Assembly (NCBI GenBank): GCA_963816145.1
Contig: CAWFJP010000029.1
Coordinates: 224,001 to 288,000 of the forward strand
Length of the DNA: 64,000 bases
Reading direction: 5' to 3'
From: an uncultured delta proteobacterium
GTDB lineage: Bacteria > Desulfobacterota > Binatia > UBA9968
Shown here piece by piece: positions 1 through 64,000 of this stretch (its first letter is position 1; the number at the start of each line of letters is the position of its first letter). A program made the position numbers and the translations under genes. The notes under the pieces were generated by a model. The model was not told where the DNA came from. It saw only the letters and a list, made by a program, of their open reading frames with translations, and did not search any database.

Positions 1-23
1 GGGAACAATTTGCAAAGTGACGC

Positions 24-2196
24 TCATTGAATCTCTACCACTGCGTCGACGGCGACCACGCCCTGGCCTTTGGGCAGGACGATCAGCGGATTGATGTCGA
101 CGCCGTTGAGTTGATCGCCGAGACTTACAGCGAGATTGCGAGACGGCGACGATCGCTTCGCACAGGGCATCGACATCGCCGGCCGGTTTGCCGCGCACGC
201 CACCGAGAATTTGAAAACCGCGCAATCGGGAGAGCATGTCGCGGGCTTGCCGGTGTGACAACGGCGGGATGCCGACGGCGATGTCTTTCAGCACTTCGAC
301 CAGAATGCCGCCCAAACCGCATAGCACCACCGGGCCGAAGAGCGGATCGCGCTTGATGCCGAGGATCATTTCCACGCCTTCGCCGGCCATGCGCTGGACG
401 ATGACGCCGTCGATTTTGGCATTTGGCACGCGGCTTGTGACCTTGCTTTGAATGTTGCTGAACGCCGTCACGAACTTCGCCGGCGTTCGTCAGTCGCAGC
501 GCCACGCCGCCGACATCGCTTTTGTGGGTGATTTGCGCGGATTCGACCTTGAGAACAACCGGATAGCCCATTTTGTCAGCGGCGGCGGCAGCTTCGTCGG
601 CGGCTTCGCGCCAGCACCGTCGGCGCCACAGGAATGTTGAATTCTTTGAACAGCGCAAACGCGGCTTCGGCGCCGAGAACTCCTGACGGCAGCTTGGCGT
701 GCGCTTTCGGCCATGGAACGTCGCCGCCGCCGGTCAGGCGGGCTTTCTGAAAATCGTAGTAGTCGGCCAAGTTTCTGATCGTCGCCGTCGCGCATTCCGC
801 GCCTTCCATGATCGGGATGCCGGCGCTACGCAACGGTTGGAGAATCTCCGGATCGACCGGACCGCCGACCACGGAACTGAAGGTGGCGATGGGCTTTTTG
901 CTGGCGGCGGCGGCCTTTTCAATCGCCATCGTGAAACGGTTGCCGCTCTTGAGTTCTTTGGCCTCGGATCGTTGGCTTCGAGATTGATCGTGACGATGTC
1001 GATGTTGGCGTCGTCGACCAGACCTTGGAGCAGGCGCGGGAAAATCTTGTCGTCGTCGTACATGGCGCCGGTGCCGTCGAGCGGATTGTTCATGTTGCCG
1101 AAGTCGGCGACCGATTCTTGTAAATTGACTTTGGTCGCTTCGGTGAGTTCCGGAACGTCGACACCGACATTGGATGCGGCGTCGGAAACCAGCGTGCACT
1201 CACCGCCGGAGCCGCTGAGCACGCCGATGCGCCGGCCGCCGCGATATTTCTTGATAAAACCGTCGCAGGAAAAAACACTGACGCTGTCGATGAGTTCGTT
1301 GATACTGCGCACCGAGACGATGCCGCCTTGGCGAAACGCCGCGTCGACCACTTCGGCGGCACCGGCGAGCGAACCGGAGTGGGTCGCGGCAGCGCGCTTC
1401 GACACGTCGGAGCGGCCGCCTTTGAGAATAATCAGCGGCTTGTTCGCTTCGGCGGCTTTGCGCGCGACGGCGAGCAAGCGTTCCGGTTGTTTGAAGCCTT
1501 CGACGAACACCGCGATGACCGTGTGTTCGGCGTCTTCGACGAAGTAGTTCATGTACTCTTCGATGGTCGCGCCGGATTGATTGCCGCAGGAAATGATGTG
1601 GCTCAAGCCGACATGGCGGTTGAGCATGAGCGCGTTGGCAATCGTCGTGCTCAAGTCCGCCGCTCTGGGAGATCAAAGCCACCGAGCCGGTGATAAATCC
1701 CGGCGGTATCGTCGAGGCGAACAACGGCGCTTTGCCGTGGACGTTCAAGCACGCCGTAGCAGTTGGGGCCGCAGATAAGAAAGCCGCGCTCTTTCGACAA
1801 GGCTTCGAGCCGCGCCTGGCGGACTTTGCCTTCGCCGCCGATCTCGCCGAAGCCGGCGGCGAACACGACCGCCGCGCGCACGCCAGCGTTGGCAGCCGAT
1901 TCCAATAAGTCTGGCACATGACGATTCGGAACTGCCGAAACGATGCAATCCACCGGTTCGGGAATCGATGCGACGTCTGGATAGCAGGGATAGCCCATGA
2001 TCTCGGTATATTTGGGATTGACCGTGACGATGCGGCCGGTGAAACCGAAGTTGCGCAGGTTGCGGATCACCCGATTGCCACGCGGCTCGCGCGCCAGATT
2101 GGCGTCCGTGCCGCGCTGGGAAGCGCCGACGATGGCGACGGACTTGGGGGCGATCAGCGGCGTGAGGTCGCGCCAATCAATAGACTGTTTCGACAT
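24..2196 (-). pseudogene. Acetate--CoA ligase (ADP-forming acyl-CoA synthetase) family, broken by about 6 frameshifts (pseudogene or sequencing error)
   Basis: Consecutive segments in different frames: PKSVAIVGAS...ICGPNCYG (1651..2202), LNVHG...VALISQSGGL (1200..1919 frame), IISCGNQ...KGGRS...SGSGGE...NPLD (734..1654), GIPIMEG...FNIPVAPT (576..1199), GYPVVLKVES..HKSDVGGV (125..658), and C-terminal DINPLIVLPKGQGVVAVDAVVEIQ* ending at 24. Confidence 0.85.
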
Positions 2197-2210
2197 AGGC
2201 AAGTCCTAAT

Positions 2211-2297
2211 TGAGATTTGGAGTCCTGAAGTATTGGGGTTCGGAATCGGAACCATCACTCCAGAATACCGACACCCCATCACTCCATCACTCCATCA
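2211..2297. repeat. Octamer-period intergenic repeat (ACTCCATC-like), arranged as an imperfect inverted array
   Basis: ggagtcctgaagtattgggg ... ccccatcactccatcactccatc. Confidence 0.55.
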
Positions 2298-3170
2298 TTT
2301 CTTCTTTGCCCGCGGTCCGAAAGGTTCGGGTTGGAACGGGCCGTCGCGTCTTTGCAGGTAGGCCTTCGTGCCTTCTTTGGCGCGCACTTCGTCGAGGGGA
2401 CGGCGGAACTCTTCGCGCAGCATCATATGCGCCGGGATCGACAAGGTTTCGTCCATGTGGAGCGCGTCACGCAGTCCCATCATTTGCAAACCCATGGTCG
2501 AGATCGCGAGATTGATTTTCACCGTCTCCGGCGGCACATGGGCGATGCGCTCGACGATCTTGAAACACTCGTCGATCAAATCATCGACCGGCACGACTTT
2601 GTTGACCAAACCGATGCGGTGCGCTTCCTTGGCATCGATGTGATCGCCGACCAGTCCGTAGCGCAGGGCGTTCTTGAATCCGGCAAGCAGTGTCCACATG
2701 AACGTCGTATTCGAACCGTGGCGCACTTCCGGTTGGGCGAAGACGGCGTCTTCGGCGGCGATGGTGATATGGGTGTAAAGCGCCAGCCAACAGCCGCCGC
2801 CCATGGCCCAGCCACGCACGGCGCCGATGACCGGCTTGGTCATTTCTAGAATTCGCACCAGATTCACGTCGTCGTGGGACCAGTAGTTCATTAGATCGGC
2901 GGCGCTCATGCCGCTCTGGATGCCGTAGGGCCATTGAATATCGCGGCGCCGGCCGCTCGACGGCGCCTGATCGAAGCCGGAGCTGAAGGCCCGCCCAGCG
3001 CCGGTGATAACGACGGCGCGGATCTCCGGGTCGGTCTCGGCCTGGTCCAAGGCGTCGTGGAATTCCTTCAGCATCGGCCGGGTGATCGCGTTAAGCGCTT
3101 CGGGCCGATTTAACGTAATCAGTACGCCGCCGCGTTGTTTCTGATAGATAATCTCTTTGTAGTCAGACAT
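2295..3170 (-). CDS. Enoyl-CoA hydratase/isomerase (crotonase) family protein
   Basis: ITLNRPEALNAI, TGAGRAFSSGFD, KPVIGAVRGWAMGGG, FAQPEVRHG, IDAKEAHRIGLVNKVVP. Confidence 0.92.
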   Translation of the reverse strand: MSDYKEIIYQKQRGGVLITLNRPEALNAITRPMLKEFHDALDQAETDPEIRAVVITGAGRAFSSGFDQAPSSGRRRDIQWPYGIQSGMSAADLMNYWSHDDVNLVRILEMTKPVIGAVRGWAMGGGCWLALYTHITIAAEDAVFAQPEVRHGSNTTFMWTLLAGFKNALRYGLVGDHIDAKEAHRIGLVNKVVPVDDLIDECFKIVERIAHVPPETVKINLAISTMGLQMMGLRDALHMDETLSIPAHMMLREEFRRPLDEVRAKEGTKAYLQRRDGPFQPEPFGPRAKKK

Positions 3171-3180
3171 TTTAATTCCT

Positions 3181-3276
3181 TCGTTTCATTCGTTCCAAAC
3201 GTTCCAGTTGTTCCAATTGTTCGATTCGTGTCTGAAACGGTTGAAACCATTGGAACTATTGGAACGGCTGGAACTA
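3181..3276. repeat. Nonamer-period inverted repeat array (GTTCCANNN / NNNTGGAAC)
   Basis: gttccaaac gttccagtt gttccaatt ... ttggaacta ttggaacgg ctggaacta. Confidence 0.7.
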
Positions 3277-3284
3277 TCTTTTAT

Positions 3285-4352
3285 TCACCGGTATTCGCCT
3301 TCATACAAGTTCTTGAAGAAGCCGCTGGTTTCCAGTTCGCGGACGATGCTCTCGTCGAGGAACAGTTTGGCGTCGGCGCCCTTGGCTTTGGGGTCTTCGA
3401 TGCCGACGAAATCCAATGTCGTTTCCACGGCTTTGGGCGTGGCGTAGGGGATTTGGTTGTAAAACTTGGTGGCGAGCAGGTTGTACGACATTTCCAAATA
3501 CTTCACATCCTTTTCCTCGGCCGATTGGATGCGCAGCTTCTTTTGCATGACGGCGATGCTGTCGCGCCGATTCTTTTTGAAATAAGCCATCCCTTCGCAA
3601 TAGCCTTTGACGAAACGCAGCGCTTGATCCCGGTTACGTTTCAAGTAGCCGCGCGTGGTGTCGATGGAGTTCTGTAAGTAAATGATGTCCAGATCGACCG
3701 GATCGGCGAGCAGGCGATAGCCGCGTTCTTCGGCGAGGAAAAAGGTCGGCAGCGTCAGCACCGCGCCATCGATGGCGCGATTGTCCAGGCTGGCGAGGTT
3801 GGCCGGCGAAGAGCCGAGTTGAAGTATCTGCACCTCGTCATTGCGCATGTTCCATTTGCGCAGCATCAGTTGCAGCACCCAGTGGGACGCCGAGCCGAAG
3901 CGGGTCACGCCGATCTTCTTGCCCTTCAAGTCCGCTGGAGTTCTGATCTCCGAACGCACCATGAGGCGCTGCAAGCCGGTCTTCAACGGCGATACGGCTA
4001 AAACCGTATCGGCGCCCTTTAGAGCAGCGCGAATCACCGCGTCGCCGCCGCCTACCGAAAACTGGATTTCACCCGCGAGTAATGAGCTTACGACTCGAGA
4101 GGCGCCGCCGCCCATGACGATCACTTCAGGATCGATGCCGTATTTTTTGAACAAGCCCTTTTCTTCGGCGACCCACATGGCGCCCTGGGTGGCGCTCACC
4201 GAACTCAGGCCAACGCGCAGTCTTTCTTGGGCGTTGGCCGGTTGGATCGTCCAAAGGGCGACAACCGCCACAAAGAAAGTAGAAAAAAGTGAGTGGACCA
4301 TCGGTGACCTACTTGGCAAAGTTCGAAACCCGTTGCTTTCCGGTGAATTCAT
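3285..4352 (-). CDS. ABC transporter substrate-binding protein, NitT/TauT (NMT1/THI5-like) family; true start probably further downstream
   Basis: Signal peptide, WVAEEKGLFKKYGID, DLKGKKIGVTRFGSAS, DESIVRELETSGF. Confidence 0.88.
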   Translation of the reverse strand: MNSPESNGFRTLPSRSPMVHSLFSTFFVAVVALWTIQPANAQERLRVGLSSVSATQGAMWVAEEKGLFKKYGIDPEVIVMGGGASRVVSSLLAGEIQFSVGGGDAVIRAALKGADTVLAVSPLKTGLQRLMVRSEIRTPADLKGKKIGVTRFGSASHWVLQLMLRKWNMRNDEVQILQLGSSPANLASLDNRAIDGAVLTLPTFFLAEERGYRLLADPVDLDIIYLQNSIDTTRGYLKRNRDQALRFVKGYCEGMAYFKKNRRDSIAVMQKKLRIQSAEEKDVKYLEMSYNLLATKFYNQIPYATPKAVETTLDFVGIEDPKAKGADAKLFLDESIVRELETSGFFKNLYEGEYR

Positions 4353-4357
4353 TATCC

Positions 4358-4439
4358 GTCATGCCGGCGCAGGCCGGCATCCATCTTTGCTTGTGCTGCA
4401 AGGCCAAAAAAGCTGGATTCCGGCCTGTGCCGAAATGAC
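4358..4439. repeat. REP-like palindromic element (GTCATGCCGGC...ATCCA / TGGATTCCGGC...ATGAC family)
   Basis: gtcatgccggcgcaggccggcatcca ... ctggattccggcctgtgccgaaatgac; related copies at 14586, 36785 and 50100. Confidence 0.75.
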
Positions 4440-4531
4440 AACATTGGTTTCCAAACTGCACTCCTCTTAAGTAGTAGAAAGTGCGGTTGGGCGTCAAGGG
4501 AGCTGGCGAGAAAAACTACTTACTTCGCGCG

Positions 4532-5572
4532 CTATTTCCAAACGTTGTCGAGGAAACCGGATGATTTGAGCTCGTTGACGAAAGAATTGTCGTAGTAGGC
4601 GCTGGTCGGCGTCGATTGCGCGGACTTCGTATCGATCATGTTCAGCTGCGCCATGCGTTGCACCATCGATTGCACGACGTTGTCAGGCACCGCCGGGTCC
4701 CGGGCGAAATTATCGGTCACGTAGGCATAACTTTGGCGCAGCACCTCGGGGTCGGTGATGCCGAGGTATTTGCCGATGAGCCGCTTGGTGAAATCCTCGT
4801 TGGCACTGACGAATTTCGTAGCTTCCACGGTGGCTTTGATCAGCCGGACAACCAAATCCCGGTGCGTTGATGCGTAGGATCGTCTGGCGACGATGCCCTG
4901 GGATATGAATCCGCTTCCCAAGGCGCGCAAGTCTTTTGGCGATGCCAGTTCGCGATAACCTTCCTTGAGCAATCGAAATGTGTGGGGCGGCGAGAGCACC
5001 GCGCCGTCGATGGCGCCGCGGATGAGCGCGGCAACGGCTTCGGGGAAGCCGCCCATTTGGAGTGTGCTCACGTCTTTCAAATTATTCCGTTCGAGTAGCG
5101 TTCTGAGCGCGAAATCGGTGACCGAACCGAAGCGGGTGATGCCGATCTTCTTGCCTTGCAGCGAGCGAACATCGCGGATATCGGCGCGCACCATGAGCGA
5201 CTGGGTAAAGTAAGGCAGCAGTGCGGCAATCTGAATGATGTCGCCGCCGCTCAAAACATTGGTGATCACCGCCGGTCCACCGAAGGCGGCCAAGTTCGCC
5301 GAGCCTGACAACATGGACTGCACCATCACTGCGGATGCGCCGACATAAACCATATCGACGGCAAGGCCATGTTTTTCGAACAGCCTTGCCTCCTTGGCGA
5401 CGACGAAGGGGACGCTGTTGAGACCGAGCGGGCCGTAGGGGAAGGGAACTTTGGTCAGTTCTTGGGCGTGCGATTGCTGTTGGATGAGTAGTGCGGCGAC
5501 CAGGGTCGCGATGGCGACGAGTGGCTTCATGACTCTTTTGATTGCATAGCGCGTCTCTGCGCTTGCGGTCAA
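4532..5572 (-). CDS. ABC transporter substrate-binding protein, NitT/TauT family
   Basis: Signal peptide, LFEKHGL, LQGKKIGITRFGSVTD, IDGAVLSPP, DNSFVNELKSSGF; paralogue of 3285..4352. Confidence 0.88.
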   Translation of the reverse strand: MTASAETRYAIKRVMKPLVAIATLVAALLIQQQSHAQELTKVPFPYGPLGLNSVPFVVAKEARLFEKHGLAVDMVYVGASAVMVQSMLSGSANLAAFGGPAVITNVLSGGDIIQIAALLPYFTQSLMVRADIRDVRSLQGKKIGITRFGSVTDFALRTLLERNNLKDVSTLQMGGFPEAVAALIRGAIDGAVLSPPHTFRLLKEGYRELASPKDLRALGSGFISQGIVARRSYASTHRDLVVRLIKATVEATKFVSANEDFTKRLIGKYLGITDPEVLRQSYAYVTDNFARDPAVPDNVVQSMVQRMAQLNMIDTKSAQSTPTSAYYDNSFVNELKSSGFLDNVWK

Positions 5573-5659
5573 GAAAATTTACCCGGTTCTTGCCAAGCGA
5601 ATTTGCTTCACATAATCATCGCGTAGACAGCTTTCGAGTTTCGTATCCGGAGGAAACTG

Positions 5660-6469
5660 ATGCCCAAGGTTAAAGTAAACGACATTGAACTTTACTACGA
5701 AGAACATGGCAGCGGCCGGCCGATGGTGTTTTTGAGCGAAACCGCCTGCGACGGTGAGGTGTGGAAGATCAATCAAGTCGTCGATTTTTCCAGGGATCAC
5801 CGAGTGATCACCTTCGACTATCGAGGCACCGGACAGTCGAGCAAACCGTCGATGGATTACACGACTAAAATGTTCTGTGACGATGTCATCGGCTTGATGG
5901 ATCGTCTCAACGCCGAAGAGGCCATCGTCGTCGGCCATTCCATGGGCGGCCGGGTCGCGCAGTTGATGGCGCTCGACCAGCCCAAGAAGGTGCACAAGCT
6001 GGTGCTGGCGTCCACCGGCGCCCATTATCCCCAAACCAAGGGCTTGCCGCTCAAAATCATGAAGGAAATGATCGAGTGGGGCTACGAGAAATACGAGCGG
6101 GATCACACCATCCTGGTGGGCTGGACCGATGATTACGTCAAGCAGCATCCGGAGAAGATCGAAGCTTATCTAAAGGTTCGCATGACCAACCTATGCCCTG
6201 TGGAGTTTTACCTGCGCCACCTGATCGCGCGTCAGTGCCATGACACGAGCCAAAGGTTGAAGGACATTAAACAGCCGACGCTGATCCTGGTCGGCGACGG
6301 TGACGTCAACATGACCAGCGAGATGAATCACCGCATGTCGACGGAAGTATTGGCGAAGGGGATTCCCAATTCTAAAGTCGTAATGTTAGCAAACGAGCGG
6401 CATAGTTATTTTTTCAGCAATCCCGATCGGGCGCATCAGGCGATCCGCGAGTTCATTCGTCAGGGGTAG
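5660..6469 (+). CDS. Alpha/beta fold hydrolase
   Basis: LYYEEHGSG, FDYRGTGQS, nucleophile motif GHSMGG, PTLILVG; RBS GGAGG. Confidence 0.9.
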   Translation: MPKVKVNDIELYYEEHGSGRPMVFLSETACDGEVWKINQVVDFSRDHRVITFDYRGTGQSSKPSMDYTTKMFCDDVIGLMDRLNAEEAIVVGHSMGGRVAQLMALDQPKKVHKLVLASTGAHYPQTKGLPLKIMKEMIEWGYEKYERDHTILVGWTDDYVKQHPEKIEAYLKVRMTNLCPVEFYLRHLIARQCHDTSQRLKDIKQPTLILVGDGDVNMTSEMNHRMSTEVLAKGIPNSKVVMLANERHSYFFSNPDRAHQAIREFIRQG

Positions 6470-6493
6470 GGGCGACCGGCCGATCGCCCTTAC
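6466..6493. repeat. GTAG-type REP palindrome
   Basis: GTAGGGGCGACCGGCCGATCGCCCTTAC between the two hydrolase genes. Confidence 0.65.
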
Positions 6494-6524
6494 AGGCAAA
6501 GTCGCAAAGAAAGGGAAGGGCAAA

Positions 6525-7331
6525 ATGCCCACCGTACGCACCAACGACGCTGAGATCTACTACGAAACTCACGGCCAAGGGCAGCCGTTTCTGTTTTTTA
6601 GCGAGACCGCTTGCGACGGGCAGATCTGGAAACTTTTTCAGGTGCCGGAATTTGCCAAGGATCACACGGTGATTGTCCACGATTACCGCGGCACTGGCAG
6701 GTCGAGTAAGCCGCCCATCGATTACACGACCAAAATGTTTTGCGACGACGCCGTGGCGCTACTCGATCACTTGAACGTTAAAGATGCCATCGTGCTTGGC
6801 CACTCGATGGGCGGACGAGTGGCGCAATTGCTCGCGTTGGATCATCCGCAGCGGGTGAAAAAGTTGATCCTCGCCTCCACCGGCGCGTCGTTTCCCGGCG
6901 GCGCCGGCCTGCCGTTGCAGATGTGCAAAGAAATGATCGAGTGGGGCTATGAGAAGTATGTGCGCGAGCATACCGTCCAAGTCGGTTTCACAGACGAATT
7001 CGTCAAGAGCCGGCCGGAGCGGCTGGAGGCGTTCTTTCGCCAGCGATTGGCAAATATCTGCCCGGTGGAGTTCTACCTGCGCCATGTGCTGTCGCGCCAA
7101 GGACATGACACAAGCAGCAGGCTCAAGGATATTCGCATGCCGACGCTGGTGATGGTCGGCGAGCTGGAGGGCGACCCGAACGTCGTCATGACCCATCGAA
7201 TGTCATCCGATATTCTCGCCAAGGGAATTCCCAACGCAAAATTCGTCATGCTGCCGAAGCAAAAACATAACTACTTCACCAGCGATACGGAAACTGTGCA
7301 CCGGGTGATTCGTGAGTTTCTGGCGCAATAG
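6525..7331 (+). CDS. Alpha/beta fold hydrolase (tandem paralogue)
   Basis: IYYETHGQG, DYRGTGRS, GHSMGG; clearly similar to 5660..6469. Confidence 0.9.
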   Translation: MPTVRTNDAEIYYETHGQGQPFLFFSETACDGQIWKLFQVPEFAKDHTVIVHDYRGTGRSSKPPIDYTTKMFCDDAVALLDHLNVKDAIVLGHSMGGRVAQLLALDHPQRVKKLILASTGASFPGGAGLPLQMCKEMIEWGYEKYVREHTVQVGFTDEFVKSRPERLEAFFRQRLANICPVEFYLRHVLSRQGHDTSSRLKDIRMPTLVMVGELEGDPNVVMTHRMSSDILAKGIPNAKFVMLPKQKHNYFTSDTETVHRVIREFLAQ

Positions 7332-7358
7332 GGCCAGCCCGATCTCCGATGGACGGTT

Positions 7359-7777
7359 CCTCCCTTTGGCAAAGGGAGGTTAGGAGGGATTTTCCACAAA
7401 GTGATAGATCGCCTCCAGCACGGAGTCTGTCTCTAGCAACACTTGTCGGTCGTCAAAACGAATGACTTTCAATCCTTGCTCCTCCAGATCCCTGGTCCGT
7501 TGAGCGTCGTAGTTTGCTTGTCCGCGTTCCAAATGCTGAGCGCCGTCGAGCTCGATGACTAGTTTTGCCGCCGGTGCATAAAAGTCAGCGATGTAGTTGC
7601 CGATAGGCTTTTGCCTGTAGAATTGTACGCCGCGAATTTGTCTTCGCCGCAGGCGGGACGACAAATGAAGTTCGGCATCGGTTGGTTTGGCACGCAAGGC
7701 GCGAGCTTTGGCCTTGAGCCTTCGATTGTATGTCAACACCTGGCAAATCCCCCCGGTCCCCCCTTTTCAAAGGGGGG
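7359..7777. mobile_element. DUF559 gene bracketed by inverted palindromic repeats (putative small selfish cassette)
   Basis: Left 7359-7392 reverse complement AAATCCCTCCTAACCTCCCTTTGCCAAAGGGAGG; right 7745-7777 AAATCCCCCCGGTCCCCCCTTTTCAAAGGGGGG. Confidence 0.55.
7380..7739 (-). CDS. DUF559 / Vsr-like endonuclease domain protein
   Basis: ARALRAKPTDAE..L...LRRRQ..GVQFYRQKPIGNYIADFY....KLVIELDGAQH...DAQRT..LE..GLKVIRF. Confidence 0.9.
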   Translation of the reverse strand: MLTYNRRLKAKARALRAKPTDAELHLSSRLRRRQIRGVQFYRQKPIGNYIADFYAPAAKLVIELDGAQHLERGQANYDAQRTRDLEEQGLKVIRFDDRQVLLETDSVLEAIYHFVENPS

Positions 7778-7843
7778 TGAAACCCGTAACAACAGCGTTC
7801 CTTACCAAAATTCACCCATTCGATTGGGCGAAGAGCGGTAAAA

Positions 7844-8173
7844 TTATAGATGAACAAACGCCCTCACCCAATTTTTTGGCAGTGCAGTGTGGCCTTGGCC
7901 GGTGACGTCTTCGGCCAAGAAGACATCGCCAGGACCGAAGGTTTTTTTCGTGCCGTCGCCGATGCCGATCTCACAGGTGCCGGACAGCGTGATGCACCAT
8001 TGACGCCGCGGCGCGTTGTGCCAGCCGTGCAGATCGTCGCGGTTCTGATCGTTCTTGAACATCAATGCTTTGACCGTAATTGCGCTTTGAAAGAGTTTCG
8101 CGCCTTCGCTCTGATCGAGCTCCTCGAAGTGAGATTTGCCATCGTCGCCGGTATACATTCGACAAAATTGCAT
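7844..8173 (-). CDS. Small cupin-like protein
   Basis: DGKSHFEE, WHNAPRRQWCITLSG..EI..GDG....FGPGDVFLAEDVTGQGH. Confidence 0.75.
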   Translation of the reverse strand: MQFCRMYTGDDGKSHFEELDQSEGAKLFQSAITVKALMFKNDQNRDDLHGWHNAPRRQWCITLSGTCEIGIGDGTKKTFGPGDVFLAEDVTGQGHTALPKNWVRAFVHL

Positions 8174-8307
8174 AAAGCCTCCAATGCTAAATGTGTTCTA
8201 GCCTTTAGCAGTATTCCATTTAGTTTTCCAAGCTAACTCATTTAGTTCATTGACAGCGATGCTCGGGCGGGGTAGCAAGATCAAACGTTATTGAAAGCGG
8301 GGGAGAA

Positions 8308-9043
8308 ATGGCGGATACCAACTGGGAAACTACTTGGGGCGACAAAAAGTTTGTCGAGGACTGGGCAAGCAAGGGGAGCTGGCAGGCGCCGATTCGGAAT
8401 GTTCAAACCGCGATGGTGCTGCGCATGATCCCGCAGCCGATCGATGCGCCGATCCGGGTCTTGGATGTCGGCGCCGGCTATGGCGCGCTGGCGGCGGCAG
8501 TGTTACGGGATCGTCCTAATGCGACAGCGGTCTGTCTCGACGCTTCGGAAGCGATGCTGGATCTCGGTCCGGCAAAAAATCCTGATCTGAAGCATCGCAT
8601 GACCTTTGTTCAAGCATCGCTTGAGTCACCGGATTGGCTCAAGCTCGGTGGATGGCACCTTCGATGCGGTGGTTTCCGCGCGCGCGCTGCATCACTTTAC
8701 TGAAAATCAACGCCGCCGTGCGATCTTCAAAGAAATTTTCGACTTGGTGCGCAGCGGCGGCGGTTTCATCAACGCCGACAACGTGCGCGGCGCTAGCAAG
8801 AGCCTAAGTGAGCGATATCGGTGTGCTCGGGATGAATATCTTGACCGCTATGTCAGGGAGTCGAGCGGCGGCAAGACCAATCTGGCCGAGGCCAAAGCGG
8901 CGACGCCGAGCAGTTATCATGGACCGCATAACAACGGCCTTCTCGAAGAAGAGTTGGCCTGGCTGCGCGAAGCCGGGTTTCACGATGTCGATTGCTTTTG
9001 GAAGTTTACCACGACGGTGGTGTATGGCGGATTCAAACCGTGA
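8308..9043 (+). pseudogene. Class I SAM-dependent methyltransferase with one frameshift near 8644
   Basis: VLDVGAGYG and CLDASEAML in 8308..8703; continues as VDGTFDAVVSARALHH...LAWLREAGF..VDCFWK in 8606..9043. Confidence 0.8.
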
Positions 9044-9045
9044 TT

Positions 9046-9076
9046 CGTTCAAACCGTTCAAAAAGTTCAAATCGTT
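9046..9076. repeat. Nonamer-period repeat (GTTCAAANN)
   Basis: cgttcaaac cgttcaaaa agttcaaat cgtt; same family as 3181. Confidence 0.55.
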
Positions 9077-9094
9077 TTCGGACGGCTCGCGTGC

Positions 9095-9862
9095 CTATAA
9101 CGTCGCTTTGAACCGTAGACGGACATAGTCGGCGTACCAGTTGTCGTCCGGTTTCTGCAGCTTCGGTTGGAGTTGCGCGCGAACTTCATCTAAAAATTCT
9201 GCTCGTTGGGACTCTGCCACAGCTTTACTGAACGGTTGAGCGAAGACTTCGAGCCAGTCGAGAATATCTCCCGGTAATTTTGTCGGGCGCGGGATCAATT
9301 CGACATAGTCGACCGTGAAGCCATGGCGATTCAACAGCCCCGTGTACTCTTGCGGGTCGGCGTAGTACCACGGGTCGACGGCCCATGGATCGATGCTGCG
9401 GTTTCGCAGAGCGCTGTGCAACGCCTGACGGATGGTTTCGACATTGCCTTTGCCGCCGAACTCGCCGACGAAACGGCCGCCGGGTTTGAGAGCAGCGGCG
9501 ACCCCTTCGACAACTTTCTCCGCTTGTTTCATCCAGTGCAGCGCGGCGTTGGTGAAGACCGCGTCGAAGCGGCGCTTTAGACCAGTTTGCTGGCCATCCA
9601 TGACAAAGACGGTTGCGCCGCGATTTCGCGCGGCTAGAAGTTGAGCTAGGCTGGTATCGCAGCCGTATACTGTGCAGCCGGCGGCGAGGATCTTTTCGGT
9701 CAAAGCGCCGTCGCCGCAACCGAGATCTAAAATAGTTTCGCCGGGCTTGCCGGCGAGCAACTCGAGCAAGGGCTCGCCGAGGTCGGAAACGAAACGCGCG
9801 TTCGTGGCGTAGCTAGCCGGGTTCCATGTGGTTGTATGGGTCATGTACAGCAAAATTATCAT
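9095..9862 (-). CDS. Class I SAM-dependent methyltransferase (trans-aconitate methyltransferase-like)
   Basis: ILDLGCGDG, FDAVFTNAALHWM, LKPGGRFVGEFGGKGN, ADYVRLRF. Confidence 0.9.
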   Translation of the reverse strand: MIILLYMTHTTTWNPASYATNARFVSDLGEPLLELLAGKPGETILDLGCGDGALTEKILAAGCTVYGCDTSLAQLLAARNRGATVFVMDGQQTGLKRRFDAVFTNAALHWMKQAEKVVEGVAAALKPGGRFVGEFGGKGNVETIRQALHSALRNRSIDPWAVDPWYYADPQEYTGLLNRHGFTVDYVELIPRPTKLPGDILDWLEVFAQPFSKAVAESQRAEFLDEVRAQLQPKLQKPDDNWYADYVRLRFKATL

Positions 9863-9916
9863 TTCTCAACTATCTTGAAAAACCGAAATATCACCGTAGT
9901 CTGACCCATATAGCTT

Positions 9917-11113
9917 ATGGCAACCAAGGACGCGGATCTTTCATCACTGCGCATCAACCGGTCGTCTCCAGATGCACAATCGCCACGTAAATCACGCTCT
10001 TACGGCAAATTATTCATTTGGCTGTTGGTATTCATTGCGTTACTTGTCGCTGGGATTTTTTTGAAGGGGCTATTCGACCCCGGCGTCGAGGTGCAACTAG
10101 CGACGGCATCGATGAGTTCACCGTCGCAAGCCAATGCCGTGCTCACGGCTAGCGGTTATGTGGTGGCACGGCGCAAAGCGGCGGTGGCGTCAAAAGGCAC
10201 CGGTACGCTGGTTTTTCTCGGCGTCGATGAGGGCGACAAGGTTAAAAAAGGCCAGATCATCGCCCGGCTCGAGGATAGCGACGTTGCGGCTTCACTGGAG
10301 CGGGCGCGGGAAAATTTACGGGTCGCCGAAGCTGATCTGAACGAGGCCAAGCAGAGTCTGGAACGGACGCGCATCTTGCTTAAGCAAGAACTGGTCGCGC
10401 AGGCCGATTACGATCTTGCCGAGGCGCGCTACAAACGCGTGGTTGCGACCATCGACGCGGCGAAGTTCGCTGTGAAAGAGGCGCAGGTCGCGGTCGACAA
10501 CACGCGCATCATCGCGCCGTTCGACGGCACCGTGCTGAAAAAAAATGCTGATGTCGGCGAAATCGTCGCGCCGCTGGCCGGCGCGGCGAGCTCCAAAGCA
10601 GCGGTGGTTACGATCGCCGACATGTCGTCGTTGGAAGTCGATGCCGATGTTTCCGAGGCCAACATCACACGGGTGACTCCCGAGCAAGCCTGCGAAATAA
10701 CCCTGGACGCCTATCCGCAGCAGCGTTATCCCGGATACGTGACCAAAATCGTCCCGACCGCTGACCGTGCCAAGGCGACGGTAATGGTCAAGATCAAGTT
10801 TCGCGAGTACGACCAGAAAGTCTTGCCGGAGATGAGCGCGAAAATCTCCTTTCTTGCCGCCGGCGCCGGTAACAGCCCCGCCCAATCGAAAGCATTGCTG
10901 ACCGTGCCGGCGACCGCGGTGGCGACCCGCAACGGCCGCACGGTGGTCTATCAGATCCGCGACGATCGCGCCGTCGAAGTTCCCGTGACAACGGGACAGA
11001 AGCTCGCCGGTTTGATCGAAATCACCGACGGTCTCAAAGACGGCGACAAGGTCGTCAGCAAGGTCGACGATCGCCTCGCGGCCGGCGTGAAAGTTAGTCA
11101 AAAGACCAAGTAG
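9917..11113 (+). CDS. Efflux periplasmic adaptor subunit (MacA/HlyD-like)
   Basis: N-terminal TM, ASGYVVA, VDEGDKVKKGQIIA, IIAPFDGTV, PTADRAKATV, LPEMSA. Confidence 0.9.
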   Translation: MATKDADLSSLRINRSSPDAQSPRKSRSYGKLFIWLLVFIALLVAGIFLKGLFDPGVEVQLATASMSSPSQANAVLTASGYVVARRKAAVASKGTGTLVFLGVDEGDKVKKGQIIARLEDSDVAASLERARENLRVAEADLNEAKQSLERTRILLKQELVAQADYDLAEARYKRVVATIDAAKFAVKEAQVAVDNTRIIAPFDGTVLKKNADVGEIVAPLAGAASSKAAVVTIADMSSLEVDADVSEANITRVTPEQACEITLDAYPQQRYPGYVTKIVPTADRAKATVMVKIKFREYDQKVLPEMSAKISFLAAGAGNSPAQSKALLTVPATAVATRNGRTVVYQIRDDRAVEVPVTTGQKLAGLIEITDGLKDGDKVVSKVDDRLAAGVKVSQKTK

Positions 11114-11125
11114 CCGCGCCGCACC

Positions 11126-11800
11126 ATGGCCGCTCCATTCATCCAGGTCCAAGATCTCTATAAATCGTACCAGCGTGACAGCCTGGAGATTCCGGTCTTG
11201 CGCAATATCAATTTAGCGATCAACGAAGGCGATTTTGTCGCCTTCATGGGGCCGTCGGGCTCGGGCAAGACCACGCTGCTCAATTTGATTGCCGGTATCG
11301 ACAAGCCGACCTCGGGGAAAATTCTCATCGCCGACATCGATGTGACCGAACTGAACGAAAGCGAGTTGGCGGTCTGGCGGTCGCGCAATGTCGGCTTTAT
11401 TTTCCAATTTTACAACCTGATCCCGGTCTTGACCGCACTGGAGAATGTCGAACTGCCGTTGATCTTGACGCCGCTGTCGAAGAAGGAACGGCGCGCCCAT
11501 GCAGAGATGGCGCTGGCGGTGGTTGGTTTGACTGATCGGTTGAATCACTATCCGCGTCAACTCTCCGGCGGCCAGGAACAAAGAGTTGCCATCGCCCGCG
11601 CCATCGCCACCGATCCGGTAATTTTGGTCGCCGACGAGCCCACCGGCGATCTCGACAAAGCGTCCGCCGAAGAAGTGCTCGAACTCATGGATCGGCTCAA
11701 TCGCGAACTCAACAAAACCATTCTGATGGTCACCCACGATCCGCGCGCCGCCGAGCGGGCGCGCTCGACGCGCCATCTCGAGAAGGGGGAATTGGCGTAG
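11126..11800 (+). CDS. ABC transporter ATP-binding protein (LolD/MacB-type)
   Basis: GPSGSGKT, LSGGQEQRVAIARA, ILVADEPTGDLD, VTHD. Confidence 0.95.
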   Translation: MAAPFIQVQDLYKSYQRDSLEIPVLRNINLAINEGDFVAFMGPSGSGKTTLLNLIAGIDKPTSGKILIADIDVTELNESELAVWRSRNVGFIFQFYNLIPVLTALENVELPLILTPLSKKERRAHAEMALAVVGLTDRLNHYPRQLSGGQEQRVAIARAIATDPVILVADEPTGDLDKASAEEVLELMDRLNRELNKTILMVTHDPRAAERARSTRHLEKGELA

Positions 11801-11802
11801 GG

Positions 11803-11925
11803 GGAATGGATAATGGATAATGGAGAATTGAGAATGTTTGTGGGTGCTATTGTGAGCCTGTGAACTTTTCCCTTCGCTCATGATGGTGTCGACCCCGAAC
11901 GCCTTACGCCTTACCCTTTACCCCT
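11803..11925. repeat. Heptamer-period intergenic repeats
   Basis: aatggat aatggat aatggag aattgag (about 11805-11836) and ccttacg ccttacc ctttacc (about 11902-11925). Confidence 0.55.
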
Positions 11926-11935
11926 AACGAATCTT

Positions 11936-13096
11936 ATGGAGCTTGTTCGACTTCTCTTTCGTAACGTCTTGCGCCACAAGCTGCGCGGCATGCTGACGAT
12001 TGTCGGCGTCGGTGTGGCGGTGATGGCGTTTGCTTTGCTCCAGACCGTGGTGGGCGCCTGGTATGCCGGCGTCGAAGCGTCCGCCGCCAACCGGCTGATC
12101 ACGCGCCACGCGGTGTCGTTCGTCTTTACCTTGCCGCTCGCCTATCGCGACCGCATCGCCCAGGTTCCCGGCGTCAACAAGGTAACCTTTGCCAACTGGT
12201 TCTCCGGAGTCTACATCGACAAAAACCAATTTTTCGCTCGATTGGCCGTCGACTCCGATAGCTTCTTCGACGTCTACCCTGAGTTCGTGGTGCCGCCGGA
12301 GCAGTTCGAAGTCTTCAAGCGCGAGCGCAACGCGGCGATCATCGGTATCGACATCGCCAAACGCTACAACTTGAAAATCGGCGACATTATGCCGCTCGAA
12401 GGCGACGTGTATCCCGGCCAGTGGGAGTTCGTCGTGCGCGGCATCTATGAGCCGCGCGACCAGACCACCGACCCGACGACCATGATGTTTCACTACAAAT
12501 ATCTGGACGAGCGGGTGCGCCAGGACATGCCGCAGCGCGCCGGCGAGATCGGCTGGTACGTTGTGCGCATCGACGATCCGGAAAACTCGGCGGCGATTTC
12601 TCAGGAAATCGACAAGCTATTCGCCAATTCCCGTGCCGAAACCAAGACCGAAACCGAGCGGGCTTTTCAGCAGGGTTTTCTCTCCGCGGCGAGCGCGATT
12701 ATCACCGCGATGAATATCATGTCGTTTGTCATCATCGGCATCATTCTCCTGGTAGTTGGCAATACCATGATCATGTCGGCGCGCGAACGCACCCATGAGT
12801 TCGCCGTCTTGAAAGCGCTGGGGTTCACCGCCAGACAATTGTTTTTTCTGATCGCCGGCGAGTCGATTTTGCTGGCCCTGTTCGGCAGTGCGCTCGGCCT
12901 TGCGGTGACCTTTCCCGCGGTCGCGGGATTTGAAACCGCGCTGCCCAAAGGGTGGTTTCCGGTGTTCTACATCAAGCCGGAGACTGTGGTGATAGGCTGC
13001 GCTGCAGGACTGTTCGTCGGTGCTCTGGCGGCAATCATACCTTTGCACCGGGTGCTGTCGACGCGCATCGTCGAGGGATTGCGCCATGTCGGCTAG
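11936..13096 (+). CDS. ABC transporter permease (FtsX/MacB family)
   Basis: RNVLRHKLR..LTI, periplasmic core, MSARERTHEFAVLKALGF, 4 TM helices. Confidence 0.92.
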   Translation: MELVRLLFRNVLRHKLRGMLTIVGVGVAVMAFALLQTVVGAWYAGVEASAANRLITRHAVSFVFTLPLAYRDRIAQVPGVNKVTFANWFSGVYIDKNQFFARLAVDSDSFFDVYPEFVVPPEQFEVFKRERNAAIIGIDIAKRYNLKIGDIMPLEGDVYPGQWEFVVRGIYEPRDQTTDPTTMMFHYKYLDERVRQDMPQRAGEIGWYVVRIDDPENSAAISQEIDKLFANSRAETKTETERAFQQGFLSAASAIITAMNIMSFVIIGIILLVVGNTMIMSARERTHEFAVLKALGFTARQLFFLIAGESILLALFGSALGLAVTFPAVAGFETALPKGWFPVFYIKPETVVIGCAAGLFVGALAAIIPLHRVLSTRIVEGLRHVG

Positions 13097-13151
13097 CGGA
13101 AGAGGCTGCTCAGGTCTTTGTGCGAATGTTGTGTTCAGTGCCATTGGTTTA

Positions 13152-13234
13152 TTCACCACGAAGGACACGAAGATCACGAAGTTCGGAGAAAAAAGTATCC
13201 GAAACCTTCGTGTCCTTCGCGCCTTCGTTGTGAA
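13152..13234. repeat. Nonamer-period inverted repeat (CACGAAGNN / CTTCGTGNN)
   Basis: ttcaccacgaaggacacgaagatcacgaag ... ccttcgtgtccttcgcgccttcgttgtgaa; right arm recurs at 14749-14780. Confidence 0.7.
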
Positions 13235-13266
13235 AACATCTTCACGGTAAACCCGTAACTACCGCT

Positions 13267-14442
13267 TTGAGTATGCAAATACCGCTGAAGTATATCCTGC
13301 GCAGTTCGGTTTCGCGCCGCTTGACCACGGCCATTACGGTCGTCGGCATCGCGCTGGTGGTGTTCGTGTTCACGGCGGTGTTGATGATGGCTAACGGCGT
13401 GCAGAAGACATTGCGCTCGACCGGTTCGGATGACAACCTTTTGGTCGCCCGCAAGGCCGCCATGAGCGAGATTATGAGCATCATGGACCGGGAAGCGGCG
13501 GGGATCATCGTCAATCTGCCGCAGGTGGCGCGCGCCGCCGACGGCGCGCCGATGAGCTCCAAAGAAGTGGTGGTGATCATCAACTTGAACAAGCTCGGCG
13601 GCGACGGCATCAGCAACGTCACGGTGCGCGGCGTCGAGGAGGCGGCGTTTCAGTTGCGCCCGCAGGTTAAAATCGTCGAGGGCAGAATGTTTCGCTGGGG
13701 CGCGCGCGAAGTGATCGCCGGCGCCGGCATCACCAAGCGCTTTGTCGGCGCGCAGATCGGCGAAAAAATCAAGTTCGGCGGCGATGTCTGGACCGTAGTC
13801 GGGCTGTTCGACGCCAACGGTAGCGGCTTCGATTCCGAATTGTGGGGTGATCTGAATCAGATCGCCGATGCCTTCAGGCGTTCGTCGTTCTCCACCGTAA
13901 CGGTGCGGATGAAAGATCCTGACGATCTTGCCGGCATCACGCGTGCCTTCGAAGGTGACAACCGCTTGCAGTATTTTGTGGCGAAAAGGGAGAAAAAATA
14001 TTTTGAAGAACAGTCGGAGATGATGGCGACCTTCATCCGCATTCTCGGCATCTTCATCACGGTCATCTTTAGCACGGGTTCGACCATTGGCGCGATGATC
14101 ACCATGTACGGTTCAGTGGCGAATCGAACGACGGAGATCGGCACATTGCGGGCACTGGGGTTTTTCCGGCGCAGTATACTTCTGGCGTTCTTGCTTGAAT
14201 CTTTGAGCCTCGCGCTTGCCGGCGGGCTGCTCGGCCTCGGCATCGCCTCGGTGCTGCAGTTCTTTACCATCTCGACGCTCAACTTTGGATCCTTCTCCGA
14301 ACTGGCGTTCTCGTTCGCCCTGTCGCCGTCGATCGTTGCGTCGGCGCTGGGATTCTCGCTGCTGATGGGCTTGATCGGCGGCTTCCTACCGGCGCTGCGG
14401 GCGGCACGGCTGGATATCATACAGGCTTTGCGCGCGGTGTGA
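13267..14442 (+). CDS. ABC transporter permease (FtsX/MacB family)
   Basis: VANRTTEIGTLRALGF, GGFLPALRAARLDI. Confidence 0.92.
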   Translation: MSMQIPLKYILRSSVSRRLTTAITVVGIALVVFVFTAVLMMANGVQKTLRSTGSDDNLLVARKAAMSEIMSIMDREAAGIIVNLPQVARAADGAPMSSKEVVVIINLNKLGGDGISNVTVRGVEEAAFQLRPQVKIVEGRMFRWGAREVIAGAGITKRFVGAQIGEKIKFGGDVWTVVGLFDANGSGFDSELWGDLNQIADAFRRSSFSTVTVRMKDPDDLAGITRAFEGDNRLQYFVAKREKKYFEEQSEMMATFIRILGIFITVIFSTGSTIGAMITMYGSVANRTTEIGTLRALGFFRRSILLAFLLESLSLALAGGLLGLGIASVLQFFTISTLNFGSFSELAFSFALSPSIVASALGFSLLMGLIGGFLPALRAARLDIIQALRAV

Positions 14443-14585
14443 TGCGATTCGGAATATCTCCCGCAAAGACGCACAGGGCGCAAAGTTCGGAACGGAAAAC
14501 TTGCAACGAAGTGTTCAGGGGGCTTACGCTTGCCTGCAGAGTATGAAATTTTACCCCACACCTTCACCGGTTCATTTAATGACCC

Positions 14586-14650
14586 GACATGCCGGCGGGG
14601 CCGGCATCCAGGCGAGGGAGGGGATGGATACCGGCTTTCGCCGGTATGAC
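14586..14650. repeat. REP-like palindromic element (same family as 4358)
   Basis: gacatgccggcggggccggcatcca ... tggataccggctttcgccggtatgac. Confidence 0.7.
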
Positions 14651-14797
14651 GGAACCCTCGTACCAATTCGTTACCCGGATTGTACCAGCAAATATATTTT
14701 CGACGGAGGCGCGCAGGTCAAGAAGGGTTCGGATGACTAAATCGCCGACCTTCGTGCTGTTCGTGTCTTTCGTGGTGAATCGAATCCTGTTTCCTCG

Positions 14798-15330
14798 TTA
14801 GGTCATAAACCCTAAATTCTTCACACTAAAGTTCTGCGGGTTGGGAAACACGCCATCGAGATCGGCGTTGGGCACGCCGAGCCAAGCGGTAAGTGTGGCG
14901 CCGACTTGCTCGATCGCCGTGGTCGGTATCCAACGGCCGCGGGCGTTGCTGCCGGAGTCGGTATCGTCATTGCCGCCCGCGACCAGAGTGGGAAACACGG
15001 TACTGGTGGGTCCGGGGAGACCGTCGAGATCGCCGCCCTTGACGGCGCTGCCGGCGACGATGACATGGCTGCCCCAGGCGTGATCGGAGCCGACGACGCC
15101 GTTGGCCTTACCGGTGCGGCGGAAGTCCGACATCGTGAAGCTGGTCACTTGTCCGTCCACGCCCATGGCAGCGGTAGCATCGTGAAATGCTTTCATCGCT
15201 CCGCTGAGTTGGACCAGCAAGGCAGCGTGTGTTCCCTCGGTCGCGTCGGTGTCGTTGACTTGAGCGTTGTGGGAGTCGAAACCGCCGCTGGAGGAGAAAA
15301 AGATCTGCCGCTTGATGCCTAGGAAATCAC
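14798..15330 (-). pseudogene. DUF1501 family protein, C-terminal fragment only
   Basis: RQIFF...GGFDSH..Q, VTSFTMSDFRRT...NG..GSDHAWGSH....G..VKGG, GRWIPT, FPN..NF; no N-terminal Tat-signal half and no DUF1800 partner. Confidence 0.75.
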
Positions 15331-15950
15331 CTGCGACATAAACAAATTCCCAAAGCAGTTCCCCGATTAGCATGGTTCATTGCCGAGTTTGATTATGCAT
15401 GCACTGATACGTCGCTGACACCACCGCTAATGTTTGCAACGATTCGAGGTGCGTGATAACCGCCGATGGCGACTTCAAGCTTGGGCATGTCTGCGACATC
15501 GGTTCGAGAAAATGGCAAGTTCGCCCGGTAAGGTTTCTGGTGAACCTAGTGTAAACGCCGTTTTCGAGATTTCGACGGAGCTTCCCGGAATAAACGAACG
15601 GTTGCGTGACAGCGGTACGTTGATTGCTCCAAGGGAAAGAGAACCAAGGCAAACATTTTGATGGGCACGGCTTCGCATGTGAAAAGCAATCTAACTGGCA
15701 CCCGGACGCTGTGTGGCACCCCGCTAAGCTCCCTGCGAGCCGTGCCCGTCGCCAAATCTAGACACTCCAACCATGACTGCACCTGACTCCAGGCTGTAGA
15801 AATCAATCTTACGTGCGCGCATCGCGAGATAATTCGTAGACACTTATCATAATTGTGACGAGCCATTGTCCCGGTCCTGCTTATCTCTGCCGAGAGTGAC
15901 CATTTGCAGTCGTCATAGCATTGCGATAGAGGGAGATCAGGAAGTGCCGC

Positions 15951-16439
15951 ATGCTATACCTTCCCAATTACGCGGGTTCGCTTCGCTGTATTGGTCAATC
16001 GCTGCAAAGCCAAAACATTGAAGTCTTCGAATTAAAATTCAACGTTAATGAATTTCGGCTGCAATGCGGCGATCCCAACCCACCCTACACAGGCTTGGTT
16101 GATCTAACGTTCTCAATTGATGACATCGCAATCCTTGACCGTGAAGGTCAGGCACGGCGTGGTCAGTTAAGCACGGAGATTCGCTTCGACAGTCTTCCCG
16201 AAATACTTCGCGCAATAGGAGAATACATCGATAGTAAACGTGGAATGTTACGGCGTATCAGCAACATCTGCACCGCAAATCTTGATAATCGAACTTTAGA
16301 GAGCGAATATGAAAATAGGGCGGGAGACGTGCAGTCGGAAATGCTGACACTGAGTTTTATACGTGAAATTGCCGTGCATATGTACAAGAAGCGAACTCGG
16401 CTTTCAAACCCCATCGGTTTTCTTACACGCCAGCGCTAG
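15951..16439 (+). CDS. Hypothetical protein with internal LRxIG repeat
   Basis: 162-aa ORF with RBS-like GGAG/AGGA upstream; YAGSLRCIGQSL and LPEILRAIGEYI. Confidence 0.6.
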   Translation: MLYLPNYAGSLRCIGQSLQSQNIEVFELKFNVNEFRLQCGDPNPPYTGLVDLTFSIDDIAILDREGQARRGQLSTEIRFDSLPEILRAIGEYIDSKRGMLRRISNICTANLDNRTLESEYENRAGDVQSEMLTLSFIREIAVHMYKKRTRLSNPIGFLTRQR

Positions 16440-16565
16440 CATCTAGCCTTAGTAATGGACTATACGTCCCAACTGTCGGAATGATATCCCAGAGATTTGC
16501 AGCGGTCAGGGACGACGGATTCGGTTTCTCGTAGAGTTCAGTTCGATCCTGGGAGCGCCACTTGG

Positions 16566-16745
16566 TTACTTGATCACCCGATTCGTCCGCACCAACACAT
16601 TTGGCGGGATCGTCAGGCCGAACTGCTTAGCGGCTTTCATATTGACGATGAACTCAAACTTTTTCGGGTACTCGACAGGCAGTTCGGCTGGCTATGTGCC
16701 GTTCCGGATCTTATCGACATACATTGCGACGCGACGGAACAAGTC
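16566..16745 (-). pseudogene. Remnant of ABC substrate-binding protein (PF04392-type), C-terminus
   Basis: Translates RRVAMYVDKIRNGT*PAELPVEYPKKFEFIVNMKAAKQFGLTIPPNVLVRTNRVIK* with an internal stop. Confidence 0.75.
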
Positions 16746-17168
16746 GGGGACGCTTCTAACTCGAATCATAAAATTGCCTAAAACCGTCGTTTTATTGATC
16801 AGTATTGATGCTGAGACCAAAAATTTGGCCGAAAATGAACTAACTACTAGTTGGTCAAGAAGATCTTGAATTGAAGAAATGCCAGCGTTCAATTGATGGC
16901 GAATGACCGAACACTTATGTCCAACGTCGACCACCCGGAGGGGGGAGTCTTTATGGAGTGCAGCACAGGCTACGACCTACAGAAGGAAATTCGAGGTATA
17001 ATACAACCGAAACACGGTTTCCGCGCCGGAGAAACGTACCATTGAAAATGCTAATGGGAGAAGATCGAATGACAACGAAGAGACTGCCGTCAAGGCGCGA
17101 TGGTAGGTCGTGAATTACCCTATCTCGGCGCTGCAAAGTCACCATCCATCAACAAACATCGCAGCAGG

Positions 17169-18159
17169 TTATTTAATCACTTTATCCGCTTGGACGAGAA
17201 TGTTTTGTGGGACGGTAATGCCAATTTGCTGGGACGTTTTGAGATTGACATAAATTTCAAATCTTGATGCCAGCTTCACCGGCATATCGCCAGGCTTAGC
17301 TCCTTTTAGAATGTCGACGACATAATCGGCGGCGCGGGAGTATAAGTCGACGAGGTTTGCTCCGTAGGACATCATCCCACCAGCCGCGACATATCTAGCT
17401 TCTTCAGTCATAGATGGTATGCGATTTTTGAGTGCGTGGTCAAAGAGTTGTTTTGCATGTTGAAAGATTAGGGCATTTCCAACCACAATGACGCCGTCTA
17501 CTCGTGACGTCTTCGCGGACTGAAAAGCGGCCGTGAAGTTAGGATGATGGTCCTCGTACATCGAGTGATTGAAGATCTAGTTTGAACGCACGCGCAGCCG
17601 CCTCGTACTCTTTGACGGCGATTGCTGGTCCTGGTCCATCCGCGTCCCACAGCACCGCGACTCGTGACATCTTGGGCAGCACATCCCTCAGAAGTTCCAC
17701 ACGCTTCGCGCTGAGCTCACGTCCGAGCCATGCAAGCCCGGTGACGTTACCACCGGGATGCGCGTAGCTATCCACGTATCCTGCGGCGACCGGATCAACT
17801 GAACTCAGCATAACAATGGGTATTGACTTGGTCGCTTTTTTAGCCGCGCGTATTAGCACGTTATTAACGGCCACTATTACGTCAACTTTCTGTTGTACTA
17901 ACTCATTTGCGAGCCCGGGCATTCGATCAAGCCTGCCCTCCGCATAGCGGCGTTCGATCAATACATTCTTTCCCTCGATGTATTCCAATGCCCGCAATCT
18001 TTGCTGGAATGCCTCAAACCACGGGTTGGGACTCTCAGGAGCGCCGGTGGAAAATATGAACCCCACGCGAGGCATCGTGTTGGTCGCCGGTTGAGCCTCT
18101 GTTGCATCGCAAGACCCCAATAGGACGATTGCTACCACGCTGATGATCCAAAATTTCAT
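17169..18159 (-). pseudogene. ABC substrate-binding protein (PF04392-type) with frameshift near 17550
   Basis: IEGKNVLIERRYAEG, IPIVM..SVDPV..G.V.S..HPGGNVTG, KRVELL (17539..18264); GGMMSYG, YVVDILKGAKPGDMPV, ADKVIK (17169..17561). Confidence 0.8.
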
Positions 18160-18506
18160 GCTCTTCCTCTTGTTGATATCGACGCTAACAATTCTCTCCC
18201 TTAACAATTTTGGTTCGTGGCTCACCAGATTTATGATTTTAGTCTTATGGTCGTGCCAATGCAATGAATTCTATTTAGGGGGAGAAGTCCGCCTGTAATT
18301 TCTTGAATCGTACTGTCTATCCGGCAGGGGAATCTTGGATCGACCGCAGGTAGATTGCGAGGATTGTAAGGTTGGGGTGAGCGGAAACGGTCGGTCGGAC
18401 GGGAGAAAAGTAACAGCCTCCGGTGCTGACCTGAGGACACTAACTCCGCCAGAATGGTCGCCCGCATCTCTGCTGTGGTGTTTTGTTCGAATCTAAGAAA
18501 AATTAC

Positions 18507-19562
18507 CTAGGAATGAGATCCCATAGATTGAGTTGAGCTGCTGCGGAAACGACGACTTACTGGGTCGTAGATCAGAGGCGTAGGGGATATCCCAAGCAGT
18601 CGTTTAAGAAGCTTCATCTTCGGGTGTATGGCAAATACCATTCCTGCTCCACCACTTTTCCCGCCGGAACGCGTCGCTTTGGCTGCCCCGCCTAATTGCT
18701 CAATAACTCTTATTAGTGATCGCACGCGGGGCGGCACAACACCCAGACTTATCTGCCCCCGATTGTGATCGGGAAATACACGGAGAGGATCTTCCCCGGA
18801 TAACAATCTTTCTGTACAGTTACCAATCGTATCAAGAGATCTCCTAAGCCGCTCGTTCTTGGGCGCACGTTTCTTGAGTCGCTGCAGGATTCTGGACGTG
18901 GGCTCGACCGGTGTGCCCGTGTCAAAAAGAACTCCTTTTTCTAAACTTTTGGGCAATTCAATAAATTCGTATTTGCCGTTGGCAATAACTATTGGGCGTT
19001 CCTCCCAGATAGCGGCAAAATCGATACCGCTATGCCCCTTATTGATTTCGTCCTCAATGGCGAGAGCCTCGTTCTTGCAGTTGTCTCCCATAAAACATCG
19101 GGCAAGTGCGACGACGACCGCAGTTGAGCTTCCCATTCCCTTTCCCAGCGGGAGTGTATTCTGGACAGTAAGTTTGCCCGAAAGACGACCGACGCGAATC
19201 TCGATTAGCGATATAATTTTCTGGACAGTAGATAGCCACACGCTTTCATCGCCCTGGCCAGCCCAGACCAGTTGCAACGCTGTTTCTGATTTATCACTTT
19301 GGTCCCAGGTCACTGTTATATGCATGTCTACAGGAACTGCTATAGCGCGTTTACCGTAGGCGTTGGAAATATTTCCGCTTACTATAATCTTGCCGCATGC
19401 ATGCGTAACTCTTCCTACTGGGGTTGGCTCTTGCTCTCGGATCACATTGCCACGGGACCCCTGTTCGCGGTCCGTACGAAATCGCCTTCTACTTCCGTTT
19501 AGAATCGTAGGTTTTGGATCATCCATAAAATTGTCCGGATCACGCAGCGCTGAAGAATCCAT
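18507..19562 (-). CDS. GHMP kinase, divergent mevalonate-kinase-like; true start possibly downstream
   Basis: ACGKIIVSG, PLGKGMGSSTA (GHMP motif II), SGID, AAKATRSGGKSGGAG. Confidence 0.7.
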   Translation of the reverse strand: MDSSALRDPDNFMDDPKPTILNGSRRRFRTDREQGSRGNVIREQEPTPVGRVTHACGKIIVSGNISNAYGKRAIAVPVDMHITVTWDQSDKSETALQLVWAGQGDESVWLSTVQKIISLIEIRVGRLSGKLTVQNTLPLGKGMGSSTAVVVALARCFMGDNCKNEALAIEDEINKGHSGIDFAAIWEERPIVIANGKYEFIELPKSLEKGVLFDTGTPVEPTSRILQRLKKRAPKNERLRRSLDTIGNCTERLLSGEDPLRVFPDHNRGQISLGVVPPRVRSLIRVIEQLGGAAKATRSGGKSGGAGMVFAIHPKMKLLKRLLGISPTPLIYDPVSRRFRSSSTQSMGSHS

Positions 19563-20280
19563 TGAGACTTGTATATGGAGTCAAACCGCCAAAATTATAT
19601 GAAAAACGATCTATCAATTTGCGGTCTCGAATCCGTACTAATTCTGCAAGGTCGGAGGTATAGTAACCTACCTCGCGCAGGTGTTCAGATGTATTCTTTT
19701 TTTCCAGCCCAAGTACGTAATCGTGCAATTCTGTGGCTGTTGCTCCGATGCTGTCGAAGAAGGCGACCAGATCTCCTCGCAGGGATTCGAGTCGGCAGAA
19801 ATGCACGTCGTCTGGGTTTCCAAAAAGTTGCGTGAAGCGAAAACTGTAGTAACTCACTCCGGTGCCGCGTACCTTGCGCATGGAGTCTTTGGTAATGTTG
19901 GGGATGTTTCTCTTGTTCAAATCAACCTGCTCGGGAAGCATCTCAATCAGAGCATCAAGTCGTTCATTGTCAGTGCCAAGATTGAGAGCGTTACGCGTGG
20001 TGCCTACAAAATCGAGCTTTCCATTGTCGCTCAACCAAGAGAAGAGGAGGCTCCCTGAGTTTCTTGGTCGCACATGTTCATACCATGAGACGTAGAAATC
20101 CCAAGGGTTTCTGATCGTCCCAAGTATCGGCAGATGGGCGTATTCTTTGGGCAGAAGCTCTCGGGGCAAATGATAACCAAGCTCAAAAGCAGTCGGAAAG
20201 AATTTTTTTACCACGTCATAAACGAAGGTCCCACCCGCACGGGGGAAATGAATAAATACAAATTTATCCGTAATAAGCAT
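19540..20280 (-). CDS. Sulfotransferase-family (Sulfotransfer_2-like) protein
   Basis: FVFIHFPRAGGT (5'-PSB-like), IRNPWDFYVSWY (3'-PB-like), RLESLRGD, YYT..LAELV..RD..LIDRFSYNF. Confidence 0.7.
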   Translation of the reverse strand: MLITDKFVFIHFPRAGGTFVYDVVKKFFPTAFELGYHLPRELLPKEYAHLPILGTIRNPWDFYVSWYEHVRPRNSGSLLFSWLSDNGKLDFVGTTRNALNLGTDNERLDALIEMLPEQVDLNKRNIPNITKDSMRKVRGTGVSYYSFRFTQLFGNPDDVHFCRLESLRGDLVAFFDSIGATATELHDYVLGLEKKNTSEHLREVGYYTSDLAELVRIRDRKLIDRFSYNFGGLTPYTSLNGFFSAA

Positions 20281-21225
20281 AATTGTGCCCTTCTATTTAA
20301 AGCTCTCAATGAGCTTTTTGGTTAACTGCATTACCTGAAATTTCGTTAGGGTCGGATTTTTACCTCAGAATGCCTATGATTGTCAATTAGTTTCAAACAG
20401 TGACAATAATTACCTACAGTTGAGACCTATCACAAAGCAATCACTATGCATTGCGACAGCGATTTACCGCAGCAATATGAAGTAATGTCTTAGGTTGGTG
20501 TCCGAATGTCTATGGGGTTCGATTTTTGAACCGAAGCGTTCAGATAGTCAGCGCAATCTTTTTATTGCGATGCTATACGGCCATCTGAGCGCCGCAGTTA
20601 AGGTGAATTGCTCGTTGATGGAGCGATTCCAATCGCTGAGATGCGCAGAAATTCACTTCTCACATGAATTGCCGATTGGGGCGAAAATAGGCGGCATCCC
20701 GATGAATCACGAATCCGGGCAGCAATACTCCTTGTTTGGCGACGTACGCATCATGCGTTCGAAGGAAACCATTGATGCTACCAGGCGTTAGTTTAGAAGT
20801 TTAATGGACGGTGGAACTCTGATTCTCCTGTGGCGACTCGAGACAACTTGATTCTAGGCTTTCTCTCTTGTTGAGGCACAGCGCTTTGATTCTCTCCTCA
20901 GGTCAGTTTCTGTGCATTTTACGATTCGGTGGGCGACCAGAATTTCGAGTAGCTCAGAGTTCTCACGCGATTGAGGCGTGCGTCCGCCGTTACGCCATTT
21001 TCAGCAGGTTTTATCCAATGTCCATCGATGTGAGCGCAGGTAATCCCGGTAGAGCAGCCATGTTTCTTTGACTATTGCTGTCATGAAGACTCGAAGCGCA
21101 TGATGTCCTTGCGCCGCTTGCGTACCCCGAGTTTACGTGGCGAGTCCGAGACGGGACGTAATCGAGGTTTGTATAGGGAGCGCCTGTTTAAAACCGAATA
21201 TGGCAGATTGCAGTCACTTCCGATG

Positions 21226-22257
21226 CTAAAAGAGTCTCCGTGCCCGATCGATTAACAGCCAACAGATCATTGCCATCACAGCCGATGCGGGGATGGTGAG
21301 GATCCAGGCCCAGACGATTCGGCCGGCGACGTTCCAGCGCACGGAGCGGAGCCGGCGCAGGGAGCCGACGCCAACGATGGCGCCGGTGATTGTATGAGTG
21401 GTCGATACAGGAATGCCGAAATGGGCTGCACCAAAAAGCGTAAATGCACCGGCGGCTTCGGCGGCAAATCCACCCATAGGTTGAAGTTTGGTGATGCGCG
21501 AACCCATGGTGTGGACGATGCGCCAGCCGCCGGAGAGGGTGCCTAAGCCGATGGCAGCGTGGGCCATTAAGACGATCCAAAATGGGATGGCCATCTTGCC
21601 CGCAGCGTCGCTGACGTAGCCGCGATATTCGGGCACAATAAACAATGCGCCGGCGATGATGCCCATGGTTTTTTGCGCGTCGTTGGTGCCGTGACCGAGA
21701 CTGTACGCGGCCGCCGATATGAGCTGGCCCCGTCTGAATATATGGTCGACGTTTGCGGGAATCGATCGTTTAAAAATGTTTAAGATCGCCACCAAATTTA
21801 TCATGCCGAGCGCCATGCCGAGGAGCGGCGCAATGATGATAAAAGTTAGTGTGCTGATCCAACCTCCTGGTATGATGATCCCTAGGCCGGCCTTGGCGAT
21901 GCCGGCGCCGGCGAGGCCGCCGATCAGGGCATGGGAGGAGCTGGTCGGCAGACCGACGTACCAGGTGATCAAGTCCCATGCAATCGCGCCGATCAGTGCC
22001 GCGAGAATGACATAAGAGTCGACCTGGTTGACGTCGAGCAGGCCGCTGCCGATGGTCTTTGCGACCGCGGTGCCGAAGGTAAAGGCGGCGACGAAATTCC
22101 AAAACGCCGCCCACACCACGCCTTGCATGGGTGTCAAGACCCGGGTCGACACCACCGTGGCGATGGAATTGGCGGCGTCGTGAAAACCGTTGACGTAGTC
22201 GAAGGCGAGGGCTACGGCGATAATGAAGATCGTCAGAAGCAGAACCGGATCAGCCAT
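21226..22257 (-). CDS. pit: Inorganic phosphate transporter, PiT family
   Basis: NGFHDAANSIAT, GLPTSSSHALIG, HGTNDAQK, PVSTTH. Confidence 0.95.
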   Translation of the reverse strand: MADPVLLLTIFIIAVALAFDYVNGFHDAANSIATVVSTRVLTPMQGVVWAAFWNFVAAFTFGTAVAKTIGSGLLDVNQVDSYVILAALIGAIAWDLITWYVGLPTSSSHALIGGLAGAGIAKAGLGIIIPGGWISTLTFIIIAPLLGMALGMINLVAILNIFKRSIPANVDHIFRRGQLISAAAYSLGHGTNDAQKTMGIIAGALFIVPEYRGYVSDAAGKMAIPFWIVLMAHAAIGLGTLSGGWRIVHTMGSRITKLQPMGGFAAEAAGAFTLFGAAHFGIPVSTTHTITGAIVGVGSLRRLRSVRWNVAGRIVWAWILTIPASAVMAMICWLLIDRARRLF

Positions 22258-22879
22258 TTTTGATAACCACGCGCTGCAGTACGTCGGCGATGTCTTCCAT
22301 CCGGTCGGTGGCTTCTTCGAGCATTTCGTAGATCTCTTTCCAGCGAATCAGATTGAACAGATCTTCCTTGTGATTGACGATGTCGACCAGCGCTTCGCGT
22401 AGCATTCGGTCGCCATTATTCTCGATGGTGTTTATCTCCTTGATATGCTCGGTGACCAGGCGAAAGTTTTTTTTCTCGCGCAGGTTGGGCATCGCCTCGT
22501 GCAGTTCGGCGGCGCCGCTGCGGATCAACTGCGCAAGCTGGCGCGCCCGCTCGGTGGGCGTTTCGATTTGGAATATGACCATGCGCACGGCGGTCGCCTC
22601 GATCCCGTCTATGGCGTCGTCGAGGGCAGAGATCAGCCGCTCGATATCTTCGCTGTCGAGCGGGATGATCAGCGTGTGCATCAACAGGTGCATGACCTCA
22701 TGGACGATAAAGTCGCCGCGATGCTCCAATTCGGTGATATGGGCGACCTTGGCTTCGACATTTTCATAGTGATCGAACATGTCCTGCAACGCGGTTGCGG
22801 CGTCCAATAGGTTGCCGGTAGCTTTCTCAAACCACTCATAGAATTTGGTCTCCGCCGGCAGAAACTGAAATTTCGCCAT
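22250..22879 (-). CDS. DUF47 Pit accessory protein (PhoU-like)
   Basis: ELEHRGD, IIPLDSEDI..L...LDD..D, IENNGD, IRWKEIYE.LE.ATD..ED; overlaps pit; ATG at 22879 with GGAG RBS. Confidence 0.92.
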   Translation of the reverse strand: MAKFQFLPAETKFYEWFEKATGNLLDAATALQDMFDHYENVEAKVAHITELEHRGDFIVHEVMHLLMHTLIIPLDSEDIERLISALDDAIDGIEATAVRMVIFQIETPTERARQLAQLIRSGAAELHEAMPNLREKKNFRLVTEHIKEINTIENNGDRMLREALVDIVNHKEDLFNLIRWKEIYEMLEEATDRMEDIADVLQRVVIKNG

Positions 22880-22927
22880 TATTTCTCCACAATATACGTC
22901 AAACGTTAGATTAAGGGACCCGAAAAA

Positions 22928-22959
22928 ACGAAACGCGTGATACGTATCACGCGTTTCGT
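22928..22959. repeat. Perfect 32-bp palindrome
   Basis: ACGAAACGCGTGATAC|GTATCACGCGTTTCGT. Confidence 0.85.
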
Positions 22960-22974
22960 AGTCCTTCAACTAAA

Positions 22975-23138
22975 GCGGCAAGATTTGGCGGGAAATGCCG
23001 ATGTCGGATTCTTGGATGAATCGAATCGCCAACGGATATACGGCTCTCGGCTGGGTGGCGACGCAAAGGTCGCGCGCGCAATGGAAAACTTGTGGCTGTG
23101 ATTCCGTCTTCTATTTGGCTGCGCCAAGAATCACTGCT
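22975..23138 (-). pseudogene. Decayed ArsC/LMW-PTP domain directly after the phoR stop codon
   Basis: Read-through ILLM*SSDSWRSQIEDG, then after a frameshift VATQPRAVYPLAIRFIQESDIGISRQ. Confidence 0.65.
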
Positions 23139-24968
23139 TCACATTAACAGTATCCCTTCGTTAGCCGTTGCGTCCGCCACCATTGGCAAATGGACGCTAA
23201 TGGTCGTGCCCTTGTTCAACTCGCTGGAGATTTTGAGTTCGCCGCGATGGGCCTGGACGATGTGCTTGACGATTGCTAGGCCGAGGCCGGTGCCGCCAAG
23301 ATCGCGCGACCTTGCCTTGTCCACACGGTAAAAGCGTTCAGTCAGTCGAGGTAGATCTTTTTCGGGGATTCCCACGCCGCTGTCTGCGACGGCGATCTCG
23401 ATTTGCCTCACGCCGCTGTCGTCCGTTTCGCATTCGGCCGCGCTCAGCGTCACTTTGCCGCCCGGCGGCGTATATTTGACGGCGTTGTCGACAAGGTTGA
23501 TGAGAAGCTGCTGCAAGCGATCCGGGTCGCCGCTGATCTTACCGCATGGTGTGCCAATCTTCTGGGTGAGTTTGATATCTTTCTTGGCCGCCCGGTCCCA
23601 GAAAACTTCGAGGGTTTGCTGCACTAGTCTTGCCGTATCCACCGGCTTTGGCGTGATCTGAATCTTGCCTGACTCGAGATCGGATAACGTCAATAGGTCT
23701 TCGGTCAACCGGCCGAGCCTTTCGGCATGGCGCTCGATAATTTCGAGAAACTGCTGCCGGTCTTCGGCCTTACCCGGGGGGGAATGGATCAGTGTTTCCA
23801 CGTAACCTTGGATGGCCGTCAATGGGGTGCGCAATTCATGCGAGACGTTGGCGACAAAGTCGGAGCGGATGGTCTCGAGCTGTTTAATTTTCGTGACATC
23901 GTGAAAGACGAGGATGGAGCCCAAGGTCATGCGTTGGGGATTGCGCAGTGGCGCGGCGTTGACGCTGAACCAATAGCCATCCTCCAATTCGATCTCTCGG
24001 CTGAAGGTCTGACTGGTAAAATCAAATCTCAAAACTTCCTCGAGAATCGCATGAATTTCCGGATGGCGAGAAAGTTCTAAAATCGACACCCCAAAAACCT
24101 CGCGTCCCGGAGGCACATGAAACATTCCTCTGGCTTGGTCGTTGACGACGAGCACGTTGCCCTTGGGGTCAAGCACTAGGACTCCCTCTATCATGCACCG
24201 TAATATCGAATCGGCCTTCTCTTTTTCGCTGATGATATCGGTGAGGTTGTCGCGAATCCGCTGGCACATGTCGTTGAGATGCTGCTCCAAGAGGCCGAAT
24301 TCGTCTTGATTGTAGCTCGGAAAAAAATCTTGCGGAAAGCTTCCTTGGGCGATCTTGCCTGAAAACTGCACCAACCGTTGGACACGCCGGCTAAGATAGC
24401 TGGAAAACCACCAAGCGAGCATCAGACTGGCCAGAGACGCGACCAGCAAGCCGGCGAATAAGGAGCGGCGCATATTACGGTTCACATCGTCGAACTCTTT
24501 CAAAGGGATCGAAATGCGGACAATACGTTGCTGCTTCTCGCCGCGCTGATAAAAGGCCCGGTACAGCATGTCGAAACCAACGGTGGTGCTGTAGCGCTGC
24601 GAGCTGGCGGTGGTCGATTTTAGCGCATCGATGATCTCGGGGCGGCGCCCATGATTCTCCATTTTTTCCGAAGACTCGGCAGAATCGCCCAACACTTTGC
24701 CATCAATGGCGATGACGGTGATGCGCACGCCCAGTTCGCCGGCGAGTTGGCGGCAGATCTCGTCGAGGTCGGCGCCTTCTACGCCGAAGGGCAACACTCG
24801 GCTGAGCAAGTGGGCCTCCTGCTCCATTCGATTGCCGAGGGTTGCGATGTGAAAATCGCGAATTAGGCTGTTGGAAGAAACGTAAAATCCCAGAACAAGC
24901 AGCAGTGCGACCGCCAAGTAGGAGAAGAAAACTTTGTTGACGAGACTAAGATTCCAGAGCCTTTTCAT
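23139..24968 (-). CDS. phoR: Phosphate regulon sensor histidine kinase
   Basis: 2 TM, HAMP, PAS, DFVANVSHELRTPL, NLVDNAVKY, ERFYRVDKARSR, GTGLGLAIVKH. Confidence 0.93.
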   Translation of the reverse strand: MKRLWNLSLVNKVFFSYLAVALLLVLGFYVSSNSLIRDFHIATLGNRMEQEAHLLSRVLPFGVEGADLDEICRQLAGELGVRITVIAIDGKVLGDSAESSEKMENHGRRPEIIDALKSTTASSQRYSTTVGFDMLYRAFYQRGEKQQRIVRISIPLKEFDDVNRNMRRSLFAGLLVASLASLMLAWWFSSYLSRRVQRLVQFSGKIAQGSFPQDFFPSYNQDEFGLLEQHLNDMCQRIRDNLTDIISEKEKADSILRCMIEGVLVLDPKGNVLVVNDQARGMFHVPPGREVFGVSILELSRHPEIHAILEEVLRFDFTSQTFSREIELEDGYWFSVNAAPLRNPQRMTLGSILVFHDVTKIKQLETIRSDFVANVSHELRTPLTAIQGYVETLIHSPPGKAEDRQQFLEIIERHAERLGRLTEDLLTLSDLESGKIQITPKPVDTARLVQQTLEVFWDRAAKKDIKLTQKIGTPCGKISGDPDRLQQLLINLVDNAVKYTPPGGKVTLSAAECETDDSGVRQIEIAVADSGVGIPEKDLPRLTERFYRVDKARSRDLGGTGLGLAIVKHIVQAHRGELKISSELNKGTTISVHLPMVADATANEGILLM

Positions 24969-25665
24969 CGAACTTGTAGCCGACTCCGCGCAGCGTCAGT
25001 ATCCATTGCGGATTACTATCGTCTTTTTCAATCGCTTTGCGCAAGCGGCGAATATGCACATCGACGGTGCGCGGGGTGACGAAGGTGTCCCCGCCCCAGA
25101 CGCGATCGAGAAGTTGATCGCGGTTGAGTACCCGGTTGGGGTTCTGCACGAGAAATTTCAACAGCTCGAACTCCTTAAGGGTTAACTTGATTGGTTTGCT
25201 CTGCACTGAAACTTCGTAGGTGGCAAAATCGATCTTTAGCCCGCCTTTTTGATAGGCCGGCAGAGTCTCAGTCTGGCCGGTGCCGTTAGTCCGGCGCAAG
25301 ATAGCCCGCACCCGGGCGACCAACTCACGCGGGCTGAAAGGTTTGGCCAAATAGTCGTCCGCGCCAAGTTCCAGACCCAGGACGCGGTCCGCTTCGCCGG
25401 ACTTGGCGGTCAACATGAGGATCGGCAGTTTTGCGGTATCATCTTGGCCACGAAGCGTTCGACAAAGCTCCAAACCTGACATTCCCGGCATCATCAGATC
25501 GAGGATGACCAGGCTCGGTTTGTCGCGGTGAATCAGTTTAAGCGCTTGGTCGCCGTTTTCAGCTTCGATAACTTTGTAGTGGTCTTGAGTGAGGTTGTAA
25601 TGCACCAGTTTGCGAATATCGGGCTCGTCCTCAACGACGAGGATCTTGTATGCGGCGTTACCCAT
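24946..25665 (-). CDS. phoB: Phosphate regulon response regulator (OmpR family)
   Basis: ILVVEDE, ILDLMMP, LTAK, GADDY..KPF, RTVDVHIRRLR, TLRGVGY; lies between phoU and phoR. Confidence 0.92.
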   Translation of the reverse strand: MGNAAYKILVVEDEPDIRKLVHYNLTQDHYKVIEAENGDQALKLIHRDKPSLVILDLMMPGMSGLELCRTLRGQDDTAKLPILMLTAKSGEADRVLGLELGADDYLAKPFSPRELVARVRAILRRTNGTGQTETLPAYQKGGLKIDFATYEVSVQSKPIKLTLKEFELLKFLVQNPNRVLNRDQLLDRVWGGDTFVTPRTVDVHIRRLRKAIEKDDSNPQWILTLRGVGYKFDEKALES

Positions 25666-25671
25666 AATTTG

Positions 25672-26370
25672 CTAAACCGACGGCGGCACTTCCTTCATGT
25701 GGCGAATGCTTTTCCCTTTGACCATGAAGATCACCATTTCGGCGATGTTGGTCGCGTGATCGGCGATGCGCTCGAGATACTTCGAGATCGAACTGATTTT
25801 GGTCGCGCGGCTGATGGTTTGGGCGTTTTCAAGCATGAACGTTAGGGTCTCGCGGAAGATTTGCGCGTTCAGGTCATCGACATCGGCATCGTCCTTACAC
25901 ACCTTGAGCGCGAGATCGGTGTCTTCTCGGACGAAGGCGTCGAGGCTTTCGTGAATCATCCGCTGGGAAATGCGCGCCATGCGCGGAATGTCGATATAGG
26001 GTTTGAGCTGCGGCTCCTGGTTCAGTTCAAGAGCGCGCTCGCAGATATTCACCGCCATGTCGCCAATCCGCTCGAGATCGGTGGTGATCTTAAGTCCGGT
26101 CGTAATCAGGCGCAGATCGATGCCGGCGGGCTGGTGCAGGGCGAGCAGCTTGATGCACAATTCGTCGATTTCCACATCCAACCGGTTTACTTCATGGTCG
26201 CGTTCGATGATGATGTTGGCGAGATCGGAATCCCGGTCGACCAAAGCTTTGATCGATTTCTGAATTTGATCTTCGACCAGTCCGCCCATGTAAAGAATTT
26301 CTTCACGTAGTTTGGATAGCTCTTCTTCGTATTTCTTGTCTGTATGTTGTGTCGTCATCCCTTCCTCCAA
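25672..26370 (-). CDS. phoU: Phosphate signalling protein PhoU
   Basis: HQPAGIDLR, DLERIGDMAVNI, YLERIADHATNIAE. Confidence 0.96.
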   Translation of the reverse strand: MEEGMTTQHTDKKYEEELSKLREEILYMGGLVEDQIQKSIKALVDRDSDLANIIIERDHEVNRLDVEIDELCIKLLALHQPAGIDLRLITTGLKITTDLERIGDMAVNICERALELNQEPQLKPYIDIPRMARISQRMIHESLDAFVREDTDLALKVCKDDADVDDLNAQIFRETLTFMLENAQTISRATKISSISKYLERIADHATNIAEMVIFMVKGKSIRHMKEVPPSV

Positions 26371-26372
26371 GA

Positions 26373-27236
26373 TTAACCGAAACGGCCGGTAATGTAATCT
26401 TCAGTTTGGCGCTTTTCCGGAGCAGTAAACAGTTTTTGGGTCTCGCCAAATTCGACCAACTCACCGACATAGAAAAACGCGGTATAATCCGATGACCGGG
26501 CCGCTTGTTGCATATTGTGCGTGACGATCACGATTGTAACTTTTTCTTTTAATTCGTGGATGAGCTCCTCGATTTTGGCCGTTGCGATCGGATCGAGGGC
26601 CGAGCAGGGTTCGTCCATCAACAGCACTTCGGGATCCACTGCCAATGCGCGCGCTATGCAAAGTCTTTGTTGTTGCCCGCCGGACAAGCTGGTCCCCGGC
26701 TTTTGAAGATTATCCTTCACTTCATCCCAAATCGCCGCGTTCTTGAGACTGCGTTCGACTTTTTCCGCGATCAATTTTCGATCGCGGATCCCATTCAATC
26801 GATATCCGGAGGCAACATTGTCGTAGATCGACATGCTGGGAAAAACATTCGGCTTCTGGAAGACCATTCCAACCCGGCGACGCACGTCGACCGGATCGAC
26901 ACCGGGGCCATAGAGGTCTTGGCCGTCGAGCAGCACTTTGCCTTGGACGCGCCCGCCCGGGGTGACTTCGTGCATGCGGTTGAGGCAGCGAATGAACGTC
27001 GATTTGCCGCAACCGGACGGGCCGATAATCGATGTAACCTGATTGGTTCTGACCGACATATTGACGTTTTTGACTGCCCGGACATCGCCATAAAAGATAC
27101 TTAAATCTTCGACCTTGAGCCGGATATCTTCTGCTGGAACCGACGCCTTGTTCTCCGAGCCATGAAGGTCGCTGCGGCTGATCAGCTCTTTCGGCGCATG
27201 GGCCTCATCGCTCATGTGAACTCCCCCATTATTCAT
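26373..27236 (-). CDS. pstB: Phosphate ABC transporter ATP-binding protein
   Basis: [56 protein letters not shown]. Confidence 0.97.
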
Positions 27237-28098
27237 GTGACTTCCCCCTCAGAAATGTACGCGTCAAGACGCTGGTAAACAATACCACCGCCATCAATAC
27301 GAACGATGCAGCCCAGGCCTTTTGATGCCAATCGTCATAGGGTCCAGTCGCGTAGGTGTAAATGAGCATGGGCACCGTGGCGATTGGCTTGCTTAGATTC
27401 AAATTCCAAAAGGGATTGCCGAAGGCGGTGAACAACATCGGCGCCGCTTCGCCAAGAGCTCTTGAGACCGCGAGGATCGCGCCAGTCAACAATGCTGTCT
27501 TCGAGACCGGCAAAACTACCCAGAGTATTGTGCGCCATTTCGGCACGCCCAATGCCAATGACGCTTCCCGCAGCGAGGTTGGAACTAGTCGAAACGCCTC
27601 GTGGGAGGTGATAACCAAGATCGGCACCATGATAAAAGCGTAGGCAACCGAGCCGGAAAATCCCGAGAATGCACCGAAGGGTTGAACCACCATGTCGTAG
27701 GCGAACAGGCCGACGACGATGGACGGCACCCCGGTCAACACCTCCGCCATGAATCGCACCGTACGGCCGAGCCGGGCGCTGGGAAACTCATTGATAAAGA
27801 TGGCAGCGCCCAAGCCGATCGGTAACGCCATCAGCGTTGCGACGATGACCACGAGTATGCTACCGACCAGCGCGTTAGCGATACCGCCGCCGGACTCGCC
27901 AGGGGGCAACGGCAGCTCGGTCAGAAATGACCAGTCAATAGCGGTTGCACCGTTATAGACGACGTAGCCTAAAATCATAAAAAGTAGCGATACCGTAACG
28001 CTCGTGCAAAGCACCATGCCGATCCAGGCAAATCGTTGGACGATTTTGCGAAACGGGTAATTACTCGGCGTTGCTGCGAGATTCATTGCGCTCATCAT
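27229..28098 (-). CDS. pstA: Phosphate ABC transporter permease
   Basis: [39 protein letters not shown]. Confidence 0.95.
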
Positions 28099-28104
28099 CT
28101 TACC

Positions 28105-29103
28105 TCATTCAAAAACCGCGACCTTGCCTTTGGAAAGCTTCCAGATCATCCACTGGGCGCATAGGCTGATGACGATCGTGATGCCAAACAAAACAAGTCC
28201 AACATAGATAAGCGAGGACACATACAAGCTGTAAGTTGCCTCGGTGAATTCGCTGGCAATTTGACTCGCCATGCTGTGCACGGGGTCGAATAAAGAGTGA
28301 ATCATATCGAAAGAATTTCCCCCGACCATCGTGACCGCCATGGTTTCGCCGATGGCCCGGCCCAAACCAAGAATCACGGCGCCAAATAGGCCGACGCGTG
28401 AGTAGGGCAGCGCCACTTTCCATATCGCTTCCCATTTGGTCGCGCCCAACGCTAACATGCCTTCAATTTGCGGGCGCGGCACGGTCAAAAGGATGTCGCG
28501 GGAAATCGCCGTGACGATTGGCAGGATCATGATCGCGAGAATGACGCTGCCGGATAGCACGCCGACGCCGTAGACAGCCGGACCATCGAAAAGGAAAAAC
28601 CAGCCGAAGTTGGCCTTGAGCCAAATTTGCAGCGCGCGAATGATCGGAACCATGACGAACAGACCCCACAATCCAAAGACTATGCTTGGAATCCCCGCTA
28701 ACAATTCAATCGGGTAGGAAATAAACGGCCGCAGCCACTTCGGTATGTAAAAGGTAATGAAGACGGCGGAACCGATACTAATCGGCACCGCGAGCATTAG
28801 ACCGAGAGAGGCTTTTACCAGTGTGCCGATGATCGTGGGCAGCGTGCTGAATTCGCGAGTGACCGGATCCCACTTGGTGCCTACGAGAAATCCTAAACCA
28901 AATTTTTGGATGGCCTCCCAGGCGCCGTGAACAAGGTTTATCACCAACGCAATCCCGAGCACGATCACCGTGACTGCGAAAGCTCGGGTGACAATGTAAA
29001 ATAGCCGGTCACCAGCATTGGTCACAATCACATCATGATGTACCGCGGGCGCGGAAATTCCAGTCGGGAATGTTCTATCGATCGCTTGGGATGGCTCGCT
29101 CAT
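28105..29103 (-). CDS. pstC: Phosphate ABC transporter permease
   Basis: ELLAGIPSIVFGLWG, ALGATKWE, GRAIGETMAVTMV. Confidence 0.95.
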   Translation of the reverse strand: MSEPSQAIDRTFPTGISAPAVHHDVIVTNAGDRLFYIVTRAFAVTVIVLGIALVINLVHGAWEAIQKFGLGFLVGTKWDPVTREFSTLPTIIGTLVKASLGLMLAVPISIGSAVFITFYIPKWLRPFISYPIELLAGIPSIVFGLWGLFVMVPIIRALQIWLKANFGWFFLFDGPAVYGVGVLSGSVILAIMILPIVTAISRDILLTVPRPQIEGMLALGATKWEAIWKVALPYSRVGLFGAVILGLGRAIGETMAVTMVGGNSFDMIHSLFDPVHSMASQIASEFTEATYSLYVSSLIYVGLVLFGITIVISLCAQWMIWKLSKGKVAVFE

Positions 29104-29126
29104 TGAGTATCTCCGGGCTGATAAGA

Positions 29127-29162
29127 AAGGCGCAGCCGCTACTCACGCACCGGCTGCGCCTT
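29127..29162 (-). terminator. Stem-loop between pstS and pstC (terminator or mRNA-stabilising hairpin)
   Basis: AAGGCGCAGCCG-N12-CGGCTGCGCCTT. Confidence 0.6.
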
Positions 29163-29181
29163 GCATAAAAAATAGCGCTGA

Positions 29182-30243
29182 TTACTTTAACACTAACCGG
29201 TTGTTGAGCTTGATTTTCTTGACTAGGGCCTCAGCTTTTTTTACGGCGACGCCTTTCAGCGGGGCATAGTCCAAGGGCGTCGCGTATTTTTGGCCGTCCG
29301 TAACCATCCACATCGCGAGATTTGCCACCGCGTCGGCCTTAGCTTCGTTGGTCTGGTTCTCGTAAACCAGCAGCCAGGTGAAACCGCTGATTGAATAGGC
29401 GGCGGGATTGGCGCTGTCGGTTATGACGACTTCCATATTGTCCGGCAGATCTTTTTGATCCGCTGCAGCGGCCGCGCCCTCGAGGCTTGGATCGAGAAAT
29501 TTACCGGATTTATTGCTCAGTTGCGCCCACGTGAGTTTGGTCTGTTTAGCGTAGGCAAGCTCGACGTAGCCGATCGCGCCAGGGATCTGCTTTACCGAAT
29601 TGGCAACGCCTTCATTGCCTTTACCGCCGACATCGCCAGGCCAGTTCACCGAAGTGGCCGAGCCAACCTTCTCTTTCCACTCTGAGCTGACTTTAGAAAG
29701 ATAGTTGGTAAATATAAAGGTGGTTCCCGAGCCGTCCGAGCGATGCACCACCGCAATGGTCAGGTCAGGCAGGTTCATTCCGGGATTGATCGCTTTGATC
29801 TTGGCATCGTTCCATTTGTTGATCTTTTTCAAGTAAATGTCGGCGAGCACTTCGGGGGTGAGCTTGAGCTTGCTTGTTGGAATACCGGGGAGATTAAAGA
29901 TGACCGCTTCAGCTCCGGCCACAGTCGGGATGTGAAGCACCGCGCCACCCTTGGCTTCGGCTTTCTGCTTGTCGTCCATGACGCCATCCGATGCCCCGAA
30001 GTCTACCGTCTGTTCCTTGAGTTGTTGGATGCCGCCGCCCGAGCCGATGGATTGATAGTTCACCTTCACCCCGCAAATCTTGTCGTATTCGGCGAACATC
30101 TTGGAGTAGAGGGGATAAGGGAACGTTGCGCCCGCACCGGTCAGCTCTTTAACCCCTTTTGTTGGACAGCCCGCCACGGCGGCGGCGTTGGTGAAAAGCA
30201 ACGCACTTACGGCAACTAAACCTGCAAAACTTTTAGATTTCAT
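29182..30243 (-). CDS. pstS: Phosphate-binding protein
   Basis: GAGATFPYPLY, YQSIGSGGG, VDFGASD, VHRSDGSGTT, GGKGNEGV, IGYVELAYA. Confidence 0.97.
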   Translation of the reverse strand: MKSKSFAGLVAVSALLFTNAAAVAGCPTKGVKELTGAGATFPYPLYSKMFAEYDKICGVKVNYQSIGSGGGIQQLKEQTVDFGASDGVMDDKQKAEAKGGAVLHIPTVAGAEAVIFNLPGIPTSKLKLTPEVLADIYLKKINKWNDAKIKAINPGMNLPDLTIAVVHRSDGSGTTFIFTNYLSKVSSEWKEKVGSATSVNWPGDVGGKGNEGVANSVKQIPGAIGYVELAYAKQTKLTWAQLSNKSGKFLDPSLEGAAAAADQKDLPDNMEVVITDSANPAAYSISGFTWLLVYENQTNEAKADAVANLAMWMVTDGQKYATPLDYAPLKGVAVKKAEALVKKIKLNNRLVLK

Positions 30244-30284
30244 TTGATTTTCTCCTTTGTTTGTAAGGTTATTAAGCTCGGATT

Positions 30285-30453
30285 GTTAACGACGCGTTAC
30301 GGCATTGTTAAGCTTGGATAAAGCCGCAAGGACTGCGACAGCGCGAATAAGGCTTGACCTGATTGGGCGATATCTGCTTCATCTGTTAAGTTTGACGGGA
30401 AACTAAAGCCGAGCTGTGAATGATGTGTGACGGTAGGGTTAAGAATAGATTAA
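30285..30453 (-). promoter_or_regulatory. Pho-box-like 11-bp-period direct repeats upstream of pstS (two arrays)
   Basis: Plus-strand GTTAA 30285, GTTAC 30296, GTTAA 30307, ATAAA 30318; GTGAA 30416, GTGAC 30427, GTTAA 30438, ATTAA 30449. Confidence 0.7.
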
Positions 30454-30487
30454 ATTGGTTTACGGATGGCGCTGATATCGGATTATC

Positions 30488-30706
30488 TTAACCGGCGGTT
30501 AACAGTGCCTAGTACATTTCAATCCGGATTGAGCTCACGATTTCACTAGCACGCATGTGAAAAGGGGCGTTGCCTGAGCGCTCTACAATAAGCTGATTTG
30601 GATTGATCTGCTGCCCATGGATTTCAGTTTGGCTATGAAATGCGATGGTGGTCTTGAAGAGGGAGAGCTGGGTTACAATCTCTTGCGGCTTAACAAGAAC
30701 TTAACA
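30488..30706 (+). promoter_or_regulatory. Pho-box-like repeats upstream of the kinase pair
   Basis: TTAAC at 30488/30499 and at 30690/30701 (11-bp spacing). Confidence 0.6.
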
Positions 30707-30797
30707 TTCAAAACCGGCCTTTTTCTGGAATCTCTGAAGGAGGCTTTGATAGGCTCGCTGGGATACTGTCGGATAGGCAAGCAACACATTTAAAGTT

Positions 30798-31532
30798 ATG
30801 GCTATTGGTATGAAAATGTACGGTAAACACCGCTTTCCTGGGCGGTTGTTTATCGTCGAAGGTATCGATGGCTCGGGCAAGAGCACGCAGCTATCCTTGC
30901 TCAAGAAATGGCTGGAGTCCGAAGGCTATGTGGTTTACTTCAGCGAATGGAATTCTTCCCCGCTGGTTGCCGACGTCACCAAGCGGGGCAAGAAGAAAAA
31001 GATGTTGACGCCGATGACTTTTAGCCTGATCCATGCGACCGATTTTGCCGATCGCACTGAGCATCACATCATCCCGCCGTTGAAAGCCGGCGCGGTGGTC
31101 CTTGCCGACCGTTATGTTTACACGGCGTTTGCTCGCGACGTCGTGCGCGGCGTCAGCCCGAAGTGGGTGCGCGAACTTTACGCCTTTGCGGTCAAGCCGA
31201 CCGTAGCCTTTTATTTTCGGACGCCTTTGGAAGTATCGATGAAGCGAATCTTGGGCGGCCGGGACGCGATCAAGTATTACGAAGCGGGCATGGATCTCGG
31301 TTTAAGCGACGATCTCGAACAGAGCTTCCGGCTGTTCCAAGGGCAGATTATCGATGAGTACGAAAAGATGGTCGACGAATTCGGACTTGTGGCTATCGAT
31401 GCCACGCGGTCCATCGAGGAGCAGCAGGCCGAAGTGCGCCGCCTCGTTACCGCAGCATTGGAAGGAACCAAGAAAGCCCAGGTGAGACGATGGCTCGATT
31501 TAGCTTCTTTGGCGAAGGACTCCCGGAAATAG
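30798..31532 (+). CDS. Thymidylate-kinase-like protein (candidate PPK3-type catalytic subunit)
   Basis: Walker A EGIDGSGKST, LIHATDFADR, VLADRY; polyphosphate gene context. Confidence 0.8.
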   Translation: MAIGMKMYGKHRFPGRLFIVEGIDGSGKSTQLSLLKKWLESEGYVVYFSEWNSSPLVADVTKRGKKKKMLTPMTFSLIHATDFADRTEHHIIPPLKAGAVVLADRYVYTAFARDVVRGVSPKWVRELYAFAVKPTVAFYFRTPLEVSMKRILGGRDAIKYYEAGMDLGLSDDLEQSFRLFQGQIIDEYEKMVDEFGLVAIDATRSIEEQQAEVRRLVTAALEGTKKAQVRRWLDLASLAKDSRK

Positions 31533-32185
31533 ATCTGGCGGAATTGAAAGGCAAGCTGATCGTTCTGGAGGGGACGGACGGTGTCGGCCGCTCGACCCAT
31601 ATCGGCTTGTTGAAGCAGTGGCTGGAAAATCATGGCCATGCGGTGCTAGACACCGGCATGACCCGTTCGGCACTGGCCGGAAAGCGGCTAAAGCAAGCCA
31701 AAGAGGGCAACACCCTTGGCGGCATCACCCTGAGCTTGTTTTATGCCACTGACTTTGCCGATCGTCTGGAAAATGAAATTATCCCAGCGCTGCGCGCCGG
31801 CTTCGTTGTGCTGACCGACCGCTACATCTATTCTCTTATGGCAAGGGCGATCGTCCGCGGCATGGATTCTGAGTGGTTGCGCGAGGTCTACGGCTTTGCC
31901 TTGAAGCCCGACGCGATTTTCTATCTACGCGTCAACATCGACGACTTGGTGACGCGCGTCTTGCAGAGCGGTGGTTTCGATTATTGGGAGTCGGGCATGG
32001 ATCTGCGCATGGGCGAAGATCTTTATGAGAGTTTCATCCGCTATCAGAAATGGCTGCTGGCCGAGTTCGACAAGATGGTCGAGCCCTATGGCTTCGAAAT
32101 TATCGACACCTCGAGCTCGATAGAAGAAGTGTTCACAGATTTGCGCTGGCGGGTGGACAGCGTCGTCGAAAGTAATGGCGGCTAG
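31490..32185 (+). CDS. Thymidylate-kinase-like protein with altered P-loop (candidate PPK3-type partner subunit)
   Basis: EGTDGVGRST (Lys replaced by Arg), LFYATDFADR, VLTDRY; 43-nt overlap with the upstream paralogue. Confidence 0.8.
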   Translation: MARFSFFGEGLPEIDLAELKGKLIVLEGTDGVGRSTHIGLLKQWLENHGHAVLDTGMTRSALAGKRLKQAKEGNTLGGITLSLFYATDFADRLENEIIPALRAGFVVLTDRYIYSLMARAIVRGMDSEWLREVYGFALKPDAIFYLRVNIDDLVTRVLQSGGFDYWESGMDLRMGEDLYESFIRYQKWLLAEFDKMVEPYGFEIIDTSSSIEEVFTDLRWRVDSVVESNGG

Positions 32186-32200
32186 AGACCTGCCGAAGGT

Positions 32201-33103
32201 TTATTGCGCCGCCGCGCCGGCGCGCCAAGTTGCCCAGGCTTGCTGCACTTTGCTGCCGTGTTGTAGAGCGGTTGCCACGTCGCTGTCATAGCGCAAGCGT
32301 TCCTTTTCCATCTCTGCCAGCAAGATTCGGCCGATGTCGGGATGGTCAGCCAGAAAGCCCGGCCGCCCGATGAACTCGGCGACATGATGGAGCAGCACCG
32401 AGCGGTCATGCCAGTCACCAAGGGTGGTCTGAATTTCTCTGAGTGATGTGACCAACGGTTTCACTTTTGATGGGTCAAGCTCGGATAATAGCTCGGCACG
32501 GTAACGCAGCTTTTTGCCGGCGATGCGCAGGGCATGCAATCCCGCGGCATCCGGCTGTTCCCGCGTCGCGGCGAACGACTCCTGCCACCGGTTCATGGAC
32601 TTTGCCATGGCGCCGATAGCTTCCGCGACAGGATCGAAATCGCGCTCAGCCGTGTCAATCAAACGCTGCACCCTGATTGCGAACTTGAACAGATCTTGAC
32701 TCGCGATGTCGCGGCGCACTCGTTCAATCAACGGTTGGCGTTGCGACTCTAATGCGCTTTGCATCGATCCCCAGGCGTTCTCAACGCTGGCGTTGCCGCA
32801 ACGCTCGCCCTTGGATTTGACTAGAGCGATGTTGACATCGAGGTCGCGGCAGGGCCCCAAAACTTGTCGCACATAGCGAAGATCGGCAAAGATTTTGTTG
32901 ATCTTTTTTGACTGGGTTGGCGACGCGACGACACGTAAAGCCTGCTGTAGTCGCCGGCTCCAGACGCGCAGATCATGGATCGCTTCAGGATCGTCGGTGA
33001 TGAGCATCTTGGGCAGAAGCGTCGAATACTTTTCCAAGCGCCTTCGTGTCAGCTTGAGCAGTTTGGTTTGCGCTGAAGCTGCTTCTGTTGCCGCTGCGCT
33101 CAT
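32201..33103 (-). CDS. CHAD domain (polyphosphate-binding) protein
   Basis: DPEAIHDLRVWSRRL, LGPCRDLDV, LHALRIAGKKLRY.AE, Q..LGDWHD. Confidence 0.92.
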   Translation of the reverse strand: MSAAATEAASAQTKLLKLTRRRLEKYSTLLPKMLITDDPEAIHDLRVWSRRLQQALRVVASPTQSKKINKIFADLRYVRQVLGPCRDLDVNIALVKSKGERCGNASVENAWGSMQSALESQRQPLIERVRRDIASQDLFKFAIRVQRLIDTAERDFDPVAEAIGAMAKSMNRWQESFAATREQPDAAGLHALRIAGKKLRYRAELLSELDPSKVKPLVTSLREIQTTLGDWHDRSVLLHHVAEFIGRPGFLADHPDIGRILLAEMEKERLRYDSDVATALQHGSKVQQAWATWRAGAAAQ

Positions 33104-33109
33104 GATCGC

Positions 33110-33634
33110 TCAGTCTTTGTCTGAACGTTGCGCCATCAGCCTTAACTGTTTGGCGGTCAGTAGCCAATGCAGTGCGCCAGACTTTTTCGCCGTCAGAGCG
33201 TCAATTTCGACCCGGCACAGGGACCCTTTGCGAAGGTTGAATTCGCATGTGGCTTCCCGGTTTGCGTCGATTAAGCTCGCTAGCATTTGTCCCAGAAGAG
33301 GTTGGTGACCGACTAGCAGCAGATGTTCGCGGTCCTGGTAACGGGTCAAGCCAAACAACAGGTGCTCGACCGAACTCTCGGGCGCGAGCCCGGAGATTTC
33401 TTCCAGGCGCGACTCCATACCCAATGTCGCGGCGACGATTTCTGCAGTTTGGCGCGCCCGCAGGACCGGACTGGTCAAAATGCCATCGAATTTGATGCCC
33501 AACCGGCGCAATCCGCGCGCGGCGAGCCGCATACGTTTGGCGCCCTTGTTGGTTAACGGCCGTTGGTTATCATGAACGATACTGGGATCGCCGGCGTCGA
33601 CCGCGATGCCATGGCGCATCAGATAGAGATTCAT
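33110..33634 (-). CDS. sixA: Phosphohistidine phosphatase SixA
   Basis: LYLMRHGIA, RPLT.KG, TSPVLRARQTAE, LLVGHQP. Confidence 0.92.
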   Translation of the reverse strand: MNLYLMRHGIAVDAGDPSIVHDNQRPLTNKGAKRMRLAARGLRRLGIKFDGILTSPVLRARQTAEIVAATLGMESRLEEISGLAPESSVEHLLFGLTRYQDREHLLLVGHQPLLGQMLASLIDANREATCEFNLRKGSLCRVEIDALTAKKSGALHWLLTAKQLRLMAQRSDKD

Positions 33635-33655
33635 CGCTCAGTCGGCGTGGAATGT

Positions 33656-34096
33656 TTAAGCGACGTTACGCCAATAGTCCATGAATAGGGCGAAAACCCG
33701 CTTTTCAATCTTGTCGCGCTCTTGACGCAGAGCGTCCAGGTCTTCACCTTCGGACGGCTTGCTCTTAAATTCGTCAGCAACCGGCCAATTTTCGATCTTG
33801 GCGCGTCCGGGCAAGTTGGCGCATTGTTTGTGGGCATCGCCGAAACTGACGACCAAATCGATTTCGTCGACCGGCACGTCGGCTAGCCCTTTGCTTTTCT
33901 GCTCAGCCATGGCGACGCCGATCTCGTTCATCGCCTTGATGACCGCGGCCGGAATCCGTCCGGGCTTGATGCCGGCGCTAAAAATACGCGTTTTCGGAGG
34001 CGACAAATGCTTGGCTGCAGCCTCCGCCATCTGGCTCAGCTGGGCGTTGTCTTCGCAAAGAAAAAGGATGTTTCTATCATGAATCTCTCGACGCAT
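33656..34096 (-). CDS. LMW-PTP/ArsC-fold protein with degenerate active site
   Basis: ILFLCEDNAQLSQMAE, SAGIKP, MNEIGV....QKSK, IDLVVSFGD; the Arg of CX5R is missing. Confidence 0.85.
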   Translation of the reverse strand: MRREIHDRNILFLCEDNAQLSQMAEAAAKHLSPPKTRIFSAGIKPGRIPAAVIKAMNEIGVAMAEQKSKGLADVPVDEIDLVVSFGDAHKQCANLPGRAKIENWPVADEFKSKPSEGEDLDALRQERDKIEKRVFALFMDYWRNVA

Positions 34097-34117
34097 TCTC
34101 TCCTCCTCAGAATCACG

Positions 34118-35668
34118 CTACCGCGGACGGGTTGGCCTACTCTTTTCAATGATTAGATCGACATTAAAAACCTCTTGAATAAGTTTACCTTTTTGTCCGG
34201 CCCAGCGAATTTCTTGTTTGAGATCGGCGGCTGAAGCTGCCGATAGGGTCAAGGTACGGGCTTTCTTGAACGTGCAGCTTAGGTTGTCTACCTGTTGGGC
34301 ATGCCTAAAGTCAAACGCATCGGCGACCCGCACCAAGGCGCTGAGCTTGCGGACGATTTCCTGATTTGGCGGTGACAGTTGGCTGAACCCGAGATGCTTT
34401 GGACTGGGGTGTGCTTTACGGTGATAGCGCGCGACATTGGCGACCAGATCGAGATCGAGCCGATTGAAAGAGTTCATACCCGAACTTTTGATTAGATAGT
34501 AAGAATGTTTATGGTGCTTCGGACCAGCGAGGAAAAGGCCTATGTCATGTAGCATCGCCGCGGCATGAAGAATGCTCGCGTACTTCTCGGGCAGTTGGTG
34601 CAGCTCATGCAGTTGGTAAAACAGATTGACCGCCAATTGACTGACATGGTGCGCGTGCGCGGCGTCGTAGAGATATTTTTGGCAAACCTGATCGAGGGAT
34701 TCGGTGCGGTCCGCGTCCGGGTGCCATGGGCCGCTTTCCGAGTAGCGCCGTTGCAGGAGATCGACCATCAAGCCGTCGCGCAGACCTCTGCGGGAGACGA
34801 AAATATACTCCAGGCCGATCTCCGACATGATCTCGTAAAGGACGAATCCGCCGGCGATGATGATATCCGCTCGTTTGGGGTCGCCGCTGATCATGGCGGC
34901 GCGCTCGGCGGCGGGCTCGTTCAGCAAAAGTTCCAACAGGGTTTTTAGTCGTTGGCGCCGCAGCACGATCAACGATCCGGCGCGATTCGGATCGCCGGTA
35001 ATACGGGTGTCGGTCTCCGCCAGGGCCGTGATCGTGCCGCCGCTGCCGAAGGCCATGGTGAACTTTTCTTGCTGGATCCGCCGCACCACGCGCTTGAGCT
35101 GCGGCTGAATATAGTCGCGAAGTTCTCTGATCTCTCTGTGACGGGGCGGGTCATGGGCGATGAGCTTTTCGGTCAAACGAACCGCGCCCAAGGGCAGACT
35201 GAACAGGCAATAGGTGTTGGTGGTGTTGGCGACCGCAAGTTCGACGCTGCCGCCGCCGATGTCGAGGAATAGACCGAGCGGGAGATGAAAGCGCAAGCCG
35301 CTCATGATGCCCAGACTGATGAGCCGAGCTTCATGTTCTTCAGATAACACTTCGAGGGGAATACCCAGCTTGGCGGCACGATTGATAAATCCCCGGCTGT
35401 CCGATGCTTCGCGCAGCGCGCTGGTGCCGACGGCGCGAATCGCTTTGACGTGAAATCGGTCGGTGAGTTTTTTGAAATCGCCAAGGACTTTGATCGCCGC
35501 CTCGACCGTCTCCGGGTTTAGCTTGCCGGTCCTGAAGACATCATGTCCCAAGCGCACCGGCTGGCGGTCTTGTTCGATAACCCGATAATGTTTGGGCTTG
35601 TCGACGACCGCCACCTGGCAACGCATGGCGTTGCTGCCGACGTCGACGACCGCGAAATGTTGTGCCAT
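34118..35668 (-). CDS. ppx: Exopolyphosphatase Ppx/GppA family with C-terminal HD domain
   Basis: VVDVGSN, GTSALREA, DIGGGSVEL, GLRDG, AAMLHDIG, HHKHSYYLI, VARYHRK. Confidence 0.95.
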   Translation of the reverse strand: MAQHFAVVDVGSNAMRCQVAVVDKPKHYRVIEQDRQPVRLGHDVFRTGKLNPETVEAAIKVLGDFKKLTDRFHVKAIRAVGTSALREASDSRGFINRAAKLGIPLEVLSEEHEARLISLGIMSGLRFHLPLGLFLDIGGGSVELAVANTTNTYCLFSLPLGAVRLTEKLIAHDPPRHREIRELRDYIQPQLKRVVRRIQQEKFTMAFGSGGTITALAETDTRITGDPNRAGSLIVLRRQRLKTLLELLLNEPAAERAAMISGDPKRADIIIAGGFVLYEIMSEIGLEYIFVSRRGLRDGLMVDLLQRRYSESGPWHPDADRTESLDQVCQKYLYDAAHAHHVSQLAVNLFYQLHELHQLPEKYASILHAAAMLHDIGLFLAGPKHHKHSYYLIKSSGMNSFNRLDLDLVANVARYHRKAHPSPKHLGFSQLSPPNQEIVRKLSALVRVADAFDFRHAQQVDNLSCTFKKARTLTLSAASAADLKQEIRWAGQKGKLIQEVFNVDLIIEKSRPTRPR

Positions 35669-35713
35669 GGAGTGGCTTCATATCACAAACAACTGCCGGT
35701 CGAAATTGTTCAG

Positions 35714-35740
35714 GTTAAAATTTGGTTAAATCTGAGTTAC
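35714..35740 (-). promoter_or_regulatory. Pho-box-like repeats upstream of ppx
   Basis: Plus-strand GTTAA 35714, GTTAA 35725, GTTAC 35736. Confidence 0.7.
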
Positions 35741-35771
35741 GCGCGGCTGTGATGGCAGTGCAGCTCCAATT

Positions 35772-36140
35772 CTAAAGTTTGTTATCGCTAACTTTGCGCA
35801 AAAATCGAACGATCTGGCCCTCGGCGGGTCTCGCCCGATGGGCTTTACGATGCGCGAGCTCCTCCTGACTAACCAGGTGATCGGCAAGCTGCTGGACGAG
35901 TAAGGTGGCCTCTTGAATGGAGCGTGCGAACATCTCGGCTTCACGATCCAGTTCACAATCGGAATGCGCACGGAAGCGAGATAGTATTTGAGCGCCGACG
36001 AGGTTGAGCACCGTTAACTGATTGATTAGTTCGTGGGCGAGATGGCTCAGGGGCGGCCGTTGGCACCGCGAAGCTATCTCGGTTTGCATATGCATATTGG
36101 GATGGTGCCGCTTTGGAATCGCCGTGTGTTTGATAATCAT
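35772..36140 (-). CDS. Stand-alone HisKA/DHp-like protein
   Basis: LSHLAHELINQLTVLNL...FARSIQEATLLVQQL matches an H-box helical hairpin; start uncertain. Confidence 0.55.
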   Translation of the reverse strand: MIIKHTAIPKRHHPNMHMQTEIASRCQRPPLSHLAHELINQLTVLNLVGAQILSRFRAHSDCELDREAEMFARSIQEATLLVQQLADHLVSQEELAHRKAHRARPAEGQIVRFLRKVSDNKL

Positions 36141-36156
36141 AATGAGATCCTTTGTT

Positions 36157-36714
36157 TTATTGAATGGGCAGTGCGGCGGTACGATCGGGCAATGCCCCCG
36201 GCTCGCTGTTGGCCGCACGCGGGGTTGAATGGCTCTGTTGCAGCTTCTCGACCAGATTGCGTTCCATCGGTGAGTAGACGATTGCCAGCGTCCGCACGGC
36301 CCCCAGCACCAAAGCCATCAGCGCCAGGGCGGCGAGCTGTGTCGGCGAGCTTTGATGCTGGTACAGGCCGATCATGACCTCGCGCAGGATGAAAACCAAT
36401 GTTGCATCGATGATGAAGGTGAGCTTGAGCCGGTGCTCGCGGAAGTACTCGACAAGGCTTTTGAACAGCTCCAGGATAATGAAAAAGGTAAGCAAGTTGG
36501 TCACAGTGTGACCGAAGGCTTCTTTCAGCTCTTGCCCCGCCATGACCTTCCAAACATCCCAGAACAGTCGCACCAGGCCAATGGTCAATACCAGGACAAC
36601 GAAGAAAATCAGCAGCTTGAAAAAACCGTCGATGACCTGGTTAAAAAATCTCACGGCTTCAAAACGTCGCCAGAACTCCAGTAGTTTTCGTTTCGCCTGG
36701 GAGTACGTGTTCAT
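36157..36714 (-). CDS. Phosphate-starvation-inducible PsiE family membrane protein
   Basis: LLTFFIILELFKSLVEYFREHRL....IIDATLVFILREV; 4 TM helices. Confidence 0.88.
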   Translation of the reverse strand: MNTYSQAKRKLLEFWRRFEAVRFFNQVIDGFFKLLIFFVVLVLTIGLVRLFWDVWKVMAGQELKEAFGHTVTNLLTFFIILELFKSLVEYFREHRLKLTFIIDATLVFILREVMIGLYQHQSSPTQLAALALMALVLGAVRTLAIVYSPMERNLVEKLQQSHSTPRAANSEPGALPDRTAALPIQ

Positions 36715-36784
36715 CCCTGATTCAACCTCTGCGGGTCGATTTCTCGCAGCTTGCTGCATCGCACTAATTGGCATTCCCAAGTCC

Positions 36785-36860
36785 GTCATTCCCGCATGTC
36801 TTTGGCGGGAATCCAGACGAGTCCGGAACTGGCCCCCGGATAAAAACATTCAGGGGTGAC
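36785..36860. repeat. REP-like element (GTCATTCCCGC...GGGAATCCA family)
   Basis: gtcattcccgcatgtctttggcgggaatccag ... ggggtgac. Confidence 0.65.
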
Positions 36861-36941
36861 CAGATTCGGAATCGTTCGCTGGCTGGGCCTTCGATACCCC
36901 GCAGTTTGCTCCGCGGTAGTTCAGTTTGATTCCTCACAAAG

Positions 36942-37484
36942 TTAAATCTCCACGCTGCGCTGCTTCGGCCAGCCGAAAAACAGCGGCGCCAGCTTGCCGC
37001 GCCAGGGATGCGACGGCAGCGGCTGGGTGATCGACAACACCGGGCAAGGGCTTAACCGGGTGACCCGGTCGGTGATGCCGCCGCCGAACCAATGGCGTAG
37101 GCCACGGCTGCGCCGCGGCGACATTATGATCAAATCGGCTTTTTCCTCGTCAGCCATCGACGTGATACGTTCTGGAACGTTGCCGAGAATAACTCGCTTG
37201 GTTACGCTTGGCAGCTGTTTAAGATTGGCGAGATGAGGCTCCAGGAAGTGGTTCAGGTCGAGCGCCGCCTCGCTGACAATGCGATCGAGCGGCCATACTT
37301 GGCCGTGATTGCCGGTGTAGATCTCAAACTCGGTCGATAATTCCCAGGCGTTGAGTTCGTTGGCGACATGCAGCACGACAAGCGCCGCTTTATCCTCCGC
37401 CGCCAGTCGGCAACCATAGGCGATGGCGCGCCGGGAATGTTCCGACAGGTCGGTGGGCACCAAAATTTTGTTTAAGCTTTTCAT
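36942..37484 (-). CDS. Universal stress protein
   Basis: KILVPTDLSEHS, LVVLHV, ADLIIM, GGITDRVTRLSPCPVLSI. Confidence 0.92.
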   Translation of the reverse strand: MKSLNKILVPTDLSEHSRRAIAYGCRLAAEDKAALVVLHVANELNAWELSTEFEIYTGNHGQVWPLDRIVSEAALDLNHFLEPHLANLKQLPSVTKRVILGNVPERITSMADEEKADLIIMSPRRSRGLRHWFGGGITDRVTRLSPCPVLSITQPLPSHPWRGKLAPLFFGWPKQRSVEI

Positions 37485-37563
37485 AAGTTCTCCTTTTTAA
37501 TTTTGATGGAGATAGCTTAAGGTTCGCGTATTAGCGGGTGATGACAAGGTCAAGAACAAAAGG

Positions 37564-38121
37564 TTAAACCTGGACCGAAGCGCTTGCCCGCTCATGCGAA
37601 AGCGTATTTGCAGCGGGAGTTTCATCGTTGATCGGCAGCAAGAGATCGCATTTCAGTTTGTGGCGCACCCACTCCAGACAGAAAACCATCGTCAGTTTGG
37701 GCGCGTCGATGGTCGCGAAGATTCCCAGCCGGGTCTCCGATCCGTCGACGCCGACCCATTCTTCGACGCGAAAACCGAGTTCGCCGAAGAGGTCGTCGAT
37801 CAATTTTTCTCCGACGCGAATGCCGCGGCCGGCGACGCGGAGTTGAATCCAATAGCTCGGTTTGATGCCGATGAAGGCGTTGAGATCGTTGAGGCAGCTT
37901 CTGCGCCTGAGCGAAACTTCAATCGGCGCATCGGGATCGCTGGTGAGCAGAGTCTCATAGATAAACCGGCGGATGAATCCTTCCGCAGTCTGATTTTTCC
38001 AGGGCACTTGAGTCATGGCGGGAGCGAGGCTTACGAAAACCGGCGGCTTGTCGCCGCTCCGATTTTGGCTAAATCGGGAAATCGCATCCTGAATGACCGT
38101 GCCGATGTCTAATTTCTTCAT
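37564..38121 (-). CDS. Hypothetical protein resembling a degenerate HATPase_c (histidine-kinase ATP-binding) domain
   Basis: LDIGTVIQDAI...VSLAPAMTQV...PSYWIQLRVAGRGIRV.EKLIDDLF; RBS AAAGGAG. Confidence 0.6.
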   Translation of the reverse strand: MKKLDIGTVIQDAISRFSQNRSGDKPPVFVSLAPAMTQVPWKNQTAEGFIRRFIYETLLTSDPDAPIEVSLRRRSCLNDLNAFIGIKPSYWIQLRVAGRGIRVGEKLIDDLFGELGFRVEEWVGVDGSETRLGIFATIDAPKLTMVFCLEWVRHKLKCDLLLPINDETPAANTLSHERASASVQV

Positions 38122-38166
38122 GGGTTTCTCCTTTGTCATATTTGACGGCGAGCTTGGCGAGCTTGG

Positions 38167-38193
38167 GTTAAGCACCGGTTACGGCCGGATTAA
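38167..38193 (-). promoter_or_regulatory. Pho-box-like repeats upstream of the 38121 gene
   Basis: Plus-strand GTTAA 38167, GTTAC 38178, ATTAA 38189. Confidence 0.65.
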
Positions 38194-38413
38194 GATTCAA
38201 TTCCTTCCGTCGAGCCGGAATTGAGAGAATAGGGTTCACGATTGGTTTCGGGAATCGCGATCGCCATCTACCCGGCGGGCGCGACTCCCTTTGGGCCCGG
38301 CCAGGAATCGCCGAGTTTCATTGGTGCGATTGCGCTGCCGTCGGATTTAGCCTTCCTTGGCACTTGTCGAGAGCCGCGCTTGACATGCTAGTTATTTCGA
38401 TGATACTAGAAAT

Positions 38414-38800
38414 ATGGAAATAAAGACGGCTGTAGCAGCTCTTGGCGCGCTGGCTCAGGAAACGCGCCTCGGCATTTTTCGGTTGTTGGTGGAGACGGGA
38501 CCGGACGGGGTGGCGGCCGGCAGCATCGGCGAGACCCTGAAGGTGCCGGGAGCAACGTTATCGTTCCACTTGAAGGAACTTGCTCGCGCCGGTTTGGTGT
38601 CATCGAGACAGGAGAAACAGTTTATCTATTACGCGGTGGATTTCGATCGCATGGCGGAACTCATGACCTATCTCACGCAGAATTGCTGTCAGGGTATGCC
38701 GAAGGAATGCCTCACGGTCGTCGAAACAGCGTTGGGACGCTGTTGTCCACCGGCTAAATCAAATCCCAGGAAAGACAATCTAAAAAGGAGTCGATCATGA
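38414..38800 (+). CDS. arsR: ArsR family repressor (C-terminal Cys-Cys type)
   Basis: ALAQETRL.IFRLLV, TLSFHLKEL..AGLV, YLTQNCCQG. Confidence 0.92.
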   Translation: MEIKTAVAALGALAQETRLGIFRLLVETGPDGVAAGSIGETLKVPGATLSFHLKELARAGLVSSRQEKQFIYYAVDFDRMAELMTYLTQNCCQGMPKECLTVVETALGRCCPPAKSNPRKDNLKRSRS

Positions 38801-39258
38801 AACGATTTCACGTGCACGTCTCGGTGGATGATGTCGATGCCAATGTACGGTTTTACTCGACGGTGTTCGGAGCGTCGCCGACGGTGCTCAAACCGGATTA
38901 CGCGAAATGGATGTTGGATGACCCGCGGGTCAATTTCGCAATTTCACAACGCGGCAGCGCGGCAGGCATCGATCATCTCGGCATCCAGGTGGAGTCAGAC
39001 GAGGAGCTTATTGCGTTGCGAGAGCAAGTGGCGTGCGCGCAAATCGCCGCGCAAGATCAGCTCGATGCCGACTGTTGCTACGCCCGCTCGGATAAATACT
39101 GGACGACCGATCCTCAGGGGGTCGCGTGGGAGACTTTCCACACTCTCGATGCCATTCCATTTTTCGGCGACACGAACCGCAATCAGACACGCGCCTGCTG
39201 CGATACCGCGCCCATCGGCGATACCGCAGCTAGCAAAACCAGCCGGTGCTGCTCGTAA
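38797..39258 (+). CDS. arsI: ArsI/CadI family VOC protein (C-As lyase-like)
   Basis: RFHVHVSV, KPDYAKWMLDDPRVNFAIS, HLGIQVE, CCYARSDKYW..DPQG..WE. Confidence 0.88.
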   Translation: MKRFHVHVSVDDVDANVRFYSTVFGASPTVLKPDYAKWMLDDPRVNFAISQRGSAAGIDHLGIQVESDEELIALREQVACAQIAAQDQLDADCCYARSDKYWTTDPQGVAWETFHTLDAIPFFGDTNRNQTRACCDTAPIGDTAASKTSRCCS

Positions 39259-39269
39259 AGGAGATCTCA

Positions 39270-39767
39270 ATGAAACAGGAAATTCTGAACGTTCTGTTTC
39301 TATGCACCGGCAACTCGGCGCGCAGCATCATGGCCGAGTCGATCCTGAATTCGATTGGGAGAAGCAAATTCAAAGCCTTTAGCGCCGGGAGCCGCCCGGC
39401 GGGCTGCGTCAATCCGCTGGCGCTGGAACTGCTGGAGAAGAATCGACTGCCGACCGACGGTCTGCGCAGCAAGGATTGGAACGAATTCTCCCAACCCGGC
39501 GCGCCGTTCATGCATTTTGTCTTCACGGTATGCGATCAGGCGGCTGCCGAAGCCTGCCCGGTCTGGCCGGGTCAACCGATGACCGCCCATTGGGGTGTCT
39601 CGGACCCGGCAGCGGTTCAAGGCAGCGATGAATATAAGCGGAAGGCATTTCTACGAGCTTATACGGAGCTTTACCGGCGCATTTCGTTGTTCATCAGTTT
39701 GCCGTTCGATTCGCTGAGTAATCTCGCTCTCAAAGAAAAAATTGTCGAGATCGGGCGTACGCAATGA
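39270..39767 (+). CDS. arsC: Arsenate reductase (LMW-PTP type)
   Basis: [34 protein letters not shown]. Confidence 0.93.
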
Positions 39768-39841
39768 TTGTCTGCTCGGCGGCAACGCGGCCTGGTTATT
39801 GGCAGTTAGTGTCACCGCGCGTATCAACCAACGGAGCTAAC

Positions 39842-40915
39842 ATGACTCTCGCACGGAACTCTTTGGCGATGAGAGACAGCAACATTCAACGACTCTCATG
39901 TATCGACCGTTATCTGACCCTGTGGATTTTCCTGGCGATGGGCCTCGGCGTGGCTATTGGCTTTATGTTCCCCACCGGCGTTCAGGCGGTTAACTCGGCA
40001 GTGTCCGTCGGGACAACCAATGTGCCGATCGCCATTGGCTTGATCCTGATGATGTATCCGCCGCTGGCCAAGGTTCGCTATGAGGAACTCGGCGATGTTT
40101 TCCGCGATTGGCGCGTGCTCGGACTCTCGCTTGCACAGAATTGGCTGATCGGTCCGGTGCTGATGTTTTTCCTGGCGATCTTGTTTCTGGCCGACTATCC
40201 CGAGTACATGACGGGTTTGATTCTCATCGGCTTAGCACGCTGCATTGCTATGGTTATCGTCTGGAATGAACTCGCCAAAGGTGACAACGAGTACGCCGCC
40301 GGGCTAGTGGCGTTCAATAGTATTTTTCAGGTGCTATTTTACAGCGTCTATGCGTGGGTTTTTATCACGGTATTGCCGACCTGGTTTGGTTTGAGCGGGT
40401 CGATCGTGCAAATTACCATCGGTGAAATCGCTCGGAGTGTTTTTTTCTATCTAGGAATTCCATTCATCGCGGGATTTCTGACCCGCGTATTTCTGGTTCG
40501 CGCAAAAGGCAAGGATTGGTACCACTCGTATTTTGTGCCGATAGTCAGCCCGATCACGCTTTTTGCCTTGCTGTTTACGATCGTCGTTATGTTTAGCCTC
40601 AAGGGCGAGCTGATCGTGCAATTGCCTATGGATGTTCTACGAATCGCGATACCTCTCCTGATCTACTTCGTCGTGATGTTTCTACTCTCGTTTTTCATGG
40701 GACGCGGCATCGGCGCGGATTACCCGAAAACCGCCACCCTTGCGTTCACCGCCGCGAGCAACAACTTCGAACTCGCGATCGCCGTGGCCGTGGCGGTATT
40801 TGGCATCAACAGCGGCGCCGCCTTTGCCGCCGTTATCGGACCGCTTATCGAGGTCCCGGTGATGATCGGTTTGGTGCATGTGGCATTTTTCTTCCAGAGG
40901 CGACTTTTCATTTGA
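39842..40915 (+). CDS. acr3: Arsenite efflux transporter ACR3; start uncertain
   Basis: [53 protein letters not shown]. Confidence 0.95.
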
Positions 40916-41126
40916 TCGATTCTTGTCGCTTTCGTTCAAAGCGTCCGGCGGCGATATTGATCTTTCCTGAACGCTGCCAGGGTTTCCCGCTTCGTTTTAA
41001 GTCAGTTTATCGATTCGCTGCTCGCTGTGAGTGCGTCTCGCTGATCGCGTCGAGATAGCACCGAGATAAACGCCGAGGGCGCTGGCAGGTCGCTAGTCTC
41101 TGATGAGCGGCCAATTAAGGGAAGGG

Positions 41127-41186
41127 CCGGAGGGAGGTTGACGATCCCTCCCTCCGGGCGCGGCGCGTTAGGGGGGTTGACGCCGC
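41127..41186. terminator. Tandem hairpins between convergent acr3 and the PhoX-like gene
   Basis: CCGGAGGGAGG-N9-CCTCCCTCCGG (41127-41157) and GCGGCG...CGCCGC (41160-41186). Confidence 0.5.
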
Positions 41187-41283
41187 TGGGTGATTTTACG
41201 ACTTGTGTTTTTGGCCAGTCCGCAGTGTGAAGCGTCGAAATCCGACGCCCCACACTGCGCGTGGCTAGGCTAATCTTTATAAT

Positions 41284-42861
41284 CTAATCGTCGGCTTCGT
41301 CATCCTTGGCACACTCCAGGTCCGTATCGATAAGCATCGCCAAAAGTTGGCCGCCTTCGACCAATTCCGGATCCGTGCTGGCCTTGTGGGCTTGAACGTC
41401 GAGCAAGAACCAGCCCGTGCCGAGAATCTTGCCGGCGTCGATCACGCCTGAAGATTCTTCGTCCTTGGTGATGAACTTGGTCAGGTCGCTATTATTCGGA
41501 TCGAAGAATTTGGGATTGTGGTGCGCCACTTCGATCAAGTTGCCGGACTGGATGCCGTAGACATACAGCCGCGCGACGTAGTCTTGATTGCCGGGATCTT
41601 CCTGGAGGACGATGCGGCCGCAGCCGTCAATCGTCATATTATCGAACATTTTGTGGCCGAGTTCGTCGCCCTTCAACAGAAGCTCGATTTCACCGCCGCG
41701 CTCGGGTCGTTCGATGTCGTCGAAACGCAGGCGCCAGAGCCGGCTGTTGCTGGTAAAACTGGCCGTCGTGACGAAATAAAAATCGTTGCTATGGCTCTTG
41801 CGCGGGTCCCAGGCACCGTCCTCAATGCGCTGCATGCGAAAGACGTTTTCGTCGACGGATTCTTGCTGAAGCTGTAAAGCGGTAAATCCCGAGACATCGC
41901 CACCGGGGCCCATCGCTTGGACTGCGAAGCGACCGGTGCCGATAAACCCGCTGGTGGCATTGCCCAGGGCGAACTGATTGTCCTCGCCGCCGGCCACAGT
42001 GCCGTCGGCAAGCGACACTTTGAGTCCAAACAATTTTCCGTTAGTCAAACCCGCCCGTTCGATGGGATGGCCGTTTGGTTGTTTGCTGCCGACGTACATG
42101 TATAGGTCGCTGGGGAAATTGCTCGCGGTCGGCGCGGTGCTGGCGTTGCCATCGTCGAGGAGCATGACGACGGTCTTTTGCTGCTGATAGGGACTGGCAA
42201 CCACGTTCTCAAAAGCGATCCTGCCCAATCGCGGCAGCTGCCAAATTTCGCCGGCATGGGGGCCGGTGGCGACGTGGGCAAAGGCTCGTCCTTCGTTGGT
42301 CTCCTCACCGTTGAGAAAAATCCGGTCCGGTGTGCCTTTGCCACCGGATTGGAAAGCGCCCTTGGCCGGTAGATCGGCGGAGCAGAAGCGCTGAAACGCC
42401 GCGGTTCCCTGTTTGTATTGCTTGGTTGCCAGGTCCCAGGTGTAGACGTCGTTGGCTGATTGGGTGAGGTCTTCGCCCTTGATCACTTCAAGAGTTGTCG
42501 GATTGATCTTCCATTTGGAGACAAACGCGCCCTTGGAGCCGTGGGCGCGCACCGCCCCGAGCGTCGAGCCGAGCTCGTGGTTCATCAAAAGGGTGAAGCT
42601 CCCATCGTTATTGCCGAAGGCGCCCAAGCCGTCCGGAATGCCCACCATGCGGTAATTGTTTTGTGCCGGCAAATCACCGACGGTGAGAATCGACGCTGTC
42701 GTCACTTTGGGATTGGACGGCAGTAAGTACGGTTCAACCGTCGTACTTGTGCCGATGCGTTGAGCTAGCGCGGCGCTGGCGTTGAGCGACAAAGCCGCCG
42801 CGCCGAGTATCGAGAGCGAGACGCCTCGCCACAACCTCTGGTTAATCTTTTCTATTCTCAT
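41284..42861 (-). CDS. Secreted PhoX/DUF839-like beta-propeller phosphatase
   Basis: Sec-type signal; GIPDGLGA, LMNHEL, RFCSA, NGEE, LGRIAFEN, RIEDG, FDNMT, LQED, ESSGVID, DVQAH, EGGQL. Confidence 0.75.
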   Translation of the reverse strand: MRIEKINQRLWRGVSLSILGAAALSLNASAALAQRIGTSTTVEPYLLPSNPKVTTASILTVGDLPAQNNYRMVGIPDGLGAFGNNDGSFTLLMNHELGSTLGAVRAHGSKGAFVSKWKINPTTLEVIKGEDLTQSANDVYTWDLATKQYKQGTAAFQRFCSADLPAKGAFQSGGKGTPDRIFLNGEETNEGRAFAHVATGPHAGEIWQLPRLGRIAFENVVASPYQQQKTVVMLLDDGNASTAPTASNFPSDLYMYVGSKQPNGHPIERAGLTNGKLFGLKVSLADGTVAGGEDNQFALGNATSGFIGTGRFAVQAMGPGGDVSGFTALQLQQESVDENVFRMQRIEDGAWDPRKSHSNDFYFVTTASFTSNSRLWRLRFDDIERPERGGEIELLLKGDELGHKMFDNMTIDGCGRIVLQEDPGNQDYVARLYVYGIQSGNLIEVAHHNPKFFDPNNSDLTKFITKDEESSGVIDAGKILGTGWFLLDVQAHKASTDPELVEGGQLLAMLIDTDLECAKDDEADD

Positions 42862-42927
42862 GAATTCCTCCTGATGAATTTTTTGTCTTTCGACGCGCAA
42901 TAAGTACCGCTGAAATATGTCGCGCCC

Positions 42928-42954
42928 ATAACGCGAAAGTGAAGAATTGATGAA
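42928..42954 (-). promoter_or_regulatory. Pho-box-like repeats upstream of the PhoX-like gene
   Basis: Plus-strand ATAAC 42928, GTGAA 42939, ATGAA 42950. Confidence 0.5.
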
Positions 42955-42998
42955 GGGCGTAGTGGTAAGTTCGCTGGTTTGTCTTTATAAATGAAAAT

Positions 42999-44267
42999 AT
43001 GCCTGCATGGATGTGGAAATGTTTGGGCGTCGGCGAGAGTTCGCCGGCGGCGCGCAAGAAACTCGGTGCCATCGCCTTGCTCTACTTCATTCAAGGCGCG
43101 CCGGCGGCGATCTTATGGGAGGTTTTGCCGGTCTACTTTCGCATCAACGGCGTGTCGCTGCGCGCCATCGGCGGTCTGCGGCTGCTCGAATTACCCTATT
43201 CGTTGAAAGTCTTTTGGTCGCCGCTGGTGCATCGTTTCGGCGAGCGGCGCTTTTGGGTTCTATCCTGCATGCTCGGCATCGCCGCGGTGCTGTTCGCGCT
43301 GCCGTTTGTCAACGTCGCTGGTGTCGGTCTCATCGTACTGTTATTGATTTTTGCTCTGACGACCTTGTCGGCGACGCAGGATGTTGCCATCGATTCCTAC
43401 TCGGTCGGTTTAGTCGAGCGCGACGAAGAGGGCGCGGCCAACGGTGTGCGCGCTTCGGCTTATCGCGTGGCGCTGGTGGCAATCGGCGGCGGCGCGGTTT
43501 TTCTCGCCGGTGTGTTGGCGTGGAATTCTCTCTTCGTTCTGGCGGGGATCGTCTTTGCGGCGCTTGGCTTCGTCGCACTGTCGTTGCCGCGCTTAAGTTT
43601 ACCGGAGGAGGCAAGGGAGCATTGGCTGGCCGGCTTTACCGCTTGGGCTGGTACCTGGAAGGTTATTCCGCTCGTCTTGTTCGTGTTGACCTACAAGCTT
43701 GGCGAGTTCGCCATCGGTCCAATGGTGAAACCGTTCTGGGTCGACTACGGCAAGACCATCTGGCCGGTGCCGGAAGATCTGATGTTTCAGATCGGTCTGT
43801 TTCCGACGACCTTCGGCATCGTGCTCAGCGTCGTCGGCGCGTTGATGGGCGGAGCGTTCGTCTCGCGCTACGGGATTCTCCACGGAGTCTGGTTTCTCGG
43901 TCTCTTGCAGGCGGTGTCGAATCTTGGCTATGCGTTTGTCGAGTGGATGGATCTCGGCCGTTTCGGGCTATACGGCGCATCGATGTTCGAGTCGCTCTCC
44001 GGCGGGCTGGGCACAGCAGCGTTTCTGGCGTTCCTGATGAATGTCTGCCAAAAAGAACATGCCACGGTGCAGTACGCGTTTCTTTCATCGGTGTTTTCGC
44101 TGACCGGCCGATTGATCGGCGGGATCAGCGGTCTCGGCGCCGAGAAGTATGGCTTCGCCAATTATTTCGCGATTACTTTCTTACTGTCGATGCCGGCGTA
44201 TCTGCTTTTGCCATGGGTCAAACAGTGGATACAGGAAGACTCGCGGCCGCAATCCACGCCTCACTAG
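42999..44267 (+). CDS. MFS transporter, AmpG (muropeptide/acetyl-CoA) family
   Basis: LLYFIQGAP, LPYSLKVFWSPLV, SATQDVAIDSY, ATVQYAFLSS. Confidence 0.88.
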   Translation: MPAWMWKCLGVGESSPAARKKLGAIALLYFIQGAPAAILWEVLPVYFRINGVSLRAIGGLRLLELPYSLKVFWSPLVHRFGERRFWVLSCMLGIAAVLFALPFVNVAGVGLIVLLLIFALTTLSATQDVAIDSYSVGLVERDEEGAANGVRASAYRVALVAIGGGAVFLAGVLAWNSLFVLAGIVFAALGFVALSLPRLSLPEEAREHWLAGFTAWAGTWKVIPLVLFVLTYKLGEFAIGPMVKPFWVDYGKTIWPVPEDLMFQIGLFPTTFGIVLSVVGALMGGAFVSRYGILHGVWFLGLLQAVSNLGYAFVEWMDLGRFGLYGASMFESLSGGLGTAAFLAFLMNVCQKEHATVQYAFLSSVFSLTGRLIGGISGLGAEKYGFANYFAITFLLSMPAYLLLPWVKQWIQEDSRPQSTPH

Positions 44268-44288
44268 GTTTCGGCTGAGCCAGTCGAC

Positions 44289-44325
44289 CTGAATGACCCT
44301 CGGCTTAAACCCGAGGGTCATTCAG
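44289..44325. repeat. Near-perfect palindrome sharing its right arm with the 50244-50272 element end
   Basis: CTGAATGACCCTCGG-cttaaac-CCGAGGGTCATTCAG. Confidence 0.75.
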
Positions 44326-44637
44326 TTGCTGGTGAAATTGCGCCGAAGACCGCCGAAGTGCCTGGCATCGACCGCCGTTGGACGCGCGGGGTAAGAAACT
44401 CAAATAGGCTTCGACAAACCGGGTGCACCACAGGGGGGACTTGAAATTCGCCTGTGCCGCTGGCTCGACCAACAACGGTTCGAGTAAAGATTGAAAGGCG
44501 CTTTTAACCAGTTTCCCTCGGGTTCTCGGCAATTTCTTCAATCGAGCCAAGTCCCGCGGGCGTTACAGTTTCTTAACGCTGCGTTCAATAAAATGAAATT
44601 TTAAAAGTGCAAATTATTCTCCAGTTAGGAGGATAAT

Positions 44638-45174
44638 GTGACCCTAGATCAACCCTTAGCGTTGGTCCGCTGGATGGTCGATCGTGAGATGGCCATCTGT
44701 AGCGCATTAAATCGAATTTCCCATCCGCCTAAAGTCAGAAAATTTTTCGTCTTGATTAGCCGGATAGGCGATGGCGCAGCCTGGTACTTGATACTGGTGC
44801 TGTTGCCGTTGGTTTACGGCGAGTCTGGTTTGACGACCAGTGCGAGCATGATCAAAGTTGGCGTGGTGAATTTTGCGCTCTACAAGATCATAAAAAAATG
44901 CAGCGCCCGCCATCGGCCTTGTGCGGTTAGCGCGGAAATTACTCTCGGCACGGCGCCGCTCGACCAATATAGTTTTCCGTCCGGCCACACTATGCACGCA
45001 GTGGCGTTTTCACTGGTCGTGACCGCGCATCATCCTGAGTTGGCGGTCTTACTAATACCGTTCAGCAGCTTGATCGCAGCGTCTCGCGTGATCCTCGGTC
45101 TGCACTTTCCCACCGATGTCATCGCCGGCGGTTTGATCGGCGGCTATGTCGCCTCCACGCTGTTGGCGTCCTAG
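44638..45174 (+). CDS. PAP2 family membrane phosphatase
   Basis: K...RHRP, SFPSGH, SRVILGLHFPTDV; Pho-box-like GTTAC/TTAAC/TTCAA at 44562/44573/44584. Confidence 0.92.
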   Translation: MTLDQPLALVRWMVDREMAICSALNRISHPPKVRKFFVLISRIGDGAAWYLILVLLPLVYGESGLTTSASMIKVGVVNFALYKIIKKCSARHRPCAVSAEITLGTAPLDQYSFPSGHTMHAVAFSLVVTAHHPELAVLLIPFSSLIAASRVILGLHFPTDVIAGGLIGGYVASTLLAS

Positions 45175-45379
45175 ACCGTCTCTTGAGTGTTCATTCTTGA
45201 ATAGTTCGATTCCAAGGGTGTCGGCCTTATTATTGCCGCTCGCGATCAGGACAAAACCTGTATATTCAATTTACAGCGGGTCAGTAAAACCTTCGGTTGC
45301 TAAAATCGCCTCTGGCTTGAAAAGTTTAGCGATAGATTGGAAAAGGGATGAAGGGTTGGAACCGTTTGCGGGGGTGTAA

Positions 45380-46129
45380 ATGATACTGCGAGTCGCTACG
45401 TTAAACTTGGAACAAAATCACAAACGTTGGGCAGATCGCCGGGAGCTAATAGTAACGCAACTGAGAGAATTAGGCCCCGATATCTTGGCGCTCAATGAGA
45501 TCCACATACCCAGCCAAACCGGCCGTTGGCTGCAACGGGCCGCCGAGAATAAAAACGGCTCGCAATACACGGCGATTCAGCAGTCAAAGGCCGGCGAGGA
45601 GTCGAGCATCCAAGGCGAAGGGCTGCTCACATGGTACCCAATCGTTGAGACAGCGAATCTTGATTACCGCTCGCATGACTGTGTCGCGTTGGTGGCGCGC
45701 TTAAATATCGAAGGCCGTCGCCTCGATGTCTACGTCACGCATCTGATTGCCGCGAAAGTAGACGATTCAGCGCGCCAGTTTCAGGTCAAGCAACTGCTGC
45801 AGTGGATTCATAATCGCGATGACGCTGATTATTCAATCGTGTGCGGCGACTTTAATGCTGCGCCCGACCAACCGTCAATTGAGCTAATGGCTAAGACTTA
45901 CCGCGCGACGCAGAGCGAAGCGACCGCTTTCACTCCACTGCGGGAAGCCGGCGGCGACCCGACCCATCCAGAGTGGCAGCGCTTTGACCGCTGCATCGAT
46001 TACATCTGGGTTTCGGACTCGATAAAAATCATGGCTTCGGGGCTGTGCTTCAACCAACCTTCCGCGGACGATCCCCACCTATGGCCTTCGGACCATATCG
46101 GTGTCTGGGCAGATTTGCAGCTCGGTTGA
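45380..46129 (+). CDS. Endonuclease/exonuclease/phosphatase family protein
   Basis: ATLNL, DILALNE, VTHL, CGDFNA, IDYIW, PSDH. Confidence 0.92.
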   Translation: MILRVATLNLEQNHKRWADRRELIVTQLRELGPDILALNEIHIPSQTGRWLQRAAENKNGSQYTAIQQSKAGEESSIQGEGLLTWYPIVETANLDYRSHDCVALVARLNIEGRRLDVYVTHLIAAKVDDSARQFQVKQLLQWIHNRDDADYSIVCGDFNAAPDQPSIELMAKTYRATQSEATAFTPLREAGGDPTHPEWQRFDRCIDYIWVSDSIKIMASGLCFNQPSADDPHLWPSDHIGVWADLQLG

Positions 46130-46139
46130 TCTTGCGCAG

Positions 46140-47813
46140 CTACGCTCGTGATTTTCCCGGCACCAGATGGCGAGCGATGGCGACGGACAACATGGAAATG
46201 ACAATCGCAATGGTCCCCATTGCCATACCGGCGGCGGGACTGCCCTGATCGAATTCACGCAAAATGAAAGTGGCAACCGTCTGCATCCCCGGCGGGCGCA
46301 GGAGCACCGATCCGACCAATTCGCGGAACGAGATCGAGAAAATGAGAATTGCCCCGGCGAGGCAATGGGGCAAAAGCAAGGGCGCGATGATGCGCCTGGT
46401 GGTCATGCCCGCGCCGGCGCCGTGGATGCGCGCGGCCCACTCGTAGGACGGCGGGATCACGGCCAGGCCCGAACGCGCATATTGCACTGCGTAGGGCAGA
46501 TATTGCGTCGTGTAAAAAAGTCCGACGATGAACACGCTGCCGTAGAGCGGCAACCACGCCGTCCAGGGAGCGTTCCAGCCACGGATGAAGCCCACCGCCA
46601 TAGTGATTGCCGGAGTGGCGGCCGGAATTAAAGCCAAGCTCGCTAGGGCGACGCTGCGGCGAGCACAGGCCGCGCCCAAGAGAGTTCCCAGCAGAGCCGC
46701 CATTAGTGCGAGCGCAAAGCTCGCGACCAACGCTTGTCGCAAGCCACTGGATTCGCCGGTCAACCCCTCTAGATAATGCTGCGAAGTCAAATTATCGAGG
46801 GTTGGTCCCACGCTGACGAGTTTCAAAAGTGACGTGAGCAGCATCGAACCGTACGGAATGACAATCGTAAAGAGAAAATAAATCCCGACAAGACTCCACA
46901 GGCTAGCCCTCGCCCAGCGCGGCAGTAGATTCGGCATTGGGTGCGCGCTCGGTTTGGCTGAAGTTTTCGCGCCGCGCTGCAATAAATAGCTCGCGAAATA
47001 GACACCGCCAGCCAAAGCGAACAGCAGCGAAGCCAGGGCGCTGGCAAGGGTCAAGTTGATCGGATAGATGCGGACGATGCGGCCGATCTCAGTGGAGATT
47101 ACCGGAAAGCCGATGCGGTTGCCGATCACCAATGGCGTACCGTATTCCTCAATGGCGCAGGCGAATGCGAGGAAACCGCCGGCGAGCAGCGCGGGAAGGA
47201 CGATTGGCACGAGGATGCGACCAACGATTCGTGCGGGCTTTGCGCCGGCGATCTGCGCGGCCCACAGGAGCGATGTCGGCACCTTTTCGATCTGGGCGCG
47301 GACGGCGAAATAAACAATCGGCGCGTAGTGAACTGCCATCAGCAGGGATAGCCCCCAAAAAGAGAAAACAAATTTTTCCATTTCTCCGCCGAACAGGCCG
47401 AGGCGGCCCAAGTAGCCCCTTGGCCCAACGGCCAGGCTCCAGGCAAGCGACGCGAGAAATGGCGGGGTGAGAAACGGCATGCTCATGATCAGATCGATCC
47501 AGCGGTCTCTTCGGCTCTGCACGGCGAGCAAGGCGAAGGTGGCGCCGGTGATCAAACTGAGAAGACTGACCGTGATGCCCAGACGCAGCGTGTTGAACGC
47601 GGCGGCGAGCAGGCGTTCGCTCAAGAAATCTGCAAGTCGGAGCGGGTCACCTGCGGGAAACACCGGCGCAAACACCGATGAAACGACCATCAGCAGTGGA
47701 TAGACGACGAGCAGGAGAACCGCGGCCCACAGGATGATCGCGCTCGTGTGAGTTCGCCAGCGCGCCAAGGATGGAGTCGCGATTCGCGGGCTATCGAGCA
47801 CTACGACGGCCAT
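46140..47813 (-). CDS. ABC transporter permease (FbpB/AfuB-like, two modules)
   Basis: PFLTPPF, WAAQIAGA, EEYGTPLVIG, EWAARIHGA, FREL. Confidence 0.88.
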   Translation of the reverse strand: MAVVVLDSPRIATPSLARWRTHTSAIILWAAVLLLVVYPLLMVVSSVFAPVFPAGDPLRLADFLSERLLAAAFNTLRLGITVSLLSLITGATFALLAVQSRRDRWIDLIMSMPFLTPPFLASLAWSLAVGPRGYLGRLGLFGGEMEKFVFSFWGLSLLMAVHYAPIVYFAVRAQIEKVPTSLLWAAQIAGAKPARIVGRILVPIVLPALLAGGFLAFACAIEEYGTPLVIGNRIGFPVISTEIGRIVRIYPINLTLASALASLLFALAGGVYFASYLLQRGAKTSAKPSAHPMPNLLPRWARASLWSLVGIYFLFTIVIPYGSMLLTSLLKLVSVGPTLDNLTSQHYLEGLTGESSGLRQALVASFALALMAALLGTLLGAACARRSVALASLALIPAATPAITMAVGFIRGWNAPWTAWLPLYGSVFIVGLFYTTQYLPYAVQYARSGLAVIPPSYEWAARIHGAGAGMTTRRIIAPLLLPHCLAGAILIFSISFRELVGSVLLRPPGMQTVATFILREFDQGSPAAGMAMGTIAIVISMLSVAIARHLVPGKSRA

Positions 47814-47818
47814 TGAAC

Positions 47819-48805
47819 TCAGCGCTTCTGGATGATCTGTTCGACGATCTCTTTTCTGAAACGGTTGACCAGTTGAGTCTGGTTCTTCTCGACGAAGTCC
47901 CACTCAGGGGCGAGCATCTTGAATTCGCCCGGCAAGGGCCGCTGGGCGCGGGAGTCGGCGCGCGCCGGAATCAGAAAACTTTTAGCGACGAGACTTTGTC
48001 CCTCTTCGCCAAGTATAAAATCGACGAGTTTGCGGGCGTCATCGCGGTGCGGCGCGTTTTGCTGGACGAAAACCGGCCGCAGCGCAACCACCGTGCCTTC
48101 TTTGGGGTAATGAATGGCCAGTTTCTCACCCTTGGCGATTTGTCCGAAAGTAATGTAATCGACACCCGCGATGGTTCCCTTCTTTGCTCCGGTTAGCACC
48201 GGATTGAGCGCGGCGTTGTTGGGCCCCGGAACGGTCAAGCCATTGCGCGCCAGCTCTGCGAAAAGTTTCCATGCTCGATCGCCATGATGTTGCACGAACA
48301 CCGCGATGAATTCGGCGGCGCTGCCCGAGAGCGTCGGGTCGGGCATGGTGAGGGAATCCTTCCAAAACGGCGTCGTCAAATCGAACCATGATTGCGGTTG
48401 TTGTTCTTTTTTCACTTCATTGCCGTTGAGAATCAGTGCCAGTGCCGCGCCCCCCTGAGCCGCGAGACCGCCGTCGGACCAGCGCGGACGGAGTTTCTTT
48501 GCTTCCACTGAACTGTATGGCTCGACAAATCCGCGCTGGCGCATCGTGAGCCCCTCGCCCCAGGAGGCAAGCACTACGACATCTGCCCTTGGCTTGGCTT
48601 TCTCGGCTTCAAGTCGCGCCAGAACGTCGCCGCTCGTCGCTTGGTACACTTCGACCTTGATGCCGGCTTTATCCGTAAACCCCTTAGCGATATTGTTTGC
48701 GAGCCCTTCGGGTCCCGCGGTGTAGAGGGTGATCGATTGGCCGTCGACTCGACGGGCAGCCACCATGATCGTCGCGATGACAATTAACGAAAAGATCCGT
48801 TTCAT
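47819..48805 (-). CDS. ABC transporter substrate-binding protein (FbpA/AfuA/PhnS-like)
   Basis: Signal peptide, LARLEAEK..PRADVV, PDPTLSGSA, YPKEG, DFILGEEGQ. Confidence 0.88.
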   Translation of the reverse strand: MKRIFSLIVIATIMVAARRVDGQSITLYTAGPEGLANNIAKGFTDKAGIKVEVYQATSGDVLARLEAEKAKPRADVVVLASWGEGLTMRQRGFVEPYSSVEAKKLRPRWSDGGLAAQGGAALALILNGNEVKKEQQPQSWFDLTTPFWKDSLTMPDPTLSGSAAEFIAVFVQHHGDRAWKLFAELARNGLTVPGPNNAALNPVLTGAKKGTIAGVDYITFGQIAKGEKLAIHYPKEGTVVALRPVFVQQNAPHRDDARKLVDFILGEEGQSLVAKSFLIPARADSRAQRPLPGEFKMLAPEWDFVEKNQTQLVNRFRKEIVEQIIQKR

Positions 48806-49953
48806 AGGGTTTCCTCTTGAAGCTTGGTCATTTCTAGTTCAACGAGCGGCTCGGCAGCCGATGGCGTTGTCGGCGCGACCGGCGATTCTTGAATGATGTG
48901 GATCGCCTCCGGGGGCAGATATAGGTAGACGGCCTCAGCCGTCGGCGCGTAGTCTGATCGCGCTTCGACGATCTGACCGGTCTGCGGATCACCGAATCTC
49001 ACCTGTAGGCGATACTGACCGCCACGATATTGGCTCCGAAGCAATCGACCCGGCAAAACATTTTTCATCTTGGAACCATCGTCGATGACCCGGACCTGTT
49101 CCGGGACAATGGCAAGATGTATTTCTCCCTGGGCAATCGGGCGAGGAAGTTCTAGTCGCGATTTGCCGCCGTTTTTCAGCTGAACGCTGCCGTCGCCGCA
49201 CACACACGCCGCGAGCAAATTCGCGCCCATGAATCGCGCCACGGTGGGATTCGCCGGGCGTTCGTAGACTTCCTGCGGTGTCGCGTGCTGCTGGATCTCG
49301 CCGTCGACCAGCACGGCGACGCGATCGGCAAGTTCGAATGCCTCCTCGCGGTCATGCGTAACGATAATCGTGGTGAGGCTCAACCGTTGCAAAATATCGG
49401 CGAGCTCGCTGCGAACGCTGGCTCGAGTGGCCGGGTCAAGCGCCGAGAGCGGCTCGTCGAGCAGAAGGAGCTTGGTCTCAGCGACTACCGCGCGAGCGAG
49501 GGCGACTCTTTGCTGCTGGCCGCCGGATAATTCCTGAGGGTGTCGCGTGCCAAATCCCTGAAGGCGGACCCGCGCCAAAGCATTTTCGACTCTAGTGGCA
49601 ATTTCACCAGCTGCTGACTTTCGGGCGCGCAAAGGGAAAGCGACATTCTGAGCCACCGTCATGTGCGGCCAGAGGGCAAAATCTTGAAACACCATGCCGA
49701 GGCCGCGGGCCTCCGGCGGAAGTTCGAGGAGATTACCGCCGGCGAGCCAAATTTTTCCTGCGCTCGGATTGATGATACCGGCGATGGCGGCGAGTAATGT
49801 CGATTTACCGGAACCGCTCGGCCCAAGCAAAGCCAACACCTCGCTTTGATGCGCGCTAAGCGAGAGGTTTTTCAGGGCGGTTTTTTGGCCGTAGTGATGC
49901 AAAAGGCTCTCGATTGCGAAAAAAGGCCGATTGGATGCGGAAATAGCAACCAT
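48802..49953 (-). CDS. ABC transporter ATP-binding protein (FbpC/PotA-like)
   Basis: [44 protein letters not shown]. Confidence 0.93.
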   Translation of the reverse strand: MVAISASNRPFFAIESLLHHYGQKTALKNLSLSAHQSEVLALLGPSGSGKSTLLAAIAGIINPSAGKIWLAGGNLLELPPEARGLGMVFQDFALWPHMTVAQNVAFPLRARKSAAGEIATRVENALARVRLQGFGTRHPQELSGGQQQRVALARAVVAETKLLLLDEPLSALDPATRASVRSELADILQRLSLTTIIVTHDREEAFELADRVAVLVDGEIQQHATPQEVYERPANPTVARFMGANLLAACVCGDGSVQLKNGGKSRLELPRPIAQGEIHLAIVPEQVRVIDDGSKMKNVLPGRLLRSQYRGGQYRLQVRFGDPQTGQIVEARSDYAPTAEAVYLYLPPEAIHIIQESPVAPTTPSAAEPLVELEMTKLQEETL

Positions 49954-49978
49954 TTGCTGCGACTTTGATCAAAGCTTT

Positions 49979-50006
49979 GTTACAGTATGATTACAATCAT
50001 GTTAAC
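49979..50006 (-). promoter_or_regulatory. Pho-box-like repeats upstream of the ABC importer
   Basis: Plus-strand GTTAC 49979, ATTAC 49990, GTTAA 50001. Confidence 0.7.
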
Positions 50007-50052
50007 GAATCGACGCGACGACGGTGATATTTGTTTTTTGATTTGATGTCAC

Positions 50053-50272
50053 TATCGGGGATGGTTGAAATCCCTCGCCTTCAGGCGAAGAGAAGGTTGG
50101 TCATGCCGGCGTAGGGCGCCATCTATCTTCTCTTGTGCTGCAAGTCCAGAAAACCTGGATTCCGGCCCCGGATCGAGTCCGGGGCAGGCTCTGCGCCGGA
50201 ATGACGAAAGCAAGAGTCGACTTCCAGTCGACGACATCAGAACCCCTCGGCTAAATACCGAGGGTCATTCAG
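50053..50272. repeat. Composite REP/MITE-like intergenic element
   Basis: gtcatgccggc (50100) ... ctggattccggccccggatcgagtccggggcaggctctgcgccggaatgac (50205); end cctcggctaaataccgagggtcattcag. Confidence 0.6.
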
Positions 50273-50299
50273 TTGAGTTTTCGACCGGTTGTCCAGTGT

Positions 50300-51967
50300 C
50301 TACAAAATGCCCATCACACCTGCATGGCTATGATTGACGATAAACGATTTGAGCGTTTGGATCGTCGCCCGGGGCAACAAGACCGTATCGACGGCACGAT
50401 AGTCGCTGCGCCACTGCTCCGGTGTCACCACACAGCGGACGTAGCCGTGCGAAACCCCGTCAAAGAATTTGATGTGGGAGTTCATAGGGTCCTTTAGAGC
50501 TCCGTAGACGATTGGGAGGAATCCACCAGGGAATTCGGAGGTGATCGAAGTGCCGACGAATTCGCAGCCGACGACCGGTGACTGCGGATCTGCGAAGTCC
50601 GACTTGAGATCGGCAACCCAGCTTGAATGAACATCTCCGGAGAGCACCACCAGGTTGTCGAGTCCTTCACTGGCGACGCTGCCGAGCAAACGATTGCGCG
50701 CCGCGACATAGCCGTCCCAAGCATCGACATTGCGAACTTGCAATCCGGCAAGCCGCGGATCGACGAGCGCTACTCCGGGTCCGAAGTCGACCGCTGCCAT
50801 CATGACCTGTTGCGCGATTACGTTCCAACGGGTCTTAGATTGTCGCAATCCATCGAGCAGCCAATCCTCTTGCGCTGCGCCAGTCATCGAGGCGCGCGGA
50901 TCGATCTCTTCGCCGCAGGCGATGACGATGTCGTCACCCGCCGGCGCAAGTAAATCCTTGGCACCAGCGCAGGGCTGGTCGGTGCGAAACTGCCTGGTGT
51001 CAAGCACGTGAAACCGAGCCAGGCGTCCCCAGTCGAAGCGGCGGAATATAGTGGCCTGAGCGCCGTCCGGCTGAAGTTCCGGCGGCAGCGGCATATGCTC
51101 GAAGTAGGCTTGATAGGCGCGCAACTGCCGCTGGCGAAATTCGCTTTGCGGAATGTTGTTGGTTGGATCGTCGTCGCGGTTATTCTTGGAAATTGCGCCG
51201 GCGTAGTTATCTTCGACTTCGTGGTCGTCCCAACTAACGATGAAGGGGAACAACGCATGAGCAGTCTGGAGATGCTCGTCGCTTTTGTACTGGGCATGGC
51301 GGTTGCGGAAATCGTCGAGAGTCGTGATCTCGGATGCCGGCGTATGCTGCCGAACGCTAATCGAATGAGTCTCCTCTTCGTAAATGTAATCGCCAAGGTG
51401 GACGACGAAATCGATATCTTCCTCGGCGAGCCGTTGCCAGGCATTGAAATAGCCGGCTTCAAAATGTTGGCAGGAAACGAATGCGAAACGGAGCAGACGA
51501 GGCTGGCTGCCGGGAGCTGGAAATGTGCGGGTACGGCCAATCGAACTGAAATCTGAACCGCTCTCAAACTGGTACCAGTACCAGCGATCGGGATCGAGCC
51601 CTTTCACTTCGACGTGGACGGAGTGGGCGTCTTGCGGCAGCGCCATGACTGTACCGCGGCGCACGACATGGTGCATGCGCGCATCGGTCGCCAATCGCCA
51701 TTTAACTTCAATGGGCACCGGCGGCATGGCGCCGCCGTTGAGAGGATCGTTGGCTAGCCGCGTCCAGAGCACTACGCTCTGATGGCTCGGATCGCCGGAG
51801 GCGATGCCGAGCGAAAATGGTACGGAGGCTGGCGCCACGCCGGCGGCGCGATTAGGTAAGAGCCCCGCCGCGAGCGCCAGTGTGCCCAGCGCGCCGCCGC
51901 GCAGGAAGGTTCGCCGACTTAATCGCGAAGAATTCTGCAACAGCGAGTTTAATTGGTCTCGATCCAT
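50300..51967 (-). CDS. phoD: Alkaline phosphatase D, Tat-exported
   Basis: SRRTFL Tat motif, GIASGDP....VVLWTRL, FAFVSC, HLGDYIYE, WDDHEV, LDTRQFR, DAWDGY, SGDVH. Confidence 0.95.
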   Translation of the reverse strand: MDRDQLNSLLQNSSRLSRRTFLRGGALGTLALAAGLLPNRAAGVAPASVPFSLGIASGDPSHQSVVLWTRLANDPLNGGAMPPVPIEVKWRLATDARMHHVVRRGTVMALPQDAHSVHVEVKGLDPDRWYWYQFESGSDFSSIGRTRTFPAPGSQPRLLRFAFVSCQHFEAGYFNAWQRLAEEDIDFVVHLGDYIYEEETHSISVRQHTPASEITTLDDFRNRHAQYKSDEHLQTAHALFPFIVSWDDHEVEDNYAGAISKNNRDDDPTNNIPQSEFRQRQLRAYQAYFEHMPLPPELQPDGAQATIFRRFDWGRLARFHVLDTRQFRTDQPCAGAKDLLAPAGDDIVIACGEEIDPRASMTGAAQEDWLLDGLRQSKTRWNVIAQQVMMAAVDFGPGVALVDPRLAGLQVRNVDAWDGYVAARNRLLGSVASEGLDNLVVLSGDVHSSWVADLKSDFADPQSPVVGCEFVGTSITSEFPGGFLPIVYGALKDPMNSHIKFFDGVSHGYVRCVVTPEQWRSDYRAVDTVLLPRATIQTLKSFIVNHSHAGVMGIL

Positions 51968-52440
51968 GAGTACCTCCGCAAATAAGATTGCTCACGCCTT
52001 GAGACTGTGAAGCGATCGTGTTGCGGTTATGTCATGGCGCTGCGAAGATTCGGTAAAACGGTATGCTATTGATAACGTACGAAGTGGGCGCCGGCGAAGT
52101 TACGGGCGGTTTCCAGCATGGGTAGGAGGCGCCAGTCGGTCTGGGAGATCTTGCGATTAAGAAATACTTCAAGATGGAGAACAGGGCGCGGACAGACTGG
52201 GAGGTATTTCAGGGACCGAATGAGATTTCATTCTATTGAAAGACGTCAAGAATAGTTCTCGCCCTAATTTCAGAAAAAATTTTCTGACGAATTTCGGCCG
52301 TGGTTTCAGCGCGAGTTTTTACCCACTTGTAACAATCTCGCAATCTAAGCCGCATACGTATGCTGTGTTGGTACTGACATCTGGGCTCATAATTACGCTG
52401 GACAAGGTCATTGTCGGTAAGGGAAAAGAGGAAAGAGGCT

Positions 52441-54918
52441 GTGAAAACCACCAACCCGGCCCATGCGGATCTCGAGCGGCGGCTCGAACGTTTGGGGCTC
52501 TCCGGTAAGGAAGGCGAATGGGCCGACCGTTACCTGATGTGCGATCATTTGCTGGATCCACTGGTGGCCCGGCCACGCCAGCGTTTTGAAGCAGTAGCGC
52601 GGTTCATTCGTGATTTGCTGTCGCACCGCTGGGTCAAGACGCGGCGCGCGCGTGAAGAGGCCAACCCCAAGCGGATTTACTATCTATCGATGGAGTATCT
52701 CATCGGTCGCACGCTCAACAACAACATCATGAATCTCGGTGCCGATCCGGTGGTCCAGAACGCGATGGAGCGTGAAGGGTGGAACTTGCCCGAGCTTTTG
52801 GACGAGGAGCCGGATGCCGGCCTGGGCAATGGCGGTCTTGGGAGATTGGCCGCTTGCTTCATCGATTCGTTGGCGACGCTGCAGTATTCCGCGATCGGCT
52901 ACGGCTTACGCTATGAGTACGGGATTTTTCGCCAGTTGATTCGCGAAGGGTATCAGGTCGAACAGCCAGACAACTGGCTGAGAAGTCCGGACCCGTGGGA
53001 AGTTGCGCGTCCGGCGATAATCTATCCGGTCCCGCTTCACGGCAGATTCGAGCTTAAGGGTTCAGCTGTAACCATCATTCCCAACCGTCCGTCGACGCTT
53101 TTGGGAATTGCCTACGACCGGCCCGTCGCGGGTTACGGCGCCCATTGCGTCAACACCTTGCGTTTGTGGGCTGCCGCTGCCCCGGAATCTTTTGATTTTG
53201 CCGAGTTCTCCCATGGCGACTTCGTCGGCGCCGTCATACGCAACGTTGCCGCCGAGTCCGTCACCCGCGTGCTCTATCCTGACGACTCCACTGAAGCCGG
53301 CCGGACACTGCGCTTTTTGCAGCAGTATTTTATGGTGAGCTGCTCACTCCAGGATATCGTGCATCGCTTTGCACAAACCAATGGTTCTGACTGGCAGGCT
53401 TTTCCCGATCACGTGGCAATCCAGCTAAACGATACTCACCCAGCAATCGCCGTCGCTGAATTGATGCGCATCCTCTTGGACCGCGCCTGCCTCAGCTGGG
53501 AGCAAGCTTGGGATGTCACTGTCCGCACGCTCGCTTACACCAATCACACCTTACTTCCCGAAGCCTTGGAAACCTGGTCGGTCGAGCTCTTCGAGCGGCT
53601 CGTGCCGCGTCATCTGGAAATTATTTATGAGGTCAACCGGCGCTTCCTCGACGAGGTGCGTCGCGCCCATCCGGAGGACGAGGAGCGAATCCGGCGCATG
53701 AGCATCATCGAGGAAACGCCAGTGCGAAGAGTCCGGATGGCCCACCTTGCGGTGGTCGGTACCCATAGCACAAACGGGGTTGCGGAAATTCATACTAGCC
53801 TGCTGCGCACCCATTTGTTGCGCGAGTTCGCCGAATGGTTTCCGGAGCGCTTCAACAACAAGACTAACGGTGTCACGCCGCGTCGATGGTTGCTGATGGC
53901 GAATCCGGCATTGGCCGAGTTGATCAGCGAATCCATCGGCGATGCCTGGATCGCTGATTTTAGCCATATCGCCGAGCTCAAACCGCTAGCCGGCGATGCG
54001 TCTTTCCGCGAACGTTTTCGCTTGGCCAAGCGCAACACTAAAAGCCGGTTTACGGACTGGCTAAAATCCACGACCGGTCAAGTCGTTGATCCCGACGGCA
54101 TCTTCGACTGTCAGATCAAGCGCATTCACGAATACAAACGCCAGCTGCTCAATGTTTTGCATATCGTGGTGCTGTACAACCGCCTGCGCCGCAATCCTGA
54201 TTCAGAGTTCACGCCGCGCACTTTCTTTTTCGCCGGCAAGGCCGCTGCCGCCTATTATCTGGCCAAGTTGATTATCAAATTGATTAACAGCGTTGCTGAC
54301 ACCGTGAATCGCGAGCCGGCAACTCGAGGGCGACTCCAGGTCGTCTTTCTGCCGGATTACAACGTCACTCTGGCCGAGCGGTTGATTCCGGCGACCGATG
54401 TCTCGGAGCAGATCTCCACTGCCGGGTACGAAGCGAGCGGCACCAGCAACATGAAGTTGATGATGAACGGCGCGCTGACAGTTGGCACGCGCGACGGCGC
54501 CACGATTGAAATGGCCACCGCAGCCGGCGAGGAAAACTTTTTTCTGTTCGGCTTGACGGCCGAGCAGGTCGCCGAAAGCCGCGGCTGGTACGACCCGTAC
54601 TGGCACTACTGGAACGAACCCGAAACGCGCGAAGCCCTCGATCTGATTTTTAATGATCACTTCAGCCGTTTGGAGCCGGGAGTATTCGCGCCGATACGTG
54701 AAACGTTGTTGACCGGCGGCGATTTCTATATGCATCTCGCTGATCTCAATTCCTACCTGACAACTCAAGCGCAAGTATCAGCGCTCTACGGGGACCCGGA
54801 CGCCTGGGCCCACAAGGCGATCATCAACGTCGCGTGCTCAGGGCGCTTCTCAAGCGATCGGACGATTGCGGAGTACGCCGCTGAGATCTGGAAGGCCAAG
54901 CCTTGTCCTGTGCGATGA
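52441..54918 (+). CDS. glgP: Glycogen/maltodextrin phosphorylase
   Basis: DAGLGNGGLGRLAAC, QLNDTHP, QIKRIHEYKRQ, EASGTSNMK; probable GTG start at 52441; TTTAC/GTAAC/GCAAT repeats at 52318/52329/52340. Confidence 0.96.
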   Translation: MKTTNPAHADLERRLERLGLSGKEGEWADRYLMCDHLLDPLVARPRQRFEAVARFIRDLLSHRWVKTRRAREEANPKRIYYLSMEYLIGRTLNNNIMNLGADPVVQNAMEREGWNLPELLDEEPDAGLGNGGLGRLAACFIDSLATLQYSAIGYGLRYEYGIFRQLIREGYQVEQPDNWLRSPDPWEVARPAIIYPVPLHGRFELKGSAVTIIPNRPSTLLGIAYDRPVAGYGAHCVNTLRLWAAAAPESFDFAEFSHGDFVGAVIRNVAAESVTRVLYPDDSTEAGRTLRFLQQYFMVSCSLQDIVHRFAQTNGSDWQAFPDHVAIQLNDTHPAIAVAELMRILLDRACLSWEQAWDVTVRTLAYTNHTLLPEALETWSVELFERLVPRHLEIIYEVNRRFLDEVRRAHPEDEERIRRMSIIEETPVRRVRMAHLAVVGTHSTNGVAEIHTSLLRTHLLREFAEWFPERFNNKTNGVTPRRWLLMANPALAELISESIGDAWIADFSHIAELKPLAGDASFRERFRLAKRNTKSRFTDWLKSTTGQVVDPDGIFDCQIKRIHEYKRQLLNVLHIVVLYNRLRRNPDSEFTPRTFFFAGKAAAAYYLAKLIIKLINSVADTVNREPATRGRLQVVFLPDYNVTLAERLIPATDVSEQISTAGYEASGTSNMKLMMNGALTVGTRDGATIEMATAAGEENFFLFGLTAEQVAESRGWYDPYWHYWNEPETREALDLIFNDHFSRLEPGVFAPIRETLLTGGDFYMHLADLNSYLTTQAQVSALYGDPDAWAHKAIINVACSGRFSSDRTIAEYAAEIWKAKPCPVR

Positions 54919-56057
54919 TGGTGATGACGCCCAACACGAAAAGTTTTAACCATGACGAGGCCTCTGCGAGCAATGATTTCTTGGCACCGCATAAACACCC
55001 GGTTGGCGTTGCCGCCGGGGTCGAACTGCAGGACCTCGCGCGCCGGCCCACGCGCAAGGGCTCGGTTGTGGTCAACTGTATCGACTACGACCTGGATAAT
55101 CTTTTGGTTCAAGAGGTCAAGGATTTTCCTGACTTCATCGAACAACACCGGCCCGCGTGGTCCAAGGTGCGCTGGATCAACCTGCGCGGGCTCGGCGACA
55201 TGCATGTCATCCACGCACTAGCGGAGAAATACCAGCTGCATCCACTCGCCATCGAAGACCTTCTGGCGGGGCAGCAGCGCTCCAAAGTCGACGATTACCC
55301 CGGTTCCGGCGAGCACCCCGGTCGGCTTTTCGTGGTCGCCAAAGTGGTTCGGGCCACCCGCCAGCGGGTCGCCGCCCGGCAGGTGAGTTTTTTTCTCGGG
55401 CGCAATACCCTGGTCACCTTCCAAGACTCCGCCCAAGACATTTTCGACTCCGTGCGCCGGCGCATCGAAACGAAGGGATCGCGCCTGCGCAGCAACGACG
55501 TGAGTTTTCTTTTATATGTCCTGCTTGACAGTATCGTCGATGAATTCTATCCGCTTCTGGAAGAGTTTGCCGGACGGATCGAGCGGATCGAGCAAAACGT
55601 CCTAACTGCGCCAAACCGTGACACGCTCGAAAGAATCCATCGTATGAAGCGCGATTTGCTCATGATCCGCCGCATCGCTTGGCCCATGCGGGAGCTCATT
55701 CGCGAGTTGACTCGGGATCATCACGAGTGTCTTTCCACCGAAGCTACAACCTATCTGCGCGACGTTTACGATCACATGCTGGTCATCTTTGAACTGGTGC
55801 AGTCCTATCATGATTTTGTCTCGACTCTGACCGAAACTTACATGTCGACGATTTCCAATCGCATGAATGAAATCATGAAGACCCTGACCATCATCAGCAC
55901 GATCTTTGTGCCGCTGACGTTCCTCGCCGGGGTGTATGGAATGAACATGCCGATCCCCGAAAACCAATTCGCCTGGAGCTATCCTCTGTTCTGGCTCATT
56001 GCTGTGGTCGTCAGTGTCGGGATGATCCGTTGGTTCAAAACCAAAGGGTGGTTTTAA
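54915..56057 (+). CDS. corA: Magnesium/cobalt transporter CorA
   Basis: [40 protein letters not shown]; ATGA overlap with glgP. Confidence 0.94.
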
Positions 56058-56112
56058 GGCGACGGCGGGGGGGGGTAACCATAATCGGTCGCCCCCGTCG
56101 GAAAGCGGGCGA

Positions 56113-56290
56113 CTGTTTGAATCCCATACAATTGGCGTAGTAAGTGACCGTTACCAGCCAGTCGGAGAAGATGCCGAGAACTCCGACGTCACGGGCGAGC
56201 ACGTCGAGGAGTTCGTAAGTATCCTCGGATTTGTTGATGACCGTGCTGGTCTGGAAGTATTACCCGCCGTCATCGGTCAAAATTCCGAAT
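56113..56290 (-). pseudogene. Remnant of glycerophosphodiester phosphodiesterase C-terminus
   Basis: Translates [56 protein letters not shown]. Confidence 0.65.
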
Positions 56291-56299
56291 GGTTGGAAA

Positions 56300-56836
56300 T
56301 TACCGCTCAAAGTACGCGCCACAGAAGTAGTAGACGGTTTCCAGGACGGGGAGCAGATACCAGTCGTCATGGGGAAATCGCATGAGCAGAAAAAAACCCC
56401 AGATCGAGAGCAGCGCACCAACGTATTGCGGGTGGTCAACTATTGAAAAAGGGAATTTGTGATTCCACGGGACTTGGTAGCCAAAGCGATTACCGTAAAA
56501 CACGCCGATGGTGCCAAGACGATAAAACACGGAGAAATTCAGTCCTTGGCCAATGGCGATCAAAGCGCAACCGACGAAGTTGGCAAAGGCAGTGCCCGCC
56601 ATCGGTGCTAATGTCCCATCGCCAAAGATGTAGCACCAACCTAGGAACACGGCGCCCTGGATCACTTTAAAACCGTAGAAAAGATGGCGTAGGACATGCA
56701 CGGGCGCGCGCAAGTCGTCGAATGCGGATTCGCCGCACCGATTTTGAAACTTCTCAGGTGCGTGCCAAATCCACAAATACGTTATGCGCTCAAGGCTGAG
56801 CAGTGCGGCCGCGCATAGAAATACCCATAGATTCAC
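56300..56836 (-). CDS. PEMT-family phospholipid N-methyltransferase-like membrane protein
   Basis: GQGLNFSVFYRLG..GVFYG.RFG..VPW...FPFS..DHPQYVG; probable GTG start at 56836. Confidence 0.8.
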   Translation of the reverse strand: MNLWVFLCAAALLSLERITYLWIWHAPEKFQNRCGESAFDDLRAPVHVLRHLFYGFKVIQGAVFLGWCYIFGDGTLAPMAGTAFANFVGCALIAIGQGLNFSVFYRLGTIGVFYGNRFGYQVPWNHKFPFSIVDHPQYVGALLSIWGFFLLMRFPHDDWYLLPVLETVYYFCGAYFER

Positions 56837-56868
56837 AGGAACCCGGTAACTTGTGATGTCTCGCGATG

Positions 56869-59124
56869 CTAAGCGCGCTCCGGCCAACGCGGGAAGTACG
56901 CGACGATGTCGGTCAGCGGATCGGTGATCAGCTTGATAAACCAGATCATCGACGTGCGAAAATCATGCTTGAAAAACAGATAGAGCACGCGGCCGAACAC
57001 CACCGATAAGGTCCAGAAAAACCAGTGCAGCGCGATCGGTGCAATCAGCGCCGTGGTCCAACTGCCGGCCTGGAAGTAGTGGATCACCGGGATCAAAATA
57101 TAGCCAAGCACGATCAGGGTTTTGTTGCGCGTGTTGTAGCCCAGGAGTAATGCTTCTTTGTCGTGACAGGGCGGTTCCAGCACCGCATGGCCGAACTGGC
57201 GCACGACCAACGACGCTAGTCCCAAACACATCGCGGTGGTCAGATCGAAGAACGCCAAGATGTAGCAATAAATAAATACCGACGAGCTCAGCAGGTGGAA
57301 AAACTGGTTGATGCCGTTGCTGTGCGAGGCATGATGGTCATCTTTTTTGCGCTGCATCACTTCGGCATAAAAGGTTTGCAGCGGTTTGGGCGGCTGCACC
57401 AGACTACCGAGCAATTCCCGAATCAATTGTGTTTTCATAGCTTTCTCCCTATTTGGATGTTGTTCGGCCGTTAGCCACCAAGCGTCGTCCTTCATCGAGC
57501 GCGCCGCGGTCACCAGCTTGTGCTGCAATTCTCGATAATCTTCCGCAGTAAAGTCCATGCTGCTCAAACAGCGCCCGGTGCCGACCCAACTTAATGTGAC
57601 CCCCTCGGCGCGCAGATAGTATTGCAAGAGCCAGTTGAAGCGGCTCGGTTCCTTGAACAGCACGGTCCATACCGTGCCGAGGTTCATCACCCGGATCGGT
57701 AGCGAGCCATCGGCGAGCTGCCGATTGGTCGAACGAACCCAGTCGTCGCAGCGCTGGTTCGATTCTTGGTATAAGATCGCCGTGCTCGGCGTTTCGACCC
57801 AGTGGAGAAATTGATTCATCGACCCCATCACGGCAGGGTGGCCGGAGAAGGTGCCGACGACGTAGGCGATGCGCATAGGATGCTGCGGGTCGAAACGACG
57901 CATGAGCTCGGACTTGCCGCAAACCGCGCCGATCGGCAGACCGCCGGCAACGGTTTTGCCGTAAACCACCATGTCTGCTTGAATGCCGTAGAACTCCTGC
58001 GCTCCTCCCGGAGCAAGACGGAAGCCGGTGTAAACTTCATCGAAGATGAGCGGCACGCCGCATTCCCTGCAAACCGCGCGGAGCCGGCGCAGCCAATCGG
58101 CGTAGCGCGCGGTGGTATCCTCGGTCTTACGCACATTGCTGGTGAGCAACACCGCGTCGTTGGGCGGCGGCGAGTTGGGATGAAACGATTGTACCGGATT
58201 GACCAGGACCGCGGCGATCTCCTTGGCTCGGCGGCGAATCACCGCGAGGGATTCCGGCTGCATATCTTTCAAAGTGAGACAATCGTCGAGCGACCGCTCG
58301 CTGCCAAGGCCCGGTTGCACGCCGTCCCACCAGCCATGATAGGCGCCGGAGAAACAGACGATTAAATTTCGCTTGGTATTGAAACGCGCCATGCGCACCG
58401 CCGCCATCACCGCTTCGGTGCCGCTCATGTGAAACGACACTTCGTCCTGGCCCGAGATGCGCTTTAGGACGGCAATGTTGTCGGCGACAATCGGATGGAG
58501 CGGCCCCAAAACCGGCCCGAGATCCTTGACCTGATCCCAGCCGCGTTGGATCCATTCTTTATAGCGGTCGAAGCCGGCGACGTTGACACCATAGGAACCG
58601 CTGACATCGATGGTCCAGTGACCGTCGAGATTTTGCAGCCTTGGGCCGCGCGATGCGGTCACTACTGAGCAGAGATTGAATTTTTCGCGCATCACACGCA
58701 CGAACGGAAACGGCACGCGATTGGCGTCGGTGAAGCGGAGATCGGAAAAACTTTCGCGTATGGAATTCGCCCAAGCGATCGACTGGGCCTGTTGGCTGTT
58801 GAGCAACTGCGACAAGCGTTGCAGCGCCTTTTGGCGGATTTCAGCCCAGGTTTCCGGCGCGCCGTCAGCGCGCAAAAACTGTGCTTCGGTGTAATCGCTG
58901 GATTTTACCCAATTGGACAGCTTTCTCGACAGCGCCGGCATGAGTGCCACGGCGCGTAAGGTCATCACCGTGACTAGAAGTCGACGAGCAGCGTAGATGC
59001 ACAGGAGCAATCCGGCCAAGGCCGCGAGCAACGCGAGTCCGCTGGATGCATCAAACCCGCAGCGCGCCGCACTCGACTGGTTTAAGCAAGCCGTTAGACT
59101 TTGAAAGATGTCTGTAACTTCCAT
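56869..59124 (-). CDS. Class III PLP aminotransferase (GSA-aminomutase-like) fused to a C-terminal Mpo1/DUF962-like membrane domain
   Basis: SGTEAVMAA, FSGAYHG, LIFDEVYTGFR, YGKTVAGG (PLP Lys), GTFSG; C-terminal SHSNGINQFFH, RQFGHAVLE with TM helices; N-terminal TM. Confidence 0.82.
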   Translation of the reverse strand: MEVTDIFQSLTACLNQSSAARCGFDASSGLALLAALAGLLLCIYAARRLLVTVMTLRAVALMPALSRKLSNWVKSSDYTEAQFLRADGAPETWAEIRQKALQRLSQLLNSQQAQSIAWANSIRESFSDLRFTDANRVPFPFVRVMREKFNLCSVVTASRGPRLQNLDGHWTIDVSGSYGVNVAGFDRYKEWIQRGWDQVKDLGPVLGPLHPIVADNIAVLKRISGQDEVSFHMSGTEAVMAAVRMARFNTKRNLIVCFSGAYHGWWDGVQPGLGSERSLDDCLTLKDMQPESLAVIRRRAKEIAAVLVNPVQSFHPNSPPPNDAVLLTSNVRKTEDTTARYADWLRRLRAVCRECGVPLIFDEVYTGFRLAPGGAQEFYGIQADMVVYGKTVAGGLPIGAVCGKSELMRRFDPQHPMRIAYVVGTFSGHPAVMGSMNQFLHWVETPSTAILYQESNQRCDDWVRSTNRQLADGSLPIRVMNLGTVWTVLFKEPSRFNWLLQYYLRAEGVTLSWVGTGRCLSSMDFTAEDYRELQHKLVTAARSMKDDAWWLTAEQHPNREKAMKTQLIRELLGSLVQPPKPLQTFYAEVMQRKKDDHHASHSNGINQFFHLLSSSVFIYCYILAFFDLTTAMCLGLASLVVRQFGHAVLEPPCHDKEALLLGYNTRNKTLIVLGYILIPVIHYFQAGSWTTALIAPIALHWFFWTLSVVFGRVLYLFFKHDFRTSMIWFIKLITDPLTDIVAYFPRWPERA

Positions 59125-59177
59125 CTAGAAGTACCTCCCTCCGAAAGATCGTATTTATGGTCAATTCAAGTTCGTCG

Positions 59178-60434
59178 TCACGCGAGTGTCACCTCAATAG
59201 TCGGCGATGAAAGTTCATCGTCGGCCGTCGTCAGTCGAACCTTGTTCTCAAGCAGCGTGCCGAATAGCCGGGCGATGCGCTGCCAATCGAGGGATGCGGC
59301 GTGGGCGCGGGCAGCTCGACGCAGCGCCGGTAAATATTGGGCCGCATCGGCGATCGCTACTGCGGCTTCGATAAAATCATTTCGATTGCCGAAGGGCACT
59401 AATAGACCACTGGAACCATGGCGAATGTGACGATGTGCCGCCGCGTAATCATAAGCGACTACGGCCAATCCGCTCGCCATCGCCTCCAGGGTTACGTTGC
59501 CAAAGGTCTCGGTCTCGCTGGGAAACAAGAAAATATCGGCGGACGCGTAATATCGAGCTAAATCGTCGCCGGTCTGCACACCGACAAACACCAGATCAGG
59601 GTGCTGCGCTTGAAGCGTCGCGCGCTGCGGCCCGTCGCCCACCAACATGAATCGGGCCACCTTGCCGCACTGTTGCATGGCCCGATAAGCGTCGATGGCC
59701 AGGTCTAAGTTCTTCTCTGGCGCCAGCCGGCCGACGTGCAGGACGATGAGTTCATCGTGCGACACGCCCCAGCTCTGGCGCAGCGCCGGGCTGCGGTGTT
59801 CTGGGGAAAAACGCCGGCTGTCGACCCCGCGGCCGAGAATGCTAATATTTTTAACCCCGATGGTTTGTAATTCATTCCTGAGATCGGCGCAGGCAACGAT
59901 CGTTCCCATGGTTTGATTGTGAAACCAGCGCAGGTAGCGCAGGATCGCCGGCTTTAACCAGGCGGCGCGATAATACTGTAAATAACTGTGAAAGTTGGTG
60001 TGAAAACCACTAAACACCGGGATGCCCAAGCCGGTGGCCACGCGCACGGCGGATAAGCCCAAGGGCCCTTCAGTCGCGACGTAGACGACATCGGGTCGCT
60101 GCTCGCACCAGCGCCGGCGCAGCGTGCGCCGCGCCGGCAAGCCAACGCGCAAACCTTTATACCCCGGCAATGGCAGGCTGCGTAGCAGCGTGCCTTTGGA
60201 ATTCACATGACGGCCGGCGTCGTCAAAATATTTTTGCCGCGGCCGCACTAGCGAAACCGCGTAACCTTGGTTACGTAGTCCTTCGCTCAGGTGGGCTAAC
60301 GTGAATGCCACACCATTAACTTCGGGTGGGTAGGTTTCGGTGACGATACAAATATGGCGCGGCTGGGCTTCATTGCTTTGGGACCTGGTGAGCGCTTTCA
60401 TTCGTATCATCGCCCTTTCTTTTACAACCGTCAC
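59178..60434 (-). CDS. GT4 glycosyltransferase; true start may be about 60410
   Basis: VTETYPPEVNGVA, VATEGPLG, FHTNF, GRGVD, VGRLAPEKN, FPSETETFGNVTLEAMASG. Confidence 0.93.
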   Translation of the reverse strand: MTVVKERAMIRMKALTRSQSNEAQPRHICIVTETYPPEVNGVAFTLAHLSEGLRNQGYAVSLVRPRQKYFDDAGRHVNSKGTLLRSLPLPGYKGLRVGLPARRTLRRRWCEQRPDVVYVATEGPLGLSAVRVATGLGIPVFSGFHTNFHSYLQYYRAAWLKPAILRYLRWFHNQTMGTIVACADLRNELQTIGVKNISILGRGVDSRRFSPEHRSPALRQSWGVSHDELIVLHVGRLAPEKNLDLAIDAYRAMQQCGKVARFMLVGDGPQRATLQAQHPDLVFVGVQTGDDLARYYASADIFLFPSETETFGNVTLEAMASGLAVVAYDYAAAHRHIRHGSSGLLVPFGNRNDFIEAAVAIADAAQYLPALRRAARAHAASLDWQRIARLFGTLLENKVRLTTADDELSSPTIEVTLA

Positions 60435-60501
60435 TTCAGCTATCGGCCGCGAACTAGAGTGAGGAAAAGCATTAATTACCGCTCGACCTTAGCCGTGCAT
60501 T

Positions 60502-60598
60502 ATTGCGGGCGTATTAAGGTACGAAAAAAAGCAGATTAACCGGGCGCCGGGGGTCTATTGTCGAGAAAATTTTGCACTGAGTTAACCCAGGCTTAACC
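60502..60598. promoter_or_regulatory. Pho-box-like repeats in the divergent promoter region
   Basis: ATTGC 60502, ATTAA 60513, ATTAA 60535 (oriented to the GT4 operon); TTAAC 60582/60593 (oriented to 60685). Confidence 0.55.
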
Positions 60599-60684
60599 GA
60601 GCGAGGCGCATAGTGACGCGGTTCGCAGCGCCATGCTGCATTCTGAAGCACACACGAGTTGCCGAGCAAGGAAGGAGATGCGCA

Positions 60685-61059
60685 GTGAATTCAAACCCAG
60701 TCTTGCGAATCAATGAAAGCGGCACAAACAGTGACTTCTGGGAAACCGTGCGGCGCAATGGCCACGGCTACCCAGAGCAGGATCTATTCTTGGCTGTACT
60801 GAAAGACGCCCTGCTAAGTTATCGCAAAAATTTGCGCCGGTCTAATAAAGCCTTCCTGGCCGAACGTGCATGGTTTTTAGATAGCGAGACGGACCGGCTG
60901 TTTTCGTTTGAGTCGGTGTGCGCCGCGCTTGGTTTGAACGCTGCGAGAATTCGTCAGCGAATTGTCGCCTGGGAGAATGAGAGCACGGCTTCAGAGTCAA
61001 AACGATTCCCTGGTCACGAGCGGCGATTGTTGAAGGATATTGAACGGATATTTGAATAA
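60685..61059 (+). CDS. Small hypothetical protein
   Basis: AAGGAG RBS before GTG; PEQDLFLAVLKDA...AWF......LFSFESVCAALGLN...IR. Confidence 0.65.
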   Translation: MNSNPVLRINESGTNSDFWETVRRNGHGYPEQDLFLAVLKDALLSYRKNLRRSNKAFLAERAWFLDSETDRLFSFESVCAALGLNAARIRQRIVAWENESTASESKRFPGHERRLLKDIERIFE

Positions 61060-61397
61060 CTTGGTCGTAACGATGTTAAGTTCGGTTAGGGCTAAGCCGC
61101 AATGCCGCTCGGTGGCTAGACGCGGTCGTGGTGCAGGTGAAAAGAGCTCTGCGCGCCGGTGACCATACTTTTGCCGAACAGCACAATGACGACCGCCCAA
61201 AGCGCTTGGAGTGAGAGCATGACCAAGGCTTGCCACGCGGTGGCGAACCTGAAACCGAGTGCTACGGTGAGACTGCGATAGAAGGACAATAAGTGACTGG
61301 TCTCAACGCAACGAGATTTTCGCCGGCTCAGGAAACCAGCCGGGAAAGTGCCGCTTAACATCCGATGATGTGTTGAATGGCGTAGAGTATTTTGTTG

Positions 61398-62036
61398 CTA
61401 CGGGAGTAGCGTGAAATCATCGAAATCCGCGCTGGCAGTGCTTTTGGTTGAGTCTGAGCTGCTAAGAACCGCAATACCCTGAAACTTACCCGGTTCGCTG
61501 CCGAAGAATGATCGATAGTCGTCGTAAAAATTTATCTCTTCGTTGAACCATTGGTTTTTGTCCGCCGGGCCGCTGCGCAGGATTACAACATGGCCGCGGT
61601 TGTAGAGAGGATGGTTGAAGCGACTTCCCGCCGGCAAAGCCGCGCTCCAGACATATTTGATTACGCGGGGCCAATATTGGTTGTCGAAAATAACGTAGAC
61701 TTGCGCGGCGGCGTCGTGTTTCGCACCTATGCGCTCATCGGCGCCGTTGGGAAACGTGTGCACGCGCCAGCGCCATGCCAACCGGCGCAGATCTTTCGGA
61801 TCGACGATCCGTTCCAACGCAAGCTGAACCCCTTGGTTGTTGCTTTGGGCGTGTAGAAAGCGGTTGCCCCTCTCGCTTTCGATCCGATAGATATTTTGCG
61901 CATCGCTGTTCTTCCCGCGCCATTTGGCTGGGAAAACGCCTTCGCTATACTGTTCGAAGTTATCCAACAGAGTCGTTGCCGCCAGCGGGCTTGGACTCAA
62001 AAACCAGGCAACGATAGCCAAAACGATGATCACCAC
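61398..62036 (-). CDS. DUF3047 domain secreted protein
   Basis: Signal peptide, LAWRWRV, DAAAQVYVIF, IKYVWS, ILRSG, QWFNEE.N...DY..FFG, IAVLSSSDST. Confidence 0.85.
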   Translation of the reverse strand: MVIIVLAIVAWFLSPSPLAATTLLDNFEQYSEGVFPAKWRGKNSDAQNIYRIESERGNRFLHAQSNNQGVQLALERIVDPKDLRRLAWRWRVHTFPNGADERIGAKHDAAAQVYVIFDNQYWPRVIKYVWSAALPAGSRFNHPLYNRGHVVILRSGPADKNQWFNEEINFYDDYRSFFGSEPGKFQGIAVLSSSDSTKSTASADFDDFTLLP

Positions 62037-62059
62037 CCGATGGACAATAGCTCTCTCTG

Positions 62060-62166
62060 GTTACAAGCGAGTTTGAACTTGATGAACATTCGATTGCGGA
62101 TTGGCTTGGTTGGAGGGTCATGTTGATGGTTAAGCGATTTAACCTCACCTTAACCAAGCTGTAACA
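62060..62166. promoter_or_regulatory. Pho-box-like arrays in the DUF3047/ppk1 divergent region
   Basis: GTTAC/GTTTG/ATGAA/ATTGC at 62060-62093; TTAAC 62139, TTAAC 62150, GTAAC 62161. Confidence 0.7.
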
Positions 62167-62260
62167 TAGCCTTTGCTTGCCAAATCTGGCCTTAATAGGT
62201 TAATCGTAGCAATCTAGTTTCTTGGTGCCCCTCGCGTATCGGCTTTTAGGGTGAATCAGG

Positions 62261-64000
62261 ATGGATGCGAATACCTATATCAATCGTGAATTGTCGTGGT
62301 TGGAGTTCAACCGGCGGGTGCTCGAAGAAGCCAAGGATGAGAGCGTGCCGCTGTTGGAGCGGGTGAAATTTCTGGCGATTTTCAGTGCCAATCTCGATGA
62401 ATTCTTTATGGTGCGGGTCGCGCGGCTCAAAGCGATGCTGTTCGAGGGGGATAACAGCTGCGACCCCGACGGTCTGACGCCGGCGGAAGCATTGTCGGCG
62501 ATTTCGGCGCGAGTGCACGAATTGGCCGCTGAACAACACTTATGTTTCCTCAACACCATCATGCCTCAACTGAGCGCCGAAGGAATTCATCTGGTTCGTC
62601 CCGAAGAGATGAGCGGCGAGCAAGAGCGGTTTCTCGAAGAATTCTTCCTGCGCACGCTCTATCCGATCGTTACGCCTCTCGCTATCGATCCGGCCCATCC
62701 GTTTCCTTATTTGGCCAATCGCTCGCTCGGTTTGGTGGTAGCCTTGCAGCCGATGCTGGCTTCACGTCTGCCCCACACCGATCTTTCCATCGTGCACATC
62801 CCGACTCAGGTGGCGCCGCGTTTCATTCCTCTGCCGGCGCGCGATGGACAACATGCCTTCATGCTGTTGGAAGATACCTTGCATCATTATCTGCCGCGTC
62901 TTTATCACGGTTTTAAGATTGTCTCGTGCCATGCCATCCGGGTGACCCGGGATGCCGATTTCCTGGTGTCACGGCGGCGCGACGAGGATCTTATGATGAC
63001 CATTGAGAAAGGCATTCGCGAGCGACGCATGGGCGATGCGGTGCGGCTACAATACGATCCCGATCTACCGGTCGAGATCGTCACTCAGTTGGTTGAGCAG
63101 CTGGAGCTCACGCGTGAAGATCTCTACCCGGGCAAAGGTTTCACGGCATTCACCGATTTGTTTCAGTTATACGGCGCCGTGAACCTGCCGCGCCTCAAGG
63201 ATCGGCCTCAGGCGCCGTTGCCGGTGCCGGCCTTCGAGCGCGCGCCCGATATTTGGAGCGCGATTCGCAACGGCGACGTTTTGGCGTTTCATCCTTATCA
63301 GTCATTTGATGCCGTGGTGCGTTTTGTCGAGGAAGCGGCCAAGGATCCTAAAGTATTGGCAATTAAGATGACGTTTTACCGAGTTAGCCCAACCTCACCG
63401 ATTGCCCAAGCGCTCGCACGGGCAGCCGAGGCAGGCAAAGAGGTGTCGGTGCTCGTCGAGTTGCAAGCGCGCTTTGACGAGGAAGCCAACATTAGCTGGG
63501 CGCGCGCGCTGGAGGAGGTCGGCGCCCATGTGGTTTATGGGCTGGTCGGTTATAAGACGCACTGTAAAATCTGTTTGGTGGTGCGTCAGGAAGCCGATGG
63601 CATTCGCCGCTACTGCCACCTGGCGACGGGAAACTACAATGTCAGGACCGCCGGTGTTTATAGCGATCTCGGTTTGTTCACATGCCGCGAGACGTTCGGC
63701 CAAGATTTGACCGAGCTGTTCAATCTGTTGACCGGATACACGCGACCGCAAAAATTCAACCACTTGATCTTGGCGCCGATCGGTCTGCGTGAGTATTTCA
63801 TAAACGCCATTCGCCGCGAGGCCGATCATGCGCGCGCCGGGCAGCCGGCGCGGATCATCGCCAAGATAAACAGTTTGGTCGATCCGTCGGTGATCGAAGA
63901 ACTCTACCTTGCCAGCCAAGCCGGGGTGGAAATCGATCTCATCATCAGGGGCATGTGCAGTTTGCGGCCCGGCTTGCCGGGAATATCCGACCGCATCCGG
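62261..64000 (+). CDS. ppk1: Polyphosphate kinase 1 (partial, runs off the window; absent from the ORF track)
   Basis: MDANTYINRELSWLEFN.RVL, NLDEFFMVRVA, DPAHPFP, HPYQSF, IKMTFYR, VELQARFDEEANI, KTHCK, HLATGNYN, IRGMCSLRPG. Confidence 0.97.
   Translation, partial: MDANTYINRELSWLEFNRRVLEEAKDESVPLLERVKFLAIFSANLDEFFMVRVARLKAMLFEGDNSCDPDGLTPAEALSAISARVHELAAEQHLCFLNTIMPQLSAEGIHLVRPEEMSGEQERFLEEFFLRTLYPIVTPLAIDPAHPFPYLANRSLGLVVALQPMLASRLPHTDLSIVHIPTQVAPRFIPLPARDGQHAFMLLEDTLHHYLPRLYHGFKIVSCHAIRVTRDADFLVSRRRDEDLMMTIEKGIRERRMGDAVRLQYDPDLPVEIVTQLVEQLELTREDLYPGKGFTAFTDLFQLYGAVNLPRLKDRPQAPLPVPAFERAPDIWSAIRNGDVLAFHPYQSFDAVVRFVEEAAKDPKVLAIKMTFYRVSPTSPIAQALARAAEAGKEVSVLVELQARFDEEANISWARALEEVGAHVVYGLVGYKTHCKICLVVRQEADGIRRYCHLATGNYNVRTAGVYSDLGLFTCRETFGQDLTELFNLLTGYTRPQKFNHLILAPIGLREYFINAIRREADHARAGQPARIIAKINSLVDPSVIEELYLASQAGVEIDLIIRGMCSLRPGLPGISDRIR

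Follow-up and report, generated by a model that had tools for sequence, protein, structure and literature searches.

Two overlapping genes in the window, as we call the whole 64,000-nt stretch of DNA analysed here, encode what we take to be a bacterial family-3 polyphosphate kinase (PPK3), with a probability of roughly 80%. The first product, P0001, is assigned as the catalytic subunit (cPPK3) and the second, P0002, as its partner (rPPK3) on the strength of phylogeny, matches in the PDB, patterns of residues, the genes nearby and a tmk-holB locus lying elsewhere, and the same evidence bears out the initial annotation, in which a bacterial counterpart of the archaeal enzyme had been proposed. 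The characterised member of the family is SaPPK3 of Sulfolobus acidocaldarius, formed by Saci_2019 (cPPK3) and Saci_2020 (rPPK3) (Hofmann et al., J Biol Chem 2026, PMC12995831; preprint 10.1101/2024.08.28.610084), whose genes were formerly annotated as dTMP kinases and adjoin sixA, ppx and CHAD. This matches the statement in the initial annotation that Sulfolobales use two adjacent genes annotated as tmk as a heteromeric PPK3. The idea of bacterial PPK3 pairs is not new: such pairs have already been predicted in "a few taxonomically scattered bacteria" (PMC12995831), and the window pair is an addition to an already known enzyme family.

The features of the locus are listed in Table 1. The two translations carry all of the motifs originally quoted for a pair of overlapping thymidylate kinase (Tmk)-like paralogues, these being GIDGSGKST, ATDFADR and YYEAGMDL in P0001 and GTDGVGRST, ATDFADR and YWESGMDL in P0002, whose start sits 43 nt inside the P0001 gene. 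The proteins are 44% identical (92/210), and each matched PF02223 (Thymidylate_kin) with ~75 bits in a Pfam search. In P0001 the Walker A motif is intact (K28), DRY falls at D104-R105-Y106, the lid carries R150, R155 and K159, and there is a basic TKRGKKKK loop. In P0002 an Arg (R34) replaces the Walker A Lys, the DRY motif is retained (D110-R111-Y112), and the lid residues equivalent to R155 and K159 are missing, as is the EWNSS motif. ATDFADR was also considered as the DRX motif and ruled out, as the alignment with canonical Tmks and the column table place that motif further along, at D104-R105-Y106; the complex model described below places the ATDFADR helix in the subunit interface.

Table 1. 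Features of the window, with positions counted from its first nucleotide
Feature	Position	Strand	Remarks
phoR, phoB, phoU, pstB, pstA, pstC, pstS	23139..30243	-	Pfam matches; phosphate sensing and high-affinity uptake, divergent from the pair; phoB at 24946-25665
pstS	29182-30243	-	Upstream of the pair; followed by pstC, pstA, pstB, phoU, phoB, phoR
Shared divergent control region of pstS and the pair	30244..30797		554 nt
TTAAC-N6-TTAAC repeats, 11-nt period	30285-30311, 30438-30453, 30487-30503, 30690-30705		pstS/pair intergenic region
cPPK3-type catalytic-subunit gene (P0001)	30798..31532	+	244 aa
rPPK3-type partner-subunit gene (P0002)	31490..32185	+	231 aa
Convergent ppx operon, downstream of the pair	32201..35668	-	Four genes
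CHAD	32201-33103	-	In ppx operon
sixA	33110-33634	-	In ppx operon
LMW-phosphatase/ArsC-like gene	33656-34096	-	In ppx operon; absent from the initial annotation
ppx	34118-35668	-	In ppx operon
Two overlapping TTAAC-N6-TTAAC-type sites	35714..35740		Immediately upstream of ppx operon
Two overlapping TTAAC-N6-TTAAC-type sites	62139..62165		~100 nt upstream of ppk1
ppk1 (PPK1 family)	62261..64000	+	Runs open past the 3' end of the window

In a maximum likelihood tree of 80 rows, a check suggested at the outset, canonical Tmks were separated with support of 100/100. All 34 c rows, including P0001, form one clade (93/77) which also contains Sulfolobaceae and Nitrososphaerales subunits, and all 34 r rows, including P0002 and both archaeal r groups (Sulfolobaceae and Nitrososphaerales), form another (100/95). 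One archaeal group was anchored to Sulfolobaceae by a score of 357 bits to PDB entry 2plr. The best PDB match of both window proteins is 2plr/5h70 (209 bits for P0001, 144 bits for P0002), the S. tokodaii cPPK3 homologue STK_15430 (PMC12995831), whereas the best canonical Tmk structures score at most 53 and 47 bits, respectively. P0001 shares 52% identity with a c subunit from Sulfolobaceae, and P0002 shares 30% with r subunits from that family.

The Walker A Lys is present in all c subunits (78/78 bacterial, 8/8 and 6/6 archaeal), and K28, D104-R105-Y106, R150, R155 and K65 occur in 78/78 bacterial c subunits and K159 in 73/78, all of them being found in archaeal c subunits too; R155 and K159 of the lid are confined to c subunits, as is the stretch E50-W51-N52-S53. 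Among r subunits, Arg replaces the Walker A Lys in 76/76 bacterial and 8/8 Nitrososphaerales sequences, while the P-loops of Sulfolobaceae (n = 6) have Lys in four and Arg in two. At the DRY Arg (R111 in P0002), 75/76 bacterial and 8/8 Nitrososphaerales r subunits retain Arg, and 6/6 from Sulfolobaceae have Gly. The window pair belongs to the predicted set of bacterial and Nitrososphaeraceae PPK3 pairs (PMC12995831), for which the rule in r subunits is a Walker A Arg with DRY kept.

This pattern bears on how the partner subunit is read. Archaeal rPPK3 is described as having no activity alone, which is attributed to the lost Arg of the DRX motif (PMC12995831). Such a loss, expected of an r subunit, was not found in P0002, and the retention of this Arg in nearly all bacterial and all Nitrososphaerales r subunits leads us to read its loss as a Sulfolobaceae trait and not as a family-wide one. 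The predicted inactivity of P0002 therefore derives from the P-loop Lys-to-Arg change and the missing c-type lid residues, owing to which P0002 is probably not catalytic. We consider it unlikely that the pair is a PPK3-type enzyme whose second subunit is not dead, serving as a nucleotide- or polyphosphate (polyP)-binding sensor or as a second, slower site, or that it prefers AMP, GDP or other NDPs over ADP as acceptor. The retained DRY Arg would suit such an enzyme, as would the strong conservation of the r subunits (86–97% identity to P0002 among the 119 matches listed, the query left out), but the Walker A Lys is replaced throughout the bacterial r subunits, R155 and K159 are missing, and the characterised archaeal r subunit is inactive alone (PMC12995831).

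P0001 and P0002 are predicted to act together as a heteromer, as SaPPK3 does in the form of an alpha2beta2 complex (PMC12995831). A 1:1 complex model scored 0.69 compared with 0.01 for the best control, although the subunits meet in the model at the interface known from Tmk dimers, so that the score may reflect likeness to solved Tmk homodimers; the mark used for such models was reached by 58/80 solved complexes and 2/110 mismatched pairs. Separate runs agreed in at least 89% of contacts, with a partner pLDDT of at least 79. Natural c–r fusions also occur, namely P0241 (460 aa, Alicyclobacillaceae, in a cluster of 5) and P0003.

Pfam matches confirmed that the pair diverges from pstS and converges on CHAD, sixA and ppx, with an additional LMW-phosphatase gene before ppx. 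Placing ppk1 in the same island held in part: the TTAAC repeat lies just upstream of this gene, but its ORF starts 30 kb downstream of the pair and does not adjoin it. Similar neighbourhoods are found elsewhere. A scan of species-representative genomes with a sequence pattern derived from an 8-row alignment gave at least 549 relatives among the 600 pattern matches listed, and 80 related loci were retained for neighbourhood counts. A separate search gave 392 clusters at 50% identity (E ≤ 1e-30). The c/r pair is common across bacterial phyla, these loci being labelled Acidobacteriota, Chloroflexota, Nitrospirota, Planctomycetota, Armatimonadota, Bacteroidota, Verrucomicrobiota, Actinomycetota and others. 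An r-type gene follows c directly in 75/80 loci; in three of the others r precedes c, and the remaining two are truncated where the contig ends. Three relatives (L009, L010 and L012) have CHAD, sixA, the LMW-phosphatase gene and ppx beside the pair in the window's order, and a fourth (L011) has the first three of these before its contig ends. The nearest relatives, with pairs 87–88% identical among the matches listed, are in MAGs labelled Binatia, Thermodesulfobacteriota, Syntrophobacteraceae and delta proteobacterium. Within the genus the pair is patchy, occurring in 8 of 13 genomes, one of which is unpublished (G206).

Genes of polyP metabolism accompany many of these pairs (Ppx at 49, SixA at 31 and CHAD at 20 of the 80 loci). 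The 27 loci at which all three were absent, a count subject to BLAST sensitivity and the available flanks, and a literature search for an enzyme assay of a bacterial PPK3 member, which returned the Sulfolobus work only, would be compatible with a kinase of Tmk fold that belongs to the Pho regulon but whose substrate is a phosphate-related compound different from polyP, such as some other phosphorylated small molecule, with a merely regulatory link to ppx and CHAD. We regard this as very unlikely given that at least one of the three genes is present at the other 53 loci, that P0001 shares just over half of its residues with a Sulfolobaceae cPPK3, and that residues specific to c are conserved among bacteria and Sulfolobaceae alike.

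Canonical Tmk (PF02223, TIGR00041) resembles the pair in fold, family-level HMM match and the layout of P-loop, DRY and lid, and homologues of the pair are named "dTMP kinase" or "thymidylate kinase" in databases, as the initial annotation had anticipated. P0001 scores 87.5 bits with TIGR00041, the NCBI dTMP kinase equivalog, above its cut-off of 83.25, which accounts for the name; P0002 falls below it (79.7 bits). A separate tmk had been predicted to lie with holB, and the genome's canonical tmk (161 bits) was indeed found on contig C4, where it overlaps holB and precedes metG; P0001 is 22% identical to its product. A fourth PF02223 match in the genome, on contig C1, is a deoxynucleoside kinase (PF01712). 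Both P0001 and P0002 fall outside the canonical Tmk clade and are without its conserved residues: an Arg (F83 column), Glu-Pro at 51–52 and Tyr-Gln at 113–114, which are invariant in canonical Tmks and which we take to be dTMP-binding contacts, are replaced in c and r subunits alike. These columns were judged on 13 bacterial and 9 archaeal Tmks, one of the 13 (L128) coming from the unpublished genome G206. That the two genes are ordinary duplicated dTMP kinases, as their PF02223 matches, the equivalog score of P0001 and their source names would have it, is scarcely credible in view of the distinct tmk-holB locus with its distant product, the fully supported split in the tree, the replaced residues, neighbours belonging to polyP and Pho functions rather than replication, and the absence of dTMP kinase activity from the archaeal orthologues (PMC12995831).

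SaPPK3 likewise consists of a catalytic-type and a degenerate paralogue of the Tmk fold, encoded side by side, with ppx, sixA and CHAD as neighbours, a separate true tmk in the genome, loss of the residues conserved in canonical Tmks, and subunits in the same c and r clades. It differs in that the Sulfolobaceae r subunit has Gly at the DRY Arg, where P0002 keeps Arg and has the Walker A Lys-to-Arg change instead, and in that its genes form a single sixA-ppx-c-r-CHAD operon, whereas the pair in the window points away from pst and towards the ppx operon, which includes the extra LMW-phosphatase gene, and has predicted Pho-box-like control. The host also adds two PPK1 and two PPK2 genes (PPK2 on contigs C24 and C1), so PPK3 is not required here to fill a gap; PPK1 and PPK2 are reported to be missing from most PPK3 hosts (PMC12995831). 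PPK2 (PF03976) resembles PPK3 in being a P-loop kinase that phosphorylates nucleotides at the expense of polyP, and two-domain class II PPK2 offers an analogy in its inactive N-terminal domain, with active and inactive paralogous units as in PPK3 (PMC12995831). However, neither P0001 nor P0002 matched the PF03976 profile (E ≤ 0.01), and the PPK2 genes of the genome lie elsewhere. An enzyme of Ruegeria pomeroyi that belongs to the PPK2 family has also been called "PPK3"; it is unrelated to family-3 PPK.

The Pho-box-like repeats noticed in the initial annotation stand out clearly from background. With up to one mismatch, TTAAC-N6-TTAAC occurs at 14 sites in the window compared with 1.46 expected, a number reached in 0/100 shuffles, and six of the 14 fall in the pstS/pair intergenic region, the last repeat starting 108 nt before the c ATG. 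Exact copies number nine in the 7.8-Mb genome, six of them inside 38 kb around the pair. The three outside this island lie within an alcohol dehydrogenase gene, where the match is probably due to chance, next to an OprB-type porin gene, and near genes without Pfam matches. The repeat is probably a Pho box, i.e. a PhoB operator. The close relatives L009, L011 and L012 have a site of the same form, with one mismatch, 98–101 nt before the c ATG, and an exact copy in the 400 nt preceding the c gene was found at 0/79 related loci; with one-mismatch forms at the same place in the closest relatives only, the operator sequence appears to be lineage-specific. A promoter consensus scan of positions 30000–32500 gave no convincing -10/-35 elements placed relative to the repeats, and a terminator scan of the same region gave weak terminator-like sites only. 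An Rfam search of positions 20000–40000 returned no family, hence no known RNA element was recognised in the long intergenic region.

Four RNA runs (X1–X4) were compared with the locus, which give neither expression level nor habitat. Metatranscriptome X1 contained two 151-nt contigs, one of which spans positions 31419–31569 across the c/r overlap with one difference; this is a weak hint of expression, as DNA carry-over is possible and the source is a relative which may not be this organism. Relatives at 90–99% likeness were seen in X2, the kind of which is not on record, and a single partial 33-nt piece (90–95% likeness) in X3, while X4 gave no match to the locus.

P0001 retains all catalytic elements of the Tmk fold but not the residues conserved in canonical Tmks, and in the mechanism we propose the conserved basic and polar residues that replace them would hold polyphosphate. 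The most likely reaction is polyP(n) + ADP <-> polyP(n-1) + ATP, and we infer both this reaction and its direction. P0002, translation of which starts within the 3' end of the P0001 gene, would bind and activate P0001 through the helices of the classical Tmk dimer. The pair shares its TTAAC-rich control region, a probable PhoB operator, with pstSCAB-phoU-phoBR, and further copies of the repeat lie ahead of the ppx operon and of ppk1, so the enzyme is probably induced by phosphate starvation, presumably under PhoB, together with the genes for uptake and polyP turnover. By analogy with the archaeal enzyme, which has a 50-fold kinetic preference for ATP formation (PMC12995831), PPK1 may make polyP and the pair spend it, as the initial annotation proposed.

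The basic published picture of PPK3 is unchanged by the present results, but PPK3 appears far more widespread in bacteria than "a few bacteria" (PMC12995831) implies. As public pipelines name both subunits dTMP kinase, polyP metabolism is annotated too rarely in many bacteria of soils and sediments. A different catalytic residue is lost in the bacterial r subunits than in the one characterised archaeal r subunit, which is relevant to the mechanism of the regulatory subunit. We consider it possible, though doubtful, that the bacterial and Nitrososphaerales r subunit, which has an Arg P-loop, keeps DRY and has lost only the lid residues, is a nucleotide-sensing form ancestral in the r clade, from which the Sulfolobus form has decayed further, and that a Pho-induced PPK3 acts as a gated valve in hosts with PPK1 and PPK2. 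If so, ATP would be made from stored polyP solely under phosphate scarcity and at low energy charge. The presence of PPK1, PPK2 and PPK3 in one genome, with PPK3 in a phosphate-starvation island, offers a natural test of the division of labour in polyP metabolism.

The initial annotation had proposed two adjacent genes as a bacterial counterpart of PPK3, the heteromeric family-3 polyphosphate kinase of Sulfolobus, and described them correctly as overlapping paralogues: their reading frames share 43 nt, and the quoted motifs are found in the translations of the catalytic-type protein P0001 (c; GIDGSGKST, ATDFADR and YYEAGMDL) and the regulatory-type protein P0002 (r; GTDGVGRST, ATDFADR and YWESGMDL), which are 44% identical (92/210). 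The sole Pfam match of each is the thymidylate-kinase family (~75 bits each), and the NCBI dTMP-kinase equivalog gives 87.5 bits for P0001 and 79.7 bits for P0002 (cut-off 83.25). The best PDB match of both is 2plr/5h70 (209 and 144 bits, respectively), the S. tokodaii protein identified as a cPPK3 homologue in section 7 of Hofmann et al. (PMC12995831), with canonical thymidylate kinases (Tmks) in the PDB reaching at most 53 bits against P0001 and 47 bits against P0002. Four genes in the genome match PF02223: the pair, a canonical tmk (161 bits) which overlaps holB, with metG next in line, and a weak match which is a deoxynucleoside kinase (dNK). The separate tmk-holB locus that was still to be confirmed is therefore present.

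Features of the gene pair and its surroundings (window positions unless a contig is named)
Feature	Position	Strand	Details
c gene (P0001)	30798-31532	+	244 aa
r gene (P0002)	31490-32185	+	231 aa
Left of pair		-	PHO4-type transporter and PhoU_div gene, then phoR, phoB, phoU, pstB, pstA, pstC, pstS
Right of pair		convergent	CHAD, sixA, LMW-phosphatase/ArsC-like gene, ppx
LMW phosphotyrosine-phosphatase/ArsC-like gene	33656-34096	-	in the convergent operon, flanked by sixA and ppx
Farther right			psiE, usp, ArsR-type regulator, SBF/ACR3-type transporter, PAP2, EEP phosphatase, ABC system, phoD, glycogen phosphorylase, corA, others
ArsR-type regulator and SBF/ACR3-type transporter	38414-40915	+	adjoin the phosphate island
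ppk1	start 62261		
Second short Ppx/GppA-like gene (L137)	G000:C29:290932-292029		365 aa, 58.9 bits; just past the window's 3' end
Overlapping ORFs	17169-17561 and 17539-18264	-	correspond to the C- and N-terminal halves of a single ABC_sub_bind family

The archaeal search covered 201 genomes from the phylum of a Nitrososphaerales match, 53 of which held a match at E ≤1e-30, mostly Tmk-like single genes (106–136 bits). A c-type match (271–322 bits) occurred in 14 genomes, with an adjacent r at 215–227 bits in eight and a far more diverged one (98–128 bits) in six. We read these six as Sulfolobaceae, from which the characterised PPK3 comes (PMC12995831), because the c protein from one of them scores 357 bits against 2plr. 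A quick tree (82 rows) and a careful tree (80 rows, minus two long-branch rows, the dNK and one archaeal Tmk) drew on 24 of 80 loci from bacteria, 4 of 8 and 5 of 6 from archaea, and an outgroup of 14 (then 12) rows; the two trees agree. The careful tree separates the 12 canonical Tmks at 100/100 and, in line with the proposed identity, places the window's proteins in clades with archaeal subunits: the r clade (100/95) holds all 34 r rows, comprising P0002, bacterial proteins, the r subunits of both archaeal groups and the second copy at a Melainabacteria locus, and the c clade (93/77) holds all 34 c rows. The nearest relatives of both proteins are the loci L009 and L012 (88% identity). P0001 shares 52% identity with a Sulfolobaceae c subunit and 22% with the genome's own Tmk, and P0002 shares 30% with a Sulfolobaceae r subunit. 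The r subunits of L083 and L088 (Verrucomicrobiota) and L084 (Nitrososphaerales) carry ADQ in place of the usual ADR in the ATDFADR helix (R86/R92 column); they cluster with both archaeal r groups (99/98), a grouping which hints at transfer between Verrucomicrobiota and archaeal lineages.

Residues were compared in a 205-row alignment of c subunits (78 bacterial, 8 + 6 archaeal), r subunits (76 bacterial, 8 + 6 archaeal), canonical Tmks (13 bacterial, 9 archaeal) and dNK, leaving out ORFs with fewer than 150 profile positions and duplicate L089 rows. Positions that never vary among the canonical Tmks (Arg at the F83 column, Glu-Pro at 51–52, Tyr-Gln at 113–114), which we take to be dTMP contacts, hold other residues in c and r alike. 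Conserved in c only are E50-W51-N52-S53, H79, D114, R155, K159 and Q209-Q210. The Walker-A lysine (K28) is present in all c rows; in r, Arg takes its place in 76/76 rows from bacteria and 8/8 from Nitrososphaerales, with four Lys and two Arg in Sulfolobaceae. The DRX arginine (R105), likewise present in all c rows, is kept in 75/76 bacterial and 8/8 Nitrososphaerales r rows and is Gly in 6/6 Sulfolobaceae. PMC12995831 states in general terms that dTMP-binding residues lack conservation in PPK3, and it ascribes rPPK3 inactivity to a missing DRX arginine (section 7). Judged from these columns, that reason fits only Sulfolobaceae; the mark of P0002 and its bacterial kin is an arginine P-loop with the DRX arginine kept. 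The main text of PMC12995831 makes no mention of this arginine P-loop, which its supplements may show.

Modelled 1:1 (protein alignments A1 and A3), P0001 and P0002 gave a score of 0.69, the best control reaching 0.01. The 0.69 may mirror Tmk homodimers, since these are already solved; in the benchmark, 58 of 80 solved complexes attained this mark, as did 2 of 110 mismatched pairs. Runs shared at least 89% of their contacts, with partner pLDDT of at least 79. The modelled interface (c residues 71–89 and 117–130; r residues 76–94 and 126–136) is the classical Tmk dimer surface, including the common ATDFADR helix.

Relatives are widespread, with at least 8000 for each protein in a 90%-clustered collection (E ≤1e-10). 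Among the matches listed, identity is 79–96% to P0001 (n = 120) and 86–97% to P0002 (n = 119), queries excluded, and names, where given, are 'dTMP kinase' or 'thymidylate kinase' from Candidatus Binatia, Deltaproteobacteria and Alphaproteobacteria MAGs. Searched against 1.84 billion representatives clustered at 50% identity, P0001 matched 7545 (E ≤1e-3), 1699 (≤1e-10) and 392 (≤1e-30), with named cluster members including Nitrospira, Bryobacteraceae and Alicyclobacillaceae. Of the 600 pattern matches listed for species-representative genomes, 549 proved to encode a relative. The 80 related loci kept from the matches listed carry the labels Binatia/Thermodesulfobacteriota, Acidobacteriota, Chloroflexota, Nitrospirota, Planctomycetota, Armatimonadota, Bacteroidota, Verrucomicrobiota, Actinomycetota, Eisenbacteria and Melainabacteria, and one comes from a Nitrososphaerales archaeon. 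In tblastn searches with the window's proteins (E ≤1e-6), 75 of them have an r-type gene immediately downstream of c; two are truncated by a contig end, and in three from Planctomycetota (L049, L053, L075) r lies ~3 kb upstream, in the order r, ~1 kb other gene, ppx, c. Neighbours in these searches were Ppx (49 loci), SixA (31), CHAD (20, probably too low with BLAST because its sequence is divergent) and PPK1 (2), with at least one of Ppx, SixA and CHAD in 53/80. In nature c and r halves also occur fused, as in P0241 (460 aa, Alicyclobacillaceae, cluster of 5) and P0003 (427 aa, one sequence). P0249, P0258 and P0259 are further single-chain c-then-r proteins; such forms measure 427–460 aa, and longer ones (650–696 aa) have an additional C-terminal part. 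Eight proteins of 771–2575 aa (P0282, P0296, P0313, P0315, P0318, P0321, P0332 and P0380) carry a c-type PPK3-like domain mid-protein, 43–51% identical to P0001.

The window is a phosphate-starvation island, which seems to stretch past ppk1. Its pst/pho and CHAD-sixA-ppx layout is as initially annotated, but the annotation missed the extra phosphatase gene, and ppk1 lies 30 kb away. The LMW-phosphatase/ArsC-like gene occupies an equivalent position in the close relatives L009–L012, whereas the Sulfolobus operon, as described in PMC12995831, lacks one. Together with the ArsR and SBF/ACR3-type genes by the island, it hints at an arsenate/phosphate connection. Elsewhere in the window, the ABC_sub_bind reading frames are probably a frameshifted or split gene, around which G+C is lower (0.49 vs ~0.55).

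The window has 14 copies of the repeat TTAAC-N6-TTAAC (≤1 mismatch), where 1.46 are expected; they cluster before pstS, mid-intergenically, 108 nt before the c ATG and before the ppx operon, with further sites upstream of ppk1 and at 38167 and 60581. Nine exact sites exist genome-wide (7.8 Mb), six within C29:254488-292466, one of these just outside the window, downstream of L137; spacers other than N6 give 1–6 sites each. A one-mismatch site precedes the c ATG by 98–101 nt in L009, L011 and L012 and by 136 nt in L010. With their 11-nt period and location, the repeats fit a candidate PhoB-type operator, and a scan of 30000–32500 placed no promoter relative to them. In the metatranscriptome library X1, one of two 151-nt contigs covers 31419–31569 across the c/r overlap with a single difference; it hints weakly that a close relative transcribes the two genes jointly, and may be DNA carry-over.

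PPK1 and PPK2 are each present in two copies in this genome. Among 13 same-genus genomes, this one and the unpublished G206 included, the eight with the pair have PPK1 in four and PPK2 in eight, and the five without have PPK1 in four and PPK2 in three (one weak, partial match); these counts are purely descriptive, because the genomes are related and not all of them are complete. PPK3 hosts in PMC12995831 (section 8), in contrast, mostly lack PPK1 and PPK2. In the 98% complete G208, of the same genus, no PPK1, PPK2 or PPK3 pair was found, and each of its sister genomes has at least one of them. The pair was found in 0/8 genomes from other families of the order.

The literature on cPPK3/rPPK3 that we found consists of the Hofmann et al. 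preprint and paper, with no assay of a bacterial member. Bacterial PPK3 operons had already been predicted there from phylogeny and neighbourhood (PMC12995831). Our analysis adds probable Pho control of the pair; new here are the bacterial breadth of the family, a different decay of the partner subunit and co-occurrence with PPK1 and PPK2.
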